This document shows positions 1-57,011 of a DNA stretch of 57,011 nucleotides, piece after piece. Within the stretch, counting starts at the first letter, position 1, and each line of letters begins with the position of its first letter. The notes beneath the pieces were generated by a model. It was not told where the DNA came from. It did not search any database and worked only from the letters and a program-made list of their open reading frames with translations. The stretch lies in sequence record MW602648.1. The stretch is one strand, 5' to 3'. Position numbers and translations under genes: made by a program. This stretch comes from Escherichia phage vB_EcoM_fHy-Eco03.

Positions 1-45
1 GGCGCAAAAAGAAAAAAAGCCGGATTGCTTTTGAAATTATAGACA

Positions 46-74
46 TTTACACAAGTCTTAAACTATGTTACAAT
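46..74 (+). promoter_or_regulatory. Sigma70-like promoter (TTTACA-N17-TGtTACAAT) in terminal repeat
   Basis: TTTACA at 46..51, 17-bp spacer, TACAAT at 69..74 preceded by TG at 66..67; about 40 bp upstream of the ATG at 114. Duplicate at 53358..53386. Confidence 0.5.
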
Positions 75-113
75 AGTTATTATTTACAATGTTAAGCACA
101 ATAGGAATTCATC

Positions 114-311
114 ATGAGCTATACTGACCAACAAATTGACACAGCAGCGGTTTTATTGGCACAAGAGGTAGATTTATTGCATTCTTTGATGAATGCTAGT
201 CATGATAGAGCTGAAACTATCAAGAATCAGATACGGGAAATTTGGTCTCAGCAGGTCAGCAACGGTGTATCTTTGGACTTTTTGGTGTGCCGCCTGAGAG
301 GTCAACTGTAA
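114..311 (+). CDS. Hypothetical protein (65 aa)
   Basis: ATG ORF with AGGAA 6 nt upstream; stop overlaps the next start (TAATG). Confidence 0.5.
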   Translation: MSYTDQQIDTAAVLLAQEVDLLHSLMNASHDRAETIKNQIREIWSQQVSNGVSLDFLVCRLRGQL

Positions 312-736
312 TGGTAAACATAAGAAGCAAGGGCCAGAACTTTGAGCGTAAAATGTCGAAAATGTTCAATGAATCGTTCGGGTTATCTACTGAGAGAAAT
401 CTCCAGCAATCTATAAACGGTGGAGATGATTTGATGGGAGTCCCGTTCTTCAGCGTTGAGCTCAAGAAGCACAACACCAAAGCTATCGGGACTTGGTGGA
501 AGCAATGTGCGGAATCAGCACGGCGTCAAAGCAAGATGCCAGTGCTAATCTATGAGATGCCACGGCAAAAGCCCACTGTCGTGATGAGAATTGAGGACGT
601 CAGTCAAGCTTTGGCTGAGGCACCACTGTTGCCAGCGGCTAGTAACAGGCTCTTTGTGGGCTTGGTGGAATTAACATGGGAACAATTTTGCCGGGTCTAC
701 AACTTTTACGTTGCGCCCGGCGTCGAGGTTGCTTAG
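311..736 (+). CDS. Putative PD-(D/E)xK-family nuclease (141 aa)
   Basis: ATG at 311 overlaps the upstream stop. Motif GGDDLMGVPFFSVELKK (D...ELK) resembles the PD-(D/E)xK nuclease signature. Track ORF 242..736 is the same frame with an upstream start. Confidence 0.4.
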   Translation: MVNIRSKGQNFERKMSKMFNESFGLSTERNLQQSINGGDDLMGVPFFSVELKKHNTKAIGTWWKQCAESARRQSKMPVLIYEMPRQKPTVVMRIEDVSQALAEAPLLPAASNRLFVGLVELTWEQFCRVYNFYVAPGVEVA

Positions 737-774
737 GTTGATGCTTGCATCAACACCAGTCAACTGTAGTTGAC
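737..774. terminator. Two adjacent hairpins between convergent genes
   Basis: GTTGATG-cttg-CATCAAC (737..754) and GTCAAC-tgta-GTTGAC (759..774), between the + gene ending at 736 and the - gene ending at 777; no clear U-run. Confidence 0.3.
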
Positions 775-776
775 AC

Positions 777-962
777 TTAGTCTTGTTTCAACTCATCGCA
801 GATAACGCGTTGATTTTGAGCTGGTACAAACCCGAGTTCGAGCAAAGTGTAAGGACTATCGGCGACGCATTGTTCAATGGTAGTCCATTCAGTTTTGGAT
901 TCAATAATTTTGTAACTACAATCATGAGTAGCCACACATGTTGCCAGGATTAAGCCAATCAC
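777..962 (-). CDS. Hypothetical protein (61 aa, GTG start)
   Basis: GTG start overlaps the upstream stop (GTGA); GAAGGAG Shine-Dalgarno upstream. Confidence 0.45.
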   Translation of the reverse strand: MIGLILATCVATHDCSYKIIESKTEWTTIEQCVADSPYTLLELGFVPAQNQRVICDELKQD

Positions 963-1138
963 AAGTAATCTCCTTCAACCAGAAACTCAAACAATTGGTT
1001 GTAAACGTTGCAACCCTTAGCGAAAGAGCTTTCAGCAGGTTTACCATCGCGGACGATCATCATATATTCACCGCCATGAATATCCACCCAGTATTGCATG
1101 CCACCCTTGACAGGGTTACGTTGTAAGAATTTAAACAT
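959..1138 (-). CDS. Hypothetical protein (59 aa), absent from the ORF track
   Basis: Hand-translated: MFKFLQRNPVKGG...VEGDYL. AAGGAG 7 nt upstream of the ATG; start overlaps the upstream stop (TAATG) and stop overlaps the downstream GTG. Confidence 0.5.
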   Translation of the reverse strand: MFKFLQRNPVKGGMQYWVDIHGGEYMMIVRDGKPAESSFAKGCNVYNQLFEFLVEGDYL

Positions 1139-1383
1139 TATTTGCTCCTTACTCCAAGTTTATTCAATAACCACACTGTCATGTCAACCCAGGTTAACGG
1201 TACAGTTTTCGGGGGTTGATAAGACCAGCACTTTCCAGCTCTTTCCGCAATTTCTTCGCGCCTTGCCGCTTGGCGTAATACTGCATCGTCAGAAGTGCCG
1301 GCAGAAAAAATATCGGCAATACCAGATAAATCGCCTCGATGAACACGTCCAGCAAGTTCATGCAGTTGCTCCTCAGAAAACAT
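1138..1383 (-). CDS. Hypothetical protein (81 aa)
   Basis: ATG start overlaps the stop of the upstream small ORF (ATGTTTTCTGA); part of the coupled leftward array. Confidence 0.5.
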   Translation of the reverse strand: MFSEEQLHELAGRVHRGDLSGIADIFSAGTSDDAVLRQAARREEIAERAGKCWSYQPPKTVPLTWVDMTVWLLNKLGVRSK

Positions 1384-1492
1384 AAGACAACACCATTAGA
1401 ATGATGATAAAGACAGCAACGGCTTTCGCCATGCCACGAGATTCATTATACACCGGATTTTCAGTGGTGTACTCAACAACATGCTTTTTCAT
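1373..1492 (-). CDS. Small hydrophobic protein (39 aa), absent from the ORF track
   Basis: Hand-translated: MKKHVVEYTTENPVYNESRGMAKAVAVFIIILMVLSYVF. GGAGG Shine-Dalgarno upstream; hydrophobic C-terminal half suggests a membrane segment. Confidence 0.45.
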   Translation of the reverse strand: MKKHVVEYTTENPVYNESRGMAKAVAVFIIILMVLSYVF

Positions 1493-1549
1493 ACAACCTC
1501 CAGTGTGAGAAATATCAATTGATGGCACCCGCAGATGCCATCTCAGATA

Positions 1550-2122
1550 TTACTCGCCTTCAGTCTCAGATTTTTCTTCAGTCTGAGGTGCTGCGGCTTC
1601 GTAGACCGTCTTACCATCAGTGATTTTACCGGATTTAACATCGTTACGGTAATAACTCATGTAAGACTGTACAACACGTTTTGATTTAACATCATCTTCA
1701 GCCATTTCACAGGCTTTCATGGCATCCGCAAGAGCGAGTTTTGAATCGTCTTTGTCTGCCAAGTTGTAATCTTTGAAGACCGCGTAACAAGTATCTTTGG
1801 TACTCGGTCCTGAAGATTTACGAGTACAACCAGTTGAACCGGAACGACTAGCTTTCTTCACTTCAACATGCTCAACCTCAAGACTTTCAAGTGCCTTATA
1901 CAAAGCAGGCACCAGAACATCCTTGCTGTCTTTGTGGGTGACAGATGCTTCATCATCAAGACTTTTAATCATCTTGACCAGTTGAGCATTTTGGAACTCT
2001 TTGAGAGCGCCTTTCTCAACAACGATGCAACTCATCATGCCTTCCATTGACAGACCATCTTTGATGCCTTCAACAGAAAAAGCGGAAGTTAAGTAAACAT
2101 ACTGAGTGATAGAATTTTCCAT
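1550..2122 (-). CDS. Hypothetical early protein (190 aa)
   Basis: Long ORF with AAGAGGA Shine-Dalgarno upstream; largest ORF in the terminal repeat. Confidence 0.6.
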   Translation of the reverse strand: MENSITQYVYLTSAFSVEGIKDGLSMEGMMSCIVVEKGALKEFQNAQLVKMIKSLDDEASVTHKDSKDVLVPALYKALESLEVEHVEVKKASRSGSTGCTRKSSGPSTKDTCYAVFKDYNLADKDDSKLALADAMKACEMAEDDVKSKRVVQSYMSYYRNDVKSGKITDGKTVYEAAAPQTEEKSETEGE

Positions 2123-2252
2123 GATTTTGTCCTCTTGTTTGTGGTTGACATCATTATAATGTCATGACTTCAGTTGTTTGTACATCTCAAATCACACATT
2201 TTTGTGCAATTTTTATCATGCGGTACGAATTATACCGCATTGTAAAAATTAC

Positions 2253-2453
2253 TCAAGAAATAATTACCTCAGTAACTACTACAGTGTTAGCAGTCACTAA
2301 TGTCAAAACTTTACCAGCTTTTGACCTCACAGCTTTCAACCGTAATTGTGACTGTGTGTAATTATTCCACTCTTCATCACTGAGCACGGTCCTGGTAACT
2401 TCAGGTCGTTCATCTTTGCCAAGCTTCACTACTGTAACTTTGATTAATGGCAT
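2253..2453 (-). CDS. Hypothetical protein (66 aa)
   Basis: ORF packed 4 nt after the upstream gene. Confidence 0.45.
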   Translation of the reverse strand: MPLIKVTVVKLGKDERPEVTRTVLSDEEWNNYTQSQLRLKAVRSKAGKVLTLVTANTVVVTEVIIS

Positions 2454-2456
2454 TGC

Positions 2457-2684
2457 TTAAACCTCAAATTTTGATTCGTCATATTCAGGGTCAGTCACAT
2501 CACGAGTGACACAATTTTGGAGTGCAGTCCAGTATTTTTGGACTTCAGCACCCTCCATGTATAGTGTCCAACCGTGATAGTAACCCTCGAAACTATTCCA
2601 GGTCCGTTCCCAAATCTTTCCGTCTTCGAGCTTATACTCAGTTGGTCTTGAGTCAAACTCACGGATAGTTGTGAATGTTACCAT
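2457..2684 (-). CDS. Hypothetical protein (75 aa)
   Basis: ORF in the coupled leftward array. Confidence 0.45.
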   Translation of the reverse strand: MVTFTTIREFDSRPTEYKLEDGKIWERTWNSFEGYYHGWTLYMEGAEVQKYWTALQNCVTRDVTDPEYDESKFEV

Positions 2685-2753
2685 GCGTTGTTACGCCTCT
2701 GTTGAATAATTTCAATCATGAACTATCACAACTTTGATAGTTCATTGTTGAAA

Positions 2754-2933
2754 CTATTGTAACTTTGTACTAATTTGAATTGTCAATCTAAACTCTTCAA
2801 GTAAGTTATCAATGTTGGATTTATCTTCCACAGCGGTAGAAATTTGATCACTTACAATTTGAGCATTTGACTCAAGAAGTTCAATCAAATGTGTCAATTC
2901 GTCTGCTGTCAATGTCAATTCTTTCATCATCAT
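2754..2933 (-). CDS. Hypothetical acidic protein (59 aa), absent from the ORF track
   Basis: Hand-translated: MMMKELTLTADELTHLIELLESNAQIV... Start overlaps the stop of the upstream ORF (ATGATGA). Confidence 0.4.
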   Translation of the reverse strand: MMMKELTLTADELTHLIELLESNAQIVSDQISTAVEDKSNIDNLLEEFRLTIQISTKLQ

Positions 2934-3100
2934 TCTCCTGAGTTAAATTGTGTGTCAATTTCAATAACTTTGGAACGTACATATTCCAGACAGTCATCAT
3001 AATCGTATGAAGTGTAACTCGGCATTGGAGAATCCAACCCTTCGTTAACATTCCATTCACCTTCATTAACATCAAACCAGATGATTAATTGAGTATGCAT
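2930..3100 (-). CDS. Hypothetical protein (56 aa), absent from the ORF track
   Basis: Hand-translated: MHTQLIIWFDVNEGEWNVNEGLDSPMPSYTSYDYDDCLEYVRSKVIEIDTQFNSGE. AGGAGT Shine-Dalgarno 8 nt upstream of the ATG. Confidence 0.45.
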   Translation of the reverse strand: MHTQLIIWFDVNEGEWNVNEGLDSPMPSYTSYDYDDCLEYVRSKVIEIDTQFNSGE

Positions 3101-3270
3101 TGTTATTACTCCTGTGTTAAGTTGTTTCAGGTGAGACTACTAAACTACTAATAGTCTCTGGATGAAATAACTTCACAGAGAAACAAAACATGTACCAAAT
3201 TGTTAAAGAGCAAAAGACACCATTGACCATCTACCAGATGTGTCTGTTGACTGGTTAAGTACTAACTACA

Positions 3271-3462
3271 CTAAGTAACTACATGCATCCTCCTGAACCG
3301 TTTCTGTGTCAAGTTGTTCAACACATTCAATAAATACATTATGTCAAAGTCCCTGTTGGTTGTACACAATAGAAGTGCAAGTTTGTGCAAGCTTTTAGAA
3401 ATGATAATCATCTGCGGTTGATAGTGATTCTCGTATGCAATTGATATAGTAACGCTCGTCAC
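3271..3462 (-). CDS. Hypothetical protein (GTG start, uncertain)
   Basis: Track ORF; its 5' end overlaps repeat element A, so the start is uncertain. Confidence 0.3.
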   Translation of the reverse strand: MTSVTISIAYENHYQPQMIIISKSLHKLALLLCTTNRDFDIMYLLNVLNNLTQKRFRRMHVVT

Positions 3463-3545
3463 TACTCAGTGTGAAACAGTCGACGGGGGTAAACGTCACA
3501 CACCGGTGCTATATTAGTTCCCCGGCGCAATTTTTATAAAAAATA
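3440..3545. repeat. Imperfect direct repeat element A (about 100 bp)
   Basis: TTGATATAGTAACGCTCGTCACTACTCAGTGTGAAACAGTCGACGGGGGTAAACGTCACACACCGGTGCTATATTAGTTCCCCGGCGCAATTTTTAT aligns with element B 173 bp downstream. Confidence 0.6.
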
Positions 3546-3612
3546 CAATTTCGTTTGTAATCGTAGACATACGGTATAGTTGCGGCCCGGTACCGTCACG
3601 GTGAGTTGTGAT

Positions 3613-3720
3613 TACGATTGTAATGATAACGCACGTTACTATTCACTCTGAAGGGGTGCCGGGGGGTAATTGTCACCTAGGGGTGTTAATTTAAGCCCCG
3701 GCAAATTTTTTATTTTTTTC
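3613..3720. repeat. Imperfect direct repeat element B, spanning the terminal-repeat boundary
   Basis: TTGTAATGATAACGCACGTTACTATTCACTCTGAAGGGGTGCCGGGGGGTAATTGTCACCTAGGGGTGTTAATTTAAGCCCCGGCAAATTTTTTAT; the repeat boundary (3699/3700) falls inside it at CCCC|GGC. Confidence 0.6.
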
Positions 3721-3966
3721 GTCCTTTTTCATCTCAATCACTATCATTATGTGACAATCATCAGGTCACTGTACAATACCGTATACAATAAGCTTCACAA
3801 TCGCAATTGACTCTCCTCCATACAACAAAAGGCCCTCCAAAATTTTTTTATATCTTCCGTACCGAATATAGACACCTCTAAAAAGTGGTGTACTTTTCCA
3901 CCACTGCACGCTATCATTATTAGTAACTTCAACGGACTTCGGTCCTTCATATTGTGGGTTATATAA

Positions 3967-4461
3967 ATGGAAATTCAACAGCTTCTGCCATATCCGTACT
4001 ATATAGCTTGTGTCTTCAACCGAGCACAATACGATGAGCTTCGTGCTCAATTCAACTTACCAAGCTTTGGCTACTGGGAAGACCCAGAAGAAGAATGGCC
4101 AGTGGCTTCTGCATCATTCCTTGCACGCAAGGAACACCCTCGTAAACTGGGTATCATGTGCTTTTATGACAAGGATTTTGACATCTGCTCTGTAGCCCAC
4201 GAAGGTGTGCACATAATGTCTGACCTGATGCATCGCCTCGGCATTACCTACGACCCGTTAAACGACGAGCCGTATGCTTATCAGCTCGAGCAAATCATGT
4301 ACTTCGCACGGCATAAATACAACGAGCTTCACAGCGCTATTGAGCACGTTGAAAAGGCTGTTATTGACACAGGTAATCACCCTTTAGTGCTTGAACAGCC
4401 TCAAAATCAGCTCAATATGCTAAATTCGGCCCCTTCAACTGGCTTTCTGGACGGCAAATAA
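3967..4461 (+). CDS. Hypothetical protein with HExxH motif (164 aa)
   Basis: ORF containing HEGVH; first rightward gene after the terminal repeat. A metallopeptidase-like function is speculative. Confidence 0.4.
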   Translation: MEIQQLLPYPYYIACVFNRAQYDELRAQFNLPSFGYWEDPEEEWPVASASFLARKEHPRKLGIMCFYDKDFDICSVAHEGVHIMSDLMHRLGITYDPLNDEPYAYQLEQIMYFARHKYNELHSAIEHVEKAVIDTGNHPLVLEQPQNQLNMLNSAPSTGFLDGK

Positions 4462-4697
4462 TGACTGTAGTTGCACCTGTAAAACGCGAAGTCACTGTAC
4501 ACTACACAGTGCGCATAACTATACCGCGTATTAAAGACCAAGGGCTTCAGCGCGAAGTCATTGATACATGGGCCAAATTCTCCGTCCGGGCAGACCAGAA
4601 GCTTGACGAGGATAAAGCCAGGGCTATCCTGGAAGAGCGTTATATCAATAAACTGGGTGCAACCCACTTCAAATGGCTTAAATTTAAGGTAAAATGA
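4461..4697 (+). CDS. Hypothetical protein (78 aa)
   Basis: ORF coupled to the flanking genes. Confidence 0.4.
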   Translation: MTVVAPVKREVTVHYTVRITIPRIKDQGLQREVIDTWAKFSVRADQKLDEDKARAILEERYINKLGATHFKWLKFKVK

Positions 4698-5368
4698 TGA
4701 TTAATATCATGTTTGCTATGGGCAAAAACGGAGAATTCGGCCGTTCGCTGGAACTCCATAAATCGATTGTTGCCCAGTCTACTGACGAAGAGCTTCGCGC
4801 GCTTCCTAAAAATGGTCTCCCTTGGGTTTGTCGACCTGACATGCTCTTTTTCAGGACTATGACTAATGGTATTGCTTCCGATACAGGCTATAACGCATTT
4901 GAGCAGCTCCGCGGTCAATTTCCCAGCCAGCAGGTAAGCTCGGTAATCAATAACGCAGCCGGAGAGACATCCCAACACAACGTAATATTGGCAGGACGCA
5001 AAACCTGGTTGCAGATGAGCTTACCGCCTTCTCGCTATCGCACCTTTTTGCCCGTCAGCAGACAAGTATTCAAGGATAACGCTTTCTTGACGCTTGCTGA
5101 TATGTGCAAACACTGTGAAGACGCCGGAAATGACGTCTGGATTGTGGGTGGCAAGGAATTGATTATGTCAGCGCTGGTCGAGCACTCGCTGGGTGACCTC
5201 CGTGTTGACAACATGTTCATCAGTACAATAGCCAATGCGGGTCCGAGTGACATCCTACTGGACCGAGAAAAAATAATGGCGTACATAGATAGTGACTTCG
5301 CGTATAATGATGAATATGCTGAAAACAACGAAGTACTCATCCAACGATTTAGAGGCAAACACAAATGA
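4694..5368 (+). CDS. Dihydrofolate reductase-like protein
   Basis: DHFR-like motifs recalled from E. coli FolA and T4 Frd: LPW...FF..T, ILAGRKTW...LP..R, VWIVGGKELI. Carries insertions; not aligned. Confidence 0.5.
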   Translation: MMINIMFAMGKNGEFGRSLELHKSIVAQSTDEELRALPKNGLPWVCRPDMLFFRTMTNGIASDTGYNAFEQLRGQFPSQQVSSVINNAAGETSQHNVILAGRKTWLQMSLPPSRYRTFLPVSRQVFKDNAFLTLADMCKHCEDAGNDVWIVGGKELIMSALVEHSLGDLRVDNMFISTIANAGPSDILLDREKIMAYIDSDFAYNDEYAENNEVLIQRFRGKHK

Positions 5369-5871
5369 ACATCATAGTTGAGGGACCTGACAATGCTGGT
5401 AAATCTACACTTATTAAGTTCCTTGAATCTAATTTGCGCCGCAGTGTTATTCATAATACTGTTGACAAGGATTCGACATCGGTTCTGGGTAAACAAGCTC
5501 AAGAATTATCGCTTGAAGGTAACATTATTTATGACCGCAGCGCTGTTATATCTGAGTATATCTACTGCCTGGTTCTTCAACGTGCGCCTGTAGTCCCTTT
5601 TAATATATCTCATGTAGCAGACTTATGCGATAATGCTATTGTCGTGTTCTGTCTGCCGCCGTTAGATAAGGTTTTGGCCACAACTAAAGACGAAATGCCT
5701 GGTGTGGTCGAAAATCTTGAAAAGCTATATAACCAGTATGACAACTTGATTGATGAGTTAGTTATGATGGGTAAACAGTTCTTTGTATATGACTGGACCA
5801 TTGAAGAAGATGGTGCAGAAGCAGCACTAGAATACATCAATGAACGTAACGATAAGGAGTGGACTAAATGA
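5365..5871 (+). CDS. P-loop deoxynucleoside monophosphate kinase (thymidylate-kinase-like)
   Basis: N-terminal Walker A IVEGPDNAGKST, as in dNMP and thymidylate kinases; size about 168 aa. Confidence 0.5.
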   Translation: MNIIVEGPDNAGKSTLIKFLESNLRRSVIHNTVDKDSTSVLGKQAQELSLEGNIIYDRSAVISEYIYCLVLQRAPVVPFNISHVADLCDNAIVVFCLPPLDKVLATTKDEMPGVVENLEKLYNQYDNLIDELVMMGKQFFVYDWTIEEDGAEAALEYINERNDKEWTK

Positions 5872-6590
5872 CTAATAAAGTAGTTGTGCAAAAGGTTGTA
5901 GGTGAGATTTCTATCCGTTGTGAAGCCTCATCCGACCGCCGCGATGTTAGCATGCAAGACTTGCTGAATATCGCAAATATGGGTACAGGTAACGAAGATA
6001 CAGTGACAGGGCGTGAAGGCGTCAACGTATCTATTACTATGTCTGGACCTGATGCACCTGCTGAACCGCTGTTCACACCAGTAGAAGAGCCTCGTCCACG
6101 TGGTATCAGCTATGGTGCAATCAAAAAAGCTGATGACTTACGACGTGAGCAGGAAATTGAAAAGCTTGCGGTAGAGCGTCGTACAGAAGCAGTAAACATT
6201 TTCCGTCGTCGTTTATACGATGCAATGCACGGTTACGAGATGAATCCTGACGGCTTCAGAGCTGCATTGGAAAATGTTATCTGTTCTGCAGCTGACACTT
6301 ATCGTAGCATGCTTACGTCTGCCGATAAAGACAGAGCTGAACGCGACTTGATGAAAACAAACCTCGGTAAACTGAATACTGAGAACATGGAGTTGCAGCG
6401 GCAGGTAGATGATGCTGTTCGTGCTATGCAAAAACAGGCTGAAGACTTCAACAGACAAGCTGATGTTCATGCACAAACTGTTGATAACATCCTTGCAACG
6501 CGTGTCGCAACAGAAAAAGAGCTTGAAGAAGCTAACCGTAAAATCAAGCGCATGAAAGATTATGCCGTACGTTTGAATAGTATTTGCTAA
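5868..6590 (+). CDS. Hypothetical protein (240 aa)
   Basis: ORF; C-terminal half looks coiled-coil. Confidence 0.45.
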   Translation: MTNKVVVQKVVGEISIRCEASSDRRDVSMQDLLNIANMGTGNEDTVTGREGVNVSITMSGPDAPAEPLFTPVEEPRPRGISYGAIKKADDLRREQEIEKLAVERRTEAVNIFRRRLYDAMHGYEMNPDGFRAALENVICSAADTYRSMLTSADKDRAERDLMKTNLGKLNTENMELQRQVDDAVRAMQKQAEDFNRQADVHAQTVDNILATRVATEKELEEANRKIKRMKDYAVRLNSIC

Positions 6591-6880
6591 TGGACTTATT
6601 CGACTTAGTTGATAACCCACAAGTAGGACAGTCGGCTGAGAAGAAGCCCTTTAACTGGGAAGAGTTCAAAGCTGGCAAACCTGCTATATCTCGCTCAGGT
6701 GAGATAGCTTACTTTGGTGGTGAATACACACATCCCTTGGCAAGTAAGGACCGTTTTATAGCTATCATGACTGTTCCGGACCATGCTATAGTCAAATATG
6801 GTAAAGAAACAATGCCGTACGTGATTGATAATCGTGGTTACTTTGAAGGAATGGCTCCTTTGCTGGTAGAAATGGCATAA
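6584..6880 (+). CDS. Hypothetical protein (98 aa)
   Basis: ORF. Confidence 0.4.
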   Translation: MLMDLFDLVDNPQVGQSAEKKPFNWEEFKAGKPAISRSGEIAYFGGEYTHPLASKDRFIAIMTVPDHAIVKYGKETMPYVIDNRGYFEGMAPLLVEMA

Positions 6881-7016
6881 AACCGGATAAAAATAAGAGT
6901 GTCTAATCACTTCTTCTATATAAGGCGAGTACTTATAAGGATTTAGGCTGTAGACACTCTATCTCACCCTTTTAGACACTCCCATCTTTCACTTCTGCCT
7001 TATTCCTTATATAGCA

Positions 7017-7045
7017 TTTACATTTCCTCAAGTCCTCGTTATAAT
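7017..7045 (+). promoter_or_regulatory. Sigma70-like promoter (TTTACA-N17-TATAAT) upstream of the packaging/head operon
   Basis: TTTACA 7017..7022, 17-bp spacer, TATAAT 7040..7045; ATG of the first structural gene at 7076. Confidence 0.5.
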
Positions 7046-7075
7046 CCGGCATACCGGACCAGCGAGGATTTTTTC

Positions 7076-7399
7076 ATGGCACGAAAACCACAAAAGACAC
7101 GCGATGCCACAGCAGAACTGCTGGCTAGCATGAATCGTATTCAGCTCGACCCGCTTGAAGTTATTGCACGTGCCATCAAACTGGCTGAAGCTGACAGTGA
7201 TTATAAGACTATGATTGACGGTTCACTCGGCATTATGCCGTATATGTACCCTAAATTAAAAGAGTCTGTTGTTAAAGCTGATATTGACCAGACCATTTCT
7301 GGCGGCGGTGTTAACCTTAACATTACAGTCGGCGGTAAGAAAATAGTCGGCGAAGAACCAGAAGAAGAACCTGAGGACGAGGATAATAATGAATCTTGA
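7076..7399 (+). CDS. Putative terminase small subunit
   Basis: 107-aa ORF immediately upstream of, and overlapping, the large terminase; acidic C-terminus. Called by position only. Confidence 0.4.
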   Translation: MARKPQKTRDATAELLASMNRIQLDPLEVIARAIKLAEADSDYKTMIDGSLGIMPYMYPKLKESVVKADIDQTISGGGVNLNITVGGKKIVGEEPEEEPEDEDNNES

Positions 7400-8840
7400 T
7401 TTTGACCTGCACGACAGGCAAGGTGAAGCCCTGCTGTCCCAGGCCACCGAGATTCTTTATGGTGGTGCAGCAGGCGGGGGCAAATCCCACTTGATGCGCA
7501 TTATGGCTATCATTCTTTGCTGTATGATACCTCGTTTACAGATTTACTTGTTTCGCCGTAACTTTAATGACCTGACAGCTAACCATATGGTTGGTCCGTC
7601 AGGTTTTCCTGCATTGCTTGACCATATGGTTAAAGCTGGTAAATGCAAGATTAACTACTCCAGTAACGTGATTAAGTTCTGGAATGGTTCGCACATTAAC
7701 TTGTGTCACCTACAATACGAGAAAGATATATACACCTACCAGGGTGCTGAGATTCACGTTCTGTTAATGGATGAGCTTACTCACTTTACAGAAACGATGT
7801 ATCGATTCCTCCGTAACCGTGTTCGTTTAGGTGCGCTAAAGATTCCAAAGGACTTCTTCCGGCCGCTACCACTCATCTTTTGTGGGTCAAACCCCGGTGG
7901 TATCGGGCACAACTGGGTTAAGCGTACTTTCGTAACAGCTGCACCTCCTATGCACATGGTTAAACAACCTAAGCGTGAAGGTGGTATGATTCGCCAGTAC
8001 ATTCCGGCAAAAATGTCTGATAACCCAACCCTGATGGAAAACGACCCGGACTACGGTGACCGACTCGAAGGTCTGGGTGACCCGGCACTGGTTGCTGCAA
8101 TGAAAGAAGGCGACTGGGATATTGTTGCTGGTGGTGCGCTGGATGACGTGTGGAGTAACAAGTCAGTTATACCACGAATGAAAGTTCCTAAAGGCTGGAC
8201 AATTGAACGTTCAATGGACTGGGGCTCAACGCATCCATTCTCTATTGGTTGGTGGGCCATTTCAAATGGTGCTCCTCTGGTAGATGAGAAGACTGGCGAA
8301 GAGTATCACCTTCCAAACGGCTCATTAATCCGTATAGCTGAATGGTACGGGTGCAAGGAAAACGAAGCTAACACCGGTTTGAAATTGTCTGCAGGTGAAG
8401 TAGCTGACGGTATTCTTGAGATTGAAGAAAACTTGCTACTTGGCGGTTGGATTCATGACAAGCCTTGGCCTGGCCCGGCAGACGGACAGATTTATGCCGT
8501 TAAAGAGCGTGACGTAGAGACCATCGCTAAAAAGATGGAAGACAAAGGTGTGCACTGGGTGCGTGCCGACAAGTCACAGGGCTCAAGAATAAATGGCCTG
8601 GAGCTATTCCGTCAGCGACTGAAAAATGTTAAGATGGATAACTATGAAGAACCAGGCATTTACTTTATGGAAAACTGTACAGCTGCCATAAACACATTGC
8701 CAGTTATTCCGCGTGATAAAAACAACAGCGAAGACGTTGACACACATTCTGAAGACCACGTATATGACGATTGTAGGTACATGGTTCTGCGAGGTGTGAA
8801 TCGTTACGCTACATCATTGAACGTTAAGATGGGACGGTAA
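7389..8840 (+). CDS. Terminase large subunit
   Basis: Walker A YGGAAGGGKSH and Walker B VLLMDELTHF; 483 aa; followed by the portal gene. Confidence 0.85.
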   Translation: MNLDFDLHDRQGEALLSQATEILYGGAAGGGKSHLMRIMAIILCCMIPRLQIYLFRRNFNDLTANHMVGPSGFPALLDHMVKAGKCKINYSSNVIKFWNGSHINLCHLQYEKDIYTYQGAEIHVLLMDELTHFTETMYRFLRNRVRLGALKIPKDFFRPLPLIFCGSNPGGIGHNWVKRTFVTAAPPMHMVKQPKREGGMIRQYIPAKMSDNPTLMENDPDYGDRLEGLGDPALVAAMKEGDWDIVAGGALDDVWSNKSVIPRMKVPKGWTIERSMDWGSTHPFSIGWWAISNGAPLVDEKTGEEYHLPNGSLIRIAEWYGCKENEANTGLKLSAGEVADGILEIEENLLLGGWIHDKPWPGPADGQIYAVKERDVETIAKKMEDKGVHWVRADKSQGSRINGLELFRQRLKNVKMDNYEEPGIYFMENCTAAINTLPVIPRDKNNSEDVDTHSEDHVYDDCRYMVLRGVNRYATSLNVKMGR

Positions 8841-8841
8841 A

Positions 8842-10389
8842 ATGACAATTAGTCCAAGCACTCCCAATGTAGCATATCAGCGTCCTGAGCTTGTCAAGAA
8901 TGCTGGTAAGTATACACTAATTAAGGACTGCATCGAAGGTCAGGAAGCGATTAAGCAGAAAGGTGATATTTATCTGCCGCGTCCTGACCCGACGAACTGC
9001 ACGGAAGAAAACCTTGCACGATACGAGTCGTATAAACGTCGTGCAGTGTTCTACAACATTATTGCACGTACGTTGTCTGGTATGACAGGCCTGGTATTCC
9101 AACAGGAACCAGATATGTTAATGCCTGACGATATGAGTGTACTGAAAGTTAACATCGATGGTGCAGGTGTTGGCGCTGTACAACAGATGCGTAAAACCTT
9201 CAAAACTGTTCTGGCATTCGGTCGAGCTGGTATTCTGACTGACTTCCCGCCGGCTAAAGAAGACGGTTCAGGTTTTACACGTGCCGAAGTAATGAACGGT
9301 GAAGTGCAACCCACAATCACGATGTTCATGCCTTGGCAGGTTATTAACTGGCGCCAGGAATACCGTGAAGGTAAAGTAACACTGACCCAGGTTGTTATCT
9401 GTGAACAGATTCCAGGCGCGACAGATGGCTTCCAGCAGGATTATACTCCTGTATGGCGTCAACTGTACCTGGATGATGAAGGCAATTGCCGTCAGACAAT
9501 CTGGATTAACGAAGGTGACAAAAACGCCAAGGACACATACGGTGGTGCGCTGTACGTTCGCCAGCAAGACTACCAGATGTCTGACTCCAAAGGTCAGCCG
9601 CTGAAGTTCATCCCGTTCACCTTTGTGGGGTCAGAAACAAACAACCCGGATATTGACCCGGCGCCAATGTACGACCTGGCAGTCCTGAACATTGCGCACT
9701 ACCGTAACTCAGCAGACTACGAAGAATCATGTTTCGTAACTGGTCAGCCTACTGTCTGGGCGTCTGGCCTTACTGAAGCGTGGATTAAAGACGTGTTAGG
9801 TGGTCAGGTTCGTCTCGGTTCTTACGGTGGTATTCCGTTGCCGCCAAACGCAGCCGTTGGCATGATTCAGACTAACCCTAACACTCAACCATTCGAAGCT
9901 ATGAAGCAGAAAGAAGCACAGATGATTGCAATCGGTGCTCGTCTGATTCGCGAGAATGGTAGTGTTGAACGACGTGAAGTTGAAATTAAGAACGAAGCAG
10001 CATCTGAAGCATCTTTGATTGTTACAGTTGCTCAGAACGTTGAAGCTGCTTACCGTAAAGCACTTGAGTGGTGTGGTTTGTTCTACGGTCACAGCAAAGA
10101 AAGCATTACGCTGTCGCTGAGTTACAACTTCATCTATAGTCAGATGACTTATCAGGAACGCCAACAGCTGGTTAACGAATGGCTTAGCGGTGCAATTTCG
10201 TTTACTGAATTGCGTACTAACCTTAAACAGGCAGGTATTGCACGACAGACTAACGAAGAAGCCAAGTCAGAAATTGATAATGAAATGGCTGAACGCGATG
10301 CCAGAGAAGTCGCCAAACAAGCTGAACTGGCTAAGCAAAACGAGCCGTCAAATAACACCAATACTGACCCGGAAAAAAATTCCGAATAA
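8842..10389 (+). CDS. Portal protein
   Basis: 515-aa ORF directly after the large terminase; acidic C-terminal tail; conserved gene order. Confidence 0.65.
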   Translation: MTISPSTPNVAYQRPELVKNAGKYTLIKDCIEGQEAIKQKGDIYLPRPDPTNCTEENLARYESYKRRAVFYNIIARTLSGMTGLVFQQEPDMLMPDDMSVLKVNIDGAGVGAVQQMRKTFKTVLAFGRAGILTDFPPAKEDGSGFTRAEVMNGEVQPTITMFMPWQVINWRQEYREGKVTLTQVVICEQIPGATDGFQQDYTPVWRQLYLDDEGNCRQTIWINEGDKNAKDTYGGALYVRQQDYQMSDSKGQPLKFIPFTFVGSETNNPDIDPAPMYDLAVLNIAHYRNSADYEESCFVTGQPTVWASGLTEAWIKDVLGGQVRLGSYGGIPLPPNAAVGMIQTNPNTQPFEAMKQKEAQMIAIGARLIRENGSVERREVEIKNEAASEASLIVTVAQNVEAAYRKALEWCGLFYGHSKESITLSLSYNFIYSQMTYQERQQLVNEWLSGAISFTELRTNLKQAGIARQTNEEAKSEIDNEMAERDAREVAKQAELAKQNEPSNNTNTDPEKNSE

Positions 10390-10393
10390 AGTA

Positions 10394-10422
10394 TTTACAT
10401 TCTGTTCCACTGGTTATATAAT
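10394..10422 (+). promoter_or_regulatory. Sigma70-like promoter (TTTACA-N17-TATAAT) upstream of scaffold and capsid genes
   Basis: TTTACA 10394..10399, 17-bp spacer, TATAAT 10417..10422; followed by a long GC-rich inverted repeat at 10435..10498. Confidence 0.45.
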
Positions 10423-10565
10423 CTGGAACGTTGACCGCGCAAAAGGCCGGCCACTCGAGTCTGCAGGGCTCAGTGGATTACAGGGGCCGGCTGCGCGGTT
10501 GACGCCAACCCTGTTTAGAGCCCAGTTGAGCGGATTGAGCCCCTCTCATATAGGATTGAAAAATT

Positions 10566-11282
10566 ATGGCACTGAAAACGATTGTAGAATCACTCGACGA
10601 TATTGATGAAAGCTTTCACGGTCTGTATGTAAAAGACGACAGCGCGGGAGTTTACAAACTCGACGTTGAGCCGGATGAGCGCACAGCTAAAGAGCTGGAA
10701 GAACTGCGCAAAGAGAAGCAGCGTATGGAAGCCCATACCAAAAAGCTTCTTGAAGAAAAGAAAAAAGAAGCCGAGCGTGCTCGCCTTGCTGAAGAAGAGC
10801 GTGCGCGTCGTGAACGTGATGTTGAGTCGCTTGAGCGCTCCATCAAAGAAAAACACCAGGCTGAACTGGAAAATTATTCAGCGCGTACTGCTGCACTACA
10901 GGCGCAGCTGGAAGCGCAGATGGTTGATAACCTGGCGCTGAACCTGGCAAACCAACTCAGTGACACCCCTGCACTGATTATGCCACACATCAAGGCCCGA
11001 CTGCGCGCTCAGGAAATTGATGGTCGCTGGCGTACCAGTGTTGTTGATGTCATGGGTAACCCTACGGCTACAACACCTGATGAGTTAGTGGAACAAATGC
11101 GTGGTGACAAGCAGTTTGCTCCACTTGTACGTGGAACCCGTGCTGGCGGTGGCGGTGCTAACGGCGGCAATGCTAACCCTGGTGGGGAAGGCGGCGGTGG
11201 ACACGAACAGCCTAAATTCAATGGTGATGACCGTGTGGCACGTGCTCGTGCTAAAATCCAAAATACCAACTGGAATAAATAA
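10566..11282 (+). CDS. Scaffolding protein
   Basis: 238 aa, charged coiled-coil segment (KELEELRKEKQRMEAHTKKLLEEKKKEAERARLAEEERARRER), Gly-rich C-terminus; sits between portal and major capsid genes. Confidence 0.55.
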   Translation: MALKTIVESLDDIDESFHGLYVKDDSAGVYKLDVEPDERTAKELEELRKEKQRMEAHTKKLLEEKKKEAERARLAEEERARRERDVESLERSIKEKHQAELENYSARTAALQAQLEAQMVDNLALNLANQLSDTPALIMPHIKARLRAQEIDGRWRTSVVDVMGNPTATTPDELVEQMRGDKQFAPLVRGTRAGGGGANGGNANPGGEGGGGHEQPKFNGDDRVARARAKIQNTNWNK

Positions 11283-11284
11283 TC

Positions 11285-12253
11285 ATGACTTTATACGTAT
11301 TTAACGAACAAGTACGGTCCACCGCCACCGAACTGGTTGACCAGGACGTCCAGAAATTCAACGAAGCTTCAGCCGGTACCCTTATCCTGGGTAACCAGTA
11401 TGTAATCGGCGATTACGTTGAGCAGGCAATGTGGCAGCTGGTTGACGGCATCGCACAGCGCCGTAACGCATACGGCGGTACTACTGCTGTTGACGCCCAG
11501 ACGCTCGGCCAGATTCTGGACCGCTCTGTTAAAATCGACGGCCGTGTTGGTCCTCTGAACATCACCGGCACCATGATGCGTCGTATCGGTGCAGGTGACA
11601 CTGAACCTGCAGCTGTTGTTGCTGCGCAGGCTTCTGCTGCAATGTTCCAGGACTACCTGAACACCACCGCTGCTTGTCTGGTAGCTGCTATCGGCGGTAA
11701 CGCTAAAGTGGTTAAAGACGTTTCCGGCGAAACTGGTGATGCTGCTAACATCAGCATGCAGGGTCTGAACAAAGCTAACGCCCTGATGGGTGACCGCTCT
11801 CAGCAGATTCGTGCGTACATCATGCACTCTATGGCGTTCCACTCACTGGTTGACCAGGCGATTAACAACGCCGAGCGTCTGTTCTCCATCGGTGACCTGA
11901 CCGTGTACCGCGACTTCCTGGGTCGTCGTTACGTCGTCTCCGATATTCCTGCACTTGTGGGCGAAGAAGGCGCATACAAAACTCTGGGTCTGACTCCGTC
12001 AGCTGCTATCGTTCAGGTCGGCGGTCTGTACGATATGGTTACCTCCGAAAAAACCGGTGGTGAAAACATCCTGCGTCAGATGCAGGGTGAATACGACTTC
12101 AACGTGTCTCTGAAAGGTTACAGCTGGGTCGGTCAGAAAACTGGTCAGTCTCCGACTGATGCTGAGCTGGCTGCTAATGCTTCCTGGCAGAAAGTTGCTA
12201 CCTCTGACAAAGACACCGCGGGCGTTATGCTGCTGGCTAAGTCTGTAATCTAA
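11285..12253 (+). CDS. Major capsid protein
   Basis: 322-aa ORF after the scaffold gene; codon usage typical of a highly expressed gene; followed by a strong terminator. Confidence 0.65.
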   Translation: MTLYVFNEQVRSTATELVDQDVQKFNEASAGTLILGNQYVIGDYVEQAMWQLVDGIAQRRNAYGGTTAVDAQTLGQILDRSVKIDGRVGPLNITGTMMRRIGAGDTEPAAVVAAQASAAMFQDYLNTTAACLVAAIGGNAKVVKDVSGETGDAANISMQGLNKANALMGDRSQQIRAYIMHSMAFHSLVDQAINNAERLFSIGDLTVYRDFLGRRYVVSDIPALVGEEGAYKTLGLTPSAAIVQVGGLYDMVTSEKTGGENILRQMQGEYDFNVSLKGYSWVGQKTGQSPTDAELAANASWQKVATSDKDTAGVMLLAKSVI

Positions 12254-12272
12254 CGGTTACACTATCCAAACA

Positions 12273-12304
12273 AAAGCTGCATCTGACGAGATGCAGCTTT
12301 TTTA
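12273..12304 (+). terminator. Rho-independent terminator after the major capsid gene
   Basis: Perfect 11-bp stem AAAGCTGCATC / GATGCAGCTTT with a 6-nt loop, followed by a T-run. Confidence 0.8.
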
Positions 12305-12325
12305 TACAAAAAGAAAGGGTGCATT

Positions 12326-12694
12326 ATGGGTGGCGCAAGAATCAAACCAGAACCTTCACACATTCGCGGAATATGTATTACAGAAGGTTGTATTAACCCT
12401 CAAGTACGCAGGGATAAAAATAATTATAGAGCACATTGTGCTTCTTGCCACAACAAACGTCATAACATAGGTCCATCGCGATTTAAATATAGAAAGTTTA
12501 AAAAAGATGTTTGTGAAGAATGCGGATTTGTACCAGTACATCCATGTCAGTTAGATGTTGACCACGTAGATGGTAACCATAAAAACGATGACCCTTCTAA
12601 TTTGCGTACTCTTTGCGCTAACTGCCATAGACTCAAAACATACCTTAACAGGGACTGTGTCTCTAACTCTTCAGGTTTACTTGTACAAAATTAG
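12326..12694 (+). CDS. HNH endonuclease
   Basis: Cys-rich N-terminus (CASCHNKRH) and HNH core DVDHVDGNHKNDDPSNLRTLCANCH; free-standing gene inside the structural operon. Confidence 0.7.
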   Translation: MGGARIKPEPSHIRGICITEGCINPQVRRDKNNYRAHCASCHNKRHNIGPSRFKYRKFKKDVCEECGFVPVHPCQLDVDHVDGNHKNDDPSNLRTLCANCHRLKTYLNRDCVSNSSGLLVQN

Positions 12695-12729
12695 AGTGTA
12701 TAATCGGACTAAACAGCTGGAGACAGACT

Positions 12730-13224
12730 ATGGCTTTTGAACTCATTGTTGAAGACGGTAGCATTGTGCCAGGTGCCAACAGCTACGCTAGTAAAGAGCA
12801 GATTGATGACTTCCTGGAAAACGAAGGCATTGTACCACCCACAAACGTTTATTACATGGCTTCCAAAGCTGCTTACCGACTCGACGGTAAATACTCATGG
12901 CTCGGTCGCAAGGTAAGCAAGATTCAGCCTATGCAATGGCCTCGTACTGGACTTGGTCCTTGCAATATCGATATTGCGATGAATGTTATTCCGCCGCAGC
13001 TAATCCGAGCTCAACTGTACTTCCTTGCTGATATGCTTAGCAACGAAACAGAAGAAGGTGTGCGCGGTGACCAGGCTTTGCGTCGTAAGAAAGTTGGTAA
13101 CCTGGAGATTGAATTCTTCGATTCAAAATCTGGTGTAACTGGTAGCTCTAGCGACTGGATTACAGATGCGCGAGAGCTGGTTGCTGATTTAATCGGCGCA
13201 ATGTTCAAAACTCGTCGGGTGTAG
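12730..13224 (+). CDS. Putative head-tail adaptor protein
   Basis: 164-aa ORF after the capsid gene. Called by position and size. Confidence 0.4.
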   Translation: MAFELIVEDGSIVPGANSYASKEQIDDFLENEGIVPPTNVYYMASKAAYRLDGKYSWLGRKVSKIQPMQWPRTGLGPCNIDIAMNVIPPQLIRAQLYFLADMLSNETEEGVRGDQALRRKKVGNLEIEFFDSKSGVTGSSSDWITDARELVADLIGAMFKTRRV

Positions 13225-13225
13225 T

Positions 13226-13693
13226 ATGTACAAGATTCGCTTTGAGCGTCGCAATAAGGAGAAGTTCGACTTTACTTATCGTGCTTACAAATCCTTTAAC
13301 GGTCAGGGCGTATCTGTTGGTATACATCCTGACAAGAATAAACGGAAAGAAGGCGGCATAACAAACACCCAAGTTGCTATTATTCACGAGTACGGTGATA
13401 AGCATAACCCTGAACGTAGCTTTGTACGTCGTACACTTGCAAGACGCGCACCCGCGCGCCTCAAGATTAATGATATGTTTCGGTCAGGTGTTCCTGATGT
13501 ATTGAGCGGTAAGACGACAGCTCGCCAGCTTAATGCAGATATAGGGCAGATGATGGTTAGCGAAATTCGTAAGACCATAGATTCTGATGTTCCGCCTCCT
13601 AATAAACCTTCTACCGTTAAGCGTAAAGGTCACGGACTTACTCTTCGTGAGACCTGGCAGATGTATAACGCTATTGACTATAAGGTAAAGTAA
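13226..13693 (+). CDS. Putative head closure or neck protein
   Basis: 155-aa ORF in the neck module. Called by position and size. Confidence 0.4.
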   Translation: MYKIRFERRNKEKFDFTYRAYKSFNGQGVSVGIHPDKNKRKEGGITNTQVAIIHEYGDKHNPERSFVRRTLARRAPARLKINDMFRSGVPDVLSGKTTARQLNADIGQMMVSEIRKTIDSDVPPPNKPSTVKRKGHGLTLRETWQMYNAIDYKVK

Positions 13694-13694
13694 C

Positions 13695-14096
13695 ATGGGC
13701 CTGTTGAAGATTACTTCATTGCTGAAGAGTAAGACCTTTGTAAAAGATGTACCTGTTCTTATTCGTAAGCAAGGACGAGAAGCTAATGGCGACCTGATTG
13801 ATAACTACGACCAGACAACCTACAAGGCTAACGTCCAACCTGGTGCAGCTACTAACGCACCAAACCTGCTGCCAAAAGATGAGGGTGAACGTGAGCAACC
13901 TCGCATATCTGTTTACTCATTATCTCCGCTTAAACTCGGTGACTTTGTAATGTACACCGACGAAGGCGAAACTACTGGCGAATGGTATCGAGTATTCCGT
14001 ATTGAACCTTGGAGTCGTCATGGACACTATTACGTTACTGCAGTTCGACATATTGGACCTCAGGGAGCTCGTTCGCCGGCTTTTACAATTACCTGA
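13695..14096 (+). CDS. Putative neck or tail-completion protein
   Basis: 133-aa ORF. Called by position. Confidence 0.35.
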   Translation: MGLLKITSLLKSKTFVKDVPVLIRKQGREANGDLIDNYDQTTYKANVQPGAATNAPNLLPKDEGEREQPRISVYSLSPLKLGDFVMYTDEGETTGEWYRVFRIEPWSRHGHYYVTAVRHIGPQGARSPAFTIT

Positions 14097-14553
14097 TGGC
14101 GCGTGTATTATTGGCGAAGAGTCTGGTACAGTTGATGGTCAGCCGTTTGTATTCCTGAAGGAGATGGACGATGGTGACTTTGGTCCACCTCGTACAGTAC
14201 AGAACGACGACGATACAGAAACTGTAACACAACCAAAAATTGTAGATGTTGATATTGAAGCTGTTGGTCCCAAAGCTTCTGTACTTATGAGAAAGCTGCA
14301 TGTACTGTTAAAGAGTTCACCAGCTAAAGAATGGTGTAGAACACATCATTTCAGCATCAACCGTGTTAAGCGTCCATTCAACGTTGGTGGTTTAATGGGT
14401 GCTGGTTTTGAACAACGTTACCGTCTTACGGCTGAAGTAACGTACGTACACAAGGTTAAAATCACGCAGGCTTATATTCGTGACGTGGATATTACTGTGT
14501 ACAATGATAAGCACAAAGAAGACGTCAGACACATATCAGTTAAAACGGAGTAA
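14002..14553 (+). CDS. Putative tail-completion protein (start uncertain)
   Basis: ORF overlaps the upstream gene; the true start is probably internal or non-ATG. Confidence 0.35.
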   Translation: MNLGVVMDTITLLQFDILDLRELVRRLLQLPDGACIIGEESGTVDGQPFVFLKEMDDGDFGPPRTVQNDDDTETVTQPKIVDVDIEAVGPKASVLMRKLHVLLKSSPAKEWCRTHHFSINRVKRPFNVGGLMGAGFEQRYRLTAEVTYVHKVKITQAYIRDVDITVYNDKHKEDVRHISVKTE

Positions 14554-14555
14554 TC

Positions 14556-15176
14556 ATGGCCACTGGTGATGAAGAGATTCAAGCGCAGCTAGAGAAGTTA
14601 ACAACTGCCGTGCAGATTGTCCATGACTTCGGACAGTCAAGTGCGGAATCAATTGACAACCCTGAAGGCGGAGTAATCCGTACGATTGAGGGTATCAACA
14701 AGGCAATTGACGATGCCCTACCTAACTATGCAGATGCTGGAGCGGCAGCTACAGCTGCGAAGAATGCACGTGACGAAGCTAAGCAAGCACAAGCAGCAGC
14801 AGAAGCGGCTGCAGCAAATGCAGGTGGCGTTGTTGCGTCAGCAATCTATAAAGTGAAAACGTATCCCGGCGCTGCTACCATAGCGATTACACCTATGGAT
14901 GCAACTATCCACAAGGTAAACCTGAACCGCGCCAACACGACTCTTTCTGTGGGTTCTACGTCTGATGCAGCTGGTATGGCCCGTCAGATTACCCTGCAGT
15001 TGATTCAGCAAACAGGGTCAAGTAAAGTAACGTGGCCAAGCAACATTAAGTGGTCTCGTCAGCGAGTACCTGTGCTGTCGTTCACGACTGGTTATTCTGA
15101 CTTTGTAACGCTTGTGACAACTGACGCTGGCGCTACCTGGATTGGCTTCTTTAATGACGGATGGGTAAATGCATAA
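14556..15176 (+). CDS. Hypothetical virion protein (206 aa)
   Basis: Ala-rich segment; in the structural operon. Confidence 0.35.
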   Translation: MATGDEEIQAQLEKLTTAVQIVHDFGQSSAESIDNPEGGVIRTIEGINKAIDDALPNYADAGAAATAAKNARDEAKQAQAAAEAAAANAGGVVASAIYKVKTYPGAATIAITPMDATIHKVNLNRANTTLSVGSTSDAAGMARQITLQLIQQTGSSKVTWPSNIKWSRQRVPVLSFTTGYSDFVTLVTTDAGATWIGFFNDGWVNA

Positions 15177-18132
15177 CTTACTCCTGGAAGATGGTACTGA
15201 CCGCAGAGCTAACGTAAAGAGCCTGCTTGAAGGTCACCACCACTTTCTTGCCAATAACACTGGCAAGACAGACGATGCCCAGAAGCAACACTATGTCTTC
15301 AACCCGGAAGGCATAGTGTCAAACAACCGCCATTTTATTGCGCAGACTATGATGGAATATCAACCTAACGGTGATGCACCATCTGAAAGCCAGTCGCTGC
15401 TTATTCTTGGTGAGTTGCATGCTTACATGGCAACTAAAAAACCTGAGTACCTGCAAATGGCCGTAAAGTACTTTGACGCTTATGTCAAGTATTATTACGA
15501 GGGTGACCCGATTCCTGAGACACCTAAACGCTGGATTGCTAACTGGCTTTGCAACGGCAAAGAGCCAGTGCTGGCTAATTTTCCTATCAACCCTAACCAA
15601 CCCACACAAGGCGGATATAAATGCGTTCCGCTGAAGTTTGTGAATGGTAAGGCGCAGATTCCGCAGGGCGCTCCGCTCTGGGGTGAGTACCTGGACGTTG
15701 CTACCTGGGCACACCGCGGTCACATGGCATGGCCAGCTATTAACGGCGATGTACGAGCTATTAAAGATGCTATCAACTGGGACGACATCTATAATAACTA
15801 TCGTATCACAACTATGCCTGCTGAACCGTGGAGTCAGACTGCCTGGGTCGACTGGCAGCGCTATCTTGGTAAACCGTCGTACACAGTTGACTGGTATACG
15901 GATGACCCTAACCAACAGCTGGTAGAATACCTGGTAGCCTGGACCAACAATAAGATTGGCGTTAAGCCCGGCGAAAACGACTCTTTGTGGGGTGGTGACA
16001 TACTGGAGACAGGTCTGCCTGATTCACGCCGTGGCGAGATTCAGCTTCGCGACCATACTGTCAACGGTGTTTACCTGATGAACTACGCTGTGAAGCTGCC
16101 AGTAGAGCACGGCGGTTATATGCTGCAGCGTAACGAAGTATGGCACAACCGTCCCGTTAACGTACCGCTTTACGGTGATAAGCAACGTGGTAATGCTGCT
16201 GACGCCGAGCTCTGGTTCTGTGACGCTTGCTATATGCTATGGCGTGTAACTGGAGAACAACGTTACTATAACGCATGGCAGGCTGTGTTATTTACTCTGG
16301 AAGAATATCTTGATATTGACAGTCAAGACCAATTCTTCCGTAAAAGTTCACAGGCTTCGTCACCGTTTACTGACGGCATCTCTTACGACTGGGCTTATCC
16401 GGAAGAAGCTCGTGCTACTTATTCGCGCGACGCTGACGGCTACATTAACCTGCGACAAAATACTGCAGGCGCTCAATCATCGTTAGAGCAACAATCTGTT
16501 TGGTTCAAAGTCAAACCAACGGCTAAAATCAGAACTGAAGCAGGCGGCAAGGACGACGCAGGCGGTAACATCAACGTTAAGGTTGAAATGTACATGAACC
16601 GCGAGAAGGTTGATGTAGATGAAAACATTGTTGACTTTGTTGCACAGTTGCCACCGCTTGCGGCTACTCCGGCTAATTACTATATTGCGCTTAGTGATTT
16701 CGTTGCTGCTCAAAAGTCTGATGGTTCTGACTATATTCTTGCTGATTTACGGTCTGTTACTAACTATGGTAACTGCGTTATTACACAAGAATACAGAACT
16801 GATATTCTGGATGGGCGTCGCGGTAATACGATTAAGTTTAATATTCCAGACAGTGCCTCAGGGGGTATTGTCGGGTTCTGGTTACTTGATACAGGCGTGT
16901 CACCACTTACGTTGCTGACCTATACATCCAGCGGTAACTTGCTGCTTAAAGTTACTGATAACGAAAACTGGCGCTGGGAGTTAACTCTGCCTGCATCTGC
17001 TGGATGGACTACTAAGGCAATCAACCGTGGTGACTTCGTACTGTCGTCATGGCAAGAAAACACCGGCACTAAACCATCTTCACCTACCTGGACCGCTATT
17101 AACCAGTTCCAGTTGGTGTTACCTGATGACGCAAATGCAGGTGTTAACTTCAGTTACTACTGCGTTAATGATGTTCCGCCACGCTTTAACTGGGATGTGT
17201 CTTACACAATCCGTTATCGCCTGACGTTCAGTGCTAACTCAACTTATACCGTTAAGCTGGGTGACTGTACTGTTATTGGATACGAGCCTAACAACCTGGC
17301 CTATACGCCGGGTGTTGTACCGTTCTCCAACATCTATAACACTGAGTCTCAGCAGTTTGATGGCTGGCACGGTATGCCTTACCCAGGTTATCAGTATCCG
17401 TTTATCTTTACCCACGATGATTCTGCGCTAGGTGCATCGCGTATGAATAACATGGTCGACTTCTTATACGACTCTCAGCAGTGGTACTACAGACGATTCG
17501 GTCAGCTAGGTCCAGGTGCTTCTGCTTATATCTGGAACCGTTGGGATAACTTTAAATACGGTGTTGCTGATACCTTTACCATGTATCACTGGGGCAACGG
17601 TTCAGCCTGGTCAGGTTATCAGCCTCGTGCTTACTTCGGTGCAGCTCGTGCCTGGTATGAGCTGGTTAACCGTGGTAAGACTCCACCAGCACATCTGGTT
17701 GCTTACGTAAACAACTGGACTACTTGGTTGCTCAAGTTTATGCAGAATTCAGGCGGTGTGTCACCGACTAACTTCCCGCAGGAAGGTACGCCGCTGCCGG
17801 ACCCTACTGATTTCACCGGACACATGTGCGGTCTGTGGTTAGCAGGTGCCGCTATGACCGCCCTTTGTGGGTCAGCAGTAAGTCAACAAGCTGAGCAACT
17901 CATGGAGCTGTTGGTCAATGAACTGGAAACTCATTACGATATAACCGGAGTACCAGGTCACGTAATGGATGGTGGATGGTCACCAGCGTTGCGTCTGAGT
18001 ACTGGTAGCGGGCCAGAAAATAACGGCATGTACTTTGGCTTTTACTCTGGTGAAATTCTACGTGGTCTGGGTCTGTATCTGTTGTATCAACAAAAAGGGC
18101 CAAAAGGCGATATTTACGATATGAGCAAGTAA
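15169..18132 (+). CDS. Large structural-module protein of unknown function (987 aa)
   Basis: Largest ORF in the genome, between neck and tail-sheath genes; Trp/Tyr-rich; no motif recognised. Confidence 0.55.
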   Translation: MHNLLLEDGTDRRANVKSLLEGHHHFLANNTGKTDDAQKQHYVFNPEGIVSNNRHFIAQTMMEYQPNGDAPSESQSLLILGELHAYMATKKPEYLQMAVKYFDAYVKYYYEGDPIPETPKRWIANWLCNGKEPVLANFPINPNQPTQGGYKCVPLKFVNGKAQIPQGAPLWGEYLDVATWAHRGHMAWPAINGDVRAIKDAINWDDIYNNYRITTMPAEPWSQTAWVDWQRYLGKPSYTVDWYTDDPNQQLVEYLVAWTNNKIGVKPGENDSLWGGDILETGLPDSRRGEIQLRDHTVNGVYLMNYAVKLPVEHGGYMLQRNEVWHNRPVNVPLYGDKQRGNAADAELWFCDACYMLWRVTGEQRYYNAWQAVLFTLEEYLDIDSQDQFFRKSSQASSPFTDGISYDWAYPEEARATYSRDADGYINLRQNTAGAQSSLEQQSVWFKVKPTAKIRTEAGGKDDAGGNINVKVEMYMNREKVDVDENIVDFVAQLPPLAATPANYYIALSDFVAAQKSDGSDYILADLRSVTNYGNCVITQEYRTDILDGRRGNTIKFNIPDSASGGIVGFWLLDTGVSPLTLLTYTSSGNLLLKVTDNENWRWELTLPASAGWTTKAINRGDFVLSSWQENTGTKPSSPTWTAINQFQLVLPDDANAGVNFSYYCVNDVPPRFNWDVSYTIRYRLTFSANSTYTVKLGDCTVIGYEPNNLAYTPGVVPFSNIYNTESQQFDGWHGMPYPGYQYPFIFTHDDSALGASRMNNMVDFLYDSQQWYYRRFGQLGPGASAYIWNRWDNFKYGVADTFTMYHWGNGSAWSGYQPRAYFGAARAWYELVNRGKTPPAHLVAYVNNWTTWLLKFMQNSGGVSPTNFPQEGTPLPDPTDFTGHMCGLWLAGAAMTALCGSAVSQQAEQLMELLVNELETHYDITGVPGHVMDGGWSPALRLSTGSGPENNGMYFGFYSGEILRGLGLYLLYQQKGPKGDIYDMSK

Positions 18133-18137
18133 TCGTA

Positions 18138-18166
18138 TTTACTTAACCAAAAGTGCCTGCTATAAT
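18138..18166 (+). promoter_or_regulatory. Candidate promoter with extended -10 (TTTACT-N17-TGcTATAAT), overlapping a hairpin
   Basis: TATAAT 18161..18166 lies in the loop of a perfect 8-bp hairpin GTGCCTGC / GCAGGCAC (18153..18177). Confidence 0.35.
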
Positions 18167-18198
18167 ACTGCAGGCACGCAACCATGTTGGAGATAATC

Positions 18199-18630
18199 AT
18201 GGCAGAAGAAGCAAAGCTGAATGGTACAGCTATTGAAGTACCATATCCCGTACCAAAGGACCCGGTTCCTGACTACCGTCAAGAGTCGCCTGTTATTCAG
18301 GACGGTCCGGCACGTGGTAAAATCAATGTGGACTACCAGGGCAAATACGTTCCTGACGTTATCCATGTTGACGGCGTTACTGTTACGCCAAAAAGCAAAA
18401 CTCTGACCGTTGGTGATACCTACCAAATTGAGTCTGTCGTCACACCTGACGATGCTACTGATAAGTCAGTGACTTATAGCTCAAGCAACGACAATGTGAC
18501 TGTTGACTCAAAAGGTAAGTGCACCGCTGCTAAAGCTGGTACCGCTACCGTTACAGTTAAAACCAACGACGGCGGCAAAACTGCAACTGTTGCGTTCACT
18601 GTTAACGAGCCTGCAGATTCAGTTTTTTAA
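18199..18630 (+). CDS. Ig-like (Big_2-type) domain protein
   Basis: One copy of the Ig-like repeat VTPDDATDKSVTYSSSNDNVTVDSKGK...TATVTVKTNDGG; GGAG Shine-Dalgarno 6 nt before the ATG at 18199. Confidence 0.5.
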   Translation: MAEEAKLNGTAIEVPYPVPKDPVPDYRQESPVIQDGPARGKINVDYQGKYVPDVIHVDGVTVTPKSKTLTVGDTYQIESVVTPDDATDKSVTYSSSNDNVTVDSKGKCTAAKAGTATVTVKTNDGGKTATVAFTVNEPADSVF

Positions 18631-18660
18631 TACTCTAGGGCTTCGGCCCCATTTCGTTAG

Positions 18661-20787
18661 GTGCTAACAATGGGCTTACCTTTAAAAGAAATAGTTAACG
18701 TCCAGATTGGCGTTAGCAGCGGTGGTCCAGGCATACCTGAAGATGTACCAGTCAGAGGTATTGGCCTGTCCAAATACTTTTGGGAAATGCGTGTCAATGC
18801 AACTGACAGGCTATACCCAATGTTCAACCCAACAAACTCGCTAGACCGCAAAGTTTACTGGACCGAAGATTCAGACGGTAAAATAGTTACTGTTGATGAT
18901 GACGGTAGGGTGACAGGTCGTGGAATCGGTCAGGCTTACGTTACGTGTGTTACGGAAGACGGTGCTTATCGCGCTACCTGTTTGTATAATATACTGCGCG
19001 CTCTTATACTTGTTACGAGCATTGAATTAGATGCGTATGCAAAGACTATTGAAGAGGGCCAGTCATTTCAGCTTAACGCTACGGTGTTACCTGAGAATGC
19101 AGATGATAAAACTCTTCGCTGGGCTTCAGACAATCCTGACGTGGCTACTGTAAGTAACTCAGGTTTGGTAATAGCGCTTAAAGCAGGTACAGCTAATATA
19201 ACTGCTACCAACAACGTTGTTTCAAATCCCTGTATTGTAACTGTTACACCGCCAGTTATTCACGTCACAGGCATTACGCTTGACGAGAATTCAATAAACC
19301 ATGTTAAAGGCGATACCAAGCAGCTTGAAGCATACGTAGTACCCACAAACGCGACTAACAAAGCTGTTAGCTGGTCTTCCAGCGATACCAGCATTGCTAC
19401 GGTAGATGATACCGGGTTGGTAACATGTGTTGATGTAGGTACTGCCACAATTACCGCTAAGACGGTAGATGGCGGCTATGACGCTACATGCTCAGTTAAA
19501 GTTATACCGGCTATCGTTCGTGTAACAGGTGTTACACTCGACCAGGATGGTCCTCTCGACCTTGAGATTAATGACACGCAACAACTGTCTGCTACTGTTA
19601 CGCCTGACGACGCTACCGACAAGACTGTTGTATGGGACACAACTGACGCCAATGTTCTTATTGTGTCTGCTGAAGGCCTTGTCACCTGTGTTGGTGAAGG
19701 TATAGCAAGCATTACCGTTACTACCAATGACGGCGGCTTCACAGACAGTGTTGAGATTAAAGTTACTAATCCTAACATTGCTGTAACGGGTGTTGCATGG
19801 GCTACTAACTCTCCGACTAAAGTAAGTATCGGCCATCAGGTGCAAACCAAAATTGTTATAACACCCGACAACGCAACCAATAAAAAAGTAAGTTACAATA
19901 GCTCAAACCCAGACGCTGTTACTGTTGACACTAACGGAGTTATATATGGTCAATCTCCTGGAACTTCGACTATTACAGTTACAACAGACGACGGTGGACT
20001 TGAGGCTTCATTTGTAGCGGCTTGCACGGAGGTGGCTGTTATTACACCAGATGGTCTTGGTGGTATTCCAATTGGTGGTACTCAGCAGTTCACTTATACT
20101 GTTAGCCCGTCTGACGCTGAGCTGACTAATATTCGTTATGAGTCTGCTGACCCAGCTATTGCAACTGTTGATTCGTCTGGCGTTGTAACTGGTGTTGCTA
20201 GCGGCGGATGTAACATCTGGATTTACGCAACTAGTAATGGCGCTGACATTAGTGCAGCTACTTGGGCACAAATTTCTGAGAAGGTACAGGTATACCCTCA
20301 GTATGCCGAATGGCTTGTGGGTAACACCAAACAGCTTGATGTTGAGATTTATCCGTCTGACTCTAAGAGCGTTACCGTTACTTATGAATCGTCAGATGAC
20401 ACTATCATTAGTGTAGATGCAAATGGCTTGATGACTGCTAAGTCTGAAGGTTCAGCAACTATTACTGCTAACGTTGTGATGAACGGTGTTGCTGCTTCTG
20501 GTACAACATCTCCTTACGTGTCTGAGCTTTCTGTTACTACTGATTCACTGCCTGCACTTATTGTTGGCAACACGCAGCAACTGGTTGTAACTGTTAGACC
20601 TGAATACGCTAAGACAGACCCAGACTATAACATTCAGTATACAACTACAGACGATACTGTCGCTACTGTAAGTAATACCGGTGTTATTACTGGCGTTGGT
20701 AGTGGTGGATGTCGTATCGGCGCCACAGTAACTGTGAGAAATGCTACATCGTCGGACAGCTCTTATCAGTCCGTCAATGCGGCATAA
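18661..20787 (+). CDS. Multi-Ig-like (Big_2-type) domain protein, fiber or decoration candidate
   Basis: 708 aa with about 8 tandem divergent copies of the motif V.P..ATDK.V.W.SS.......VD..G.VT....GTATIT..T.DGG. Confidence 0.6.
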   Translation: MLTMGLPLKEIVNVQIGVSSGGPGIPEDVPVRGIGLSKYFWEMRVNATDRLYPMFNPTNSLDRKVYWTEDSDGKIVTVDDDGRVTGRGIGQAYVTCVTEDGAYRATCLYNILRALILVTSIELDAYAKTIEEGQSFQLNATVLPENADDKTLRWASDNPDVATVSNSGLVIALKAGTANITATNNVVSNPCIVTVTPPVIHVTGITLDENSINHVKGDTKQLEAYVVPTNATNKAVSWSSSDTSIATVDDTGLVTCVDVGTATITAKTVDGGYDATCSVKVIPAIVRVTGVTLDQDGPLDLEINDTQQLSATVTPDDATDKTVVWDTTDANVLIVSAEGLVTCVGEGIASITVTTNDGGFTDSVEIKVTNPNIAVTGVAWATNSPTKVSIGHQVQTKIVITPDNATNKKVSYNSSNPDAVTVDTNGVIYGQSPGTSTITVTTDDGGLEASFVAACTEVAVITPDGLGGIPIGGTQQFTYTVSPSDAELTNIRYESADPAIATVDSSGVVTGVASGGCNIWIYATSNGADISAATWAQISEKVQVYPQYAEWLVGNTKQLDVEIYPSDSKSVTVTYESSDDTIISVDANGLMTAKSEGSATITANVVMNGVAASGTTSPYVSELSVTTDSLPALIVGNTQQLVVTVRPEYAKTDPDYNIQYTTTDDTVATVSNTGVITGVGSGGCRIGATVTVRNATSSDSSYQSVNAA

Positions 20788-20849
20788 AAATTAATTAACT
20801 AATTACTGGCCATTTACTTGTTTAAGTTTACCGGGTATAATGGCCAGGA

Positions 20850-22007
20850 ATGTCCACAAGAGGATGGCCCGAAATGACGTTAAGTGTAAATAATGTTGTT
20901 AACGTCCAGCTCAATAACATCGCGACTGGCATCCGGAAAGGCGACTTCGGTAAGCTGGCATTTCTGACTCAGGATGCTGGTACCGCTTTCCCGGACACCT
21001 CAACGCCGAAGTATGTTGAGATTGGTACTATTGACGACGTGAAAGATTTATGGGGTACTGGTTCTGTAGTTTACCAGGCTGCTCAGGTATTCTTTGCACA
21101 GTCGCCTAAACCGAAGTCGTTTGTTGTTGGCTTTTGGGATAGCGAAGGTACTCTTACCGATGCTATTGCCAACCTGAACGACATTTATCCGAACTGGTAT
21201 GTTATGCGCCCGCTGCCGCCTACTGGTGTACTGACAGAAGCTCAAATCATTGAGCTGTCCACAGCCGTAGCGGCGTATGACAAAAAACGTTGTTCCTATA
21301 CAACGTCTGTTGCCACGCATATCGAAGCAGGTGATACTAACCCGCTGAAAGATTTGGCCGGTAAAGCTTTCAACAACATGTGGCTACAGTACGATAAGCA
21401 GAACCAGAGGTATGCTGACGTGTCCGCAATGGCGCGTGCTCTGTCTGTAAACTTCTCTGGTAACCGTACTACGATTACTATGAAGTTCAAACAAGAGCCA
21501 GGTATCTCGCCTAACGATAACTTGACGCTGACTGAAGCGAACAAGTGTAAGGCGCTTGGTATTAACTATTACACATATTACAGCACTTTTGCAATGATTG
21601 CGGAAGGTACTGTATTCGGTACTGACCAGCGTTTCTGGGATGAAATTCACGGGCTCGACTGGTTCTGTAATGCCGTGCAGACTTATGTCTTCAATGCGTT
21701 GGCGCAGTCTCCGACTAAAGTTCCTCAGACCAACAAAGGTAATGAGAAGCTGGTTGGTGCAGCAGCTGTTGCGTGTCAAGAAGCTGTCGATAACGGTTTT
21801 ATCGCGCCAGGCGTTTGGTACGGCGACGAGTTCGGTGAGCTTGCTTATGGCGACCGTCTGGAAACTGGTTTCTACATCTACATGCCGGATGTTGATACTC
21901 AGGACCAGGTAGACCGCGAAGCGCGTAAAGCAACTGTTATGCAGATTGCTATCAAACTGGCCGGCGCTATTCACTCTGCCGATATTATTATCAACTTTAC
22001 TCGCTAA
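20850..22007 (+). CDS. Putative tail sheath protein
   Basis: 385-aa ORF directly upstream of the tube, chaperone and tape-measure genes. Confidence 0.5.
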   Translation: MSTRGWPEMTLSVNNVVNVQLNNIATGIRKGDFGKLAFLTQDAGTAFPDTSTPKYVEIGTIDDVKDLWGTGSVVYQAAQVFFAQSPKPKSFVVGFWDSEGTLTDAIANLNDIYPNWYVMRPLPPTGVLTEAQIIELSTAVAAYDKKRCSYTTSVATHIEAGDTNPLKDLAGKAFNNMWLQYDKQNQRYADVSAMARALSVNFSGNRTTITMKFKQEPGISPNDNLTLTEANKCKALGINYYTYYSTFAMIAEGTVFGTDQRFWDEIHGLDWFCNAVQTYVFNALAQSPTKVPQTNKGNEKLVGAAAVACQEAVDNGFIAPGVWYGDEFGELAYGDRLETGFYIYMPDVDTQDQVDREARKATVMQIAIKLAGAIHSADIIINFTR

Positions 22008-22018
22008 GGAGTTAATCA

Positions 22019-22450
22019 ATGATTATCGATTCTTCCGAATGCGTGTTAAGCCTGAATAGTGTTCAGCTCAGTGACTGGGCTGACGGCACAGATGTTATCA
22101 ACGTTGAATGGGTTGACCCTGCGTCAACCTACCTCGCTGGTGCTGACGGCAAAGGTATTCAGATTCTTAACCCGTCGAAAGCGGTGCGTCTGACTGTTAA
22201 GGTTAAATCAAGCGGTCCTGACGCCAAGTACCTGAACGACCAGTACAACCTCCAGCGCAATAACATTCGTGGGTTTACCCCGTTTGTTCTGCAAGCCAAA
22301 GACCTGTTGAACCAGGATTTGGCCTGGGGTAAGAAAGGCTACTTTACCGACGGTACTCCTTGGACCCGTGGTAACGGCCATAACCCGGCGCAGTTCTCCA
22401 TCGTCTTCCATGACGGCGGTATGACACTGACTGAAGGCTTTGACAACTAA
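22019..22450 (+). CDS. Putative tail tube protein
   Basis: 143-aa ORF between the sheath and chaperone genes. Confidence 0.5.
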   Translation: MIIDSSECVLSLNSVQLSDWADGTDVINVEWVDPASTYLAGADGKGIQILNPSKAVRLTVKVKSSGPDAKYLNDQYNLQRNNIRGFTPFVLQAKDLLNQDLAWGKKGYFTDGTPWTRGNGHNPAQFSIVFHDGGMTLTEGFDN

Positions 22451-22468
22451 TAACAGGTAGATAGAAAT

Positions 22469-22927
22469 ATGAGTGAGCCCTCTACTTTTGAAATTGTTTC
22501 TGATGATGGTACAGGTACCGTTATCGAGTATCGCATGACACTCGCAAATGCTCTGCAATCCTGGGGTGCGCTTAAAAAAGCCGGTAAACTCCTTAAAGGT
22601 ATTGGTAGTGCCGATATTGTTGGTGCCGAAAATAAAATCGATAAGTCCAAAGCTATCTTGGCACTTGTCGAAGCGCTGCTTGAAAACGCGTCTTCTCCTG
22701 AGTTTACTGAAATTGAAAAGCTGATTTTTAACAACACCATTGTAGTTGAAAACGGTGACGCTAAGAAGCTACCCACAATTCAGGACCGCCACTTTAATGC
22801 TAACCGCTCGCACATTCTCCCTGTGCTGCAGAAAGGTTTAGTGTTCCAGTTCGGTGGTTTTTTCTCAGGGAATGGCCTGTCAGGAATAGCGGGTCTGGCC
22901 ATTCTCGCGACGTCAGGGAAAAGCTAA
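22469..22927 (+). CDS. Tail assembly chaperone (0-frame product)
   Basis: 152-aa ORF immediately upstream of the tape measure gene; contains the slippery heptamer T_TTT_TTC at 22858..22864. Confidence 0.6.
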   Translation: MSEPSTFEIVSDDGTGTVIEYRMTLANALQSWGALKKAGKLLKGIGSADIVGAENKIDKSKAILALVEALLENASSPEFTEIEKLIFNNTIVVENGDAKKLPTIQDRHFNANRSHILPVLQKGLVFQFGGFFSGNGLSGIAGLAILATSGKS

Positions 22928-23097
22928 AGCAGGACCTTGAACAAGGTACTGACTGGTTTATATGGCTGCCAATCCTCGAGGGTAAAGTTACCCTCGGGGA
23001 GTTAAAGCGCGACTATACTCTAGACGACTTATGCGACCTGCATTTTGCCATGTTCGACTTCGAGGAGCTAAAAGACAATGGCGACAATAATCGATAG
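22858..23097 (+). other. Programmed -1 frameshift site and extension of the tail chaperone
   Basis: 0-frame codons GGT TTT TTC give heptamer T TTT TTC (22858..22864). The -1 frame is open from there to TAG at 23095..23097 (...REKLKQDLEQGTDWFIWLPILEGKVTLGELKRDYTLDDLCDLHFAMFDFEELKDNGDNNR), overlapping the tape-measure start. Confidence 0.6.
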
Positions 23098-24769
23098 CTT
23101 CTTGGTAACGCTGGACAGTAAGGCAGACACTTCTGGTTTCGATTTATTCGAATCTCTCTCTAAGCGACTTGTCGTTACTCTTGGTGATGTTATTAACATT
23201 GCGGAGCGTGGCGCCAAAGCGCTTGGGGACCTTTTCAAGCCAGCTCTCGAAGCAGACGTTATAGCTGCTAAGATTCAAGGCTTCGGCTACGACGTACAAG
23301 ACACCTGGCAAAAGCTTTTGGATATGTCCATTAAAATGGGCACACCATTCCAGGAAGCACTTGACGGCTTTACCAAGCTGAAAGCCTACGGCGTAGAACC
23401 ACTCAATGAGTCTCTTAACGCCGGTCTACAAACTCTTAAAACGATTACTGCCGCTACTGGTGGTGACCTTAGACGAAGCATTGTTGCGTTCGGTCAGGCC
23501 ATGGCGATGGGCTCATTACAGGGCCAGGAAAAGAACCAGTTCATCAACGCCGGTGTTGACATCTGGGGTGCGTTAAAGCGTTACACTGGTAAGCAGCTCG
23601 GTGAGCTTCAGGATATGATGCGGCAGAAACAAATCACCGCAGATATTCTGTCAAAAGCTCTTCAAAAAGAAGCTGAACGACTTGCACCAATTGCTAACAA
23701 GGTTGCGCATACCTTAAAGGCTCAGCTTACTAACTTGCAGACAATCTGGTATAACGCCAGGGCAAGCTTTGCTAAAACGCGTTTGTGGCAGGAGTTAACC
23801 AATGGCGCTATTGTCATGGTTAAGACTCTTACTGATGCTCTGAACAATAAAACCATTCAAAATGCTTTCCAGCGTTTTGATGATTTAGTATTTAATACGA
23901 TACAAAATATTAAGCAGTTGTACACTGCGGTAACTGACAACTTCCCGGCGATGGTAGCCATAGGTTCCCTCGCTTTGTGGGCATTTATTCCTGTGCTCAC
24001 TAAATGGGTAACAGCAATTATAACCCAGATGGCGCGTCTTGCTGTTGCGCTGGCTACTAACCCAGTGTATCTAATGGTTGCCGCTATTGCTGCACTAGTA
24101 GCTGTACTCATTGATTTAGATGATGCTGCTGCAGGTCGTGAAACCGTTGTTAAATGGTCGAAAGATGCAGTAGACGGCTGGAAGCTCGTCAAGCAGTACA
24201 TCGTTATTATTGCTGATGCTATCAAGTCCATTTTTGATGGAAGAGCATGGGATGCTTTGTCAAACTGGTGGGACAGATTTATGGTCAAAGTTAAAGCTGG
24301 TATTGATAGCATAAAACTTTGGCTAACAGAAGCTATCTCCAAGCTGCCCGGTGGTAAGTATCTGATACGAGCTATCGGTGGCGATAACATGTTTGACTAT
24401 ACCGACCGCAAGCTTGCAGAAGCGCGTAACAGACTTGCTACTCAGGGAGGAAGTGACCAGAACGGTCCAAGTCTGCTGGATAACCTGTGGAGCTTTGGTT
24501 CACGGTTCAACCCTATCTGGGGTGACCTGTCAGCTGGCGGCCAAGGTATGAACGCAGCACTGGCGCAAGCTGCTGCCAACAGGGCCAATAGCCATGGCGG
24601 CGGTACGACTATCATTAACAATGATAACTCAGCTGTTGTTAACGCAACTGTTACTGAGGCACAAGATGCTAAGGCGACGGGCAAAGAGATTACGCAACAA
24701 GTTAAAGACCACCAGGCGGCGGCTAATGCTGTTGCCCAGTCAAATGCTAAAACGGCGGTTAAACAATGA
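23078..24769 (+). CDS. Tail tape measure protein
   Basis: 563 aa, alpha-helical and Ala/Gln-rich with a central hydrophobic segment; follows the chaperone frameshift pair. Confidence 0.7.
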   Translation: MATIIDSFLVTLDSKADTSGFDLFESLSKRLVVTLGDVINIAERGAKALGDLFKPALEADVIAAKIQGFGYDVQDTWQKLLDMSIKMGTPFQEALDGFTKLKAYGVEPLNESLNAGLQTLKTITAATGGDLRRSIVAFGQAMAMGSLQGQEKNQFINAGVDIWGALKRYTGKQLGELQDMMRQKQITADILSKALQKEAERLAPIANKVAHTLKAQLTNLQTIWYNARASFAKTRLWQELTNGAIVMVKTLTDALNNKTIQNAFQRFDDLVFNTIQNIKQLYTAVTDNFPAMVAIGSLALWAFIPVLTKWVTAIITQMARLAVALATNPVYLMVAAIAALVAVLIDLDDAAAGRETVVKWSKDAVDGWKLVKQYIVIIADAIKSIFDGRAWDALSNWWDRFMVKVKAGIDSIKLWLTEAISKLPGGKYLIRAIGGDNMFDYTDRKLAEARNRLATQGGSDQNGPSLLDNLWSFGSRFNPIWGDLSAGGQGMNAALAQAAANRANSHGGGTTIINNDNSAVVNATVTEAQDAKATGKEITQQVKDHQAAANAVAQSNAKTAVKQ

Positions 24770-25665
24770 GTGATATTCTTGCAGGTGCGCTTGATACTGC
24801 TCAAGGTTATTATGACGATGCAAAGAACCGTCTCTTCGGGGACGGTACTACCACTCTGCGCTTCCGCAACTGCGGAGGCGTTGTACTGGACGCAGTTACC
24901 AGCGAGGACCATGAGTCTGAGTTGACGATTGCAGACAATACATTAGAGACCGGTGCAAAGGCTTCTGACCACGCAGCACTCGAGCCGAAAGTAATTAGTG
25001 TAACCGGCACTGTAGTCGGTTACGATAATACGTCCGTACAAGAGGACTTTATCTCGGATATTACAGGTCTGAGAAGTACAGACTTCCTTGATAACCTTGG
25101 GCTGCCATCTGCGATGTCTACTGTAATAGATAAGACTCGAGATATGGTAGTTAATAAGTTAGCTACCTTTATAGACTGGGGCGCACTAGACGCTGCTATA
25201 TCTTCGTCCTTAGTTCCCTGGTTGCCGGACTTTAGTATCGCCGAGGAATTGAAGACCTCGGATAACATGCGTATTGAACAGATGTACCGTAACTTCCTCG
25301 ACTTCCAAAAGAATGTCGTATTCTGTACGGTTGACACGGGCATCTTCCAGTATGAAAACATGTTGCTTCAGTCTGTACGTGTAAGACAACAAAAAGATGG
25401 TTCTGCCGAATTTACTTTGCGATTCCGTGAAGTTATCGAAGTACCAATCACAGTTACAAACGCTGTTGCTTCTAAGTCGACAGGTCGACCAGGTAACAAC
25501 GGTACGAAGAAGAGTGGTCGTGCAGCCAGCCAGGGTGATGCAACAAAGAACAAGAACATTAACAACGCAACGTCTATCAAAGACAAAAAGGTCAATGACA
25601 ACCGCGGCGTAGGTGTTACACTTGGTGATATGCTGGGTGTTAACTTGAGAGGTTTCTTCGGATGA
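24766..25665 (+). CDS. Tail/baseplate assembly protein
   Basis: 299-aa ORF after the tape measure gene. Confidence 0.35.
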   Translation: MSDILAGALDTAQGYYDDAKNRLFGDGTTTLRFRNCGGVVLDAVTSEDHESELTIADNTLETGAKASDHAALEPKVISVTGTVVGYDNTSVQEDFISDITGLRSTDFLDNLGLPSAMSTVIDKTRDMVVNKLATFIDWGALDAAISSSLVPWLPDFSIAEELKTSDNMRIEQMYRNFLDFQKNVVFCTVDTGIFQYENMLLQSVRVRQQKDGSAEFTLRFREVIEVPITVTNAVASKSTGRPGNNGTKKSGRAASQGDATKNKNINNATSIKDKKVNDNRGVGVTLGDMLGVNLRGFFG

Positions 25666-26054
25666 TTTTTACAACAACTTCATTCTTAGACCTGGCCAAT
25701 GAGGATGCCAGCGGTCTGTATGACCTGGCTCCTACTACTGACCCACGACAGAGCATCTCGATCGCTGTCGGCGGTTACTCGTATCAGGTTGACCTTGTGT
25801 ATAATACTGTTGCCGAGTTGTGGATGGCTACAGTAACCGACGTGTCAAAATCAACTGTACTTTGTTCCAGCTTCGCATTACAATATGGACGTTTAGCCAT
25901 GGGTAACTGGAATACTCGCGTAGCGCTTGCCGTCGTTGATTATTCAGCTAACCGTATTGGCCCATTGACGCTTAATGACATGGGGAGCCGATGCAGTGTC
26001 TACATTATCGACAAGTCAGCCTACCCGGCAGTTTGGCCGAGCCTTACGTCTTGA
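25662..26054 (+). CDS. Tail protein (130 aa)
   Basis: ORF in the baseplate module. Confidence 0.35.
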   Translation: MIFTTTSFLDLANEDASGLYDLAPTTDPRQSISIAVGGYSYQVDLVYNTVAELWMATVTDVSKSTVLCSSFALQYGRLAMGNWNTRVALAVVDYSANRIGPLTLNDMGSRCSVYIIDKSAYPAVWPSLTS

Positions 26055-26943
26055 GGTCGGCAACGACTCCGAAGGCATTATAATTGAAAACCTTCGCGTT
26101 ACCTTTGATATTCAGAAGGGTAACGCGAAGCATCCCAATAAGGCTACCATAACCGTATTCAACTTGAAAGAGTCGAACCGTTATAAACTGGCAACCAAGG
26201 TTTGGGATTACGTCCGTCTCTCTGTGGGTTATGGCCTTAACAATATTACCTATCACCGAATCTTTGAAGGCAATATTTCCCGTGTAAACGACCAACGTAA
26301 TGGACTGGACATCCAGACTGTTTTGGAGTGTGGTGACGGGCGAACTGCCTTTACACAAAGCTTTGTATCTTCAACTATGGCTAAAGGTGCAACATACGAT
26401 GATGTTATCGATGAGTGCCTCGGCCAGATGGAAGGTATCGAAGAAGGTTATATCTGTGTAGACAAAGATACTCCTTTCACTCGCGCACGTACCCTGTACG
26501 GACAGGCCTCTCATATACTGGACGGTGTTGCCAAAGCTAATAATGCAACATGGTCAATACAGGATAATAAGCTTACCATCATCCCAAACGATTCCGTTAC
26601 GGATGCTGATGCTATTATCCTGTCCGCTTCTACTGGTATGGTAGGCGCACCTAAAGGCACAGACAAAGGACTGGAGGTGTCAGCTAACCTGAACCCTGAA
26701 TTTGCTATCGGCGGTTTCATCCAGGTAGATTCTATGTTTACACAGTACAACGGACAGTATAAAATTGACACCGTAAGATTCCGGGGAGACAACCATCCCA
26801 AAGGACCCTGGCTGGCAGACTTGACGCTTCTCGGCGGAGAGTTCGCCAAAAAGCTACGTCGTACTAAGAAGCCCAAGAAGCCACGTAAACCTGTTGAGTA
26901 TATCTATTCCACAGACGTAGGTGACACAGGTGTGAGAGGATAA
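25975..26943 (+). CDS. Putative baseplate hub protein (start uncertain)
   Basis: 322-aa ORF; position matches the P2 gpD / Mu gp44 slot; basic C-terminal tail. Confidence 0.4.
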   Translation: MTWGADAVSTLSTSQPTRQFGRALRLEVGNDSEGIIIENLRVTFDIQKGNAKHPNKATITVFNLKESNRYKLATKVWDYVRLSVGYGLNNITYHRIFEGNISRVNDQRNGLDIQTVLECGDGRTAFTQSFVSSTMAKGATYDDVIDECLGQMEGIEEGYICVDKDTPFTRARTLYGQASHILDGVAKANNATWSIQDNKLTIIPNDSVTDADAIILSASTGMVGAPKGTDKGLEVSANLNPEFAIGGFIQVDSMFTQYNGQYKIDTVRFRGDNHPKGPWLADLTLLGGEFAKKLRRTKKPKKPRKPVEYIYSTDVGDTGVRG

Positions 26944-26944
26944 G

Positions 26945-27586
26945 ATGGAAGCTGACTTTAATAATGCTTCGCTTGACGATACCATCGAGATGGCGCTGTT
27001 CGCTGCCTTAATAGGTAAGCGCCATTGTCTTCCTGGTCGTGTCGCGTCCTTTGATAGTGTCTCGCAAACAATTGTTGCCGAACCTATGATAAGCGCGGAG
27101 ACGGAAGATGGACAGCGTGTTCCTTTACCACCAGTTGCTGATGTTCCTTTATTTCAGCTTGGCGGTGGTTCATTCGTCATTACTTTAGAACCGAAAGCTG
27201 GCGACCCTTGTTTGCTTCTTGTTTCTGACCGTGCCATTGATGCTTGGTATGAGACAGGAGAGAACAGGGTGCCAGCTGACTTCCGACAGAACGACCTGTC
27301 TGACTGCTTTGCTCTTGTGGGCTTCAGACCTAAACCGCTGGCTATAACAAACTGGATGGAAGGTGTGACAATTCGTAAGGTTGACGGGTCACAGTATATC
27401 AATATCAACAACGCCGGTAAAGTATCTATAAAGGCAACGTCTGTTGATTTGCTTGACACACCAACTTTAACTGCGCCAAACACTAGCGCTACTTTTAAAG
27501 AAGCGACTATTGGCGGTATTAAGTTTGGTACCCACAAACACAAAGAGAACGGCGACGGTGGTGGTATTACTGACGGCCCGCAATAA
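26945..27586 (+). CDS. Putative baseplate spike protein (gpV-like)
   Basis: 213-aa ORF; N-terminal GRV..FD..S motif and position are consistent with gpV-like spike proteins. Confidence 0.45.
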   Translation: MEADFNNASLDDTIEMALFAALIGKRHCLPGRVASFDSVSQTIVAEPMISAETEDGQRVPLPPVADVPLFQLGGGSFVITLEPKAGDPCLLLVSDRAIDAWYETGENRVPADFRQNDLSDCFALVGFRPKPLAITNWMEGVTIRKVDGSQYININNAGKVSIKATSVDLLDTPTLTAPNTSATFKEATIGGIKFGTHKHKENGDGGGITDGPQ

Positions 27587-27594
27587 GGTGAGTT

Positions 27595-27954
27595 ATGAGA
27601 ACCAGACGACTTGATTCAAACTGGGATTGGACCTTTGGACGTGGCCGTGAAGACTATGCCGAAGATACCGAATCCATCGAACAGCGCATCAAACAAATTT
27701 TACAGTGCTTTACTAACGACTGGGTTCATGACCTGGAGTATGGCACTAACTGGTTCGGTCTTATGGATAAGCCTGTTAAATGGGCAGACCTTGAGACTGC
27801 GATTAAAACTGCGATACTCGCAGAATACGGTGTACAGTCGATTGATAGCTTTGAGCTTAACTTCGACCCTGATACACGTAAAGCGGTATATACTGTTGAG
27901 GTTAACGATGTATACCACAACAAAACAAAAATTTCTGACACTGTTGCGGGGTAG
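27595..27954 (+). CDS. Putative baseplate wedge protein (gpW / gp25-like)
   Basis: 119-aa ORF between spike-like and J-like genes; size and position typical. Confidence 0.45.
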   Translation: MRTRRLDSNWDWTFGRGREDYAEDTESIEQRIKQILQCFTNDWVHDLEYGTNWFGLMDKPVKWADLETAIKTAILAEYGVQSIDSFELNFDPDTRKAVYTVEVNDVYHNKTKISDTVAG

Positions 27955-27956
27955 TC

Positions 27957-29114
27957 ATGGGCTCAATTACTAATACAGGCTATGAACCCGTTGCACTTGC
28001 TGACTGGATTTCACGCTTCGAAACTTTGTTCCGTCGTGTGTACGGTTCTGATATTGACTTGTCTGCTAAGTCTGCAGATGGTCAGATGGTTGGTATTCTT
28101 GCGCAGATGTTTGCCGACCAGGACGAGCAAGTTGCAACTGGCTTTGCCATGCTGGACCCTAACCAGGCTTCTGGTACATGGGTTGACCAGTTCCTTGCTT
28201 ACTTGGCGCTGCGTCGTAAGTCAGCACAAACAACTCAGCTGACGATCGTTAAGATTGAAGGTATGCGCGATACTGTTATTCGTCCGCCTTATGTCGTTGT
28301 TTCTAAGTCTGGTGTTAAGTTCCAGCTTAACTCAACTGTTGCTATCGGCGATGATGGCTATGTGCAAACCAGCTTCAGCTCAGTAGAGCAAGGCCAGTTC
28401 AAAGTACTTGCTGGTGACGAGCTGACTCCTGAGACAGTTGTGCTCGGTGTAACTAAAGTAACTAACATGCAGGTATCGTCTGGTGGTTCTGGCGTCGAGC
28501 TTGACGCAGAAGCTATTGATCGTGCATTTGATTCTTACGGTATTACATCTCAGAATACTGTTGATGGTACTGTTGCAGCTATTCGCCAGATGGATGACGT
28601 TATTGCGTGTAACGGTTACGAGAACGAGGACGATGCAACTGACGCTAACGGTCAGGCACCGCATAGTCAGTGGATTATTGTCGACGGTGGAACACCTGCT
28701 AATATCGCTAAAGAGATTATGACTCGTAAGGCGCCAGGTGTTAAGCAAATTGGTGCGCAGACTTATGGCTGGACCGATGCATCTGGCACAGAACGAATTG
28801 CTAAATGGGACCAGCCTACTTATGTTGAACCATACATGAGTATTGTTGTTGCCCGTAAAGAGTTGTTTACCGATGTGTCTGAAGATTTTATCCGCCGCAC
28901 TATAGCATCAAAAATCTTTAACATCGGCGAAGAAGTATCTGCGTTTGAGCTTGGCAGACTGCTGCAAGAAAACCAGAACTTCTATATTAAGCAATTCTTG
29001 ATTGGCCGCACAGCTGAAACAACTACCGAGACGATTCTAAACATCGGTATTAAAGAGCGTGCGATTGTTAACACCGACAGAATCTCTATAGCGGTGGTGA
29101 ATACTAATGGCTAA
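27957..29114 (+). CDS. Putative baseplate J-like protein
   Basis: 385-aa ORF following the gp25-like gene. Confidence 0.5.
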   Translation: MGSITNTGYEPVALADWISRFETLFRRVYGSDIDLSAKSADGQMVGILAQMFADQDEQVATGFAMLDPNQASGTWVDQFLAYLALRRKSAQTTQLTIVKIEGMRDTVIRPPYVVVSKSGVKFQLNSTVAIGDDGYVQTSFSSVEQGQFKVLAGDELTPETVVLGVTKVTNMQVSSGGSGVELDAEAIDRAFDSYGITSQNTVDGTVAAIRQMDDVIACNGYENEDDATDANGQAPHSQWIIVDGGTPANIAKEIMTRKAPGVKQIGAQTYGWTDASGTERIAKWDQPTYVEPYMSIVVARKELFTDVSEDFIRRTIASKIFNIGEEVSAFELGRLLQENQNFYIKQFLIGRTAETTTETILNIGIKERAIVNTDRISIAVVNTNG

Positions 29115-29757
29115 CTATCGTAAACTGTTAATTCAGCAATACGCTCAGCAGCCAAAAGCCCTGGCAACAATCCATGGTTTCGACGATGCTATCCAGGAGA
29201 TTTGGGATGGTATGGTCGCAGTAACAAACAGCCTCAATATTGACTTGGCTTACGGTAAAGCGCTAGATAATGTTGCGGCACGGGTAGGCGCTAGTCGGTA
29301 TATTAAGAAAGGTGTTGAGCGTACTTTCTTCGGCTTTAATAACCTGGATACCACGGCAGGTTTCGGCGGTTCGTCTGGTTATCGTGGTGGTGTATTCTAC
29401 AGATACGGAGTGTCAACATTCGACCCGTTAACACTGGACGATACAGACTTACGCACATACATCAAGATGAAAATCTGGAAGAACATGCAGCAAGCTAACT
29501 TCCCGTACTTGATTGCGTTCTTAACCGAGTTCTTTGGCGAGAACAACTTTATTGTTACTGACAATGAAGATATGACGGTTAATATTGAAATTTATGGGAC
29601 ACTAACGCCGATTAAGCAAGTGTTGATTGTTAACTATGATATTCTGCCGCGTGCGTCAGGAGTCAAGTACAATCTCAATACGTCAATCACACCGACTGAC
29701 AGCCTTTATCGCTATGTCACAGTTAACTTACCAGCACAGGTGAATGTATATGGCTAA
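29107..29757 (+). CDS. Putative baseplate/tail protein (gpI-like)
   Basis: 216-aa ORF after the J-like gene. Confidence 0.4.
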   Translation: MANYRKLLIQQYAQQPKALATIHGFDDAIQEIWDGMVAVTNSLNIDLAYGKALDNVAARVGASRYIKKGVERTFFGFNNLDTTAGFGGSSGYRGGVFYRYGVSTFDPLTLDDTDLRTYIKMKIWKNMQQANFPYLIAFLTEFFGENNFIVTDNEDMTVNIEIYGTLTPIKQVLIVNYDILPRASGVKYNLNTSITPTDSLYRYVTVNLPAQVNVYG

Positions 29758-31099
29758 CGTACAAACTCGCCCGGACAATACTATCTTTGCGGAAAGCGCA
29801 TTGACGGGTGAAGTAACTGAATTCCAGAACCTTGCTCGTGGTTGGGGTTCTACCCTTACATATTCAGCGGGTATTCCGCCTATGGAGTGGTTTAACTTCA
29901 TCGGCCAGCGTTCTGATAAGGGTATTCACTATATCCTGCAGCAGGGTGTGGACCAGTGGAATGCCACTGAGACCTACCCTGTTGGGGCACTTGTTAAAGT
30001 TCTTGCCGATAACTGCCTTTATAAGGCGCTTACTCAGAACCTTAACAAAGAACCAAAAGCTAACGGTAACGACTGGGTTAAAGTTCTGGACGTTACAGCC
30101 GCATCTGCTGCTGCACGTCAGGTAGGTCGTAACACTGGTAATGTTGTACAGATTGGTGCATTTGGTATTGGTTCTACAGCTGAACAGATTACCAATGCTG
30201 ATTCACCAACTCAGTCTGGTTTTTACGGTTTACCAGCTACGGGTGCAGGTAACCCTGTATCTGGTCAGGCATCTGAGATTATCCATATTCAATATGATGC
30301 TAACAACGCTACTCAGTACGCTAAAGGTATCAATAAGCGTACCATCTATACTCGTGACCAAGTAAACGGTACTTGGACCGCATGGGAAGGTCAGTATGGC
30401 CCGAGCAACAAACCAACTGCGCAAGAGCTTGGCATCAACCAGGACTTTATACCGATGGATGGCTCTGAGTCAATCCGTGGTAACCTCGGTACTGTGGGCT
30501 GGGTTCATATTGCTCGCACTACGTCCGACCTATTGCGCGCTGCTAATAGCAGCGGTGTTGGTGTTGCCGAAATTGTTGGTAACGTTGCTGGAGGACTGGC
30601 CGTACAGCACCGACTGACATCTGTGTCGGTAGCAGCAAACTCTCATACAGCTTTCCTGGGTATGTGGGGTTCCGTTGCAATGACCAGCATTAAGCAGGTA
30701 CTGCAATCCAATGGTTCAACAAGATTTGACCTGGATGTATGCCGTCCTGGTTCAGTAGCTGACCGCCGTGTTACTGGTGCACAACTGGATGGTGCTAATA
30801 GCCGATTCACCACAACAAACGGCTTTACTTTGCAGGAAAACGGTGTTAGAGTATATTCACCTAACAACCCACAACCTGTGGATGTTTCCTGGGCCGTTCG
30901 TCGGGTTCGTCTTGGCAGTGAAGTTCGTAACAACCGTAACGGCAGTGAGTCGTTTGTACTCCGCATGCCAGCCGGTCACATGGCAACTGGTTTTGATATT
31001 CACTCTAAAGGCGGTCGTGAGGATGAGTTCAATGCCGTATTCTCTCGCCCAATTCAGATGAACATTAACGATGTATGGTATACGGTGGACCAACTATGA
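29744..31099 (+). CDS. Putative tail fiber protein
   Basis: 451-aa ORF after the baseplate genes; Gly/Asn/Thr-rich. Confidence 0.45.
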   Translation: MYMANVQTRPDNTIFAESALTGEVTEFQNLARGWGSTLTYSAGIPPMEWFNFIGQRSDKGIHYILQQGVDQWNATETYPVGALVKVLADNCLYKALTQNLNKEPKANGNDWVKVLDVTAASAAARQVGRNTGNVVQIGAFGIGSTAEQITNADSPTQSGFYGLPATGAGNPVSGQASEIIHIQYDANNATQYAKGINKRTIYTRDQVNGTWTAWEGQYGPSNKPTAQELGINQDFIPMDGSESIRGNLGTVGWVHIARTTSDLLRAANSSGVGVAEIVGNVAGGLAVQHRLTSVSVAANSHTAFLGMWGSVAMTSIKQVLQSNGSTRFDLDVCRPGSVADRRVTGAQLDGANSRFTTTNGFTLQENGVRVYSPNNPQPVDVSWAVRRVRLGSEVRNNRNGSESFVLRMPAGHMATGFDIHSKGGREDEFNAVFSRPIQMNINDVWYTVDQL

Positions 31100-31629
31100 T
31101 TATCTTTGAAAACTTTACTAAAGCTGTTCCGGTTACGCCGGAACAGTTAAAACTCTCTGAGCTGGGAGTTCAGTTCACTGTTGACAATACAGGCCGTTGC
31201 TGGTATGATATTGTTAATGAGCTCAACAAAGAAAATAAGGACGATTACAAAGTTCTTATCGATAATGACCGCCGTGTTGTAAGCTGGAGCAAAGATGCTT
31301 CTTCTATATTCCCGGTAGACCAGTCTGTTGTTGTTACTAGCAAACTGCCCGCAGGTCTTGCCAACAACAACGGCATGTGGAAGTTTGATGCTTCAGCTAA
31401 AGCATTCGTGCCTGACAGCTCGGCAGAAGAGAATTCAGCAATACGCTGGAAAGCCGCTGAACTTGCTGCTGTCAGCATTGAGATTGATACTCTCAAAGAT
31501 GCAGTAGAAGTGGACGAAGCAACTGAATCTGAAATTGAACGATTAGCTGCTCTTAAAAAGTATCGTATCGAGCTCAACCGCTATGATACTTCAGGCGGTG
31601 GAACAGGTAAACGCCCAGTTAAACCGTAA
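31075..31629 (+). CDS. Putative tail fiber assembly protein
   Basis: 184-aa ORF directly after the fiber gene. Confidence 0.35.
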   Translation: MVYGGPTMIIFENFTKAVPVTPEQLKLSELGVQFTVDNTGRCWYDIVNELNKENKDDYKVLIDNDRRVVSWSKDASSIFPVDQSVVVTSKLPAGLANNNGMWKFDASAKAFVPDSSAEENSAIRWKAAELAAVSIEIDTLKDAVEVDEATESEIERLAALKKYRIELNRYDTSGGGTGKRPVKP

Positions 31630-31636
31630 CTTATAC

Positions 31637-31670
31637 GCCTGCTCAATTTTTAGAGCAGGCTTATTTATTT
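31637..31670 (+). terminator. Rho-independent terminator after the tail genes
   Basis: Stem GCCTGCTC (31637..31644) / GAGCAGGC (31653..31660), then TTATTTATTT. Confidence 0.7.
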
Positions 31671-31692
31671 ACGGTACTAGATGTGCTATAAT
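31664..31692 (+). promoter_or_regulatory. Candidate promoter with extended -10 (TTTATT-N17-TGcTATAAT) for the lysis cassette
   Basis: TATAAT 31687..31692 preceded by TG at 31684..31685; TTTATT at 31664..31669; GGAG Shine-Dalgarno and ATG at 31727 downstream. Confidence 0.4.
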
Positions 31693-31726
31693 CCAGTCTT
31701 GGGCAACACTAAACTGGAGCAACACG

Positions 31727-31972
31727 ATGTTGAACAACTTATCGGAAAAGTTCCCGTTGATTGGGCAGATTATCGCTTGGATAACTGCCACAGTCAGTAC
31801 ATTGTCCTTGAGCGATTACGGAACTCTGGTAGGTATTTTTTCTTCTTTAGTAATGTTAATAGTTGTAACTTATAACCAAACCAAACGAACCAAGCTGCTT
31901 GCAGAATCATTGCAGCGCAGGTCCGAAATTATAGGGAACATCCACAATGAGTCTCAAATCAACAGCGACTAA
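31727..31972 (+). CDS. Putative holin or pinholin
   Basis: 81 aa from the internal ATG with GGAG Shine-Dalgarno; two hydrophobic segments (IGQIIAWITATVSTL and LVGIFSSLVMLIVV); immediately upstream of the endolysin. Confidence 0.5.
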   Translation: MLNNLSEKFPLIGQIIAWITATVSTLSLSDYGTLVGIFSSLVMLIVVTYNQTKRTKLLAESLQRRSEIIGNIHNESQINSD

Positions 31973-32510
31973 AGCTGGTGGTATAACTTGTTCAGTTATG
32001 GGCATCATTGCTTTGGTGGTATCTTCGACTAGCACACACGTCAGAACAAACCAGGAAGGCTTGGAGATAATTGGTAACGCTGAAGGATGTATGCGCAATC
32101 CTTACGTGTGTCCTACCGGTTATCTTACCGTTGGCATCGGAAGTCGTATCTATGAGAATGAACCCGCGGTGCGTCGCCCTGGACTAACTGACCAAGAGAT
32201 TGCAGACCGATGGGTTAAGAATATCCAGGAAGCTGAGAAATGCGTCAATGACTGGTTTCATGGTAAGGATATGAATGATAACCAGTTCAGTGCCATGACC
32301 TCAATGGTGTTCAACCACGGTTGCACCAAGCTCCGCAAGAACAAGGATGGTTCACCAACTAAAATTTATACTGCAGCTCGTTACCAGAACTGGACTGAGA
32401 TGTGTAATCGCATTACTGACTGGGATATGGGCGGTAAGTATAGAGGCTTGACAATACGCAAGCAAAAGGAAAAAGCGCTATGTCTAAAACCAGTGCCATC
32501 ATCGCGTTAA
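31947..32510 (+). CDS. SAR endolysin (lysozyme-like)
   Basis: N-terminal hydrophobic signal-anchor-like segment GGITCSVMGIIALVVSS, then lysozyme-like core EGCMRNPYVCPTGYLTVGIGS. Confidence 0.7.
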   Translation: MSLKSTATKAGGITCSVMGIIALVVSSTSTHVRTNQEGLEIIGNAEGCMRNPYVCPTGYLTVGIGSRIYENEPAVRRPGLTDQEIADRWVKNIQEAEKCVNDWFHGKDMNDNQFSAMTSMVFNHGCTKLRKNKDGSPTKIYTAARYQNWTEMCNRITDWDMGGKYRGLTIRKQKEKALCLKPVPSSR

Positions 32511-32830
32511 TAATGGGGCTGACAATAGTCTGCCTCTCTTTGTGGGTTAAGAGTCTCAAAACTGATATTGTCAATCGTGACCATACAATTGAAGCGCAAG
32601 TTAAGACAATTGCGGAGAAAGATAAAGCCAACAAAGATTTATCCACTGCTAATACTGTTCTGAGTAATCAGGTTGCCGCTGAAAGGCAGGCATCTGCTGA
32701 TAGAGCAGCTAAAATCAAAGAGCTTGAAGACAAGCTCAAAGATAAAAAGGGGAAGTATGAAAATGCAACGAAGAATGACCAGTGTGCTAATACTAATGCC
32801 CCTGACGCTGTTCTTGACCTCATGCAGTAA
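32480..32830 (+). CDS. Inner-membrane spanin (Rz-like)
   Basis: N-terminal transmembrane segment IIALIMGLTIVCLSLW followed by a coiled-coil region; directly after the endolysin. Confidence 0.55.
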   Translation: MSKTSAIIALIMGLTIVCLSLWVKSLKTDIVNRDHTIEAQVKTIAEKDKANKDLSTANTVLSNQVAAERQASADRAAKIKELEDKLKDKKGKYENATKNDQCANTNAPDAVLDLMQ

Positions 32831-33029
32831 AAAGCCCGAGTATATCTATGTTGACAGGGTTGTCAAACAATATCCTCCACAGGCTTATTTAGTCAAGTGT
32901 GATAAACCCACAATAAAAGGGAAGACGTGGAAAGCGATTGGTGAGCTGGCTATAGAACGTGGTAATGCTTTAGACGATTGTGCTGATAAGGTTGACAGCA
33001 TAATCAAGTGGAGTGAAGGGGCCAATTAA
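32757..33029 (+). CDS. Outer-membrane lipoprotein spanin (Rz1-like)
   Basis: Signal peptide with lipobox LTLFLTSC; AGGGGA Shine-Dalgarno before the ATG at 32757; overlaps the 3' end of the i-spanin gene in another frame. Confidence 0.55.
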   Translation: MKMQRRMTSVLILMPLTLFLTSCSKKPEYIYVDRVVKQYPPQAYLVKCDKPTIKGKTWKAIGELAIERGNALDDCADKVDSIIKWSEGAN

Positions 33030-33044
33030 GGCCCCTTTATTTTA
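33018..33044 (+). terminator. Terminator at the end of the rightward late operon
   Basis: GGGGCC-aattaa-GGCCCC then TTTATTTTA; lies between the convergent late and replication operons. Confidence 0.7.
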
Positions 33045-33320
33045 TACCTTCAGGAAGCCAGGAAACAGCTCGCCACGAAGCATGGCGCCTTTCAGTACCC
33101 AGATTTGGTCTTTAGCCTGGGCATGCGCATTCTCTTGTGCAACTTGCTTGCCGATTTCTGCATTGAATTCTGCAGGGTCAACACAGCCTGAAGTACCGAC
33201 ACCCATCTGGAAGCCTTCCAGTGTTGCCACACATACCGTTACAGTTGTGTTTGGCACTTGCCAGAAATGATATTCCAGCTTGTCTGCCAGGGCGTTTACT
33301 TCTTTGTAATCTACTTTCAT
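33042..33320 (-). CDS. Hypothetical protein (92 aa)
   Basis: Last gene of the leftward operon. Confidence 0.4.
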   Translation of the reverse strand: MKVDYKEVNALADKLEYHFWQVPNTTVTVCVATLEGFQMGVGTSGCVDPAEFNAEIGKQVAQENAHAQAKDQIWVLKGAMLRGELFPGFLKV

Positions 33321-33544
33321 TAGCGCTTTCCTTTCTTTTCGTTAAGCTGTGCGCATGAAGCACACAACACTGTGCCAGGTAACAGCTGGCGGCGTTTTTC
33401 TTCGATGTCGTCACCGCACTGATAACATTCCAGCGGGCTTACACCTGTATAACGAACACGATTAGATACAGCTGCGTCACGGGCAATTTGCTCAACGTCC
33501 GAAGCCATATCACTTACATCTGATGTGCGTGTAGATTCAATCAT
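33320..33544 (-). CDS. DksA/TraR-like C4 zinc-finger protein
   Basis: 74 aa with CYQC...(17 aa)...CASC, a four-Cys pattern typical of the TraR/DksA family. Confidence 0.5.
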   Translation of the reverse strand: MIESTRTSDVSDMASDVEQIARDAAVSNRVRYTGVSPLECYQCGDDIEEKRRQLLPGTVLCASCAQLNEKKGKR

Positions 33545-33688
33545 ATTTCTTAGCCAAGTAAGGAATTACAATTTTTACATAAATCATACCGAGAGCAAAC
33601 GCGGTAAATCCTTTGGCCCATACTGGCAGAATATTTTCAACTAAAAACATGCAGCAAACAAGAAATAAAACATCCAGGGTAAACTTTC

Positions 33689-33964
33689 TCATTTGCATTC
33701 TTCCTCGCAGTAAATAGTTTCAAGTTCATCGCACAGCCTTTGAGTCCAGGTGTCTTCTTCACCTCGTATCTCAAAACAAAGGGCTGCTATATCATAGCCG
33801 TCAATATTACTTTTGTAAAGCTTTTTTGCGACCTCTTCCGGTTCTTCGCTGAAAATCCGCATAAACCAGTCTAAAGGGCAGGTGCATTCTGAGGTGTCTA
33901 GAACCTCCTGAGCACGTAGCTTAAGCGTTTCATCTACTGGGTACTCTAAACCTATATTAGACAC
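33689..33964 (-). CDS. Hypothetical protein (91 aa)
   Basis: ORF. Confidence 0.4.
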   Translation of the reverse strand: MSNIGLEYPVDETLKLRAQEVLDTSECTCPLDWFMRIFSEEPEEVAKKLYKSNIDGYDIAALCFEIRGEEDTWTQRLCDELETIYCEEECK

Positions 33965-33985
33965 TTAATAGACTCCTTAATTATT

Positions 33986-35953
33986 TTAATGGGCCTCATC
34001 CCAGTTATTTCCTATCTGAGCATCTGTCAGAACTGGTACGCGAAGCGGTAACACTGTTTCCATAACCCGAACAAAGTCTTTAAATCCTGACTTGGCGCTG
34101 TCAGTGTCCGGAATAGAGAAGTTTAATTCATCGTGCACGGTTAAACGAGGTACACCAATCTCGTCAAAGTAACCGTCCTCATAACCTTTCAGCATCGCAG
34201 CTTTCATCTGGTCTGCAGAAGAACCCTGCAGGACTCGGTTGATAGCTTTGTGGGTATCGGCTAGTTTAATATTGTAGCCGTACTCTTCTCGCGCTTTATC
34301 CAGCGGTAAAGGCATCTTACCAAATCCACCACGTTTTGGTACCCATTTATCAAACCAGGTTTTGCGCCCCATAAAGGTTTCAACATAACCCTGCGAGTAG
34401 CATAGCTCCTCATAGTATTTCATTGTCGCACCAATGAACGGGGCACCTTTGTGGTATGCTTCAAGTATTGGTTTAGCTTCGTCTGGAGTCATTGCCAGCT
34501 TACGGGCCAAAGCATTCAGCATCATGCCATAGAGCAAACCAAAGTTAATTGTCTTAGCCGGTTTACGCTCTATAATGTGACCTGAGGCTTCCTTGATAAT
34601 GTCGACCATAACATTGTGGTAATCTGCTTCCGGGTTAGCCGCGAAAATTGCTCGTAACTCATCAGCGCCTGGGCCGATTGCAAAATGCGCCATGAATCGA
34701 TATTCAATTTGGGCGTAGTCGGCGGAAGCCCATTTGTGTCCGTAGTCCGGTACGAAACAAGAACGAACGAGTGGTCCCAATATTTTGTGTCGAGACGGTA
34801 TATTCTGCAGATTAGGGTCAGATGAGCTAAACCGACCACTAACGGTGCCACCGTCATCACCGCGCATTTGATGGAATTGACCGTGAAGGAAGCCATTGTT
34901 ATTTAACCCCAGTATGTAACCACGAATAAACGTGGATTGTATTTTCTCAAAAGACTTAATCTCCGTAACTAACTGAGCGAACGGATGATGTAAGCCTGCC
35001 AGGAAGTCAGCACCAAAGGAAGGGTTACCTTTCTCTGTCTTGCCGTATTCCAGACCTAAATGGTCAAAAGCTAACGCCAGGTCACTGCCTGAGTTAACGT
35101 TTATGCTAAAGCCAAGTTGAGAACGAATCTCCTGATGCATTTTGGCAATTTCTTGGTCCAGCCTGTCATCAGCTTTCTTGGCAGCATCAAGGTCAACTCG
35201 TACACCTGCAAGACGCATCTTAATCATCAGCGGAATCAGCTTTGTCTCCATCATGAAGACGTCCATCAGCTTCCACTTATTAAGTTGCGCCCATTGTTTT
35301 TTCAGTACGTGGATTGGCAAGTCAGCATCTGACTCAGCGTAATAACCCACAAGACGAGGTGGTGTTTTGTAGATGTAGCCACGTGCCTCTCCGTTAGGTT
35401 TACAACCATATGCTTCTGCAATCCATTCGTACATTTCCGACGAGTCTTTACCTTCGCCTACATACTTTTGGCCCAGTCCTTCAAGTGCGACCCTTGCACC
35501 CGGATTGAGAAGAGCTTCGGCAAATTGAACGTCAAACGTGAGCCCTTGTACTTCAACCCCTTCTGCCTTAAGCCAGCCCAAATCGTATGTAATGTTAGCA
35601 CCGACTTTAACTTGCCCCGGTCTGCCGAGCTCACGCTTGAGCCATCCCAATACTTCATAAGCTGGCAGATTATCCTCTGCGCCGAGCTCATGTCTGATGG
35701 GATAGTAAGCCTTGAACCCGTTGTCAGTAGCGATACTAACTCCAACGATGTGACCTTCCCCTCTCGCCCAACCAGGACCAGCTGTGAGGAGGCCAGGGTC
35801 CCATGTCTCACAGTCAAGGCCAATAATCTTTGCCGATGATAAATCCGGGTAATGCGCGCGCGGCCGCCATCCAGTATCTCTGACGTAAGGGATAGGCCTG
35901 TGAATCGGTTTAACATTCTTAGCTCCTTCAAACTCGTCAAAAAGAAAACTCAT
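33986..35953 (-). CDS. DNA polymerase, family A, with 3'-5' exonuclease domain
   Basis: Exo I motif IIGLDCETWD; motif A DYAQIEYRFMAH; motif B RKPAKTINFGLLYGM; motif C VHDE. Confidence 0.9.
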   Translation of the reverse strand: MSFLFDEFEGAKNVKPIHRPIPYVRDTGWRPRAHYPDLSSAKIIGLDCETWDPGLLTAGPGWARGEGHIVGVSIATDNGFKAYYPIRHELGAEDNLPAYEVLGWLKRELGRPGQVKVGANITYDLGWLKAEGVEVQGLTFDVQFAEALLNPGARVALEGLGQKYVGEGKDSSEMYEWIAEAYGCKPNGEARGYIYKTPPRLVGYYAESDADLPIHVLKKQWAQLNKWKLMDVFMMETKLIPLMIKMRLAGVRVDLDAAKKADDRLDQEIAKMHQEIRSQLGFSINVNSGSDLALAFDHLGLEYGKTEKGNPSFGADFLAGLHHPFAQLVTEIKSFEKIQSTFIRGYILGLNNNGFLHGQFHQMRGDDGGTVSGRFSSSDPNLQNIPSRHKILGPLVRSCFVPDYGHKWASADYAQIEYRFMAHFAIGPGADELRAIFAANPEADYHNVMVDIIKEASGHIIERKPAKTINFGLLYGMMLNALARKLAMTPDEAKPILEAYHKGAPFIGATMKYYEELCYSQGYVETFMGRKTWFDKWVPKRGGFGKMPLPLDKAREEYGYNIKLADTHKAINRVLQGSSADQMKAAMLKGYEDGYFDEIGVPRLTVHDELNFSIPDTDSAKSGFKDFVRVMETVLPLRVPVLTDAQIGNNWDEAH

Positions 35954-35954
35954 C

Positions 35955-36947
35955 TTAATCCCTCATCAGCGACAAGATTACAGTACGCGCCTCATTCCAC
36001 ATCTTCAGCGTCCTGCTTCCTATACCGATGTTGGTCATGCCTTTAGATAACTTACTCATGTGGCTAATTGATACATTAAACGGTAGTGGAAACTTAGTTG
36101 ATTCAAACTTAATGTCAACTGTCATTTTAGGAATTAGCTTATCTGGTAAAGAAGAGCGGGCGTTACTCTCATCCAGTATCTCCAGAATAGCCTGACCTTC
36201 GTCATACCCTGTTAACTGTTCAAGCGTTTCATTAAGCTCTTTGGTGTATTCAAACTCTTTGTGCTCAATGGTAAAGAAGTTGTTTATATCAGGCCACTTA
36301 TCCGCAAGAGTAGGTGCATCCATACTCAAGCCATCTTCAAACCCGAAGTAGAGTTTGTCACGGAAGTAGGCGATACTTGTGGGCTCAGACTTCAGCTTAA
36401 CCAAAGTCTGCAGCATTGGTTTTGTGATTGCACACTCAAACTCAAAGTCAACGTTGAGGCGCTCACGAATCATATATTTACCGTCTGAGGCAAACGCATA
36501 ACCATTGCGTAAAAGTAAAGTTGTTGCCCATGCTTTTGGCGCCTGGTCTGGCACCCATTTGGCTAACGCAATAAGTGTAGGAAGTAACTGACCATGTGTT
36601 GAGTACCAGTTATTAATTTTGTGGTGGTCAGGTATTGGTTCGTTGAGAAGCTGCATGCGAGTCTTCAGACGGCCTGCAGTTATTGTTAGGTTACCTGCTG
36701 CTGTAATATTAAATACAATCTCTTCAGACTTGGCAGCATTAACGGCTTTACGGAATGATTCAGCATCAACCTGAAAGTCTTCAACACCTTCTACAGGTTT
36801 CCACAGTAAGACGTTTTTGTAGTAAGAATACATAACCCCGTCTATAACCCAAATCTTTGACATCAATCCCGAGTCTTCGTATTTGATAGGACGAACAGAT
36901 TGCACATCTGCCTGCATCTGTTTTGTATTAACTGTGAATTTGCCCAT
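35955..36947 (-). CDS. Hypothetical replication-associated protein (330 aa)
   Basis: ORF immediately upstream of the DNA polymerase. Weak flap-endonuclease-like patterns (WVIDG, IGIGSRT) are not convincing. Confidence 0.4.
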   Translation of the reverse strand: MGKFTVNTKQMQADVQSVRPIKYEDSGLMSKIWVIDGVMYSYYKNVLLWKPVEGVEDFQVDAESFRKAVNAAKSEEIVFNITAAGNLTITAGRLKTRMQLLNEPIPDHHKINNWYSTHGQLLPTLIALAKWVPDQAPKAWATTLLLRNGYAFASDGKYMIRERLNVDFEFECAITKPMLQTLVKLKSEPTSIAYFRDKLYFGFEDGLSMDAPTLADKWPDINNFFTIEHKEFEYTKELNETLEQLTGYDEGQAILEILDESNARSSLPDKLIPKMTVDIKFESTKFPLPFNVSISHMSKLSKGMTNIGIGSRTLKMWNEARTVILSLMRD

Positions 36948-36982
36948 ATAATAAAAGGGACCCGAAGGCCCCTCTCCTGAAG

Positions 36983-37912
36983 TTAAACGGCCATTTGAAC
37001 TTTGATGTTAGCCTGTGGCTTATACTCATCAATCATATCTTGCACATCGGCAACCTGGAAGTCTGTCAACGGAACGTCTTCAATTGACTTGATAGACGGA
37101 CGGTTATCAGATGCAGGGTCATGGCAATCATGGTCTTTGAACAGACGTTTGCGGAACTGTTCAACTGCGTCGAGTGAGTTATTATACAGGTGGTAATCAC
37201 CCAAAGTAAACAACAAATCACCTGGGCGTTTACCTGTCTGAGCGGCCAGCATGATGAGCAGCAACTGGTGCAGCAGAATGTCATGAGGCAGACCCAGCAG
37301 AACATCAGCAGAACGCATATGGAACATCAGGTCCAGCTCGTTCTTTTCGTTTACAAAACACTGGAAGCCATGATAGCAAGGCGGCAGTGCCATATCTGCA
37401 AACTCTTCAGGGTTCCATGCCGTTACATACATACGGCGGTCAGCAGGATTAGTCTTCAGCGTTTCAATCAAACGCTCCAGCTGAGTTGTATACTCAGGAA
37501 CCTGATAACCAACAGGGTCACCGTACGTTTGGCCTTCAACCTTTACGCCGCAGATAAAGGGTTTAACCCATTGGGCGCCATACACTGGTCCCAAATCCCG
37601 ATTGTCAGGAGTTCCCCATTTGGCATTGGCAGCTTGCAGATTAGCTTCCCACCAATTGCATCCATGCCGTTTAAGTTCATCCACGTTAGTAATTCCGTTA
37701 ATGAAGCAGTAAAGCTCAGCAGCCACGGCCTTAATATTAACGGGCTTGAATAGCGGCACCATGAGCTTATTGTGGGTAAACTTAAGTCGAGCGCTAAAAC
37801 CGAAGCTGCGCTTAGTACCAACACCAGTACGATCGTTACTGCTCTCTCCCCCGGCTGTGAGCTCATTGAATAGGGTCTCCATCACATCGTCAACAGTATT
37901 AAAGGTGCGCAT
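36983..37912 (-). CDS. Thymidylate synthase-family enzyme, probably cytosine-specific (dCMP hydroxymethylase or methyltransferase candidate)
   Basis: Hand-aligned to E. coli ThyA from memory: NDRTG, DLGPVYG.QW, catalytic PPC (ALPPCYH), R-S-x-D, GD.HLY and C-terminal ...MAV. The residue matching ThyA Asn177 (PFNIAS) is Asp (PHDILL). ATG at 37912 overlaps the MazG stop. Confidence 0.8.
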   Translation of the reverse strand: MRTFNTVDDVMETLFNELTAGGESSNDRTGVGTKRSFGFSARLKFTHNKLMVPLFKPVNIKAVAAELYCFINGITNVDELKRHGCNWWEANLQAANAKWGTPDNRDLGPVYGAQWVKPFICGVKVEGQTYGDPVGYQVPEYTTQLERLIETLKTNPADRRMYVTAWNPEEFADMALPPCYHGFQCFVNEKNELDLMFHMRSADVLLGLPHDILLHQLLLIMLAAQTGKRPGDLLFTLGDYHLYNNSLDAVEQFRKRLFKDHDCHDPASDNRPSIKSIEDVPLTDFQVADVQDMIDEYKPQANIKVQMAV

Positions 37913-38514
37913 TATACATCCATCTCCATTTGTCCGCCTTTGGTCTGGTGCCACTCGACCACTTTATGAATGTCAGGTGCTGTCCAGCCTTCTGGCTTAA
38001 CGATGTCCTGACATGATTTGTGTTTGCTATCGCTTGCATCAGGTTTAGCACGTTCTTTCGCCATGTTGGCTTTTTGTACTTCGTCCCATGCTTCATCGAA
38101 TGGCCAGTTGTTATTAGCACACCATACGAAGATGTGATTAACCAGGCTTGCAAGGTGCTTGCAGTGAGTTGCTTCATCGTCAGTAAAATAGGCACGAAGC
38201 TCTTTTGCATTGAAGCGGTTCATGAATGAACATGGCTCAATGCCAGGCTGTACAGGATAATCGAAGTCATTGGTAAACCAGTGAACTTCATCGTACAGAT
38301 ACAGTGTACCAACAGCGATATAAACTGTATCAACCAGTGCATCCAGGAATTTACCCTTGTCATTTTCGTCCAAAGCTTCCTGGATTTCGTCTAGCTCTTC
38401 TACCAGACGGTCGTAGCGAAGTTTGAATTCTGGTTTACCACCCATGCTAAGTGGCTTGAGGTCAAACTTATTATGGAAAGCGATAACATCGCTTGCAGCT
38501 TTACTGAAATGCAT
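37912..38514 (-). CDS. MazG-like nucleoside triphosphate pyrophosphohydrolase
   Basis: All-alpha NTP-PPase motif EELDEIQEA...D; coupled to the thymidylate-synthase-family gene. Confidence 0.55.
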   Translation of the reverse strand: MHFSKAASDVIAFHNKFDLKPLSMGGKPEFKLRYDRLVEELDEIQEALDENDKGKFLDALVDTVYIAVGTLYLYDEVHWFTNDFDYPVQPGIEPCSFMNRFNAKELRAYFTDDEATHCKHLASLVNHIFVWCANNNWPFDEAWDEVQKANMAKERAKPDASDSKHKSCQDIVKPEGWTAPDIHKVVEWHQTKGGQMEMDV

Positions 38515-38899
38515 TGCGGAACTCCTCGTTCATCATGTTGATATACTTGCGCTTAAGACTTAAACTTTTAATATTGCTTTCAATCATATTGCGGCGGCGT
38601 TCACGCTCTTCAGTAGTACCCACAAGAGGGTGGACGAAGAGGCCTGAACGGTTGATTGATTTTACGTATGGCATTTTGAATTTAATCTCAGCCACTGCCT
38701 TATCGAACTTGGCCGATACTTCGCGGGTAAAGAATACGGAGTTGAGCTCTTGTTCTACGATACGGGTATGGTGAACAACTTCTTCAAACAGGGAAGATGG
38801 CAGATAGTCAGGGTTTGTGCCGTGCGTAAAGATGAGTTGACCTTCCAGACGCAGTTTCCAGATGCGGTATAATGATTCGGATAATCTTTGGATATTCAT
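38501..38899 (-). CDS. Hypothetical protein (132 aa)
   Basis: ORF overlapping the MazG start. Confidence 0.4.
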   Translation of the reverse strand: MNIQRLSESLYRIWKLRLEGQLIFTHGTNPDYLPSSLFEEVVHHTRIVEQELNSVFFTREVSAKFDKAVAEIKFKMPYVKSINRSGLFVHPLVGTTEERERRRNMIESNIKSLSLKRKYINMMNEEFRNAFQ

Positions 38900-38960
38900 G
38901 CTTCGCTCCTCAAAAAGATAACTTATTATACTACACCACTCTCTATCAGTAAAGCACTTT

Positions 38961-39000
38961 TTTATAAAAAGAAAAAGGACCTGTGGTCAGCAGGTCCTTT
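38961..39000 (-). terminator. Rho-independent terminator (minus strand)
   Basis: 10-bp stem AAAGGACCTG / CAGGTCCTTT (38974..38983 / 38991..39000) followed on the minus strand by UUUUUCUUUUU. Confidence 0.7.
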
Positions 39001-39487
39001 TGGATGTCAACGTAACAAGGATGGTGTTGCATGATGTCCCGAAGCGCGAGCTGAAGACACTTGAGTTGACTCTAACGGGAAAGGAGAGCATTCACACTGT
39101 GAGTTGCCGAAAAACCCGAAAGAGCCAACTAAACTGTTTTCAGTGACCGCCCTTCAAGCAGATTCCAACCGGTGGTCCATGGTAGCGAAGCACGTTTTGC
39201 CGGTCATACAGAACGCCTGAATCCAACAGGCAAGGGCATTTACCTAATCTCGGTCAGCGAGCAGACTCGAACTGCATTAAGTGTGACGCTTCAGCGCCTG
39301 AGTTATTGTGGATAACCTGCCATCCCGCGAGGATGTCAAAAAGGAAATGCCAAAGCGCCACACTTAATGCTACATTCAACTGAGCACCCTCACAAAACCA
39401 ACGCACCAGGCATGATGAAAAGGAGATGTAAAGTAAGGATACTCATTGAATGCACCTCCGAAGAGGTGCGTTCGTGATCAGCGCCGA
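39001..39487 (-). ncRNA. Candidate structured noncoding RNA or cis-element (ORF-free region)
   Basis: About 490 bp with no ORF of 60 aa or more in any frame and only trivial short ORFs; bounded by a UUCG-tetraloop hairpin (39452..39469) and the terminator at 38961..39000; lies inside a densely coded leftward operon. Confidence 0.3.
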
Positions 39488-39964
39488 TTATTCTGCGTAG
39501 GTGTTTTCACCGTCAGTATCGGTAGAACCAGCGGCCAACTTAGCAGCTTCAGCTTTAGCAGCTTCTGCTTTCTGGCGAGCTTTTTCAGCACGCTCTTCAG
39601 CTTTTTTGATTTGCTCAGCAGCTTTCTGCTCAGCTTTTTCAGCTTTGATGCGTGCACGCTCTTCAGCTTTACGCTGTTTTTCAGCAGCTTTAGCAGCATC
39701 GCGTTCTGCTTTAGCTGTATCAACGCGCTTAGCCAGAACCTTACCAGTGGCTTTACGCCAGTAGGTCAGCTGAGAAGAAACGGTACCGCGCGACATTTCG
39801 GTCTCTTTGGTTACGACGTCCATCACATCGGAGCTTGACTTACCAGCTTCGTGAGCTTTGTCAGCCATGTCCCAAACGTAACGTGCACCAGTACCAGCTG
39901 CCGGGTACAGAACACCGTTTACTTCTTCTTTACCAGTTGCAAAAGTCAGTTTAGATTCGCTCAT
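39488..39964 (-). CDS. Lys/Ala/Glu-rich low-complexity protein (158 aa)
   Basis: C-terminal half is a charged A/K/E repeat (AKAERDAAKAAEKQRKAEERARIKAEKAEQKAAEQIKKAEERAEKARQKAEAAKAEAAK). Confidence 0.5.
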   Translation of the reverse strand: MSESKLTFATGKEEVNGVLYPAAGTGARYVWDMADKAHEAGKSSSDVMDVVTKETEMSRGTVSSQLTYWRKATGKVLAKRVDTAKAERDAAKAAEKQRKAEERARIKAEKAEQKAAEQIKKAEERAEKARQKAEAAKAEAAKLAAGSTDTDGENTYAE

Positions 39965-40074
39965 TTTAAATTCCTCTATTAGTCCGCAGGGCTATTAATT
40001 CGTCATCACGAGAGTAAGTATATAGCACTATAAGATTTATGTACACACCTTTTTTAAACTTTTTTCATACGCGT

Positions 40075-40296
40075 CTAAAAAGGCACTTTATAGTCAAAAG
40101 ATTTACATCCGGTTGCCTGAATGCTTGCCGGTGGCATCTTACCACCAGCCAGTGCACATCCGGCGTTTGTAAAATGAACACACTGCACACAGCTCATGTC
40201 ATGCAGGATATTAATAAGTTGCCGGCGTTCTTCCGACGACAGCATCTTAACACGTTCAACTACTGCTTCAAACTGTTCTCGGTTGCCCAAAGCCAT
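40075..40296 (-). CDS. Hypothetical small Cys-containing protein (73 aa)
   Basis: ORF between the helicase and the low-complexity gene; overlaps the helicase 3' end. Confidence 0.3.
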   Translation of the reverse strand: MALGNREQFEAVVERVKMLSSEERRQLINILHDMSCVQCVHFTNAGCALAGGKMPPASIQATGCKSFDYKVPF

Positions 40297-41941
40297 TCCC
40301 CCAGTCGTAGTTCATGATTTGTGGGTGAGGTCGCTTAATCCAAACCTTAATGGCTTTAGGTATTGCAAGCTCACCTTTACGGCGTATAAATTCGTCGCAA
40401 GTCTCTGGCGGTTGAGTACCTGCTGCATTCTTCCACCAGATGTCTGCTAATGTCTTAGAGTTACCATACGCTTCAACGTTAACCCAGGTCGTAAAAATCT
40501 CCATGTTAGAATAGTATATAACCTTGATGCTGTCAGGTCGCCCTGCTTTCTGGAATAAAGCATAGTTTACAAGAGTTACTTCTTTGTCTTCAACTCTTAA
40601 CTTGCCGTCAGTCATTACATCTTCATTAGATGCCTCGCCAGCGATAGCCGGACCATTAGTTTTGAATAAAAACTCATGCCCGCAAAGTCTGTTCTCTTCA
40701 GGCTTACTACCTTTTGCTGGATGCTTACAGAACTTAGCTGCAAATCCACTTACCTGATGGCACACAGGGCATTCTTTACCACCCGGGTTACTTCGCTTAA
40801 TACCACCTTTTTTCTTTTTACCGACTCGTGGCGGTATAGCAGGGTCATCAATTGGGCCTAAGTTAATTGTGTTGCTGGTAAAGTCCATAACTAAACAGTT
40901 TTCTTTGCCAGGTGCAACACGTAAACCACGGCCCAGAATCTGTACCCACAAAGCGACTGAATCTGACGGACGCAATATAACAAGCAGGTCAATCTCTGGA
41001 TAGTCAAAACCTGTTGTCAATACGTTTACGTTGACACAAACACGATACACACCTGCTTTATAATCAGCAAGTGCTTGCTCACGTTCTTTCTTGCCGAGGC
41101 CGCCGTGAATAACTACAGCTGACCAGCCTCTTATCTCAAACTCGGCTGCTATATTATACGCATGCTCAACACTTACGGCAAATGCTAACACATGCTTTCT
41201 GTCGTGACCATAAGCCATTACTTCGCGTATTGCTGCCGATGTTATATCTGCCTGGTCTGCAGCTTGTTCAAGCTCTGACTGTATGTAATCACCCATCCTT
41301 GTACCAACATTACTTGTGTCAATCTTAGTTGCCACTTTCTTGTTGACAAGACGAGACAAGAAGCCTTCGTTAACCAGTCGGCTAAATGAATCCGGAGTTG
41401 TCAGGTCATAACAGATGTCGGTAAAGATACCACAATCCAGTAAGTGACCGCCTGCAAGACGGTATGGCGTTGCAGTTAACCCGCTGACCTTCAGCTTAGG
41501 ATTAACTTCTTTAAAGTGCGCAATAACACGACGATAAGTTGTTTCAGATTTCTCAGGAACAAGATGGGCTTCGTCGATAAAGATAAGATTGAACTTACCG
41601 GCTTCTTCCAGGTTGTTTACAATAGACTGAATAGAAGCTACAACGATTCTGCCGCTAAAGTCTTTACGACCTACGCCAGACGAATAGATTGATAATGGTG
41701 CATGTGGCCAGTGTCGAACAATTGCTTTAGCATCTTGCTCAACCAGCTCTTTGACGTGTGTCAGAATAAGAATACGCTGACGAGGATATTGGGTAAGAAT
41801 ATCCTTCATCAACATACCAAGCACAGGTGACTTACCTGAACCGGTAGGCATAACTATTAATGGGTTGCCGCTATAAGAGTTGAAGTAACTCCACCAGGCA
41901 GCTACTGCTTCTTGTTGATACCAGCGAGCTTCAAAAGCCAT
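40268..41941 (-). CDS. SF2 DEAD/DEAH-box DNA helicase
   Basis: Motif I MPTGSGKS, motif II FIDEAHLV, motif VI ILGRGLR; C-terminal Cys cluster CPVCHQ...CKHP suggests a zinc ribbon. Confidence 0.8.
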   Translation of the reverse strand: MAFEARWYQQEAVAAWWSYFNSYSGNPLIVMPTGSGKSPVLGMLMKDILTQYPRQRILILTHVKELVEQDAKAIVRHWPHAPLSIYSSGVGRKDFSGRIVVASIQSIVNNLEEAGKFNLIFIDEAHLVPEKSETTYRRVIAHFKEVNPKLKVSGLTATPYRLAGGHLLDCGIFTDICYDLTTPDSFSRLVNEGFLSRLVNKKVATKIDTSNVGTRMGDYIQSELEQAADQADITSAAIREVMAYGHDRKHVLAFAVSVEHAYNIAAEFEIRGWSAVVIHGGLGKKEREQALADYKAGVYRVCVNVNVLTTGFDYPEIDLLVILRPSDSVALWVQILGRGLRVAPGKENCLVMDFTSNTINLGPIDDPAIPPRVGKKKKGGIKRSNPGGKECPVCHQVSGFAAKFCKHPAKGSKPEENRLCGHEFLFKTNGPAIAGEASNEDVMTDGKLRVEDKEVTLVNYALFQKAGRPDSIKVIYYSNMEIFTTWVNVEAYGNSKTLADIWWKNAAGTQPPETCDEFIRRKGELAIPKAIKVWIKRPHPQIMNYDWGNGFGQPRTV

Positions 41942-42004
41942 TGTTAACCTCTCTTCGTTTCTATGTGTCTATTATATCACTTCCATGTGATAAGGTACAC
42001 TCCT

Positions 42005-42877
42005 TTATAAAGAGAAGGCTACTGCTGGTCCATCATCCTTTCGTGGGTATACATCAGCCATTGTGTAATCCCCACAAGCTGCCATCTGAGTTGCGATGGT
42101 TTCGAGATTGTGTTCATGCTTGGTGCAGTACCACACCTTGCCGCTTACAGGTTTACTGTAGGCACAGGTACGGCAATTCCTGTCTGGTGCCGCTCCCTTG
42201 TTGCAGATGTGTGTAAACTCACACATACGGCATTCCCACCACAGCGGTGATTCACTGATGCGCGGCATATCCAAACCAGACTCTGCTTCAATAACACTCT
42301 TAGCCCGGTCAAGTATAATGTCTGCAGACAGATTATCACGGTGTACAATCTCTATGTACAGCTCATCCGTGTTCTTATTGATTGCCATGTACACACACTT
42401 ATTCAGATTGAGTAAGTGCATATATACTTGCATCTGGTCATAGTGCACGGGCTTACACTCTTTTACCTTATGCTTAGCAAACTCCTTAAACGATTTGTCT
42501 CCATGAGTTTTAAACTCCAACAGGAACCATTCATCGTCTATCTTCGCCACACCATCGCATGACCCTGAGAAGATACCGTTAAACGCTGACACTCGCCATT
42601 GTTTATTGGTCTTAGGGTTTACAGGATAAAGCTCCTGCGCAATTGGTTTAAGCCATTCGAGGAACCGTACTTCTTCCCGTGAACCTCGGTCAAACAATCG
42701 AAGCTGCTTGGCATTAAACTTTTCTTTGTACGACCAGTGCAGCACATGCCACAAATAACGATAGCACTTATTACCAATTTGTGACGCACCCAGGTGACCA
42801 CGTCGCTCCTCCTTCTCATGGGCTTCAACAATCTTAACATCAATTCGCTTCTTCAGCGTTTCGGCCGTAATACTCAT
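42005..42877 (-). CDS. Cas4/RecB-like PD-(D/E)xK exonuclease with Cys cluster
   Basis: One N-terminal Cys (KCYRYLWH) plus C-terminal CRMCEFTHIC...CRTC, the Cas4-type arrangement. Start placed at the internal ATG (42877) with AGGGG Shine-Dalgarno; the track ORF extends to 42925. Confidence 0.45.
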   Translation of the reverse strand: MSITAETLKKRIDVKIVEAHEKEERRGHLGASQIGNKCYRYLWHVLHWSYKEKFNAKQLRLFDRGSREEVRFLEWLKPIAQELYPVNPKTNKQWRVSAFNGIFSGSCDGVAKIDDEWFLLEFKTHGDKSFKEFAKHKVKECKPVHYDQMQVYMHLLNLNKCVYMAINKNTDELYIEIVHRDNLSADIILDRAKSVIEAESGLDMPRISESPLWWECRMCEFTHICNKGAAPDRNCRTCAYSKPVSGKVWYCTKHEHNLETIATQMAACGDYTMADVYPRKDDGPAVAFSL

Positions 42878-43388
42878 TATAGCCCCTGTTAGCAAACTGA
42901 CCATGCATTTGAATACGCATTTCATCCAGCCAGTTTATTAGTTTAGTCCTGTTGTCTTCTGTCGCCAACATTGTCTTGGTCTTGCGTTTGCCGTCCTTAG
43001 TAATGCTGGCAACATAATATGGTTTACCTTTTAGTGTTACTCTTGATAACCCTTTTACACCAGATGTGTTATTAAGATATATATTTGTGTTGCAACGGTT
43101 ATCGCTACGTGTTGCTGCTCTGACATATTTATTGTCCTCTCGCGTTAGACTCGGATGGTCAACTTCCGGTGGTTCATACCCAAACTGCATGAAGTAGATT
43201 ACACGATGTACAAGGCACTGTCTCCCTTTAATGCGCACTGTTTTGTAACCGTCTTTACGTAAAGAACCGGCTTCCGTGCCGGCTTTAACTTTATTATTGG
43301 CCCTGTTAATCTTGTTCATTAACCGGCCATCTTCAACATAGAACAGCTCTGACAACTCAGCTTGTGTAGCCGGAATCGGCACAAACAT
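42840..43388 (-). CDS. HNH homing endonuclease
   Basis: GYKTVRIKGRQCLVHRVIY...EVDH...NRCNT pattern typical of phage HNH homing endonucleases; overlaps the neighbouring genes. Confidence 0.55.
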   Translation of the reverse strand: MFVPIPATQAELSELFYVEDGRLMNKINRANNKVKAGTEAGSLRKDGYKTVRIKGRQCLVHRVIYFMQFGYEPPEVDHPSLTREDNKYVRAATRSDNRCNTNIYLNNTSGVKGLSRVTLKGKPYYVASITKDGKRKTKTMLATEDNRTKLINWLDEMRIQMHGQFANRGYNEYYGRNAEEAN

Positions 43389-43806
43389 ATTCTACTCCTG
43401 AATCAGTTAAAAAAGCCTTTGCCTCGAGCATAGATGCATGCCATTTTGAGGCAGAATAAGCGTCTAGAGAGCTAGTCACTAGCCTTATAATAGGTATATT
43501 CGCCTTAAGCATTTTAGAGCACTCTAGGCATGGCGGATATGTGACATAAACGGTCACACCTTCTGTCAGTTGTGCCTTTAAATTAGCCATACAATTAACT
43601 TCTGCATGGATTGTATACACATTCTTCAGTTCCGCTGGGATAACCGACAAGCCATCCAGCTGACGAGGGAATCCATTGTAGCCTGTTGACAGTATGCGAT
43701 TGTCTTGTGATACTATAACACATCCAACTTTACGCTTATCATCTTTGGACCAGCTACCTATAAGGTGAGCCAGCTCCATAAATCGGCTATCCCAAAGGTT
43801 CTGCAT
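43357..43806 (-). CDS. dCMP deaminase
   Basis: Zinc-binding motifs HAE (IHAEVNCMA) and PCxxC (PPCLECSKM); AGGAG Shine-Dalgarno before the ATG at 43806. Confidence 0.8.
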   Translation of the reverse strand: MQNLWDSRFMELAHLIGSWSKDDKRKVGCVIVSQDNRILSTGYNGFPRQLDGLSVIPAELKNVYTIHAEVNCMANLKAQLTEGVTVYVTYPPCLECSKMLKANIPIIRLVTSSLDAYSASKWHASMLEAKAFLTDSGVEYVCADSGYTS

Positions 43807-43824
43807 GTTAAAGCTCCTGCGCAC

Positions 43825-43847
43825 AAAAAGGGTAGCCGAAGCTACCC
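43825..43847 (-). terminator. Intrinsic terminator hairpin (minus strand)
   Basis: GGGTAGC-cgaa-GCTACCC followed on the minus strand by a U-run (plus-strand AAAAA at 43825..43829). Confidence 0.6.
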
Positions 43848-43865
43848 TTTTATTAATCTACGGAA

Positions 43866-44393
43866 TTACTGGTTCCAAGGAGCGTCAGCGTCGTCTTCTT
43901 CACCAGGAGCAGCACCTGCAGAAGCAGCACCAGCTACAGCGTTAGCTGCAGTTTGAGTGTTGCTCGCGACGTTGCCAGTCACAGGAGCAGTTGCGGCAGC
44001 AGCAGATTTGTATTCACGCACATCGTTTGATGGGTCATATTCACCGGTCTTGTCGACTTTGATACCGACCTTACCAGCTACGATGCGGTTTTCCAGCATA
44101 TCAGTGGACTTCAGTTCCACGATACCTACAGCACGGCACAGCGTAGACAGTTTGCGATGGCCGATTTCAACAGCCTGGGCGTTCGGGTTCGAATAGGTAA
44201 TCATATCGAACACAGTGCGGTTATTAAACTCGCCACCCTGTACTTTCAACTGCAGTGACAGATAAGAACCGGTACCTGCTTTAGTAGGCTTCAGCTCTAC
44301 CTGTTCAATCATCAAATCGTACCAGCCTTTAGGAATCGGGTCAAAAGACTGTTGCGGTTCGACGTTTGCACTGTTGAATTGTAACTCTGCCAT
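43866..44393 (-). CDS. Putative ssDNA-binding protein
   Basis: 175 aa with a disordered Ala/Gly-rich region and acidic C-terminus (GEEDDADAPWNQ); adjacent to the Sak4-like ATPase gene. Confidence 0.35.
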   Translation of the reverse strand: MAELQFNSANVEPQQSFDPIPKGWYDLMIEQVELKPTKAGTGSYLSLQLKVQGGEFNNRTVFDMITYSNPNAQAVEIGHRKLSTLCRAVGIVELKSTDMLENRIVAGKVGIKVDKTGEYDPSNDVREYKSAAAATAPVTGNVASNTQTAANAVAGAASAGAAPGEEDDADAPWNQ

Positions 44394-44494
44394 TTTATGG
44401 TTTCCTTAGTTTAGTTTATTTGTTTAACGCATCGGAGCTACGTTCGGCTCGTGAGAAAGATTATACGCCACTTTTATTCATGGCGTAAACACTT

Positions 44495-45388
44495 TTATTC
44501 TTCGGTTTTATCTTCCGATACGGCTTCTTCCTGTCGTTGCTTGGCCAGCCACGCCGCATGCTTCTCTTTGTGGGCATCCGAACCGATTTTGGTTACAGTC
44601 ATAAGAGGGTCAGCAGACAGCTCATGTGCATCCATACCATTTAACAGCAGATACGTATCAGATTCCGTGTGATAGTACCACAGTTTCTGAGGATGTAAAC
44701 CCTGTAGCTTGGAGTAAATCCAACCCAGGTCTGCTGGCTCATGCTTATCCAGTGTACGACCTGGTGCATTACGGCACTTAGCATCCCATTGGAAGTCTGG
44801 CTGAGTCTGCACGTAGCGTGCTGAGTTACCGTCGTTGTCAGGTGCACTCATACGCATAGCAAGTACAGCATCCACAAGGTATGGCAGTTGCTTAGGAAGT
44901 TGTTGACCTGGCATAAGAGGAGAGTACAGCATTGCGCCGCTGACCTCATCTTTATTCTTCTCCAGCTTACAGATGTAAGCGATACTGAAAGGCAGGTCAC
45001 GGAACTGGCGCATGATATACATCATTTTATCTGCTACAGCACCGTAAGCCTGTCGCTTGTCGTTTACCTGAGTCTTCTCATACTCAAGGCATACTTCTGC
45101 AACGTCAGATAAAGAATCAAAAACAAGGTGCTTGTACTTCTTGGCACCTGGATTCTCTGTCAGCCATTTGTACAGGTCTAGAATATCCTGGAAGGTTTTA
45201 ATCTTCGTGGTATCAATGTCTGCATCTGCAATTGACATCAACCCGCCTTCCGCATCTACAATCAAAGTGCTTTCACGCGGAAGAGTACGGGCCATGCTTG
45301 TTTTACCTACGCCAGACTGACCATAGATAACGACCTTAGGCAGCTTGTTCTCAGCTGCCTCTTTAGTTGAACGGATTTCTACTGCCAT
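44495..45388 (-). CDS. Sak4-like RecA-fold ATPase (recombination)
   Basis: N-terminal Walker A VVIYGQSGVGKTS; Walker B-like HLVFDSL; size about 297 aa. Confidence 0.5.
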   Translation of the reverse strand: MAVEIRSTKEAAENKLPKVVIYGQSGVGKTSMARTLPRESTLIVDAEGGLMSIADADIDTTKIKTFQDILDLYKWLTENPGAKKYKHLVFDSLSDVAEVCLEYEKTQVNDKRQAYGAVADKMMYIMRQFRDLPFSIAYICKLEKNKDEVSGAMLYSPLMPGQQLPKQLPYLVDAVLAMRMSAPDNDGNSARYVQTQPDFQWDAKCRNAPGRTLDKHEPADLGWIYSKLQGLHPQKLWYYHTESDTYLLLNGMDAHELSADPLMTVTKIGSDAHKEKHAAWLAKQRQEEAVSEDKTEE

Positions 45389-45619
45389 TTAATACCCCTC
45401 TGTTAACATCTCTTCGTCACAGTACATGTTATAAAGCGCGTGTTCCGCTTCGTCCAGTGTGGCAAACTCTTCGCCGCAGATAACAAAACGAGATACATCA
45501 TCTTCGTCAGGATACTGCTCTTCAATCTGCCAGGTGCCACGTAAGCCGTAACACCAGAAGTCGCTGTCGTCGCCGGCTTTAAGTTTACGGGTTTGTTTGA
45601 ATTGATTGAACGTATACAT
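45389..45619 (-). CDS. Hypothetical protein (76 aa)
   Basis: ORF coupled to the Sak4-like gene. Confidence 0.4.
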   Translation of the reverse strand: MYTFNQFKQTRKLKAGDDSDFWCYGLRGTWQIEEQYPDEDDVSRFVICGEEFATLDEAEHALYNMYCDEEMLTEGY

Positions 45620-45676
45620 GATGCTCTCCTTGAGTTGATAAAAGTATTATACCCCTTTTAAGAGGTAATGTACACT

Positions 45677-46111
45677 TTATTTATACACTTCAATGGTACA
45701 CAAGTCGTGGTAGTGTCCCATTGCATGTAGTAACCGTCGCAGGTTACAAAGTGCTTGCTCAGGAGTGAATGCTTCAACCCACAAAGGGACCATGAGGCCG
45801 CACACAGCACCTTGGTCAGGTAGCTTGACACGGTAAAGATAGGTGTTAGTGTAAACACGGGTTACACTCATGACGTTCAGCATAGCATGAAGCTTAATAT
45901 CCTGTTGCTTCCAGAACTCATGGAACTCTTTGCTATTTACAATAGCACGGAACAAATGCTCTTTACTGGCAATAGCAGTTGCACGAATAAGAAAACGACA
46001 ACCAAAGAATTCGTCGACGTTAATGGTTTCAACAGCAAAGACAGGTGCATCAGTAGATGAACATTTATGCAGGTAGATAACAGACTTGGTGGCTTCCATA
46101 ATATTCTCCAC
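45677..46111 (-). CDS. Hypothetical protein (144 aa)
   Basis: ORF. Confidence 0.4.
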   Translation of the reverse strand: MENIMEATKSVIYLHKCSSTDAPVFAVETINVDEFFGCRFLIRATAIASKEHLFRAIVNSKEFHEFWKQQDIKLHAMLNVMSVTRVYTNTYLYRVKLPDQGAVCGLMVPLWVEAFTPEQALCNLRRLLHAMGHYHDLCTIEVYK

Positions 46112-46147
46112 AGTGTTAGAAAGCGGGACCGAAGTCCCGCACAGTTA

Positions 46148-47212
46148 TTACAGCAGTGATTTAAGCTGGTCGATAGATTTCAACAGCATTGCGATTTCAG
46201 GGTCACGCTCTGCCATCATGCGAAGCATGTCACCACGCATCATTTCCTGCACACGTTTGTCGAGTGCAGCTTCAGCAGCTTTCAGGTTCTCTTCGGCCTG
46301 CTGACGCGCACGATACATACCCAGGTCAACTACAGACACCAGCCATTTCAGGTCATAGTGAGTTGGGTTGTGGTCAAGCACATTAACTACTTCAACAACC
46401 TTAGTACCACACAGCTCTGGGTACATTTTATTTTCAACACGCACAACCGCTTCATCGCCGATGTTAACCTGACCACGATACTTGTAAGTATACAGCTTGC
46501 CGCCATCTTCAAACTGTACCTGCACATAACGGATTGGCTCTTCCTGCACGATAGCTGCAGCAGTCATAACACGACGCTCCAGTGCATTGAAGTCCAGAAC
46601 CAGCGCTTTAGGTTGTTCTTTCTTACCGTAAGCAGCTTGCATCTTCGCTGCAAGATACTGCTCGGAGTAAGTTACTTTGATGTTGCGCTTAAACGCCTGG
46701 CAACCATAAACCATCCAGCTACCAGTTTCATCAACGCAGTAGATTTGGTTAGAAGGTGCAGAAGCGCTTGCGCCATCTTTGGTTTTGGAAACGCGATACA
46801 GTTTGCCATATTCCAGGTTTACCTTAGGCTGTACAGCCTGCGCCCATTCAAGGTTTTCCTTAACGAACGGCTGGAAACGTTCACGGCTAAAGTTATGCTT
46901 CAGACCATGGTCGTCGATAACCCAGATGTTGTCGTGCTGACCGCCGAAAGAACCGAGGTTAGCATATACTTTACCCTGAGTCAGCAGTGAAGTGCTACCT
47001 TCATCAACACAGATAACGAAGTTGATTGCGTCATGAGCTTTACCGTTTTTGTCGAATACTTGTGCCATGGTCTTATTTCCTTGTTTAGTGACAGATACAA
47101 TACTTGTTTTGTGGGTACCAGGTGCTAAGCGCTCACCATCTTTTGCGTCAACCTTAATTTTAACTCGCAGGCCGCGACCGAGCATTTGAATCAATTCCAT
47201 TAAGAACCTCAT
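46148..47212 (-). CDS. Hypothetical protein (354 aa)
   Basis: ORF with coiled-coil-like C-terminus. Confidence 0.5.
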   Translation of the reverse strand: MRFLMELIQMLGRGLRVKIKVDAKDGERLAPGTHKTSIVSVTKQGNKTMAQVFDKNGKAHDAINFVICVDEGSTSLLTQGKVYANLGSFGGQHDNIWVIDDHGLKHNFSRERFQPFVKENLEWAQAVQPKVNLEYGKLYRVSKTKDGASASAPSNQIYCVDETGSWMVYGCQAFKRNIKVTYSEQYLAAKMQAAYGKKEQPKALVLDFNALERRVMTAAAIVQEEPIRYVQVQFEDGGKLYTYKYRGQVNIGDEAVVRVENKMYPELCGTKVVEVVNVLDHNPTHYDLKWLVSVVDLGMYRARQQAEENLKAAEAALDKRVQEMMRGDMLRMMAERDPEIAMLLKSIDQLKSLL

Positions 47213-47272
47213 TGCTTAACCGTTAAATACATTATGTCGCTAGACAGTGATGATGTACACTATTATTTTAAT

Positions 47273-47572
47273 TTATTTTAGTGCCCCTTCGCATATAGCA
47301 TGACACAACGCATGCCACGGTTTATCAAAGTCTTCTACTAAGAAGCATTCACCATTAGCAACAATGTCTACATCATTAACCTGTAGAGTCATACCAGCTT
47401 TGAACAAGATGTCAAATGCCTGTTCCTTGTTCTTGTACGGGTTATATATCTGATGGAAGCCACTCCCACAAAGAAGGCAAGGTTTTCCCTCCAGCTGATA
47501 CGCTTTAGAGTGTTTAACCACAACACCGGCTATCTTAGCCAGCTTCTCCAGCTTCTCGAAGTTCTCACTCAT
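47273..47572 (-). CDS. Hypothetical protein (99 aa)
   Basis: ORF. Confidence 0.4.
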   Translation of the reverse strand: MSENFEKLEKLAKIAGVVVKHSKAYQLEGKPCLLCGSGFHQIYNPYKNKEQAFDILFKAGMTLQVNDVDIVANGECFLVEDFDKPWHALCHAICEGALK

Positions 47573-47874
47573 GGCAGTTCTACCTGTACAGTTACTTGAC
47601 GCGGGTCAAACACATCTACCGATTTATTTTCGTTAACACGAATGAAGGCTACACCGTATATACGTGCTTTCTCTTCAGCCAGCATTAACGGAGCCAGCTT
47701 GTGTTCCAGCTCTACAGGAATGTCTGTAAGAGATGCCGTCTCAGGCATATCAAGCATCTTCATTACAGTACGTAATAAGCCAAGGTGATGGCGATACTTA
47801 TCTTCCTGACTGTACTTCTTGTTGACCGCTTTCATTCTTTTCAGACTCATTGTTAGACTCCTCAGTAATTGCAT
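47569..47874 (-). CDS. Hypothetical protein (101 aa)
   Basis: ORF coupled to the downstream gene (ATGA overlap). Confidence 0.4.
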   Translation of the reverse strand: MQLLRSLTMSLKRMKAVNKKYSQEDKYRHHLGLLRTVMKMLDMPETASLTDIPVELEHKLAPLMLAEEKARIYGVAFIRVNENKSVDVFDPRQVTVQVELP

Positions 47875-48166
47875 CCATCAAATCCCTGAATGTACCGTAC
47901 AACCATTGGTATGGTTGCGGCCATTTCAGGGCGTTGAGCATTACGATGGTTGTTAGTTTACGTTTGTACTTCTTCTCCGCAATAGCTTTCTTAAGAAGAT
48001 TACGGGCTATTGTATTCTTCTTAGGTTTGTTAAAGATTGCTGGCAGCATGATGTCTGTCAACATCGTCTTTATTTCTTCCAGGTCTTCAAGCAGCTCTTC
48101 AGGAGACGTCCTTTCAAAGAACGCCTCCCATCGAGCGGCGTTTTTACTCGTCGCCATTATCTTCAA
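47798..48166 (-). CDS. Hypothetical protein (start uncertain)
   Basis: ORF overlapping the downstream gene by about 77 nt. Confidence 0.3.
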   Translation of the reverse strand: MKIMATSKNAARWEAFFERTSPEELLEDLEEIKTMLTDIMLPAIFNKPKKNTIARNLLKKAIAEKKYKRKLTTIVMLNALKWPQPYQWLYGTFRDLMDAITEESNNESEKNESGQQEVQSGR

Positions 48167-48593
48167 TAGGTGTGAACGTTACAACAGGAATCCCCGGGCT
48201 TACTTTAACGATTGGTTCTACAATCGCCAGTTGCTCAGGCGTTAAGTTACGATAACCAGTAAGGCTAAGCTCGTATTTGGTTTTGAATACTTTTGCCCTT
48301 ACAACAGGAGGCAGCTTCTTCATTACTTCAGGCACCAGCTTCTGGTCAAGTGAACGGTTAACCTTCTGGTCAACCTTCAGCTTACCAGGTACACCATTGA
48401 CTGCATACTCAATAGTCTGTGTACCTTCTTTACCAGTCTGGATTGCCATGTCAGCTTCCAGACGCGCTTTGATTGTACGACGCAATGTTTCTGCGTCGGC
48501 TTTTGCTTTAGCCATCCAGGTGTTAACATTGGTGAGCTGAGTTAACAGCTCTTCAGTTGAACACTCTTCAATCGGCTTTTTGTTTATCAGCAT
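48144..48593 (-). CDS. Hypothetical protein (149 aa)
   Basis: ORF. Confidence 0.4.
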   Translation of the reverse strand: MLINKKPIEECSTEELLTQLTNVNTWMAKAKADAETLRRTIKARLEADMAIQTGKEGTQTIEYAVNGVPGKLKVDQKVNRSLDQKLVPEVMKKLPPVVRAKVFKTKYELSLTGYRNLTPEQLAIVEPIVKVSPGIPVVTFTPIEDNGDE

Positions 48594-48876
48594 TCTTCAG
48601 GTCCTCATCTGGAAGGAAGTTCCCTACAACATTGTACTGGAACAGGTATTGGTTGAACAAATCGCGAAATGCCTGGATTGCATCCGCTCTACTGATAGTC
48701 ATTATACCATCATTAGTGTAGACGTGTAAAACCTTTTTATTTCCGTCTTCAAATTCGATACGCACAACATCCTGCATATCCACAAGATGGATGGTACCTG
48801 CCCATTGCTGTTCACCCGGTTCAGCTTGATACGCAAATTTCATATTATCTCCAGCGTGCATGGTCGTCACAAACAT
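48568..48876 (-). CDS. Hypothetical protein (102 aa)
   Basis: ORF. Confidence 0.4.
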   Translation of the reverse strand: MFVTTMHAGDNMKFAYQAEPGEQQWAGTIHLVDMQDVVRIEFEDGNKKVLHVYTNDGIMTISRADAIQAFRDLFNQYLFQYNVVGNFLPDEDLKNADKQKAD

Positions 48877-49084
48877 AAAGCCAATCTGTTACCATAATTG
48901 GGTAACCACCTGTGGGGTTGCCTTTGCCATCGTATGTTGTGTGCCAAGTCATTCGTTGACGTGACTCATTAGTACGTTGGCAATTGTGCTTCTTCATATC
49001 CAGGTAATCCCAGCGTAAATAAACGATTAACCCGATTACGAAGAGCACAACAACAACAAATGTTACTGTGCCCTGATGTTTCAT
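48845..49084 (-). CDS. Hypothetical membrane protein (79 aa)
   Basis: N-terminal hydrophobic segment VTFVVVVLFVIGLIVYL. Confidence 0.4.
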   Translation of the reverse strand: MKHQGTVTFVVVVLFVIGLIVYLRWDYLDMKKHNCQRTNESRQRMTWHTTYDGKGNPTGGYPIMVTDWLYVCDDHARWR

Positions 49085-49174
49085 ATTATCTCGCTACAAA
49101 GTAAGCTGCCATACCCCATACCAGGGCACAATATACAATACAAGTTACTGCCATCCAACCGCGAGTAGAAAGTT

Positions 49175-49534
49175 TCACAGGCCTAACACCTCTTTGATTG
49201 ATTCCATCATTTCGTAGTCACGACAAGCATCTTTGCGGTCCTCCGGTAGAGGAGAGCATTCTTCAATTTCCTTCGCAAACTCAATCTCTTTGTCAAGTAA
49301 GCCCTTCAGGAAACGCATTGCCGCTTGATGTTTCTGTTCAACAGTAACAATACTTACTTCTTCACAATGACCAAGTGCATTATCACCAACCACGTATTGG
49401 AAGAAGCTCTGTGAACTGGACTTACTCGCCTGGTCTATTGTAGGTACAATATCAAACAGGAGTGTACTGCCTAGCTGACCTTTCTTGGCCCGCAGATAAC
49501 CGTTTGGCATCTTGTATACAAACATTGTTTTCAT
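49175..49534 (-). CDS. Hypothetical protein (119 aa)
   Basis: ORF. Confidence 0.4.
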   Translation of the reverse strand: MKTMFVYKMPNGYLRAKKGQLGSTLLFDIVPTIDQASKSSSQSFFQYVVGDNALGHCEEVSIVTVEQKHQAAMRFLKGLLDKEIEFAKEIEECSPLPEDRKDACRDYEMMESIKEVLGL

Positions 49535-49986
49535 TTGTTCAGGTCCAACCAGTTAGTATAATCACGAATGAACTGCGGCCATTCACTTGTGGGATGAAGA
49601 GTAATGTTAATGCCCGGTGCCAGTACAAAACCAGACTTGTTGGCATCGGCATAAAGTATTTTATCGAACGGGAACACGTTGCCCTGTTCATCTTTGAAAT
49701 ACGATACACAATGCTCAAGACCAATGGCCAACTGAGTCAACATATCAAGTTCATACTCGTTGTGTTCACGAGTAAAAGTGATTGCCGTGTTCTCACCTTC
49801 GGTAATAGTGTCGAGAGTCAACCAACCTTTAATCGGAATACCTGCCGCATCACGTTCAATAGTAATGTCCTTGATACTGGACGAACTAAACGTCATACGG
49901 GTTACAAACTGGTCGTCTTCTTTTTTAACCCGACGAGTAACGATTGAATGGAACATTGATTGTGTCTCCTTGTTGAATTTACACAT
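49531..49986 (-). CDS. Hypothetical protein, first gene of the leftward operon (151 aa)
   Basis: AAGGAG Shine-Dalgarno upstream; divergent from the rightward gene at 50114. Confidence 0.45.
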   Translation of the reverse strand: MCKFNKETQSMFHSIVTRRVKKEDDQFVTRMTFSSSSIKDITIERDAAGIPIKGWLTLDTITEGENTAITFTREHNEYELDMLTQLAIGLEHCVSYFKDEQGNVFPFDKILYADANKSGFVLAPGINITLHPTSEWPQFIRDYTNWLDLNK

Positions 49987-50052
49987 CTATTATGCATATA
50001 AAGGAAGGAGAAGTAAATAGCTCTTTTAAGTATTAAATACATTAAGTAGCTA

Positions 50053-50082
50053 TGTACATCAATGACGCCCTGACTATATAAT
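50053..50082 (+). promoter_or_regulatory. Candidate promoter in the divergent control region
   Basis: TATAAT at 50077..50082 with a weak -35 (TGTACA, 18-bp spacer); AAGGAGG and ATG at 50114 downstream. Region 49987..50113 separates divergent operons. Confidence 0.3.
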
Positions 50083-50113
50083 AGATGCTCACTTACAAAG
50101 GAGGCATCATGCG

Positions 50114-50443
50114 ATGATTAAGGCGAAGCTGTTAAAACATATTAGAGGCGGTATCAAACTGCTCAGCGATGGTAATGAGTATCAGCTGAAGCAGCGAGGC
50201 ATTACCAAGGTAGCAGCACTGATGGGAGAGCTGCCGACTCGGTTTTTTACTAAGGCACCTTTGTCACTTATTCCAGCAGCCGAATATTACAAGGACCCAG
50301 AAGCAGCACGTAACAAAATCAAGGAAGCACTCGACCAGTTGGTAGTAGAAGGTTACTTAACGGAACGTAACCACTCTGAAAAATCCGTATACTACAAACC
50401 GACTGACAAGGTAACAAACAATGTCGATGACACCGCAGAATAA
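50114..50443 (+). CDS. Hypothetical protein (109 aa)
   Basis: ORF with AAGGAGG Shine-Dalgarno. Confidence 0.45.
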   Translation: MIKAKLLKHIRGGIKLLSDGNEYQLKQRGITKVAALMGELPTRFFTKAPLSLIPAAEYYKDPEAARNKIKEALDQLVVEGYLTERNHSEKSVYYKPTDKVTNNVDDTAE

Positions 50444-52952
50444 TATTCTCGGTCTGAAATACTTTAAGCCTGAAGGTATTCCACAAGTCTTCAAAGATAT
50501 GAGACGTTGGGGTATTTTTGAGCTGACGTATGAAGACGATAAGCTAGAGGTTCAGGCCAAACCTAAAAAGCCTGCAAGAGCCCCATCCGGGAAATCATAC
50601 AGCACATCCAATGAAGCAGACTGGTTAACCTTTGACGAAGCACTTAATCGTTGTATTCGTAACCGTGAAGCTAAATTGAAAGCTGTGCAGGGTCATATCA
50701 CTTATATCCCGGCTTTGATTGTTCCCCGTAACTGGTACTTTGTCGACCTGGACAACCACGAAGACAACCCAGATATAGAGGCAACCCACAAAGCGATTAT
50801 TGAAGGGACTCGCGGCGCTTACGTAGAAACATCCGTATCTGGTAGAGGCCAGCATATTGCTGTACCTATGCCCTGGACTGTTGCAACGTCCAAAGAGAAA
50901 GATGAGCAGCTGGATATTAAAATCCAGAAGCCTGATATGTTCCTGGTAATGACAGGCAACGTAATCAGCAAGGAATACGCTGACCCGCTTCCAATGAAGC
51001 AATGGCATCAAACTATAGAACAATTCTTTATTGATGCTAACGTACCTGATATTGACGTGTCCTTTGAACAGGACCCAGACCGTGGTGCTGAACACGATAA
51101 AGAGATTTACGAATCGCTGGCAGATAACACTCGCTGGGCGCTTGAGCATTACCTCAACGAGGAAGCTCCTCCGGGTGTTGGTGTAAGTAACGACGGCTCA
51201 GAACGCTTAAGCCGTATATTAAAGGACTTGCTTCGCGCATCCCGCAATTACGAAGTTACTCACCGCATCTTTATGGCGAGTAAAGCTGCAGCATATGAAT
51301 GTCGACGTGCTAACAGAATGTCTTTATCAATCGATAAGTATCACGATTGGTTCGGGCGTGTTGGTAAGACGGTTCTTAAAGAACTCCAACGGGATGGCCT
51401 GTTTGTCAAAACTGAGTTTAAGCTTGACATTAATAAAGAGCTGATGAAACACAGTGGAGTTTCACTCGCTGAAAATGTTAGCTTCAAACCTAAGGATGAG
51501 ATTTCGTCCTCTGACTACTTTGTAAATACTGCACCGTCAGGCTTCAAGCGTTTGATTATGGAGATTCAAAACAATATTGCTCCAGCCAACCGTGTTAACG
51601 ATTATGCCATTGGCATTGCTCTTAACATTCTCAGTAACTGTGCTGGACGAAAGTATGTGTGCCCTGTAGATGGTCACGCTAACTTCCTGGCGACTAATAT
51701 TATTCTTGTGGGTACGTCCTCCATTGGTAAGTCCAATTATACTGAATTGTTCCCTCAGATTCAGGCAAATGTAGCCGAGAATTCGCCATTGAGTTTTGCA
51801 CGTATACCAAGAGAGCAGACGTTTGCAACTCGCCAGTTTGCTGAGCTTATGTCAAACCCGAGCTATCATTCAGTCCAGTTGTTCTATCCCGAGTTTGGGC
51901 AAGCACTCGGTTCTGGTTTACGCATGAATCCTAATAACCCGGATAACTTCCAACGTGCTATTATGGATGCTTCAACCAAGCGTAAAGTTGGCGGTATTCT
52001 TACAGGGATTAAGCGAGCTAATGCTGAGAATGATGTTAAGACTGTTAAAGAACCGTGCTATTCTATTTTAGGTGATTCAACTCTCGAATACATTCTTAAG
52101 TACACACATAAAGATGACTTCTCATCAGGCTTTTTGCCCCGCTTCCTGTTCATTCCGAACTACGAGCGAGCGGACTTCCAGAAACCTGAGAAAGTGGGCA
52201 GACGCAAAGAGATTACACGCGTTAAGTTCAGCGAAGAGCTAGTCAGCTGGCTTGAGGCAATTGCGTTTACCAGTATTATCCCGGGCAACGGTATGCTTAA
52301 GCCTGACCCTATTCCTGTATACGATGAATCAGACGACGATGACATCCTGTATGAGTATCAGTGCAAGATTATTGATATGCGCCGTTACTATAGGGATAAC
52401 GAGATAGCTTCTGCATTCATTGGCCGTATGGGTGAATATGTTTTCAACATTGCTGCATTGATTGGCTTACTCGATAACTGGGACAATCCTGTAATGACAC
52501 GTAACAACATCGAATGGGCTTACCGTTATGTATTACGGTGTATCACTTCGTGGGTTAATGAAGTAAGTAATGTTGTAGCTCCGCCTACTACCGATGCTGA
52601 AGTAGTTGACGGTATCCTCAAAGTCTACAGGGACCTTTTGGCACTGTATAACGACAAAGGATGGGAAGGCGTCAAACAAGGCTATCCTGAGAAGGTTACC
52701 CGCAATTTCAGAGAAGAACATCTCAAGATGAACGGGTTGCCAATCTATGCTATTCGCCAATCATTAAGCTGGTTTAAGAACAATTACGGCTTCAATATTG
52801 TTGCGAATAATAAGGCAATTGACGGCATGCTGCAGGACATGATTGAACAGGATTATCTTGCAATTCAAATGCTAACTGCCCACAAGGGGAAGCCTGGCAA
52901 GGTCTTTTGTCTTACCGAACGAGGATATGAGATAGCGAAGAAGCTTAAGTAA
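50421..52952 (+). CDS. Primase-polymerase (prim-pol) fused to a P-loop helicase-like domain
   Basis: N-terminal prim-pol motifs YFVDLDNHED (DxD) and SVSGRGQHIAV (sGxGxH); C-terminal Walker A ILVGTSSIGKS; 843 aa. Confidence 0.55.
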   Translation: MSMTPQNNILGLKYFKPEGIPQVFKDMRRWGIFELTYEDDKLEVQAKPKKPARAPSGKSYSTSNEADWLTFDEALNRCIRNREAKLKAVQGHITYIPALIVPRNWYFVDLDNHEDNPDIEATHKAIIEGTRGAYVETSVSGRGQHIAVPMPWTVATSKEKDEQLDIKIQKPDMFLVMTGNVISKEYADPLPMKQWHQTIEQFFIDANVPDIDVSFEQDPDRGAEHDKEIYESLADNTRWALEHYLNEEAPPGVGVSNDGSERLSRILKDLLRASRNYEVTHRIFMASKAAAYECRRANRMSLSIDKYHDWFGRVGKTVLKELQRDGLFVKTEFKLDINKELMKHSGVSLAENVSFKPKDEISSSDYFVNTAPSGFKRLIMEIQNNIAPANRVNDYAIGIALNILSNCAGRKYVCPVDGHANFLATNIILVGTSSIGKSNYTELFPQIQANVAENSPLSFARIPREQTFATRQFAELMSNPSYHSVQLFYPEFGQALGSGLRMNPNNPDNFQRAIMDASTKRKVGGILTGIKRANAENDVKTVKEPCYSILGDSTLEYILKYTHKDDFSSGFLPRFLFIPNYERADFQKPEKVGRRKEITRVKFSEELVSWLEAIAFTSIIPGNGMLKPDPIPVYDESDDDDILYEYQCKIIDMRRYYRDNEIASAFIGRMGEYVFNIAALIGLLDNWDNPVMTRNNIEWAYRYVLRCITSWVNEVSNVVAPPTTDAEVVDGILKVYRDLLALYNDKGWEGVKQGYPEKVTRNFREEHLKMNGLPIYAIRQSLSWFKNNYGFNIVANNKAIDGMLQDMIEQDYLAIQMLTAHKGKPGKVFCLTERGYEIAKKLK

Positions 52953-52965
52953 AGAGTAAGTAAAT

Positions 52966-53009
52966 CAAGGACTTATGCTGTAGACGTTATAGCTAAGTCC
53001 TTGTTTTTT
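52966..53009 (+). terminator. Rho-independent terminator after the primase gene
   Basis: 10-bp stem CAAGGACTTA (52966..52975) / TAAGTCCTTG (52994..53003) followed by TTTTTT. Confidence 0.7.
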
Positions 53010-53185
53010 ATACTGTTTCCCAAAAACTGATTAACGTTTATACTATAGTCTTTATATAAACACTAAACTACTGATTTTATTACTCTTTTTTACCCGTATA
53101 AATATAAGCTCTCCTTTAAATAAATAAGGGGGGAAAAAGAAAATACGGTCCCGGAAAAAGAGAGTTATTATTATTATTTATTTAT

Positions 53186-53203
53186 TATATATATATATAT
53201 ATT
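53186..53203. repeat. (TA)n dinucleotide microsatellite in an AT-rich low-complexity spacer
   Basis: TATATATATATATATATT within the AT-rich noncoding region 53040..53312, preceded by ATTATTATTATTTATTTATT. Confidence 0.8.
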
Positions 53204-53357
53204 TATATAAAAGATAGAGAGTATTTAAAACAAGTACTTAGGCATCCTTATTCATGTAATCCGGTTATATGTATTATATAATTATCAGATTGGATAAGAA
53301 AAAGTTATTGCCGGCGCAAAAAGAAAAAAAGCCGGATTGCTTTTGAAATTATAGACA

Positions 53358-53386
53358 TTTACACAAGTCTTAAACTATGTTACAAT
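53358..53386 (+). promoter_or_regulatory. Copy of the terminal-repeat promoter (TTTACA-N17-TGtTACAAT)
   Basis: Duplicate of 46..74. Confidence 0.5.
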
Positions 53387-53425
53387 AGTTATTATTTACA
53401 ATGTTAAGCACAATAGGAATTCATC

Positions 53426-53623
53426 ATGAGCTATACTGACCAACAAATTGACACAGCAGCGGTTTTATTGGCACAAGAGGTAGATTTATTGCATTCTTTG
53501 ATGAATGCTAGTCATGATAGAGCTGAAACTATCAAGAATCAGATACGGGAAATTTGGTCTCAGCAGGTCAGCAACGGTGTATCTTTGGACTTTTTGGTGT
53601 GCCGCCTGAGAGGTCAACTGTAA
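53426..53623 (+). CDS. Hypothetical protein (duplicate of 114..311)
   Basis: Identical copy in the right terminal repeat. Confidence 0.5.
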   Translation: MSYTDQQIDTAAVLLAQEVDLLHSLMNASHDRAETIKNQIREIWSQQVSNGVSLDFLVCRLRGQL

Positions 53624-54048
53624 TGGTAAACATAAGAAGCAAGGGCCAGAACTTTGAGCGTAAAATGTCGAAAATGTTCAATGAATCGTTCGGGTTATCT
53701 ACTGAGAGAAATCTCCAGCAATCTATAAACGGTGGAGATGATTTGATGGGAGTCCCGTTCTTCAGCGTTGAGCTCAAGAAGCACAACACCAAAGCTATCG
53801 GGACTTGGTGGAAGCAATGTGCGGAATCAGCACGGCGTCAAAGCAAGATGCCAGTGCTAATCTATGAGATGCCACGGCAAAAGCCCACTGTCGTGATGAG
53901 AATTGAGGACGTCAGTCAAGCTTTGGCTGAGGCACCACTGTTGCCAGCGGCTAGTAACAGGCTCTTTGTGGGCTTGGTGGAATTAACATGGGAACAATTT
54001 TGCCGGGTCTACAACTTTTACGTTGCGCCCGGCGTCGAGGTTGCTTAG
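53623..54048 (+). CDS. Putative PD-(D/E)xK-family nuclease (duplicate of 311..736)
   Basis: Identical copy in the right terminal repeat. Confidence 0.4.
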   Translation: MVNIRSKGQNFERKMSKMFNESFGLSTERNLQQSINGGDDLMGVPFFSVELKKHNTKAIGTWWKQCAESARRQSKMPVLIYEMPRQKPTVVMRIEDVSQALAEAPLLPAASNRLFVGLVELTWEQFCRVYNFYVAPGVEVA

Positions 54049-54088
54049 GTTGATGCTTGCATCAACACCAGTCAACTGTAGTTGACAC

Positions 54089-54274
54089 TTAGTCTTGTTT
54101 CAACTCATCGCAGATAACGCGTTGATTTTGAGCTGGTACAAACCCGAGTTCGAGCAAAGTGTAAGGACTATCGGCGACGCATTGTTCAATGGTAGTCCAT
54201 TCAGTTTTGGATTCAATAATTTTGTAACTACAATCATGAGTAGCCACACATGTTGCCAGGATTAAGCCAATCAC
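54089..54274 (-). CDS. Hypothetical protein (duplicate of 777..962)
   Basis: Identical copy in the right terminal repeat. Confidence 0.45.
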   Translation of the reverse strand: MIGLILATCVATHDCSYKIIESKTEWTTIEQCVADSPYTLLELGFVPAQNQRVICDELKQD

Positions 54275-54450
54275 AAGTAATCTCCTTCAACCAGAAACTC
54301 AAACAATTGGTTGTAAACGTTGCAACCCTTAGCGAAAGAGCTTTCAGCAGGTTTACCATCGCGGACGATCATCATATATTCACCGCCATGAATATCCACC
54401 CAGTATTGCATGCCACCCTTGACAGGGTTACGTTGTAAGAATTTAAACAT
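54271..54450 (-). CDS. Hypothetical protein (duplicate of 959..1138)
   Basis: Identical copy in the right terminal repeat. Confidence 0.5.
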   Translation of the reverse strand: MFKFLQRNPVKGGMQYWVDIHGGEYMMIVRDGKPAESSFAKGCNVYNQLFEFLVEGDYL

Positions 54451-54695
54451 TATTTGCTCCTTACTCCAAGTTTATTCAATAACCACACTGTCATGTCAAC
54501 CCAGGTTAACGGTACAGTTTTCGGGGGTTGATAAGACCAGCACTTTCCAGCTCTTTCCGCAATTTCTTCGCGCCTTGCCGCTTGGCGTAATACTGCATCG
54601 TCAGAAGTGCCGGCAGAAAAAATATCGGCAATACCAGATAAATCGCCTCGATGAACACGTCCAGCAAGTTCATGCAGTTGCTCCTCAGAAAACAT
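54450..54695 (-). CDS. Hypothetical protein (duplicate of 1138..1383)
   Basis: Identical copy in the right terminal repeat. Confidence 0.5.
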   Translation of the reverse strand: MFSEEQLHELAGRVHRGDLSGIADIFSAGTSDDAVLRQAARREEIAERAGKCWSYQPPKTVPLTWVDMTVWLLNKLGVRSK

Positions 54696-54804
54696 AAGAC
54701 AACACCATTAGAATGATGATAAAGACAGCAACGGCTTTCGCCATGCCACGAGATTCATTATACACCGGATTTTCAGTGGTGTACTCAACAACATGCTTTT
54801 TCAT
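54685..54804 (-). CDS. Small hydrophobic protein (duplicate of 1373..1492)
   Basis: Identical copy in the right terminal repeat. Confidence 0.45.
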   Translation of the reverse strand: MKKHVVEYTTENPVYNESRGMAKAVAVFIIILMVLSYVF

Positions 54805-54861
54805 ACAACCTCCAGTGTGAGAAATATCAATTGATGGCACCCGCAGATGCCATCTCAGATA

Positions 54862-55434
54862 TTACTCGCCTTCAGTCTCAGATTTTTCTTCAGTCTGAGG
54901 TGCTGCGGCTTCGTAGACCGTCTTACCATCAGTGATTTTACCGGATTTAACATCGTTACGGTAATAACTCATGTAAGACTGTACAACACGTTTTGATTTA
55001 ACATCATCTTCAGCCATTTCACAGGCTTTCATGGCATCCGCAAGAGCGAGTTTTGAATCGTCTTTGTCTGCCAAGTTGTAATCTTTGAAGACCGCGTAAC
55101 AAGTATCTTTGGTACTCGGTCCTGAAGATTTACGAGTACAACCAGTTGAACCGGAACGACTAGCTTTCTTCACTTCAACATGCTCAACCTCAAGACTTTC
55201 AAGTGCCTTATACAAAGCAGGCACCAGAACATCCTTGCTGTCTTTGTGGGTGACAGATGCTTCATCATCAAGACTTTTAATCATCTTGACCAGTTGAGCA
55301 TTTTGGAACTCTTTGAGAGCGCCTTTCTCAACAACGATGCAACTCATCATGCCTTCCATTGACAGACCATCTTTGATGCCTTCAACAGAAAAAGCGGAAG
55401 TTAAGTAAACATACTGAGTGATAGAATTTTCCAT
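54862..55434 (-). CDS. Hypothetical early protein (duplicate of 1550..2122)
   Basis: Identical copy in the right terminal repeat. Confidence 0.6.
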   Translation of the reverse strand: MENSITQYVYLTSAFSVEGIKDGLSMEGMMSCIVVEKGALKEFQNAQLVKMIKSLDDEASVTHKDSKDVLVPALYKALESLEVEHVEVKKASRSGSTGCTRKSSGPSTKDTCYAVFKDYNLADKDDSKLALADAMKACEMAEDDVKSKRVVQSYMSYYRNDVKSGKITDGKTVYEAAAPQTEEKSETEGE

Positions 55435-55564
55435 GATTTTGTCCTCTTGTTTGTGGTTGACATCATTATAATGTCATGACTTCAGTTGTTTGTACATCTC
55501 AAATCACACATTTTTGTGCAATTTTTATCATGCGGTACGAATTATACCGCATTGTAAAAATTAC

Positions 55565-55765
55565 TCAAGAAATAATTACCTCAGTAACTACTACAGTGTT
55601 AGCAGTCACTAATGTCAAAACTTTACCAGCTTTTGACCTCACAGCTTTCAACCGTAATTGTGACTGTGTGTAATTATTCCACTCTTCATCACTGAGCACG
55701 GTCCTGGTAACTTCAGGTCGTTCATCTTTGCCAAGCTTCACTACTGTAACTTTGATTAATGGCAT
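55565..55765 (-). CDS. Hypothetical protein (duplicate of 2253..2453)
   Basis: Identical copy in the right terminal repeat. Confidence 0.45.
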   Translation of the reverse strand: MPLIKVTVVKLGKDERPEVTRTVLSDEEWNNYTQSQLRLKAVRSKAGKVLTLVTANTVVVTEVIIS

Positions 55766-55768
55766 TGC

Positions 55769-55996
55769 TTAAACCTCAAATTTTGATTCGTCATATTCAG
55801 GGTCAGTCACATCACGAGTGACACAATTTTGGAGTGCAGTCCAGTATTTTTGGACTTCAGCACCCTCCATGTATAGTGTCCAACCGTGATAGTAACCCTC
55901 GAAACTATTCCAGGTCCGTTCCCAAATCTTTCCGTCTTCGAGCTTATACTCAGTTGGTCTTGAGTCAAACTCACGGATAGTTGTGAATGTTACCAT
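55769..55996 (-). CDS. Hypothetical protein (duplicate of 2457..2684)
   Basis: Identical copy in the right terminal repeat. Confidence 0.45.
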   Translation of the reverse strand: MVTFTTIREFDSRPTEYKLEDGKIWERTWNSFEGYYHGWTLYMEGAEVQKYWTALQNCVTRDVTDPEYDESKFEV

Positions 55997-56065
55997 GCGT
56001 TGTTACGCCTCTGTTGAATAATTTCAATCATGAACTATCACAACTTTGATAGTTCATTGTTGAAA

Positions 56066-56245
56066 CTATTGTAACTTTGTACTAATTTGAATTGTCAATC
56101 TAAACTCTTCAAGTAAGTTATCAATGTTGGATTTATCTTCCACAGCGGTAGAAATTTGATCACTTACAATTTGAGCATTTGACTCAAGAAGTTCAATCAA
56201 ATGTGTCAATTCGTCTGCTGTCAATGTCAATTCTTTCATCATCAT
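56066..56245 (-). CDS. Hypothetical protein (duplicate of 2754..2933)
   Basis: Identical copy in the right terminal repeat. Confidence 0.4.
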   Translation of the reverse strand: MMMKELTLTADELTHLIELLESNAQIVSDQISTAVEDKSNIDNLLEEFRLTIQISTKLQ

Positions 56246-56412
56246 TCTCCTGAGTTAAATTGTGTGTCAATTTCAATAACTTTGGAACGTACATATTCCA
56301 GACAGTCATCATAATCGTATGAAGTGTAACTCGGCATTGGAGAATCCAACCCTTCGTTAACATTCCATTCACCTTCATTAACATCAAACCAGATGATTAA
56401 TTGAGTATGCAT
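56242..56412 (-). CDS. Hypothetical protein (duplicate of 2930..3100)
   Basis: Identical copy in the right terminal repeat. Confidence 0.45.
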   Translation of the reverse strand: MHTQLIIWFDVNEGEWNVNEGLDSPMPSYTSYDYDDCLEYVRSKVIEIDTQFNSGE

Positions 56413-56582
56413 TGTTATTACTCCTGTGTTAAGTTGTTTCAGGTGAGACTACTAAACTACTAATAGTCTCTGGATGAAATAACTTCACAGAGAAACAAAA
56501 CATGTACCAAATTGTTAAAGAGCAAAAGACACCATTGACCATCTACCAGATGTGTCTGTTGACTGGTTAAGTACTAACTACA

Positions 56583-56774
56583 CTAAGTAACTACATGCAT
56601 CCTCCTGAACCGTTTCTGTGTCAAGTTGTTCAACACATTCAATAAATACATTATGTCAAAGTCCCTGTTGGTTGTACACAATAGAAGTGCAAGTTTGTGC
56701 AAGCTTTTAGAAATGATAATCATCTGCGGTTGATAGTGATTCTCGTATGCAATTGATATAGTAACGCTCGTCAC
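56583..56774 (-). CDS. Hypothetical protein (duplicate of 3271..3462)
   Basis: Identical copy in the right terminal repeat. Confidence 0.3.
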   Translation of the reverse strand: MTSVTISIAYENHYQPQMIIISKSLHKLALLLCTTNRDFDIMYLLNVLNNLTQKRFRRMHVVT

Positions 56775-57011
56775 TACTCAGTGTGAAACAGTCGACGGGG
56801 GTAAACGTCACACACCGGTGCTATATTAGTTCCCCGGCGCAATTTTTATAAAAAATACAATTTCGTTTGTAATCGTAGACATACGGTATAGTTGCGGCCC
56901 GGTACCGTCACGGTGAGTTGTGATTACGATTGTAATGATAACGCACGTTACTATTCACTCTGAAGGGGTGCCGGGGGGTAATTGTCACCTAGGGGTGTTA
57001 ATTTAAGCCCC

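What the first reader, a model, noticed from the sequence alone, without database searches (positions are those of the whole stretch)
22858..23097. Programmed -1 frameshift (T_TTT_TTC) in the tail assembly chaperone
The 0-frame codons GGT TTT TTC at 22856..22864 form the canonical slippery heptamer. The -1 frame is open from that point for 79 codons to TAG at 23095..23097, overlapping the tape-measure start. This reproduces the conserved chaperone pair architecture (lambda G/GT, P2 E/E') and supports the tail-module assignment. The ORF track shows only the 0-frame product.
Basis: seen in the sequence. Interest (0 to 1): 0.5.

Follow-up and report, generated by a model that had tools for sequence, protein, structure and literature searches.

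The report
Tail chaperone programmed -1 frameshift site
This phage's tail-assembly chaperone gene carries a conserved slippery T_TTT_TTC site that should let some ribosomes slip back one base and make a longer second protein; this is a well-known phage trick that simply has not been annotated in this group of Salmonella, Escherichia and Erwinia phages.

Summary
ORF 22469..22927 is a tail assembly chaperone (Pfam Phage_TAC_9, 79.5 bits) lying between sheath/tube genes and the tape-measure gene. Its only in-frame X_XXY_YYZ motif, T_TTT_TTC at 22858-22864, opens into a -1 frame that runs to TAG 23095-23097. That frame has no start codon before 23050. The predicted fused product is 209 aa.

On one sequence this is only suggestive, since 3 of 85 long ORFs in the window have such a motif. 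Comparative evidence is decisive:
- All 49 evaluable related loci, down to 28% chaperone identity, keep T_TTT_TT(C/G/T) at the homologous codons.
- Synonymous variation is 0.36-0.74 at the 23 codons upstream and exactly 0 at the two codons forming the motif.
- 0-frame synonymous divergence falls from 0.59 to 0.11 after the motif.
- The -1-only stretch has dN/dS of about 0.06-0.35.

P2's proven E/E+E' site is the near-identical GGT TTT TTG. A downstream hairpin (22868-22906) is weak (z = -1.6) and shows no covariation. No examined database record or paper annotates the joined product for this clade. Verdict: a new member of a known kind, of low-to-moderate interest, mainly an annotation fix.

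The parts
22469..22927 (+). Tail assembly chaperone, 0-frame product (TAC-N, 152 aa)
   Evidence: ORF listed. Pfam Phage_TAC_9 79.5 bits (cut-off 25) and Phage_TAC_15 63.2 bits; phrog_6419 and phrog_1613 'tail assembly chaperone'.
22858..22864 (+). Slippery heptamer T_TTT_TTC (0-frame codons GGT TTT TTC), the proposed -1 shift site
   Evidence: It is the only in-frame X_XXY_YYZ in the ORF. It is conserved as T_TTT_TT(C/G/T) in all 49 evaluable related loci. Synonymous variation is 0.00 at the two codons that form it, against 0.36-0.74 at the 23 codons upstream.
22864..23097 (+). -1 frame extension: 77 new residues (LREWPVRN...GDNNR) plus TAG stop. The fused TAC-NC of 209 aa is join(22469..22864, 22864..23097).
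   Evidence: There is no start codon before 23050. tblastn finds the extension conserved in 60 phage records. dN/dS is 0.06-0.35 in the part covered only by this frame, and the signal is lost in shifted-frame controls. Conserved motif: DW(F/M)IW.P...(T/S)L.EL...Y(T/S)L.D...(F/M)H.A.
22865..22927 (+). Dual-coding overlap zone, where the 0-frame tail SGNGLSGIAGLAILATSGKS* is read alongside the start of the -1 extension
   Evidence: 0-frame synonymous divergence drops from a pooled 0.59 upstream of the heptamer to 0.11 here across 12 pairs of relatives.
22868..22906 (+). Candidate stimulatory hairpin: GGGAAUGGCC (22868-22877) pairs with GGCCAUUCUC (22897-22906), with a 19-nt loop, starting 3 nt after the heptamer
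   Evidence: MFE -17.6 kcal/mol, but z = -1.6 and 14 of 200 shuffles fold as well. It ranks in the top 6% of 50-nt windows in the gene. No covariation was found, and 3 of 10 pairs break in relatives. No Rfam match. This part is weak and inferred only.
23078..24769 (+). Tape measure protein gene (context). Its start overlaps the end of the -1 extension by 20 nt.
   Evidence: Pfam TMP_3 76.9 bits; phrog_29251 730 bits. The 17-20 nt overlap is kept in relatives.
20850..22450 (+). Tail sheath (20850..22007) and tail tube (22019..22450) genes (context)
   Evidence: DUF3383 262 bits and phrog_205 'tail sheath'. The tube protein matches phrog_280 and, weakly, KPP10_Orf10. The same genes are annotated as sheath and tube in phage S144.

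Best explanation
[quoted passage not shown] Most ribosomes translate 22469..22927 and release a 152-aa chaperone (TAC-N). The shift can occur when tRNA-Phe occupies the P site on UUU (22859-61) and the A site on UUC (22862-64). Both tRNAs can then re-pair one base upstream on U_UUU_UU (22858-63). A minority of ribosomes continue in the -1 frame from CUC (22864) to UAG (23095-97). This yields a 209-aa protein (TAC-NC) that shares the first 132 residues and carries a 77-residue C-terminal domain that cannot be made any other way. By analogy with lambda G/GT and P2 E/E+E', the shared N-domain coats the tape-measure protein, and the rare extension recruits tail-tube subunits to start polymerisation. 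A fixed short:long ratio would be set by the slip efficiency, and neither product would end up in the virion. Shown here: the site, its register, its strict conservation, the dual-coding signature that starts exactly at the site, and purifying selection on the -1 ORF. Inferred: that the event is ribosomal, its efficiency, any role of the downstream hairpin, and the protein functions.
For: Anatomy. Chaperone identity and sheath-tube-TAC-TMP synteny. Heptamer conservation: T_TTT_TT(C/G/T) sits at the homologous codons in 9/9 deposited-phage loci, 30/30 viral contigs at 28-90% chaperone identity and 10/10 evaluable prophage loci. In 36 distinct sequences the preceding codon is always GAT or GGT, the next is always TTT, and Leu is always TTG. 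Per-codon synonymous variation is 0.36-0.74 at codons -24..-2, 0.00 at codons -1 and 0, and 0.21 at the Z codon. In L006, L018, L022, L030, L044 and L055 a stop codon lies immediately before the heptamer in the -1 frame, so the shift cannot be further upstream. The -1 ORF is coding: dN/dS is 0.06-0.35, third-position changes dominate, and shifted-frame controls are negative; 0-frame pS falls from 0.59 to 0.11 after the heptamer. There is no start codon before the conserved DW motif in the window and 16 of 26 loci. The motif is competent: H_HH.U_UU.Y is among the most efficient -1 motifs in E. coli, and U_UU.U_UU.C is under-represented in-frame in E. coli genes (PMC4066793). P2's experimentally established site is TTTTTTG in GGT TTT TTG (PMC3091744). 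The lambda G/GT mechanism and its 30:1 ratio are described in PMC5009743.
Against: No protein-level evidence exists for this phage or its clade. The S144 paper reports only 'a chaperone (ORF22)' and never mentions frameshifting, and the protein database holds only the 150-153 aa product. The downstream hairpin is statistically weak (z = -1.6), has a short 3-nt spacer, shows no covariation and is eroded in relatives. The slip site lies 21 codons before the 0-frame stop, further than in lambda or P2, where it is 6-7 codons. The extension has no significant sequence similarity to P2 E' (hhalign E = 0.013, probability 3%) or lambda T (E = 0.14), so its function is inferred from position only. Sequence data cannot formally separate ribosomal slippage from RNA-polymerase slippage on the T6 run, because both would give the same protein.
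Confidence: 0.88

Rival explanations
1. Transcriptional slippage: RNA polymerase occasionally inserts an extra U while copying the T6 run, and ordinary translation of that mRNA subpopulation then gives the same 209-aa protein.
For: The site is a homopolymeric T run of 6, or 7 in three lineages. The product would be identical (...GGFFLREW...), so conservation of the run and of the -1 ORF fits this reading as well.
Against: Efficient slippage by bacterial RNA polymerase is documented for runs of about 9 A or T (PMC5009743), and here the run is 6. The conservation pattern fits X_XXY_YYZ rather than run length. The wobble T of the preceding codon and the TTT codon are invariant. The seventh base is free (C in 26, G in 7, T in 3), whereas selection for a longer run would favour T. 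The run is always in the register needed for tandem tRNA re-pairing. P2's near-identical site is accepted as translational.
Confidence: 0.06
2. The shift is real but occurs at another position within the 0/-1 overlap (22804-22927), not at the heptamer.
For: In the window the -1 frame is already open 54 nt upstream of the heptamer, and the overlap continues for 63 nt after it.
Against: There is no other in-frame X_XXY_YYZ in the ORF. In six relatives the -1 frame opens exactly at the heptamer. Synonymous-site freezing starts sharply at the heptamer codons and not upstream. Nothing else in the overlap is conserved as a shifty motif across clades.
Confidence: 0.03
3. The gap between the chaperone and tape-measure genes holds an independent small gene, as annotated in some relatives (for example BP63 gp35 at 37 aa, KE25 CDS0030, SOI901_59), started from an internal start codon with no frameshift.
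For: Several GenBank records, and metagenomic gene callers,-80 aa ORFs here.
Against: In the window the first ATG/GTG/TTG of the -1 frame is at 23050, only 15 codons before the stop and downstream of the whole conserved DW...H.A domain. 16 of 26 loci have no start codon before that domain. Purifying selection and dual-coding constraint extend back to the heptamer. The called starts differ from record to record.
Confidence: 0.02
4. Chance: a fortuitous open -1 frame and a fortuitous T-run, with no second product.
For: On one sequence an in-frame slippery heptamer in an overlap zone is not rare: 3 of 85 long ORFs in this window have one.
Against: The site is conserved in 49 of 49 evaluable loci down to 28% chaperone identity. 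Synonymous sites are frozen, dN/dS is well below 1 in the -1 frame, and there is a conserved protein motif.
Confidence: 0.01

Closest known systems
Bacteriophage P2 E / E+E' tail chaperone pair (-1 frameshift at TTTTTTG)
   Same: It is also a contractile-tail phage with the gene order sheath, tube, chaperone, tape measure. The heptamer class is the same and even the codon context matches (P2 GGT TTT TTG = G-F-L; window GGT TTT TTC = G-F-F; several relatives have GAT TTT TTG). The -1 extension ends overlapping the tape-measure start. No required downstream structure is known for P2 (PMC3091744).
   Different: No significant sequence similarity was found. The N-domain belongs to Pfam Phage_TAC_9/TAC_15. 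The extension aligns to P2 E' only over a 19-residue motif, W.P.....[VM][TS]L.EL, at hhalign E = 0.013 and probability 3%. The window's slip site is 21 codons before the 0-frame stop against 7 in P2, and the proteins are larger (152/209 aa against 91/142 aa).
Bacteriophage lambda G / GT (-1 frameshift at G_GGA_AAG)
   Same: This is the founding example. Two products share an N-terminus, are encoded between the major tail gene and the tape-measure gene, are made at a fixed ratio (about 30:1), are both needed for tail assembly and are absent from virions (PMC5009743). The ORF geometry is the same.
   Different: Lambda has a non-contractile tail and a different heptamer (G_GGA_AAG, 6 codons before the stop). 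There is no detectable sequence similarity: hhalign of the extension profile against the T ORF gives E = 0.14. The T domain is also much longer (144 aa).
Conserved -1 frameshift at a GTTTTT motif in tail assembly chaperones of Vandenendeviridae (Pakpunavirus) and Andersonviridae myoviruses
   Same: This is a recently described case resting on the same kind of evidence: a poly-T motif near the 3' end of TAC-N, a -1 frame uninterrupted across divergent genomes, and a downstream piece routinely mis-annotated as a separate hypothetical protein (PMC12846349). The window's site GGTTTTTTC contains GTTTTT, and its tube protein weakly matches the KPP10 tube family.
   Different: These are different phage families and genome sizes, and I did not test homology between the chaperones. 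Here the motif is a full X_XXY_YYZ heptamer in every close and mid-distance relative. It shortens to a T5 core only in the most distant lineages (L054, L056).

Membership tests
Phage tail assembly chaperone pair made by programmed -1 frameshift (lambda G/GT, P2 E/E+E' type; Xu, Hendrix and Duda 2004) | Encoded between the major tail or tube gene and the tape-measure gene | tested here: met
   The gene order is sheath 20850..22007, tube 22019..22450, chaperone 22469..22927, tape measure 23078..24769.
Phage tail assembly chaperone pair made by programmed -1 frameshift (lambda G/GT, P2 E/E+E' type; Xu, Hendrix and Duda 2004) | A second ORF overlaps the 3' end of the first in the -1 frame and lacks its own usable start | tested here: met
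   The -1 frame is open 22804..23094, and its first start codon is at 23050. 16 of 26 related loci have no start codon before the conserved domain.
Phage tail assembly chaperone pair made by programmed -1 frameshift (lambda G/GT, P2 E/E+E' type; Xu, Hendrix and Duda 2004) | A slippery sequence lies in the overlap, in register for tRNA re-pairing, and is conserved among relatives | tested here: met
   T_TTT_TTC lies at 22858-22864. T_TTT_TTN is present in 49 of 49 evaluable loci. Synonymous variation at its codons is zero.
Phage tail assembly chaperone pair made by programmed -1 frameshift (lambda G/GT, P2 E/E+E' type; Xu, Hendrix and Duda 2004) | The -1 ORF evolves as protein-coding sequence | tested here: met
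   dN/dS is 0.06-0.35 with negative shifted-frame controls. 0-frame synonymous divergence is suppressed in the overlap, 0.59 falling to 0.11.
Phage tail assembly chaperone pair made by programmed -1 frameshift (lambda G/GT, P2 E/E+E' type; Xu, Hendrix and Duda 2004) | Two proteins with a common N-terminus are actually produced at a set ratio, and both are required for tail assembly | not testable with these tools
   This needs immunoblot or mass spectrometry plus genetics. No proteomic report was found for this clade.
Pfam Phage_TAC_9 (PF10876) / Phage_TAC_15 (PF21822) | Score above the family's gathering threshold | tested here: met
   Phage_TAC_9 scores 79.5 bits against 25, and Phage_TAC_15 scores 63.2 bits against 22.
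P2 E' and lambda T C-terminal extension domains (sequence homology) | Significant sequence or profile similarity of the -1 extension | tested here: inconclusive
   No Pfam or PHROG family matches the extension. hhalign against P2 E' gives E = 0.013 and probability 3% over 19 columns; against lambda T it gives E = 0.14.
Frameshift-stimulating downstream RNA structure | A stable structure 5-9 nt downstream, more stable than expected and supported by covariation | tested here: inconclusive
   A 10-bp hairpin lies 3 nt downstream at -17.6 kcal/mol with z = -1.6. There are 0 covarying pairs, and 3 pairs break in relatives. There is no Rfam match. A non-homologous 13-bp stem at the same offset is strong in another clade, with z from -3.4 to -4.7.
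Programmed transcriptional slippage site | A long homopolymeric A or T run (efficient at about 9) whose length, not register, is conserved | tested here: not met
   The run is 6 T, or 7 in three lineages. Register and the X_XXY_YY positions are what is conserved, and the seventh base varies. The run-length requirement comes from PMC5009743.

The most novel reading that the evidence does not exclude
The 77-residue -1 extension, with its invariant D-W...P...L...L...H core and the motif W.P.....[VM][TS]L.EL, could be an ancient C-terminal 'tube-recruiting' module homologous to the E' extension of P2. It would be shared across otherwise unrelated chaperone families of contractile-tailed phages. 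The T_TTT_TTN slip site in a G/D-F-F/L context would then have been inherited together with it rather than having arisen convergently.
Probability: 0.25. Interest if true: 0.35.

Novelty: new member of a known kind. Interest (0 to 1): 0.2.

Why it matters
Programmed -1 frameshifting in tail assembly chaperones has been textbook phage biology since lambda G/GT and P2 E/E+E', so nothing conceptually new is revealed. The practical value is in annotation. None of the deposited genomes I inspected in this clade annotates the joined product. These include Rosemountvirus, Loughboroughvirus and unclassified relatives, many of which are being developed for Salmonella, E. coli or Klebsiella biocontrol. 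Some records instead call a spurious 37-45 aa 'hypothetical protein' in the gap. Recognising the site adds an essential tail-assembly protein of about 209 aa to these genomes. It explains the roughly 150-nt 'intergenic' gap. It also gives a clean, strictly conserved U_UUU_UUY/G example across the Phage_TAC_9/TAC_15 families that could serve to train or benchmark frameshift predictors.

Tried and rejected
(1) Rosetta-stone test. I searched 5.8 billion proteins with the fused sequence and 1.84 billion representatives with the extension alone. Only 0-frame products and 45-80 aa fragments came back. The one apparent in-frame fusion (P0019, 121 aa) sits in a decayed remnant with in-frame stops upstream, no tape-measure gene and an adjacent transposase, so I rejected it as evidence.

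(2) Homology of the extension to P2 E' or lambda T. hhalign results were not significant, and there was no Pfam or PHROG hit.

(3) Solved structures. There were no sequence relatives for either domain.

(4) Downstream stimulatory hairpin. It is predicted but weak, with no covariation and no Rfam family.

(5) Upstream Shine-Dalgarno-like stimulator. GGTGG precedes the heptamer in the window, but relatives have GCGGA, GTTGA or GCCGA, so it is not conserved.

(6) The +1 frame closes within 16 codons.

(7) There is no promoter or terminator between the chaperone and the tape-measure gene.

(8) The primary papers Christie et al. 2002 (P2) and Vladimirov et al. 2022 (T4-like chaperones) are not held in the library. 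P2's efficiency of about 10% is my own recollection and is unverified here.

(9) I did not attempt structure prediction of the fused protein. The tool only accepts window or the search for homologous proteins sequences, which give no alignment depth for the extension.

Full report
OBSERVATION. ORF 22469..22927 (152 aa) has the codons GGT (22856), TTT (22859) and TTC (22862), so TTTTTTC at 22858-22864 lies in X_XXY_YYZ register. The -1 frame is open from 22804 (TAA at 22801) to TAG at 23095-23097. Counted from 22858 that is 79 codons, and a shift at the heptamer gives a 209-aa product. The -1 frame has no ATG, GTG or TTG until 23050, and the +1 frame closes after 16 codons. The tape-measure ATG at 23078 lies 20 nt inside the end of the -1 ORF. 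The heptamer is the only in-frame X_XXY_YYZ in the whole ORF.

HOW MUCH IS CHANCE. On this one sequence the case is only suggestive. Among 85 long non-nested ORFs of the window, 3 have an in-frame slippery heptamer inside a 0/-1 overlap zone. Only this ORF combines it with a long -1 extension that lacks a start codon. The weight of the argument therefore has to come from relatives.

WHAT THE GENE IS. The 0-frame product is a tail assembly chaperone. It scores 79.5 bits on Pfam Phage_TAC_9 (cut-off 25) and 63.2 bits on Phage_TAC_15, and it matches phrog_1613 'tail assembly chaperone'. It is flanked upstream by a sheath gene (DUF3383, phrog_205) and a tube gene. Downstream lie a tape-measure protein (TMP_3; phrog_29251 at 730 bits) and a Dit-like protein. 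The module is 92% identical in nucleotides to Salmonella phage vB_SE1_KM. It is 82-90% identical to KE25/KE26 and Erwinia phage SOI901, and more distantly related to Rosemountvirus (BP63) and Loughboroughvirus (ZCSE2, S144). The 77-residue extension matches no Pfam or PHROG family.

CONSERVATION OF THE SITE. I located the homologous place in three sets of loci: 9 deposited phages, 30 viral contigs found with a chaperone alignment at 28-90% identity, and 11 prophage loci from bacterial genomes. Every evaluable locus carries T_TTT_TT(C/G/T) in-frame immediately after the conserved (Q/H)(F/Y)x(D/G)F residues, 49 of 49 in all. The one exception, L052, is a broken copy at a contig end. Every locus also has a -1 ORF running 26-64 codons past the 0-frame stop into the start of the tape-measure gene.

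[quoted passage not shown] Among 36 distinct sequences the codon before the motif is always GAT or GGT, never GAC or GGC/A/G. The next codon is always TTT. Where the second residue is Leu, its codon is always TTG.

A per-codon count shows synonymous variation of 0.36-0.74 at each of the 23 codons upstream. It is 0.00 at the two codons that supply X_XXY_YY and 0.21 at the Z codon. Three still more distant lineages were found through the extension alone. They keep the -1 arrangement, with either the full T_TTT_TTG (L055) or a shortened T5 core (L054, L056) at the same 'DF' position.

THE -1 ORF IS TRANSLATED. tblastn with the 77-residue extension finds it in 60 phage records, about 56 of them at roughly 58% identity. 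In the stretch covered only by the -1 frame, dN/dS is 0.06-0.35 for most pairs and third-position differences dominate. The same aligned DNA read in the other two frames loses the signal. 0-frame synonymous divergence collapses from a pooled 0.59 upstream of the heptamer to 0.11 between the heptamer and the 0-frame stop. That is the signature of two frames being read there. The extension carries a conserved motif, DW(F/M)IW.P...(T/S)L.EL...Y(T/S)L.D...(F/M)H.A, with D, W, P, L, L and H invariant in a 16-sequence alignment. That motif lies upstream of any start codon in the window and in 16 of 26 loci. This excludes the separate 37-45 aa 'hypothetical proteins' that some depositors annotate in the gap, such as BP63 gp35, KE25 CDS0030 and SOI901_59.

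MECHANISM. The most likely mechanism is tandem tRNA-Phe slippage. With UUU in the P site and UUC in the A site, both tRNAs re-pair on U_UUU_UU, and decoding then continues at CUC (22864). Systematic measurement in E. coli places H_HH.U_UU.Y among the most efficient -1 heptamers. It also finds U_UU.U_UU.C under-represented in-frame in ordinary genes, and notes its use by some IS elements (PMC4066793). P2's E/E+E' site is annotated in RefSeq and described as TTTTTTG (PMC3091744). I confirmed it here as GGT TTT TTG, 7 codons before the E stop. For function I rely on the lambda paradigm. There, G and GT are made at about 30:1, the shared part binds the tape-measure protein, the T part binds the major tail protein, and neither is in the virion (PMC5009743). 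That functional assignment is inference by position and architecture, not by homology.

STIMULATORY STRUCTURE. A 10-bp hairpin (22868-22877 pairing with 22897-22906) begins 3 nt after the heptamer and has an MFE of -17.6 kcal/mol. However, 14 of 200 shuffles fold as well (z = -1.6), and the 3-nt spacer is shorter than the 5-9 nt expected for a frameshift stimulator. Across the clade that shares this sequence there is no pair with changes on both sides, and three pairs simply break. The strong nucleotide conservation of the 5' arm and loop is adequately explained by dual coding. A non-homologous, perfect 13-bp stem at the same +4 offset is highly significant in another clade (z from -3.4 to -4.7), while several clades have nothing. 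Downstream structure is reported to be rare in phage chaperone frameshift sites and absent in P2. I therefore treat the hairpin as possible but unproven. No Rfam family matches. No conserved Shine-Dalgarno-like element precedes the site. No promoter or terminator separates the chaperone from the tape-measure gene.

RIVALS. Transcriptional slippage on the T run would give the same protein. It is disfavoured because efficient slippage needs runs of about 9 and the run here is 6. What is conserved is also the X_XXY_YY register rather than run length, since the seventh base is C, G or T. A shift elsewhere in the overlap, independent initiation, and chance are each contradicted by the data above.

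NEGATIVE AND DISCARDED RESULTS. No naturally fused single-ORF version and no deposited joined product was found. The apparent fusion P0019 is a decayed remnant next to a transposase. Similarity of the extension to P2 E' (hhalign E = 0.013, probability 3%, over W.P.....[VM][TS]L.EL) and to lambda T (E = 0.14) is not significant. Neither domain has a solved-structure relative by sequence.

KNOWN OR NEW. The phenomenon is long established (lambda, P2, Xu et al. 2004). A closely analogous poly-T case was recently described for Pakpunavirus and Andersonviridae chaperones (PMC12846349). For this particular clade I found no annotation of a joined CDS in any inspected record. The reference paper on phage S144 does not mention it. 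It is therefore a new member of a known kind: a correct, well-supported but ordinary finding, whose main use is to fix genome annotation.

Noticed in passing
window 1-3699 and 53313-57011: The first 3,699 bases of the window are identical (0 mismatches) to the last 3,699. The unit genome is therefore 53,312 bp, and the window is either a wrapped circular or permuted assembly or carries a long terminal repeat. No tRNA genes are present in the window.
   Followed up: partly
L005 1321-1434 (BP63 gp35, YP_009302954.1); L007 1300-1437; L004 2671-2799: Several deposited genomes, including a RefSeq record, annotate the last 37-45 codons of the -1 extension as a free-standing 'hypothetical protein' starting at an internal start codon. 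These look like annotation artefacts of the unrecognised frameshift.
   Followed up: yes
L015 1837-1865 (also L018, L022, L023, L043, L044): A prophage and viral-contig clade, including Mycoavidus contigs, has a perfect 13-bp hairpin (GGGGGCGCUUGGA/UCUAAGCGCCCUC, 4-nt loop) starting 3 nt after its T_TTT_TTC. Its z-scores are -3.4 to -4.7, making it a much better candidate frameshift stimulator than the one in the window.
   Followed up: partly
L053 2200-2900: This is a decayed copy of the chaperone gene. It has in-frame stops upstream, a T8 run, and an indel that fuses the 0-frame tail to the DWFIW domain. It lies next to a DDE transposase and an RHS/toxin gene with no tape-measure gene, so it is probably a prophage remnant.
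   Followed up: partly
window 23062-23097: The last codons of the -1 extension (FEELKDNGDNNR*) contain the likely tape-measure ribosome-binding site GAGGAG (23062-23067) and the tape-measure start (23078). The 17-20 nt overlap is kept in all close relatives, which suggests translational coupling or a shared constraint.
   Followed up: no
window 10373-10379: An in-frame A_AAA_AAT heptamer lies near the end of the 515-aa ORF 8842..10389, but the -1 frame extends only 10 codons past the stop, so it is probably fortuitous.
   Followed up: no
one search hit H32 (PP583539.1); L042 (JAEWER010000021.1): There are two odd host labels. A 53-kb Rosemountvirus-like genome is deposited as 'Listeria phage 220426122051'. 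A 34-kb contig with a Rosemountvirus-type chaperone locus is binned in a 'Bacillota bacterium' MAG. Both look like mislabelling or mis-binning rather than real Gram-positive hosts.
   Followed up: no

Follow-up and report, generated by a model that had tools for sequence, protein, structure and literature searches.

The window (the whole 57,011-nt stretch analyzed here, from Escherichia phage vB_EcoM_fHy-Eco03, sequence record MW602648.1) harbored a lysis cassette on the + strand at 31637-33043, in which a terminator hairpin and a putative extended -10 promoter were followed by four overlapping genes (in the ORF list order of holin, endolysin, i-spanin, and o-spanin) and by a closing terminator. 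Its features were as follows:

31637-31670, + strand: intrinsic terminator 1 (hairpin at 31637-31660 plus U-rich tail), listed by the terminator scan
31664-31695, + strand: putative sigma-70 promoter of the lysis cassette (extended -10 plus conserved 13-mer)
31727-31972, + strand: holin, 81 aa (two hydrophobic segments; matches to PHROG holin families)
31947-32510, + strand: predicted SAR endolysin of the P1 Lyz class, GH24 muramidase, 187 aa (PF00959, 1.9e-19)
31974-32036, + strand: predicted SAR segment of the endolysin, residues 10-30 (AGGITCSVMGIIALVVSSTST), from hydropathy and alignment with P1 Lyz
32082-32129, + strand: catalytic/caging motif E46-G-C48-x6-C55-x5-T61 of the endolysin, corresponding to E42/C44/C51/T57 of P1 Lyz
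32480-32830, + strand: i-spanin, 116 aa (PF10828 DUF2570, 3.7e-9; phrog_214 Rz-like spanin, 3.2e-12)
32757-33029, + strand: o-spanin, 90 aa (PF23793 LysC, 1.6e-20; phrog_456 Rz-like spanin, 2.4e-22)
33018-33043, + strand: intrinsic terminator 2, GGGGCC-AATTAA-GGCCCC (33018-33035) plus TTTATTTT

All four proteins were matched by PHROG lysis families, and third codon positions held most of the substitutions in all four frames when compared with three relatives; because of these PHROG matches, the Pfam matches, and the third-position bias, the four ORFs were taken as real genes rather than chance frames. The four proteins and their key residues were kept in KE25, KM, SOI901, BP63, swi3, LPSEYT, and S1. 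None of the four gave an NCBIfam match above cut-off, and the Rfam and tRNA scans of the whole window returned no matches. Topology was called throughout from our own hydropathy sums and the positive-inside rule. The original prediction of a four-gene lysis cassette proved essentially correct, with all the elements it listed present in the sequence and their coordinates slightly refined; the start it gave, 31664, fell within the putative promoter and not in a gene.

With its four genes, the locus is an ordinary lysis cassette for a tailed phage of the Salmonella/Escherichia type, and a known kind of system. S144 and S1 (Loughboroughvirus) and BP63 (Rosemountvirus) carried the orthologous four-gene cassette at the same position, i.e., after tail-fibre assembly genes and convergent with a DksA-like gene and DNA polymerase, together with the same promoter 13-mer and the same terminators, but holin identity was only 52-56%, the C-terminal tails of the holins differed, and the o-spanin lipobox of the BP63 clade was L-N-S-C. 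The window belonged to the KE25/KE26/KM/SOI901 sub-lineage, in which nucleotide identity over the cassette was 95.7-83%. For S144, an in silico description (PMC7432712) named a holin of class II, an endolysin, and an i-/o-spanin pair in the +1 frame, and the S1 record already carried the label 'SAR-endolysin'; the cassette is thus one already described in silico in sister phages, and every component is of a described class. The finding carries little weight for basic biology, and its practical value lies in annotation and phage engineering.

The holin and its relatives

The holin ATG was located at 31727, with GGAG upstream at 31716-31719, and the 3' end of the gene overlapped the start of the SAR endolysin gene by 26 nt. 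The protein matched phrog_1350 holin (6.8e-12) and phrog_20 holin (6.9e-6). Two TMDs in a class II (N-in/C-in) topology were predicted by hydropathy alone, and the BP63 record noted that TMHMM and Phobius find one: (i) TMD1 (approximately residues 9-29) was weakly hydrophobic, with 42-47% Gly/Ala/Ser/Thr, and its Hessa sum (+3.3 to +5.0) ranked it as less hydrophobic than the endolysin SAR segment (+2.5); (ii) the loop SLSDYG included D30; and (iii) TMD2 (approximately residues 31-49) displayed a small-residue face G32-x3-G36-x3-S40, followed by KRTK and a basic C-terminal tail. The holin was conserved in seven relatives, with the third-position substitution bias in its frame. The closest GenBank genomes KE25, KE26, and KM missed the holin and had a wrong-frame ORF called. 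A 64-aa ORF at 31681-31875 (hypothetical protein in KE25 and KM) was rejected as a gene, since stops interrupted its frame in SOI901, BP63, and S1, while the way substitutions were distributed favored the 81-aa holin frame.

The Pfam search with the window holin gave no match at E <= 0.1, PF04971 and PF16080 included, and the holins of relatives scored below threshold (S1 against PF04971, E 0.019; BP63 against PF16080, E 0.13). An exhaustive profile search of 1.84 billion representatives returned five matches at E <= 1e-3, which puts the narrow holin family at about five representative clusters; two of the five were genuine members of known families, one scoring 36.4 bits against PF04971 (phage 21 S) and the other 50.6 bits against PF16080 (HP1 holin). 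A word-index protein search likewise returned five matches. The match P0006, a 2401-aa repetitive protein, was taken as spurious. The holin-family HMM scored (i) the PhiR46_1 holin, which adjoins an R21-type SAR endolysin, at 33 bits; (ii) HP1 Hol at 11.6 bits, in register across TMD1, loop, and TMD2; and (iii) phage 21 S at 4 bits. When the holin family was compared with that of phage 21 S by hhalign, the two aligned in register without reaching significance (E 0.04, probability 1.3%), both alignments being shallow (Neff ~1.5). P1 LydD, LydA, and LydC were rejected as relatives, as they showed no similarity (hhalign probability 0.7%; HMM ~0 bits). The holin family is very narrow, and only sub-threshold, transitive similarity ties it to the pinholin families of HP1 and phage 21.

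The HP1 cassette resembled that of the window in having a two-TMD holin whose 3' end overlapped a SAR lysozyme of the P1 Lyz type, with an Rz-like spanin next in order; HP1 Lys also displayed the NxEGC...PYKCP...T motif, and for both holins the topology predictors disagreed on whether there are one or two TMDs (PMC7312051; BP63 annotation note). HP1 Hol has been shown to be a pinholin (PMC7312051). HP1 differed in that the similarity of the window holin lay far under the PF16080 threshold, in that the tail of HP1 Hol differed and an unusual topology was reported for it on over-expression, and in being a temperate P2-like Pasteurellaceae phage, while the window came from a ~53-kb virulent-type Enterobacteriaceae myophage. 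Phage 21 (S21 68 / R21 / Rz-Rz1) and the window shared a holin / SAR endolysin / spanin cassette; in both, the holin is of class II, its TMD1 is weakly hydrophobic, and its TMD2 presents a small-residue face. The two holins also followed one loop-TMD2 pattern, S-x-S-(D/Q)-(W/Y)-(G/A)-x-(L/I)-x-G-(I/V)-x-x-S-L. Apart from the non-significant holin relation given above, phage 21 differed as follows: (i) R21 is of class II (E-D-T triad, no SAR Cys, and activation by refolding only), whereas the window endolysin was assigned to class I (see below); (ii) the window cassette contained no dual-start antiholin, its holin having a single Met; and (iii) the window spanins were overlapped and not embedded.

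Class II topology, the weak TMD1, the G-x3-G-x3-S face of TMD2, the adjacency to a SAR endolysin, and the remote similarity to the HP1 and phage 21 proteins all fit a pinholin, and the 81-aa protein is therefore a plausible candidate pinholin. It had originally been called 'pinholin-like': its identity as a holin is backed by family matches, membership in PF04971 or PF16080 was not found, and the pinholin part is kept as a prediction. The strongest competing explanation takes the 81-aa protein for a canonical class II holin that makes large holes, which would depolarize the membrane and free the SAR endolysin but would also pass soluble proteins. SAR endolysins work with either kind of holin, as N4 gp61 was complemented by both kinds (bioRxiv 10.1101/2025.11.12.688109) and P1 employs both LydA and LydD (PMC9025707); moreover, the position of the window holin outside the Pfam phage 21 S and HP1 families and the non-significant hhalign result are compatible with a large hole, and hole size is not a property readable from TMD count and hydropathy. 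Against this, the sole detectable outside relatives belong to two families with experimentally shown pinholins, TMD1 ranks below even the endolysin SAR segment in hydrophobicity, the TMD2 face resembles that of S21, and the cassette, whose endolysin can do without a large hole, offers no other candidate for the holin; the large-hole explanation was accordingly judged a real contender, though well under an even chance. As for the candidate pinholin, it is tentatively suggested, at a little short of even odds, that the Rosemountvirus/Loughboroughvirus holin would constitute a separate, narrow pinholin family bridging PF16080 and PF04971 via the S-L-S-D-W-G...G-I...S-L loop-TMD2 signature. In that case, the timing of lysis would depend on just the holin and the enzyme's redox lock; the narrow family also makes a handy extra test case for pinholin determinants.

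Promoter and terminators

Terminator 1 displayed the hairpin GCCTGCTC-N8-GAGCAGGC at 31637-31660, followed by TTATTTATTT; its folding energy was -20.6 kcal/mol (z = -6.5), a stability that 0 of 200 shuffles reached. In phage KM, a T>C change in the stem was compensated by A>G, which preserved the pairing, and the BP63 and S1 clades had a different hairpin at the same place. Terminator 1 ends the upstream tail-fibre/late structural operon. Terminator 2 was situated where the cassette converged with the minus-strand replication genes; it folded on the + strand with -24.7 kcal/mol (z = -5.9), while the hairpin on the - strand had no U-tract and a z of only -2.8. Terminator 2 was kept in seven phages, and the BP63 RefSeq record annotated a terminator there. 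The consensus scan did not list it, our guess being that the stem was run on into the T-run by the program, and the terminator was checked by folding and conservation instead.

The putative promoter contained an extended -10 TGcTATAAT at 31684-31692 and a weak -35 TTTATT at 31664-31669 (3/6 matches), with a 17-nt spacer to the TATAAT hexamer; it was absent from the list of the consensus scan because of this weak -35. The 13-mer GTGCTATAATCCA at 31683-31695, spanning the extended -10, was invariant in 8/8 related loci from at least two genera, while its flanks had diverged. The bracketing of the cassette by a terminator/promoter pair and a closing terminator, as originally claimed, is thus borne out by the folding energies, the compensatory stem change, the conservation of terminator 2, and the invariant -10 element. 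Four TGNTATAAT sites were present in the window, all of them intergenic and oriented toward the next gene; this count was not above chance, being reached by 23 of 100 shuffles.

We infer from these features that the element functions as the cassette promoter, and promoters ahead of the cassette were also predicted by the S144 authors (PMC7432712). It may need an activator or may not fire, and late read-through could suffice. At the extreme, the cassette would have no independent promoter, TGcTATAAT serving otherwise (as an RNA or protein binding site) and the lysis genes being expressed via late-operon read-through only. The weak -35, the missing call in the consensus scan, and the chance-level number of TGNTATAAT sites would agree with this, as would the fact that a phage-modified RNA polymerase often drives late phage genes; however, the invariant 13-mer holds a perfect extended -10, which can work when a -35 is missing, its position is 35 nt ahead of the ATG and directly past a strong terminator in eight phages, all four TGNTATAAT sites are intergenic and co-oriented with the downstream gene, and the S144 predictions point the same way, which leaves the promoterless arrangement improbable.

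Endolysin, spanins, and the proposed lysis pathway

P1 Lyz is the prototype SAR endolysin, and its SAR domain is not cleaved. The window endolysin matched the P1 Lyz structures PDB 1XJT (active form, E 1.4e-43) and 1XJU (inactive form, E 1.8e-39), and it was 46% identical to P1 Lyz over the full length. Residues 7-181 aligned with P1 Lyz, the hydrophobic N-terminal segment and its Cys included, with small loop variation around residues 131-140. The SAR segment had 53% Gly/Ala/Ser/Thr, a mean Kyte-Doolittle value of 1.73, and K4/K9 upstream; its Hessa sum of +2.5 made it much less hydrophobic than the i-spanin TMD (-2.0). It contained Cys15, the counterpart of P1 Lyz Cys13. The triad Glu-8aa-Cys-5aa-Thr, i.e., E46/C55/T61 with Cys in place of Asp (E42/C51/T57 in P1), was invariant in 122/122 sequences, as was the caging C48 (C44 in P1), two residues after the Glu; the SAR C15 was found in 121 of the 122, the exception being an N-terminally truncated annotation. 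All seven P1 Lyz cysteines plus the triad Glu/Thr were kept in the window endolysin and in 121/122 family members.

Because the signal-anchor Cys, the caging Cys, and the triad E-8-C-5-T were all kept, the enzyme is assigned by sequence to the disulfide-caged P1 class (class I) of SAR endolysins. This is more specific than the earlier reading, whose claim of a SAR endolysin is supported, and now sharpened, by the alignment with P1 Lyz through the SAR segment and its Cys; the lysozyme domain is supported by PF00959 and 1XJT. By homology, Sec export, tethering, and disulfide isomerization of the endolysin would follow. It is very improbable that the N-terminus is instead an ordinary cleaved Sec signal peptide, giving a soluble secreted enzyme with disulfide-cage/membrane-energization control but no tethering: the Ser/Thr-rich end of the segment (SSTSTH) could supply small residues at -1 and -3, but there is no AxA motif, the 53% Gly/Ala/Ser/Thr composition is typical of SAR segments, the segment aligns with the uncleaved SAR domain of P1 Lyz with the activating Cys kept, and this Cys, present in 121/122 homologs, would be pointless in a removed peptide. 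LysSE24 of LPSE1 was considered as a characterized Rosemountvirus endolysin and rejected, as LPSE1 was a 41.8-kb siphovirus and LysSE24 a 162-aa enzyme.

The window and P1 differed in gene organization: P1 had the lysozyme gene first and the pinholin gene lydD after it, while the holin came first in the window, and P1 had lydA/lydB (main holin/antiholin) and the spanins in unlinked operons (PMC9025707), while the window had one compact cassette.

The i-spanin gene overlapped the 3' end of the endolysin gene by 31 nt. The i-spanin was predicted by hydropathy to have an N-terminal TMD (residues 4-23, N-in), and it had a charged periplasmic domain, helical by family; the periplasmic Cys101 was conserved across both clades, and the TMD Cys18 was not conserved. 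The o-spanin gene lay in the +1 frame relative to the i-spanin gene, overlapped it by 74 nt, and ran 199 nt past its stop. The o-spanin displayed a lipoprotein signal composed of MKMQRRM, a hydrophobic core, and the lipobox L20-T21-S22-C23 (nt 32814-32825) within LTLFLTSC, with Ser and no Asp at +2; the mature protein was 68 aa long and had Cys48 and Cys75, both conserved across both clades, and the lipobox Cys was conserved in seven phages. The coordinates, Cys23, and the PF23793 and PHROG matches agree with the overlapping spanins and LTLFLTSC lipobox put forward originally.

The spanins are assigned, from family matches and gene layout, to the P2 LysB/LysC type with the 'overlapped' +1-frame architecture: the o-spanin matched Pfam LysC (PF23793), the i-spanin matched DUF2570 and weakly TIGR03495 LysB, and the o-spanin gene started inside the i-spanin gene and ran past it, as in the 'overlapped' class of Kongari et al. 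(PMC6139136). The NCBIfam equivalogs, however, scored under cut-off (P2_Rz1, 16.8 bits versus 27; LysB, 14.3 versus 92.75), and the window spanins are read as relatives, not orthologs, of P2 LysB/LysC.

Taken as a whole, the locus is, at a probability of about 85%, the lysis module of a Rosemountvirus-like myophage that uses a holin / SAR-endolysin / two-component-spanin pathway. Transcription of the cassette would start at its own extended -10 promoter, probably supplemented by some read-through past the upstream terminator, and would stop at 33018-33043. The endolysin would be exported by Sec through its SAR segment and, as in P1 Lyz, remain attached to the inner membrane, its lysozyme domain lying in the periplasm and inactive as long as the catalytic Cys55 was locked with Cys48 by a disulfide. 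The holin would build up in the inner membrane until a critical concentration was reached, then trigger and collapse the membrane potential; its holin role is assigned by family, and small 'pinholes' rather than large holes are likely. Upon depolarization, the SAR segment would exit the bilayer and the Cys15 thiol would attack Cys48-Cys55, freeing Cys55, and the refolded endolysin (E46/C55/T61) would, by the same homology, degrade the peptidoglycan. Loss of the wall would then free the complex of the i-spanin (inner membrane) and the o-spanin (outer-membrane lipoprotein), leading to membrane fusion and virion release.

Cloning the endolysin as an antibacterial would mean handling an enzyme of the P1 type, whose N-terminus is expected to anchor it in the membrane and whose catalytic Cys is predicted to be disulfide-locked. 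Several database records cut off the endolysin SAR segment or the spanin signal sequences.

Gene content, coding evidence, and transcription signals

The lysis cassette closed the plus-strand structural block. Immediately 5′ of it lay the genes for the tail fibre and its assembly (PF02413, phrog_136), and the minus-strand genes converging on it encoded an N4 gp49-family protein, a zinc-finger protein resembling DksA, and DNA polymerase. As the original prediction had stated, the cassette comprised four ORFs. All were on the plus strand, each matched a PHROG lysis family, and successive ORFs overlapped by 26, 31, and 74 nt.

Features of the lysis cassette (window positions)
31637–31660, plus strand: upstream terminator hairpin, followed by TTATTTATTT; listed by the terminator scan
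31684–31692, plus strand: putative promoter TGcTATAAT; perfect extended −10, poor −35
31727–31972, plus strand: holin, 81 aa; phrog_1350 holin (6.8e-12)
31947–32510, plus strand: endolysin, 187 aa; phrog_7 endolysin (1.2e-50), PF00959 (1.9e-19)
32480–32830, plus strand: i-spanin, 116 aa; phrog_214 Rz-like spanin (3.2e-12), PF10828 (3.7e-9)
32757–33029, plus strand: o-spanin, 90 aa; phrog_456 Rz-like spanin (2.4e-22), PF23793 LysC (1.6e-20)
33018–33043, plus strand: downstream terminator GGGGCC-AATTAA-GGCCCC, followed by TTTATTTT

Third codon positions took most substitutions in all four frames relative to KE25, KM, and SOI901 (codon positions 1/2/3 versus SOI901: holin 13/7/33, endolysin 11/7/69, i-spanin 13/8/35, and o-spanin 4/2/23), and the frames were therefore under protein-coding selection.

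The predicted terminator/promoter pair and closing terminator were likewise recovered: the upstream and downstream hairpins had folding energies of −20.6 kcal/mol (z = −6.5) and −24.7 kcal/mol (z = −5.9), respectively. The upstream stem showed a compensatory pair of changes in phage KM, and the BP63 clade and Loughboroughvirus S1 had another hairpin plus T-run at the same site; the downstream terminator was conserved in relatives, and the BP63 record annotated a terminator there. The extended −10 element lay twenty-three bases 3′ of the upstream hairpin, and the promoter 13-mer GTGCTATAATCCA was identical in all eight related loci, with strongly diverged neighbouring intergenic sequence. TGNTATAAT sites occurred four times in the window, a number not above chance, and all four were intergenic and directed at the next gene. 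The invariance of the 13-mer, together with this placement, was taken as good but indirect evidence for TGcTATAAT being a functional host-type promoter.

Another strong promoter-like site (TTTACT, 17 nt, TGcTATAAT) was found at 18138–18175, in the gap separating a 987-aa gene from the structural gene that follows. The −10 element of this site lay within the loop of a perfect hairpin (GTGCCTGC-tataatac-GCAGGCAC), and the site might combine terminator and promoter functions or be a promoter under regulation.

P1 Lyz-type endolysin and overlapped spanins

The best solved-structure match of the endolysin was phage P1 Lyz 1XJT (E 1.4e-43, query residues 7–181), together with 1XJU (E 1.8e-39), agreeing with the PF00959 match on a lysozyme fold; BLASTP against the P1 genome copy of Lyz gave 46% identity over the full length. 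The alignment took in the N-terminal hydrophobic segment (residues 10–30, AGGITCSVMGIIALVVSSTST), which contained 53% Gly/Ala/Ser/Thr, was preceded by K4 and K9, and had a summed Hessa transfer value of +2.5 versus −2.0 for the bona fide i-spanin TMD. NAE46-G-C48-MRNPYV-C55-PTGYL-T61 was the counterpart of E42/C44/C51/T57 in P1 Lyz, and Cys15 that of Cys13. When the window protein and P1 Lyz were aligned with the best 120 database homologs, all seven cysteines, the Glu, and the Thr were invariant, bar one N-terminally truncated annotation. These features place the enzyme, on sequence grounds, among SAR endolysins in which a disulfide would cage the catalytic Cys until the SAR-domain Cys, once out of the membrane, frees it, a class assignment that reportedly goes back to Xu et al. 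in 2005 and Kuty et al. in 2010. The earlier call of a SAR endolysin was thus right, and its mechanism can now be stated more precisely as that of the P1 class. These two studies were summarised in bioRxiv 10.64898/2026.09.09.750462.

The i-spanin had an N-terminal TMD (residues 4–23) and a charged periplasmic domain, probably helical as judged from its family, with conserved Cys101. The o-spanin displayed a basic n-region, a hydrophobic core, and the predicted lipobox LTLFLTSC, whose Cys was residue 23, plus two more conserved Cys; Ser at +2 would be compatible with outer-membrane sorting. As also predicted, the spanin genes overlapped: the o-spanin gene started, in the +1 frame, within the i-spanin gene and ran 199 nt past the i-spanin stop codon. 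Gene pairs arranged in this way, with P2 LysB/LysC as the type example, are termed 'overlapped' and were the most frequent class surveyed by Kongari et al. (228/528 systems; PMC6139136). The window clade had the canonical L-T-S-C, whereas the BP63-clade o-spanin (3149–3457 in BP63 RefSeq locus L003; also L005 of swi3 and L006 of the BP63 clade) had L-N-S-C with Asn at −2, unusual for a lipobox.

Holin family and hole type

The holin contained two hydrophobic windows: TMD1 (about residues 9–29; 42–47% G/A/S/T; Hessa sum +3.3 to +5.0) and TMD2 (about residues 31–49; Hessa sum +1.05; G32-x3-G36-x3-S40), joined by the loop SLSDYG. By the positive-inside rule, the basic stretch (KRTK...RR) past TMD2 predicts a class II topology (N-in/C-in), and there was a single start codon, so no dual-start antiholin.

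The family was remarkably narrow, with five clusters in a 5.8-billion-protein index and 63 phage records, almost all from Rosemountvirus or Loughboroughvirus. When 1.84 billion representatives were searched exhaustively with the profile, five matches reached E ≤ 1e-3, all weak, two being true Pfam members: database proteins P0008 (phage 21 S family, PF04971, 36.4 bits) and P0009 (HP1 holin family, PF16080, 50.6 bits). The family HMM scored HP1 Hol at 11.6 bits (in register), S21 at 4 bits, and P1 LydA, LydC, and LydD at about zero. The top match outside the family was the PhiR46_1 holin (33 bits), whose gene adjoins an R21-type SAR endolysin. S21 68 and HP1 Hol are pinholins by experiment (PMC7312051), and HP1 has the same layout as the window, with the holin overlapping a P1-type lysozyme. 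These links were weighed against the lack of a Pfam match for the window holin and a non-significant hhalign comparison with the small S21 alignment; a pinholin was accordingly the likelier reading, at a probability of about 0.5–0.6. Work on N4 and P1 has shown that large-hole holins, too, can serve SAR endolysins and that hole type is decided by complementation assays only (bioRxiv 10.1101/2025.11.12.688109; PMC9025707). Of the earlier term 'pinholin-like', the holin part was borne out by the phrog_1350 family match, and the pinholin part stayed plausible.

Relatives and annotation of the cassette

Window positions 1–3699 were identical to 53313–57011, and the window was therefore a single complete 53,312-bp phage genome read 3,699 bp beyond its start; the repeat may reflect circular permutation or terminal redundancy of the genome or, alternatively, an assembly wrap-around. 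The closest genomes were Salmonella phages vB_SEnST11_KE25/KE26 and vB_SE1_KM (about 88% identity over 65–75% of the first 25 kb; 95.7% and 90.6%, respectively, in the cassette region), followed by Erwinia phage SOI901 (83%) and then BP63-like Rosemountvirus and Loughboroughvirus phages. Megablast similarity to BP63-like phages (80–82%) was confined to 32055–32547, the catalytic portion of the endolysin gene, with the holin, SAR segment, and spanin genes below detection; conservation was therefore much stronger in the enzyme core than in its membrane-associated partners.

The four-gene cassette of the sister genus was already described for S144, as a two-TMD class II holin, endolysin, i-spanin, and +1-frame o-spanin with predicted promoters in front (PMC7432712), and the GenBank record of Loughboroughvirus S1 names the enzyme 'SAR-endolysin'. 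The literature search found no experiments on this cassette in the phage group and no statement assigning its enzyme to the P1 disulfide-caged class, an assignment that follows directly from the sequence.

Several records misannotated these genes: (i) KE25, KE26, and KM had no holin annotation and showed, across the holin gene, a 64-aa 'hypothetical protein' in the wrong frame (2782–2976 in KE25 locus L001, 1282–1476 in KM locus L004, and 31681–31875 in the window), a frame interrupted by stops in SOI901, BP63, and S1 and hence rejected; (ii) the endolysins of BP63 (L003 2441–2947) and swi3 (L005) were started at a GTG within the SAR segment, with loss of the basic N-terminus and SAR cysteine and with the frame staying open upstream (VSLKSAATKGGCSV...), and the SPHG1 'lysin' (P0014) had the same truncation; and (iii) the annotated starts of the i-spanin in KE25 and of the o-spanins in KE25, KM, and BP63 lay too far 3′ to include the TMD or signal sequence.

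About 0.5 kb from the cassette, within the minus-strand early/replication block, a small, very hydrophobic 53-aa ORF (33537–33698, minus strand) had about two TM segments and no match in the PHROG search; KE25 and KM list it as a hypothetical protein, and it was absent from the BP63 layout. The holin of the Rosemountvirus phages of Salmonella and E. coli was also present in PP583539.1 ('Listeria phage 220426122051', 53,072 bp, stated host Listeria monocytogenes); it was 54.8% identical to the window holin, which is the BP63-group value, and the Listeria host assignment looks doubtful.

Follow-up and report, generated by a model that had tools for sequence, protein, structure and literature searches.

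Does the gene at positions 36983–37912 supply thymidylate, or has its product been turned toward cytosine? Wherever it is named in GenBank relatives, this gene is called plain "thymidylate synthase" (TS), and a sequence-only reading of the window (the whole stretch of 57,011 nucleotides analysed here, from a Rosemountvirus-like enterobacterial myovirus) had placed it in a candidate pathway of cytosine modification. The features that bear on this question are as follows:

36983–37912, minus strand: TS-family gene, 309 aa, ATG start; predicted dCMP C5-methyltransferase (5-methyl-dCMP synthase)
37912–38514, minus strand: all-alpha NTP pyrophosphohydrolase, 200 aa, of the PRA-PH/MazG/dimeric-dUTPase superfamily; predicted dCTPase, possibly also dUTPase
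38501–38899, minus strand: 132-aa ORF, function unassigned, first gene of the unit (phrog_36727, 1.4e-27)
38925–38953, minus strand: putative sigma-70-like promoter TTTACT-17-TATAAT, from a consensus scan, just upstream of the 132-aa ORF
39001–38973: terminator-like hairpin preceding the putative promoter
35955–36947, minus strand: clamp-like processivity factor, directly downstream of the TS gene (ORF and annotation of phage KE25)
33986–35953, minus strand: family-A DNA polymerase (KE25 annotation; DNA_pol_A Pfam domain in syntenic loci)
43357–43824, minus strand: dCMP-deaminase-family zinc deaminase (PF00383, 2.3e-20; phrog_174, 5.4e-38)
4694–5368, plus strand: dihydrofolate reductase (DHFR) with two insertions (PF00186, 30.7 bits, cutoff 25; phrog_316, 7.3e-23)
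5365–5871, plus strand: small P-loop kinase resembling thymidylate kinase; overlaps the stop of the DHFR gene (phrog_761 "thymidylate kinase", 2.8e-25)

The protein encoded at 36983–37912 belongs to the TS/dCMP hydroxymethylase superfamily. It matches the Pfam profile PF00303 (Thymidylat_synt) across the whole domain (residues 14–309 to profile positions 6–266 of 266) with E = 7.7e-60, which excludes chance similarity, and also matches phrog_160 of PHROG (3.7e-75) and TIGR03284 of NCBIfam (score 160.5, cutoff 108.35); in PDB alignments, its nearest solved relatives are true TS of bacteria and eukaryotes, at roughly 35–38% identity. The scaffold motifs quoted in the sequence-only reading are all present (SNDRTG, DLGPVYGAQW, MALPPC, MRSAD, GDYHLY), but the length given there, 310 aa, becomes 309 aa when the ORF is read from its ATG. 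The catalytic Cys146 is found in this protein and in all 33 clusters of a phage-specific clade to which it belongs, and R21, E58, Y94, R126, R127, R166, S167, D169, H207 and Y209 are kept in the protein and in 33 of 33 clusters, except for R127, which is replaced by Lys in the four clusters of Asn type discussed below. W80, L143 and the C-terminal ...MAV are likewise unchanged relative to E. coli ThyA, and the catalytic and folate-side residues are all canonical.

In dUMP-specific TS, Asn177 reads the uracil O4/N3. The phage protein has Asp211 at this position (codon GAC, 37282–37280): in HMMER alignments to solved TS structures, the query segment ...glphdill... pairs with ...gvpfnias..., with D opposite the conserved Asn, and MAFFT alignments with E. 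coli ThyA also put D211 opposite Asn177, so that the gap-free hand alignment on which the Asp had originally been proposed is borne out by two independent ones. Further changes relative to ThyA are H147Y, Q165M and F176H; positions 177 and 147, which had been singled out for alignment, hold Asp and Tyr. Having neither Asn177 nor Gln165 nor His147, the protein departs from canonical dUMP-specific ThyA (EC 2.1.1.45). Among the 120 nearest homologues, the Asn-type sequences outside the clade nearly all have Gln165 and all have His147, and the Y147/H176 pairing is rare. Within the phage-specific clade (bootstrap 98%; the bootstrap trees were built from a distance calculation), Asp177 together with Y147/M165/H176 is invariant in 29 of the 33 clusters, and the C-terminal ...MAV is invariant throughout.

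Mutagenesis and a metavirome association tie N177D to dCMP use and cytosine-modified DNA (PMC8670742, PMC13326640), and the preference of N177D mutants of the E. coli and L. casei enzymes has been shown to shift to dCMP (literature cited in PMC13326640 and PMC8670742). Both the N177D rule and the association of TS, PRA-PH and deaminase genes with cytosine-modified phage DNA have already been published (PMC8670742; bioRxiv 10.1101/2024.12.05.627091). Furthermore, residues 143 and 169 and the C-terminus separate methyl from hydroxymethyl or hydroxyl products, in a set of correlative rules (PMC13326640). Given that the phage protein keeps the features of methyl transfer, i.e., a hydrophobic L143 (MALPPC), D169 (RSAD) and an intact C-terminus (...MAV), these rules predict a dCMP methylase that makes 5-methyl-dCMP. 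The call between methyl and hydroxymethyl draws on a few correlated residues. In a published assay of TS homologues predicted by the same approach, five of seven made 5mdC in vivo and two made none.

The product of the next gene upstream matches PF01503 (PRA-PH, 2.5e-9) and has the EExxE...DxxD helices and the helical-bundle fold of the all-alpha NTP pyrophosphohydrolases, and its stop codon overlaps the TS start (GAT GTA TAATG), the TAATG coupling of the sequence-only reading being directly legible in the DNA. The metal-binding acidic residues E39, E40, E43, D58 and D62 are invariant in the family, as is a C-terminal ANMxK...D..KPxGWxxP motif (A149, N150, M151, K153, D170, K173, P174, G176, W177, P180). 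Of the proposal that this is a MazG-like analogue of the T4 dCTPase, the assignment to the MazG/PRA-PH superfamily stands, but in structural comparison the fold is nearest to dimeric dUTPases, and no homology to T4 gp56 was detected in profile comparison (hhalign probability 0.4%, E = 0.14). From its linkage to the Asp-type TS gene and the loss of its catalytic motifs in the Asn revertant (see below), we infer that the enzyme hydrolyzes dCTP to dCMP and PPi. The start of this gene is in turn overlapped by 14 nt by the 3' end of the 132-aa ORF, which has no Pfam match; this ORF is kept in the Asn-revertant phage (35% identity by tblastn) and hence has no specific tie to the Asp trait. In phage S144, a promoter is annotated at the place syntenic to 38925–38953.

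The remaining candidate genes are dispersed: 5.5 kb lie between the TS and deaminase genes, and about 32 kb between the TS gene and the DHFR–kinase pair. The identification of a dCMP deaminase (originally delimited as 43357–43806) agrees with the PF00383 match and with the zinc-binding HAE...PCxxC motif (IHAEVNC...PPCLEC); the ORF comprises 155 aa from a GTG, or 149 aa if translation begins at the ATG at 43806. Its predicted reaction is the conversion of 5-methyl-dCMP (or the triphosphate) to a thymidine nucleotide and/or of dCMP to dUMP. Preference for 5mC versus C is a polyphyletic trait in the dCMP deaminase family. The DHFR-like gene scores above the PF00186 cutoff and retains the GLPW, GRKTW and IVGG motifs; the predicted role of its product is recycling of the DHF released by reductive methylation. 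The product of the overlapping gene, earlier called a dNMP kinase, is TMK-like by its PHROG match, its Pfam and NCBIfam matches being under cutoff, and 5-methyl-dCMP and/or dTMP are its predicted substrates.

When ~35 ORFs were scanned against Pfam, PHROG and NCBIfam, none showed a glycosyltransferase, DNA methyltransferase or TGT/DpdA-like domain, nor does the annotation of phage KE25, which is 95% identical, list such a gene; the earlier reading, likewise, had recognised no glycosyltransferase. The largest unannotated early protein (46148–47212) was considered as a modification enzyme and rejected: it is modelled as tandem SH3/Tudor-like barrels with a coiled coil (pLDDT 67) and has no significant PDB match. 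That reading had also left the product as 5-hmC or 5-mC; modification of cytosine is indeed predicted, but L143, D169 and the complete C-terminus, taken with the phage DHFR and the lack of a glycosyltransferase, point to 5-methyl-dCMP rather than 5hmC.

A natural control is provided by the four clusters with Asn at position 177, which fall within the Asp clade. In 100% of the bootstraps these four form a monophyletic group, in 98% their sister is the query subclade, and no bootstrap recovers a clade made up of the Asp sequences alone. One lineage within the Asp clade has reverted to Asn. An IMG/VR scan yielded only seven related loci. Every Asp-type locus with enough flanking sequence encodes both the hydrolase and the deaminase. 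The Asn type is represented by one evolutionary event and by one long metagenomic contig (61.4 kb, ~97% covered); on this contig, no deaminase gene or motif was found, the ORF upstream of the TS gene has neither EExxE/DxxD nor the C-terminal motifs, and the DHFR homologue lacks LPW and GRKTW. Both H147Y and F176H are still present in the revertant. A search for a cultured phage with the Asn variant found none, the best match being 60% identical. These observations suggest that one G-to-A substitution (GAC to AAC) can abolish the modified state and that loss or degradation of the accessory genes then followed, and they make the revertant lineage a helpful natural experiment for telling which genes the pathway includes.

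A further line of evidence comes from the relative S144, the TS of which is 61% identical to that of the window, with identical signature residues and gene order. SspI and PacI alone cut S144 DNA, and all seven of the G/C-containing restriction enzymes tested failed to do so; the authors did not name a gene behind this resistance and proposed that the genes in question form a dTTP-supply pathway (PMC7432712). All the resistant sites carry both G and C, so a modification of guanine is possible as well.

Taken together, the retargeting of the TS homologue to dCMP, with a coupled hydrolase and with deaminase, kinase and DHFR genes, is supported as a predicted cytosine-modification pathway, the core idea of the sequence-only reading, by all the tests run (residues, linkage, folds and co-variation). 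We consider it probable that the phage replaces C with 5mC before replication, at the nucleotide level. In the scheme that we propose, the pyrophosphohydrolase would convert dCTP to dCMP, keeping unmodified C out of DNA and supplying substrate to the TS homologue, which would bind dCMP, not dUMP, with Asp211 hydrogen-bonding the N3/4-NH2 face of cytosine and Q165M and H147Y assisting. The same enzyme would transfer and reduce the methylene of 5,10-CH2-THF, yielding 5-methyl-dCMP and DHF, from which the phage DHFR would regenerate THF. Phosphorylation by the TMK-like enzyme and by the NDP kinase of the host would then yield 5-methyl-dCTP for incorporation by the phage family-A polymerase, which would need to accept the modified dNTP. 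The deaminase would turn part of the 5-methyl-dC nucleotide pool into thymidine nucleotide; in that way, both pyrimidines could receive their methyl group from one TS-type enzyme. Residues, gene linkage, folds and co-variation across relatives are shown directly; what the enzymes act on and make, and how complete the replacement is, are predictions. The predicted 5mC substitution most likely serves escape from host restriction enzymes.

Three alternatives were weighed. The enzyme could hydroxymethylate dCMP, as T4 gp42 does, and the DNA would then contain 5-hydroxymethylcytosine, either bare or decorated by an unrecognised enzyme; Asp177 and Met165 are common to both proteins, the restriction resistance of S144 is compatible with any C5 adduct, and the rule separating methyl from hydroxymethyl enzymes is correlative (PMC13326640). 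We nevertheless regard this as unlikely: Leu143 is kept, in contrast to the Asp/Glu of T4-like enzymes and MilA, the TS C-terminus, complete and invariant in the clade (...MAV), is missing from gp42, no glycosyltransferase or other transferase is found among the ~35 ORFs or in the KE25 annotation, and the protein at 46148–47212 does not model as an enzyme fold. Moreover, the dCMP hydroxymethylase reaction generates no DHF, whereas the phage carries a DHFR. It is quite unlikely, in turn, that the gene encodes an ordinary or dual-specificity TS that boosts dTTP together with the deaminase, kinase and DHFR, with the hydrolase acting as a dUTPase and with no cytosine modification arising from the TS gene. 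The TIGR03284 score, the canonical catalytic and folate-side residues, the true TS among the nearest solved relatives, the dUTPase-like fold of the hydrolase and the dTTP pathway proposed for S144 (PMC7432712) all fit such a role, but N177D mutants of two bacterial TS prefer dCMP, a deep clade conserves the Asp along with co-varying Y147/M165, and the DNA of S144 is modified with no other candidate gene there. The Asn revertant, with no deaminase and with hydrolase and DHFR stripped of their motifs, shows the opposite of what a dTTP boost would predict.

The chemistry at C5 of dCMP could also be of another kind, either hydroxylation as in RB69 and DLP3 or an undescribed reaction enabled by Y147/H176, giving a derivative that is neither 5mC nor 5hmC. 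Unexpected reactions of TS homologues, including flavin-dependent 5-hydroxylation, have recently been demonstrated (PMC13326640), and Y147/H176 stands out as an uncommon pairing in the set of 120 nearest homologues, but this is highly improbable given that Asp169 is kept, so that the D169N change diagnostic of 5-hydroxy-dCMP synthases (RB69 gp48 type) is absent, that there are no sugar-nucleotide or transferase genes, and that Y147/H176 persists in the Asn revertant and hence is not specific to cytosine chemistry. A related conjecture is that the Tyr147/Met165/His176/Asp177 lineage arose independently of the Xp12/PaMx74 enzymes and does not perform plain methylation, and that Rosemountvirus and Loughboroughvirus virions contain an undescribed cytosine derivative made before replication without a recognisable transferase; this too we deem very unlikely.

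Replacement of C with 5mC, the reading that we favor, would have practical consequences. Phages of Rosemountvirus and Loughboroughvirus are repeatedly isolated as candidates for the biocontrol or therapy of Salmonella and E. coli, with dozens of genomes available; cytosine-retargeted TS is known in other phages, but our literature search found no published link of this widely studied group with 5mC or a TS variant. If the DNA is fully 5mC-substituted, the restriction resistance of S144 would be explained, a systematic "thymidylate synthase" misannotation would be corrected, and nanopore base-calling and bisulfite-type assays would be affected. Many type II restriction systems would be ineffective but McrBC and MspJI-like nucleases would cut, shaping host range.

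Among the known systems, T4 had been proposed as the analogue of this gene set, and the pathway logic is indeed the same: a dCTP-removing pyrophosphatase (gp56), a dCMP-acting TS-family enzyme (gp42) with Asp and Met at the 177 and 165 equivalents, cd, the gp1 kinase and frd. However, gp42 carries Asp in place of Leu143 (SDFMC) and ends early, without the TS C-terminus, the hydrolase has no significant profile match to gp56, glucosyltransferases are absent here, and, where T4 encodes td in addition to gp42, only one TS-family gene is present in this phage. RB69 gp48 and DLP3 gp80 are also Asp177 TS homologues that act on dCMP before replication (PMC13326640), but in these enzymes L143E occurs together with the diagnostic D169N, and arabinosyltransferases are encoded alongside them, in contrast to L143, D169 and no transferases here. 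The engineered E. coli ThyA N177D and L. casei TS N229D resemble the phage enzyme in placing a single Asn-to-Asp change on a canonical scaffold that keeps reductive methylation; the phage enzyme, by contrast, is natural, additionally carries H147Y, Q165M and F176H, and functions within a dedicated phage pathway, as predicted above.

The 5mC system of Xanthomonas phage Xp12 and of PaMx74, which combines a TS-homologue dCMP methyltransferase with a PRA-PH hydrolase, a deaminase that prefers 5mC and a DHFR, fits better than T4. Pseudomonas phage PaMx74, which is reported to have 5mC in place of C, served as the 5mC reference in place of Xp12. As in PaMx74 gp52, Asp occupies the ThyA-177 position. 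The gene next upstream, overlapping the TS gene, encodes a PRA-PH hydrolase in both phages, and the two hydrolases have in common the ANMxK...KPxGWxxP motif and the metal-binding residues that are invariant in the family; DHFR is present in both phages, and the deaminase is 37% identical to PaMx74 cd. In PaMx74, the hydrolase, TS(Asp), cd and frd genes form one contiguous block, whereas here they are dispersed, and the two phages differ in host and virion type (a Pamexvirus versus an enterobacterial myovirus), the 5mC product being a prediction in the present case. The TS homologue is only 28% identical to gp52, below its identity to canonical bacterial and eukaryotic TS, and lies on a separate branch, closer to canonical TS; common descent with the PaMx74 enzyme is thus not indicated, and the Asn-to-Asp switch looks independent. 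The predicted outcome is nevertheless the same as in Xp12 and PaMx74: 5mC takes the place of C, and 5mdC is the source of dT.

The TS homologue encoded at 36983..37912 retains R21, E58, W80, Y94, R126, R127, L143, C146, R166, S167, D169, H207, Y209 (active-site numbers of E. coli ThyA) and the C-terminal ...MAV, and departs from canonical TS by H147Y, Q165M, F176H and N177D. Its nearest solved structures are true thymidylate synthases (roughly 35–38% identity). In line with the sequence-only reading, which placed Asp at the Asn177 position, Asp211 (GAC, 37282..37280) lies opposite Asn177 both in HMMER alignments to TS structures and in MAFFT alignments with E. coli ThyA. The ThyA numbering agrees with all 12 active-site residues in PMC13326640, and the T4 gp42 comparison sequence is identical to PDB 1B49.

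Features of the window and of a related contig
36983..37912, minus: TS-family gene, 309 aa; PF00303, E=7.7e-60
37912..38514, minus: NTP pyrophosphohydrolase (hydrolase), 200 aa
4694..5368, plus: DHFR, 224 aa; stop overlaps the kinase gene start
5365..5871, plus: dNMP kinase
42840..43388, minus: HNH endonuclease ORF (phrog_99, 6.6e-37), between the PD-(D/E)XK exonuclease and the deaminase
43357..43824, minus: dCMP deaminase
46148..47212, minus: conserved early protein, 354 aa, without family match
1..3700 and 53313..57011: end duplication (sequence repeat)
ENA ERZ28586583 scaffold_108, 61.4 kb: Asn-type contig of an uncultured relative (loci L003, L014–L017)

Published rules hold that Asp at position 177 confers dCMP preference, that an acidic residue in place of Leu143 goes with hydroxymethyl products (as in T4-like enzymes and MilA), and that Asp169 to Asn marks 5-hydroxy-dCMP synthases (PMC13326640); among TS positions, 177 and 147 also show the strongest association with C-modified metavirome contigs (PMC8670742). 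Given the combination of Asp177, Leu143, Asp169, an intact C-terminus and a phage DHFR, the enzyme is predicted to catalyze reductive methylation of dCMP. The assignment of dCMP as the substrate is strong; we infer the methyl product, the specificity of the hydrolase and the completeness of cytosine replacement. Among Asp-type TS homologues predicted as 5mdCMP makers, 5 of 7 made 5mdC in vivo (bioRxiv 10.1101/2024.12.05.627091). The deaminases adjoining these homologues, seven chosen for in vivo deamination of 5hmdC, act on C5-modified cytosine, suggesting that dTMP is made from 5mdCMP, and the single deaminase characterized in detail prefers 5mC over C (bioRxiv 10.1101/2024.12.05.627091). This route recalls the "new thymidylate biosynthesis" reported for Xp12.

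The other genes invoked in the sequence-only reading are confirmed: the stop of the hydrolase gene overlaps the TS start (GTA TAATG, read in the sequence), the deaminase, DHFR and kinase (TMK-like) genes are all present, and, as it had noted for glycosyltransferases, neither the window ORFs scanned nor the annotation of Salmonella phage vB_SEnST11_KE25 revealed a glycosyltransferase, methyltransferase or TGT-like protein. The hydrolase matches PRA-PH (PF01503), and E39, E40, E43, D58, D62 and the C-terminal ANMxK...KPxGWxxP are invariant in its small family; profile comparison with T4 gp56 gave no significant similarity. PRA-PH and dCMP-deaminase domains co-occur with TS on C-modified metavirome contigs (PMC8670742). 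The hydrolase start sits within the 3' end of a 132-aa ORF, and a promoter-like site, TTTACT-17-TATAAT, precedes these two genes and the TS gene. The gap that separates the TS stop from the clamp gene ATG (36947) contains an SD-like GGAGAGG overlapping the 6-bp stem (GGGGCC/GGTCCC) of a UUCG-loop hairpin, after which comes TTTT (36953..36978); this hairpin could be a weak terminator or could bring the SD nearer to the start codon. The DHFR scores over the Pfam cutoff and contains the GLPW/GRKTW/IVGG motifs; relative to E. coli FolA, it has two insertions, one ahead of LPW and one ahead of GRKTW. In the AlphaFold model of the early protein (pLDDT 67), SH3/Tudor-like beta barrels stand in tandem and the C-terminal part forms a long coiled coil.

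The window comes from a Rosemountvirus-like Salmonella myovirus, with 95% nucleotide identity to KE25 around the TS locus; Loughboroughvirus phages, e.g., ZCSE2 and S144, are remoter kin. It holds a complete genome of ~53.3 kb plus ~3.7 kb duplicated at the end: 2696..3211 is identical to 56008..56523 (offset 53312), and ORF 242..736 recurs at 53554..54048; this points to either a circularly permuted assembly or a terminal repeat. The HNH ORF is absent from KE25, and 42877..43653 (776 bp) has no nucleotide similarity to that phage, with flanks 94% identical. The deaminases share only 53% protein identity, although the start-proximal ~170 nt of the gene still match; the stretch resembles a homing-endonuclease insertion by which much of the adjoining deaminase gene was replaced.

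The 33 closest TS protein clusters (52–96% identity) lie on phage-sized contigs of 45–61 kb and make up a clade (bootstrap 98%) separated by a wide gap from all other TS (<=40% identity); 29 of them have Y147/M165/H176/D177. Among cultured Rosemountvirus and Loughboroughvirus phages, dozens of genomes carry the hydrolase-TS pair, and the TS gene, wherever named there, is called "thymidylate synthase". Outside the clade, Asp177 also occurs in the TS homologues P0048, P0099 and P0034–P0036; among them are some labelled Parcubacteria (Y147/D177/F209) and a small set with H147/M165/N176/D177. Evolution thus seems to have produced cytosine-directed TS variants on several occasions, and cellular genomes or their prophages may be among the places where this happened.

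Four of the 33 clusters have Asn177 (AAC vs GAC). Bootstrapping recovers these as a monophyletic group in 100% of replicates and places that group as sister to the subclade holding the query in 98%; the Asp sequences are monophyletic without them in 0%. This pattern indicates an Asp-to-Asn reversion. A long contig is available for one of the four, P0015 (scaffold_108, ~97% covered). This contig is syntenic with the window and keeps the kinase; no deaminase gene or zinc-binding motif was found in the covered part, and LPW and GRKTW have been lost from the DHFR homologue. The ORF upstream of TS has only a 30-residue trace of similarity to the hydrolase; the acidic metal-binding helices are missing from it, as are the C-terminal motif and any PRA-PH match. 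Every Asp-type locus with enough flank encodes an intact hydrolase (43–99% identity) and deaminase (43–53%). A pathway that simply boosts dTTP would predict the opposite of this co-variation with Asp177, which fits roles of the hydrolase and deaminase that depend on a cytosine-directed enzyme. The P0015 lineage is a putative natural loss of modification nested inside the Asp clade, a control of limited weight because it represents one evolutionary event, seen in full on one contig.

Replacement of C by 5mC at the nucleotide level is the best-supported reading for this phage. The dCTPase-like hydrolase would act first, followed by the dCMP methylase, and then by the kinase and polymerase; DHFR would recycle the folate, and the deaminase would divert the 5-methyl-dC nucleotide to a thymidine nucleotide. 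The cytosine-modification reading made from sequence was essentially right; T4, its chosen parallel, is a remoter analogue, and the system is of moderate, not high, novelty.

S144 has the same TS signature and gene order as the window phage. Its DNA is cut solely by SspI and PacI, which recognize A/T only, and resists XhoI, EheI, Bsp120I, Cfr42I, NotI, MauBI and SspDI on every host used; its authors concluded that cytosines are modified and did not identify the responsible gene (PMC7432712). In PaMx74, reported to have 5mC in place of C (bioRxiv 10.1101/2024.12.05.627091), the PRA-PH hydrolase, TS(Asp), cd (dCMP deaminase) and frd (DHFR) genes form a single overlapping block, and the hydrolase and deaminase are homologous to those of the window phage. 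The PaMx74 TS, however, shares only 28% identity with the window TS and belongs to a different branch, so that the Asp state is probably of independent origin. In the literature that could be searched, there is no report of such a system in this phage group; in kind, it belongs with the known systems of Xp12/PaMx74 and the MetaGPA (C-modified metavirome) contigs.

What the first reader, a model, noticed from the sequence alone, without database searches (positions are those of the whole stretch)
39001..39487. 490-bp ORF-free, hairpin-bounded region inside the replication operon: candidate ncRNA or origin
Nearly every base of this genome is coding and genes overlap by 1 to 30 nt, yet this stretch has no ORF of 60 aa or more in any frame; spot translation of the minus strand found only trivial short ORFs. 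It starts just after the stop of the low-complexity gene with a UUCG-tetraloop hairpin (GCACCUC-UUCG-GAGGUGC, 39452..39469). It ends at a strong minus-strand intrinsic terminator (38961..39000). Composition is GC-balanced rather than AT-rich. This fits a transcribed structured RNA, or a replication origin or regulatory site.
Basis: seen in the sequence. Interest (0 to 1): 0.65.

Follow-up and report, generated by a model that had tools for sequence, protein, structure and literature searches.

The report
Phage-encoded tRNA-like structured RNA gene
The gene-free stretch is not junk or a replication origin: it encodes a large folded RNA whose 132-base core belongs to a previously uncatalogued, tRNA-mimicking RNA family found in very diverse phages, often inside their tRNA gene clusters.

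Summary
Window 38900..39487 is the largest non-coding gap of a Rosemountvirus-like Salmonella phage. It begins with the UUCG hairpin (39452..39469) and ends at a minus-strand terminator (38966..39001). No small ORF is conserved in relatives. The minus strand folds far better than shuffles (z = -6.0). Six G-U pairs in its helices would be mismatches on the plus strand. Its helices keep pairing through compensatory changes across Rosemountvirus, Loughboroughvirus and an IMG/VR relative.

The core (39144..39275) has this layout:
- a tRNA-type T-arm hairpin
- a near-invariant UCG-N6-GAGAU..GGUAAA segment
- two covarying long-range helices
- a second T-arm-like hairpin

The same architecture occurs as 146 distinct copies in 183 viral and metagenomic loci of 26-69% GC. 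It is often immediately 3' of a tRNA or tmRNA gene, or stands alone in front of a terminator. Covariation is strong: 92% of cells paired against 66% in shuffles.

Rfam 15, ARAGORN and a literature search give no name for it. Its inner domain resembles the permuted tRNA-like domain of YrlA, but it fails the YrlA membership tests. The origin reading is unsupported.

Most likely it is a trans-acting tRNA-elbow mimic. Its function is inferred, not shown.

The parts
39452..39469 (-). H1: hairpin GCACCUC-UUCG-GAGGUGC. It starts 18 nt after the stop codon of the 158-aa gene (39488..39490). The loop is UACG in BP63-like phages and in L010.
   Evidence: Read directly; conserved in all lineages. No U-tract follows, so it is not an intrinsic terminator. 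A role as an end-protecting or processing hairpin is inferred.
39373..39453 (-). P0 domain: a helix of about 20 bp. The 5' strand is 39433..39453 (GCAUUCAAUGAGUAUCCUUAC) and the 3' strand is 39373..39393 (GUGAGGGUGCUCAGUUGAAUG). It encloses a CU-rich apical region holding the conserved GCCUGGUGCGUUGG (39398..39411). Its 3' strand runs into the AAUG leader of the core.
   Evidence: RNAfold predicts it. It contains 4 G-U pairs. Compensatory changes: GAGU/GCUC in the window, GGAC/GUCC in BP63 and ZCSE2, GGGC/GCCC in SE4. The distal half is entirely different yet complementary in L010 (CACUUAAGC/GUUUGAGUG).
39276..39368 (-). Module A: a stem-closed 93-nt domain. The closing stem is AUUAAGUGUGGCGC/GCGUCACACUUAAU. 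Inner hairpins are CAUCC-UCGCG-GGAUG (39321..39335) and GUUAU-CCACA-AUAAC (39302..39316). The second inner hairpin holds the DnaA-box-like TTATCCACA.
   Evidence: 18-nt inverted repeat (I1). Four compensatory pairs in the closing stem against ZCSE2-like phages, and CAUCC/GGAUG becomes CACCC/GGGUG in BP63-like phages. Its position differs between lineages: before T1 in the window, after the core in BP63 and ZCSE2, absent in L010. It is found only in this phage lineage.
39144..39275 (-). Core: the 132-nt member of the widespread phage RNA family. Order of parts: T1, UCG-CUGACC-GAGAU, J1, Pb, P2, P3', J2, Pb', Pa'.
   Evidence: Covariance model R1, built only from metagenomic long-form members, hits the window once, at 39185..39286 on the minus strand (31.6 bits, E = 4e-7). 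All defining features can be read directly.
39261..39275 (-). T1: tRNA-type T-arm hairpin GCAG-UUCGAGU-CUGC, preceded by the leader AAUG.
   Evidence: The loop matches the tRNA T-loop (G53 U54 U55 C56 R57 A58 N59 U60 C61). The stem covaries across the family: GCAG/CUGC, GGUGG/CCACC, GCCGG/CCGGC, UCCG/CGGA and others.
39238..39260 (-). Near-invariant strand UCG-CUGACC-GAGAU-UA-GGUAAA-U. GACC (39252..39255) is the 5' strand of helix Pa. GAGAUUAGGUAAAU is J1, a D-loop-like bulge.
   Evidence: UCG and GAG are kept in 26 of 27 family members found by an IMG/VR scan that left those positions free. The four Pa bases vary and covary with their distal partner.
39215..39231 (-). P2: second T-arm-like hairpin GCCUG-UUGGAUU-CAGGC. 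In the window the loop is degenerate, with the C56 equivalent changed to G.
   Evidence: Compensatory stems: GAGG/CCUC in BP63-like, CUGGG/CCCAG in ZCSE2-like, CCGG/CCGG in L010. A second T-loop-like hairpin is present in 116 of 146 unique family members although it was not part of any search pattern.
39168..39204 (-). P3': lineage-specific stem ACCGG/CCGGU closing a conserved 27-nt loop, CAAAACGUGCUUCGCUACCAUGGACCA.
   Evidence: The stem changes to GGGU/ACCC in BP63-like phages and to GGCAGU/ACUGCC in L010, while the loop sequence is kept.
39144..39167 (-). J2 (UGGAAUCUGCUUGAA, 39153..39167), the 3' strand of Pb (GGGC, 39149..39152, pairing with GCCC at 39234..39237), and the 3' strand of Pa (GGUC, 39145..39148).
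   Evidence: Pa: with an independently anchored 3' partner, all four pairs form in 49 of 52 long-form members, using 12 different helix sequences; partner shuffles average 13.3. Pb: at least 4 consecutive pairs in 24 of 26 short-form members including the window lineage; shuffles average 6.8, maximum 13.
39002..39143 (-). 3' domain: hairpin ACUG-AAAA-CAGU (39133..39144) and a long irregular stem-loop closed by GUUGGCUCU (39121..39129) pairing with AGAGUCAAC (39065..39073).
   Evidence: RNAfold. The sequence is found only in KE25, KE26 and KM. Other lineages carry different sequence here, so there is no comparative test of this structure.
38966..39001 (-). Intrinsic terminator AAAAGGACCUG-CUGACCA-CAGGUCCUUUU followed by UCUUUUU: the inferred 3' end of the RNA.
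   Evidence: Terminator scan. The stem changes to GGACCAG/CUGGUCC in other lineages.
38925..38953 (-). Promoter-like site TTTACT-17-TATAAT for the next transcription unit (132-aa gene onwards). It is a boundary marker, not part of the RNA.
   Evidence: 10 of 12 consensus matches. Conserved in all lineages. Also annotated as a promoter in BP63 and S144.
40017..40045 (-). Candidate promoter TGTACA-17-TATACT upstream of the 158-aa gene. It is the likely start of a transcript that would carry the RNA as its 3' part.
   Evidence: Promoter scan, 9 of 12 matches. A promoter is annotated at the equivalent place in BP63. No conserved promoter was seen directly upstream of H1. This assignment is inferred.

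Best explanation
The region encodes a non-coding, highly structured RNA of about 520 nt on the minus strand.

How it is probably made (inferred): it is most likely transcribed as the 3' part of the 158-aa gene's transcript and ends at the terminator at 38966..39001.

What it contains (shown by comparison): a 132-nt core at 39144..39275. The core is a member of a widespread phage RNA family that is absent from Rfam 15 and was not found by name in the literature searched. Its parts are:
- a canonical tRNA T-arm hairpin (T1)
- a near-invariant strand, UCG-N6-GAGAU..GGURAA
- two stacked long-range helices (Pa and Pb), with the GG-containing strand as a D-loop-like bulge
- a second T-arm-like hairpin (P2), followed by a second GGU motif

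Inferred fold: each T-loop docks on a GG motif as in the tRNA elbow. This gives an RNA that shows one or two tRNA elbows but has no acceptor end and no anticodon.

Inferred maturation: in phages with tRNA arrays the RNA is cut out by the tRNA-processing nucleases that trim its neighbours. In this phage it is either released from, or works within, the larger RNA.

Inferred function: it acts in trans as a tRNA mimic that occupies a conserved host factor, or a defence factor, that recognises the tRNA elbow or T-arm. A decoy for tRNA-directed nucleases is my preferred guess. Binding of T-arm enzymes or RNase P is the alternative.

How sure each layer is:
- structured minus-strand RNA gene of this family: about 0.9
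- tRNA-elbow mimicry as its working principle: about 0.55
- the specific decoy role: about 0.3
For: Structure in the window:
- z = -6.0 on the minus strand, which is 22.6 kcal/mol more stable than the plus strand.
- Six G-U pairs in its helices would be A-C mismatches on the plus strand.

No coding frame:
- Every small ORF is broken by stops or frameshifts outside the closest relatives.
- Annotators call different tiny ORFs in each record.

Lineage covariation in P0, module A, P2, P3', Pb and the terminator.

Family size and spread:
- 146 unique copies in 183 loci, with locus GC from 0.26 to 0.69.

Family structure:
- On 30 long-form members, 24 of 29 pairs show double changes.
- 92.1% of cells are paired against 66.4% in shuffles. 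The covariation score is 0.647 against 0.179, reached by 0 of 500 shuffles. Slid controls give about 0.09.
- Pa, tested with an unbiased anchor, forms in 49 of 52 members against a shuffled mean of 13.3.
- Pb forms in 24 of 26 members against a shuffled mean of 6.8.
- The second T-loop, which was in no search pattern, is present in 116 of 146.

Model tests:
- Model R1, trained without this lineage, hits the window once (E = 4e-7).
- R1 also finds a divergent copy in the cultured Ruegeria phage RpAliso that no pattern matched (37.6 bits).

Context:
- In 39 of 146 loci a same-strand tRNA or tmRNA ends 1-4 nt before the leader. In 15 loci a tRNA follows.
- Stand-alone copies are followed by U-tracts or hairpin terminators.
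- There is no conserved neighbouring protein.
Against: - No transcript, processing site, modification or binding partner has been observed. Every step from 'folds' to 'acts as a mimic' is inference.
- The T-loop to GG docking is proposed by analogy with tRNA, tmRNA and YrlA. It cannot be tested by covariation because the bases involved are invariant.
- In the window itself the P2 loop (UUGGAUU) departs from the T-loop consensus.
- Phage rivia carries a deletion of about 145 nt that removes most of the core, yet it was isolated as a viable phage. The RNA is therefore dispensable for plaque formation. That fits an accessory or anti-defence role, but it also fits a weak or redundant one.
- The near-invariant UCG..GAGAU strand is not explained by the model.
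- T1 and J1 were part of my search patterns, so their conservation is partly by construction.
Confidence: 0.6

Rival explanations
1. A purely cis-acting 3' untranslated region. On this reading the structures only terminate transcription, protect the upstream mRNA from 3' exonucleases and insulate two transcription units. The RNA would have no trans function.
For: The region lies between a gene and a terminator, with a promoter right after it. H1 sits directly after the stop codon. Lineage-specific parts (module A, the 3' domain) come and go. The rivia deletion is tolerated.
Against: The core is shared, nearly base for base in its 5' half, with unrelated phages. There it is a stand-alone unit or sits inside tRNA arrays, not behind a particular gene. 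A terminator needs about 40 nt, not 520 nt carrying conserved T-loops.
Confidence: 0.13
2. A Y-RNA-like RNA. Its permuted tRNA-like domain would recruit or titrate the host Ro60 orthologue (Rsr) and its partners, as YrlA does in Salmonella.
For: In long-form members the inner domain has the order T-arm, capped hairpin, D-arm-like hairpin, closed by a helix and followed by one purine. This is the same topology as the YrlA consensus (PMC4201824). From my own knowledge, not tested here: the host genus of this phage encodes Rsr and YrlA.
Against: The Rfam YrlA model gives no hit, even at E = 10, on the window or on short-form and long-form members. The RNA ends are hairpins (T1, P5), not a long Ro-binding stem. 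There is no Ro60 gene in the phage or near other copies. The family spans loci of 26-69% GC, and by my own knowledge most bacterial hosts lack Ro60.
Confidence: 0.08
3. Decaying tRNA genes: remnants of a former tRNA array that are no longer functional.
For: There are two T-arm-like hairpins. The element is associated with tRNA arrays in other phages. The P2 loop in the window is degenerate.
Against: The same non-tRNA architecture is kept across very distant phages: UCG-N6-GAGAU, Pa, Pb, and no acceptor or anticodon arm. It is kept through compensatory changes, which means purifying selection on this fold. Pseudogenes would decay independently.
Confidence: 0.05
4. A DNA-level element: a replication origin (DnaA box, R-loop origin) or a recombination site.
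For: It lies in the replication gene module. It holds one perfect TTATCCACA, conserved in the lineages that have module A.
Against: The window has a single box, against 3.3 expected by chance for TTATNCACA. The box sits in a hairpin whose stem accepts a U-G change, and module A is absent in L010. There are no iterons and no AT-rich unwinding region (GC 0.497). GC-skew turning points are elsewhere. G-U pairs and strand-specific motifs argue for RNA.
Confidence: 0.04
5. Small proteins with unusual starts are encoded here.
For: Automatic annotation tiny CDS in several records.
Against: The called ORFs differ between records. tblastn shows stops and frameshifts in every lineage beyond the nearest relative. 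The 50-aa ORF is already frame-split in KM at 94.6% DNA identity.
Confidence: 0.02

Closest known systems
YrlA, the bacterial Y-RNA-like RNA (Rfam RF02553; Chen et al. 2014, PMC4201824)
   Same: It has a circularly permuted tRNA-like domain in the order T-arm, capped acceptor-like hairpin, D-arm, closed by a helix. It also has a canonical T-loop sequence and a size of about 100-140 nt. Long-form members of the new family show the same order: P2, P3, P4, closed by Pa.
   Different: There is no hit with the YrlA covariance model. The new family has an extra 5' T-arm (T1), a near-invariant UCG-N6-GAGAU..GGURAA strand, a 10-nt linker with a 2-bp pseudoknot before the D-like hairpin, and often a 3' GAAAGA hairpin. 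It has no Ro-binding terminal stem and no Ro60 gene nearby. Short-form members, including the window, lack the D-arm hairpin altogether.
The tRNA-like domain of tmRNA
   Same: A T-arm combined with a stem-less, GG-containing D-loop analogue. Both are encoded by some phages. One family member lies 1 nt after a phage tmRNA gene.
   Different: There is no acceptor stem ending in CCA, no tag reading frame and no pseudoknot ring. ARAGORN and the Rfam tmRNA model find nothing. The strand order differs: in the new family the T-arm precedes the D-like strand.
Phage T4 stable RNAs rnaC and rnaD (species 1 and 2)
   Same: Small stable RNAs of unknown function encoded at the end of a phage tRNA cluster and matured with it. 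rnaC ends in a T-arm. rnaD starts with AAUG directly after tRNA-Arg.
   Different: They are not homologous. Model R1 gives only partial hits of 16-18 bits that lean on the T-arms. The UCG-N6-GAGAU..GGURAA strand and the Pa/Pb helices are absent.
GOLLD and ROOL large ornate RNAs of phages
   Same: Large (500-800 nt), multi-domain, phage-borne RNAs, described in the literature as often lying next to tRNA genes (PMC12286853 was listed but not read; this also rests on my own knowledge). The window's RNA of about 520 nt with swappable domains is of that size class.
   Different: No match to either Rfam model at gathering score or at E = 10. The conserved part here is only the 132-nt core; the rest is lineage-specific.

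Membership tests
New family: phage double-T-arm, tRNA-elbow-like RNA (defined here) | 5' T-arm hairpin with loop UUCRANU, directly followed by UCG-N6-GAGAU-N2-4-GGURAA | tested here: met
   Window 39238..39275, minus strand: GCAG-UUCGAGU-CUGC UCG CUGACC GAGAU UA GGUAAA.
New family: phage double-T-arm, tRNA-elbow-like RNA (defined here) | Long-range helix Pa (last 4 nt of N6 with a distal strand) and an adjacent helix Pb, leaving the GG strand as a bulge | tested here: met
   GACC (39252..39255) pairs with GGUC (39145..39148). GCCC (39234..39237) pairs with GGGC (39149..39152). Family-wide covariation is shown.
New family: phage double-T-arm, tRNA-elbow-like RNA (defined here) | Second T-arm-like hairpin inside the Pa/Pb-closed domain, followed by a second GGU motif | tested here: met
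   The P2 hairpin at 39215..39231 is present and covaries in the lineage. One caveat: its loop UUGGAUU departs from the T-loop consensus, whereas relatives have UUCGAUU. A GGUUGGAAU motif follows.
New family: phage double-T-arm, tRNA-elbow-like RNA (defined here) | Significant score with a covariance model built from other members | tested here: met
   R1 gives 31.6 bits, E = 4e-7, and is the only hit in 57 kb. Caveat: the seed sequences were collected with a pattern derived from this window's 5' motif.
tRNA (RF00005) | Cloverleaf with acceptor stem, anticodon arm and NCCA end | tested here: not met
   ARAGORN finds 0 genes in the window. There is no Rfam tRNA hit even at E = 10. No 5' partner exists for an acceptor strand.
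YrlA / Y RNA (RF02553) | Score at or above the Rfam gathering threshold (69 bits) | tested here: not met
   No YrlA hit at E <= 10 in the window region, in a short-form member or in long-form members.
YrlA / Y RNA (RF02553) | T-arm, capped acceptor-like stem and D-arm, enclosed by a helix | tested here: inconclusive
   Met in long-form relatives. In the window only P2 and a stem-loop (P3') are present, with no D-arm hairpin.
YrlA / Y RNA (RF02553) | Terminal Ro60-binding stem, and a neighbouring Ro60 (rsr) gene | tested here: not met
   The ends of the element are hairpins, not one long stem. No Ro60-like product appears in the 99% identical annotated genome. There is no recurrent neighbouring protein.
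tmRNA (RF00023) | tRNA-like domain with an acceptor-CCA end, plus a tag reading frame | tested here: not met
   ARAGORN and Rfam are both negative.
Intrinsic (Rho-independent) terminator | G+C-rich hairpin followed by a U-tract on the transcribed strand | tested here: met
   Stem at 39001..38973 (11 bp), then UCUUUUU. Applies to 38966..39001 only.
Replication origin (DnaA-box or iteron type) | Clustered DnaA boxes or iterons next to an AT-rich unwinding element | tested here: not met
   One box only, within chance expectation. No direct-repeat family beyond chance pairs. GC is 0.497.
GOLLD (Rfam) and ROOL (RF03087) | Match to the family covariance model | tested here: not met
   No hit in the whole-window gathering scan or in the E <= 10 scan of 38850..39600.

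The most novel reading that the evidence does not exclude
The core is the founding example of a phage-wide class of double tRNA-elbow RNAs. On this reading phages of many host phyla carry it, next to or instead of tRNA genes, to neutralise tRNA-directed immunity or to capture a universal tRNA-handling machine such as RNase P, T-arm modification enzymes or the ribosomal elbow-binding sites. It would work purely by shape mimicry, with no acceptor end or anticodon. In this phage lineage it would have been built into a modular RNA of about 520 nt whose extra domains are shuffled between genera.
Probability: 0.3. Interest if true: 0.9.

Novelty: new variant of a known kind. Interest (0 to 1): 0.74.

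Why it matters
- A deeply conserved RNA is shared by phages of hosts from 26% to 69% GC. It is not in Rfam 15 and is not called by tRNA finders. This points to a general, still unknown piece of phage-host biology centred on tRNA recognition.
- It gives a concrete, testable candidate for an RNA-based counter-measure to tRNA-targeting defences, or for manipulation of tRNA processing. Cultured systems are at hand: Rosemountvirus and Loughboroughvirus phages on Salmonella and E. coli, a natural deletion in phage rivia, and Ruegeria phage RpAliso.
- It explains the largest 'empty' region of these therapeutic-candidate phages. It also shows that the tiny ORFs annotated there in many GenBank records are spurious.
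- The domain shuffling seen here (module A changing place, the 3' domain being replaced) is a clean natural example of modular evolution of a large RNA.

Tried and rejected
- Rfam 15 on the window, on the region at E <= 10, and on 40 other loci returned only tRNAs and unrelated weak hits.
- ARAGORN on the window found nothing.
- A local 'acceptor-like' hairpin CUCG-CUGAC-CGAG was rejected. The loop bases covary with a distal strand (Pa) instead.
- A 'minihelix' made of a 5' strand (CAGUGA) and UCGCUG flanking T1 is present only in this lineage, not in the family.
- A general helix between the AAUG leader and the bases after Pa showed no consistent complementarity.
- A hammerhead-like reading of CUGACCGAG fails because the hexamer varies.
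- The origin reading was rejected.
- Conserved small ORFs were rejected.
- No conserved neighbouring protein was found.
- Homology with T4 rnaC and rnaD was rejected.
- sRNA-like pairing of the P3' loop with the start region of the downstream gene (9 nt) is not conserved in relatives. I treat it as chance.
- Two IMG/VR scans were wasted because I miscounted N positions.
- The genome-contig scan used a pattern without the T-arm. It returned 22 chance matches in coding DNA and one phage-like contig. It is informative only for the CUGACC subtype.
- Literature searches by sequence string and by topic found no description of the element. The supplement of the 10,006-candidate viral RNA catalogue (PMC10690425) is not held, so I could not check whether the motif is among its unnamed candidates.
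Full report
**1. The observation**

The window is a Rosemountvirus-like Salmonella myophage, 99.1% identical over the query stretch to phage vB_SEnST11_KE25. Its first 3,699 bases are repeated exactly at its end.

- The hairpin GCACCUC-UUCG-GAGGUGC sits at 39452..39469 on the minus strand.
- The terminator is an 11-bp stem at 39001..38973 followed by a U-tract.
- No ORF of 60 aa or more lies inside 39001..39445. The longest is 50 aa.
- The gap between real genes is 38900..39487, 588 bp. The flanking genes are a 158-aa gene (39488..39964) and a 132-aa gene (38501..38899), both on the minus strand. This is the largest gap in the genome.
- GC is 0.497 against 0.451 for the window.

One correction: a conserved promoter-like site (TTTACT-17-TATAAT, 38953..38925) follows the terminator. 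The stretch therefore closes one transcription unit rather than lying inside an operon.

**2. It is not coding and not an origin**

The gap is conserved in position in Rosemountvirus (BP63, yarpen: 678 bp), in Loughboroughvirus (ZCSE2, S144: about 600 bp) and in an IMG/VR relative, L010.

Coding is unlikely:
- Annotators place different tiny CDS in the gap in each record.
- tblastn of all seven small window ORFs shows stops or frameshifts in every lineage beyond the nearest relative.

An origin is unlikely:
- There is a single DnaA-box-like 9-mer, against 3.3 expected by chance in the window.
- There are no iterons.
- There is no AT-rich segment, and GC-skew turning points lie elsewhere.

**3. 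It is a structured RNA on the minus strand**

The 518-nt minus strand folds to -199.5 kcal/mol, against -157.6 +/- 7.0 for shuffles (z = -6.0). The plus strand is 22.6 kcal/mol weaker. Six G-U pairs in the helices listed below would be A-C mismatches on the other strand.

Comparison of four lineages shows compensatory changes in several helices:
- A long helix P0 of about 20 bp (39433..39453 with 39373..39393). Its distal half is a different sequence, yet still complementary, in L010.
- The closing stem and an inner hairpin of a 93-nt 'module A' (39276..39368).
- P2, P3' and Pb of the core.
- The terminator stem.

Module A is a self-contained domain that changes place. It lies before the core in the window, after the core in BP63 and ZCSE2, and is absent in L010. 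It occurs only in this lineage. The DnaA-box-like sequence is simply the hairpin GUUAU-CCACA-AUAAC within it. The 3' domain (39002..39143) is specific to KE25, KE26 and KM.

**4. The core belongs to a widespread phage family**

The most conserved piece, a T-arm hairpin followed by UCGCUGACCGAGAU..GGUAAA, was used as an exact pattern:
- IMG/VR returned it in unrelated contigs of 29-412 kb.
- A third pattern that left UCG and GAG free found 27 further real members, of which 26 keep UCG and GAG.

In all there are 146 unique copies in 183 loci, with locus GC from 0.26 to 0.69. In GenBank phages, BLAST finds the core only in the Rosemountvirus and Loughboroughvirus lineage. A divergent copy in Ruegeria phage RpAliso was recognised by the covariance model (37.6 bits).

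A scan of 185,579 representative bacterial genomes for the CUGACC subtype gave only chance coding matches and one phage-like contig.

**5. Family structure**

Long-form members (alignment A1, 30 sequences) have this order of parts:
- leader
- T1, a hairpin with loop UUCRANU
- UCG-YU, then the 5' strand of Pa
- GAGAUYnGGURAAGGA
- P2, a second T-arm (GGUUCGAnUCC)
- P3, a tetraloop hairpin
- UAAGGSAGUG
- P4, whose loop holds GGUA
- one purine, then the 3' strand of Pa
- UGACAG
- P5, with loop GAAAGA

RNAalifold predicts 29 pairs, 24 of them with double changes. 92.1% of cells are paired against 66.4% in shuffles. The covariation score is 0.647 against 0.179, reached by 0 of 500 shuffles. Slid controls score about 0.09.

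Helix Pa was tested with an unbiased anchor: the 4 nt before the conserved UGACAG. All four pairs form in 49 of 52 members, using 12 helix variants, against a shuffled mean of 13.3. Two further covarying column pairs indicate a 2-bp pseudoknot between the linker and the P4 loop.

Short-form members, the class the window belongs to, have a second helix Pb directly stacked on Pa. This leaves GAGAU..GGUAAA as a 13-14-nt bulge. Pb forms at least 4 consecutive pairs in 24 of 26 members, against a shuffled mean of 6.8.

P2 and the second GGU motif were in none of my search patterns, and yet they are conserved.

Model R1, built without any sequence of the window's lineage, hits the window once, at 39185..39286 on the minus strand (E = 4e-7).

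**6. Context**

- In 39 of 146 loci a same-strand tRNA gene ends 1-4 nt before the leader. In one of these it is a phage tmRNA. In 15 loci a tRNA starts about 100-130 nt after T1.
- Other copies stand alone and are followed by a U-tract or a hairpin terminator.
- Neighbouring proteins are ordinary phage genes (small terminase, RecT, DUF3127, DNA-modification enzymes), and none recurs generally.
- The window phage has no tRNA gene and no tRNA-related enzyme.
- Phage rivia lacks about 145 nt, from J1 to module A, and was nevertheless isolated as a viable phage.

**7. Comparison with known RNAs**

No Rfam 15 family matches the window or any member.

- YrlA is the nearest in architecture. Its Rfam consensus and its description (PMC4201824) show a T-arm, a capped acceptor-like hairpin and a D-arm closed by a helix. 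This is the order of P2, P3 and P4 inside Pa. But the YrlA model does not score the family, there is no Ro-binding stem, and there is no Ro60 gene nearby.
- tmRNA shares the combination of a T-arm with a stem-less D-loop analogue, and nothing else.
- T4 rnaC and rnaD share the lifestyle (stable RNAs at the end of a tRNA cluster) but not the sequence or fold.

Literature searches found no description of the family, and papers on these phages report only 'no tRNA genes'. It may be among the unnamed candidates of a 10,006-motif viral catalogue, which I could not check.

**8. How it most likely works**

Shown by comparison: a minus-strand structured RNA gene. Its core is under purifying selection for a fold that contains two tRNA-type T-arms and two GG motifs.

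Inferred:
- Each T-loop docks on a GG motif, as in the tRNA elbow.
- The RNA is matured by the enzymes that process neighbouring tRNAs. In this phage it would be matured from the 3' part of the 158-aa gene's transcript.
- It then acts in trans as a shape mimic of tRNA that has no acceptor end or anticodon.
- Its wide host range, the lack of a partner gene, its dispensability in the laboratory and its residence among phage tRNA genes fit an accessory role aimed at a conserved tRNA-recognising factor. My preferred guess, at about 0.3, is a decoy for tRNA-directed defence nucleases. Engagement of T-arm enzymes, RNase P or RNase Z is the alternative.

The near-invariant UCG..GAGAU strand remains unexplained.

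**9. Verdict**

It is a new family within the known kind 'tRNA-mimicking non-coding RNA'. Here it is embedded in a modular RNA of about 520 nt. Transcription and function still need experiments.

Noticed in passing
L184 1501-1522 (phage mEp390), L185 1501-1524 (Cronobacter phage ESP2949-1), L186 1501-1522 (Stenotrophomonas phage Pokken), L187 1501-1524 (Acinetobacter phage Alexa): The 3' hairpin motif of long-form family members is UGACAG-CCGG-GAAAGA-CCGG-CA. It also occurs on its own, 22-25 nt at 100% identity, in unannotated intergenic DNA of unrelated cultured phages. Those copies have no tRNA-like core next to them. It is present in 5 of 5,426 E. coli genomes. This looks like an independent, unnamed conserved phage element.
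   Followed up: partly
window 1..3699 and 53313..57011: The first 3,699 bases of the window are repeated exactly at its end, so the unique genome is 53,312 bp. This could be a long terminal repeat, a concatemer junction or an assembly overlap.
   Followed up: no
L007 (phage rivia, MT074438), about 1715-1730 of the locus; equivalent to window 39150..39245 plus module A: A natural deletion of about 145 nt joins ..GAGAUUUGGU directly to GGUUAUCCACAG. It removes Pb, P2, the 3' strand of Pa and half of module A. It amounts to a ready-made knock-out of the core in a viable phage.
   Followed up: partly
window 39184..39192 and 38899..38907: There is a perfect 9-nt complementarity between the conserved loop of P3' (UGCUUCGCU) and the spacer and start codon of the downstream 132-aa gene (AGCGAAGCA) (pair I6). 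It is not conserved in the KM, BP63-like or L010 lineages, so it is probably chance.
   Followed up: partly
window 39276..39368; L002, L003 and L005 about 120-215 nt after the T-loop; absent in L010: Module A is a 93-nt stem-closed RNA domain that sits at different insertion points in sister lineages and is missing in a third. It behaves like a movable RNA module. No mechanism is known.
   Followed up: partly
L108 100-413 (coordinates of the excerpt); L074 and L128, excerpt 343-413: A phage-encoded tmRNA (tag AKVVNMTPRATMRIAA) ends 1 nt before a family member. In about 11 loci of the GUGAUU subtype the upstream gene is a tRNA-like sequence with a 6-nt anticodon loop, which ARAGORN cannot assign.
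   Followed up: no
L121 42-78, minus strand: An abiF RNA motif (RF03085, 60.7 bits) lies about 200 nt from a family member on the same strand.
   Followed up: no
window 39488..39964, minus strand: The upstream 158-aa protein has a Lys/Ala/Glu-rich repetitive C-terminal half. It has no Pfam match, and neither have the 132-aa and 73-aa neighbours. Its DNA gives spurious BLAST hits to unrelated phages through low complexity (H40).
   Followed up: no
L236 1200-1225 (Synechococcus phage B3): An AAUG-GUGG-UUCGACU-CCAC hairpin, identical to the T1 of jumbo-phage family members, is followed by a pseudo-tRNA rather than by the UCG..GAGAU strand. It may be a recombinant or a remnant.
   Followed up: no
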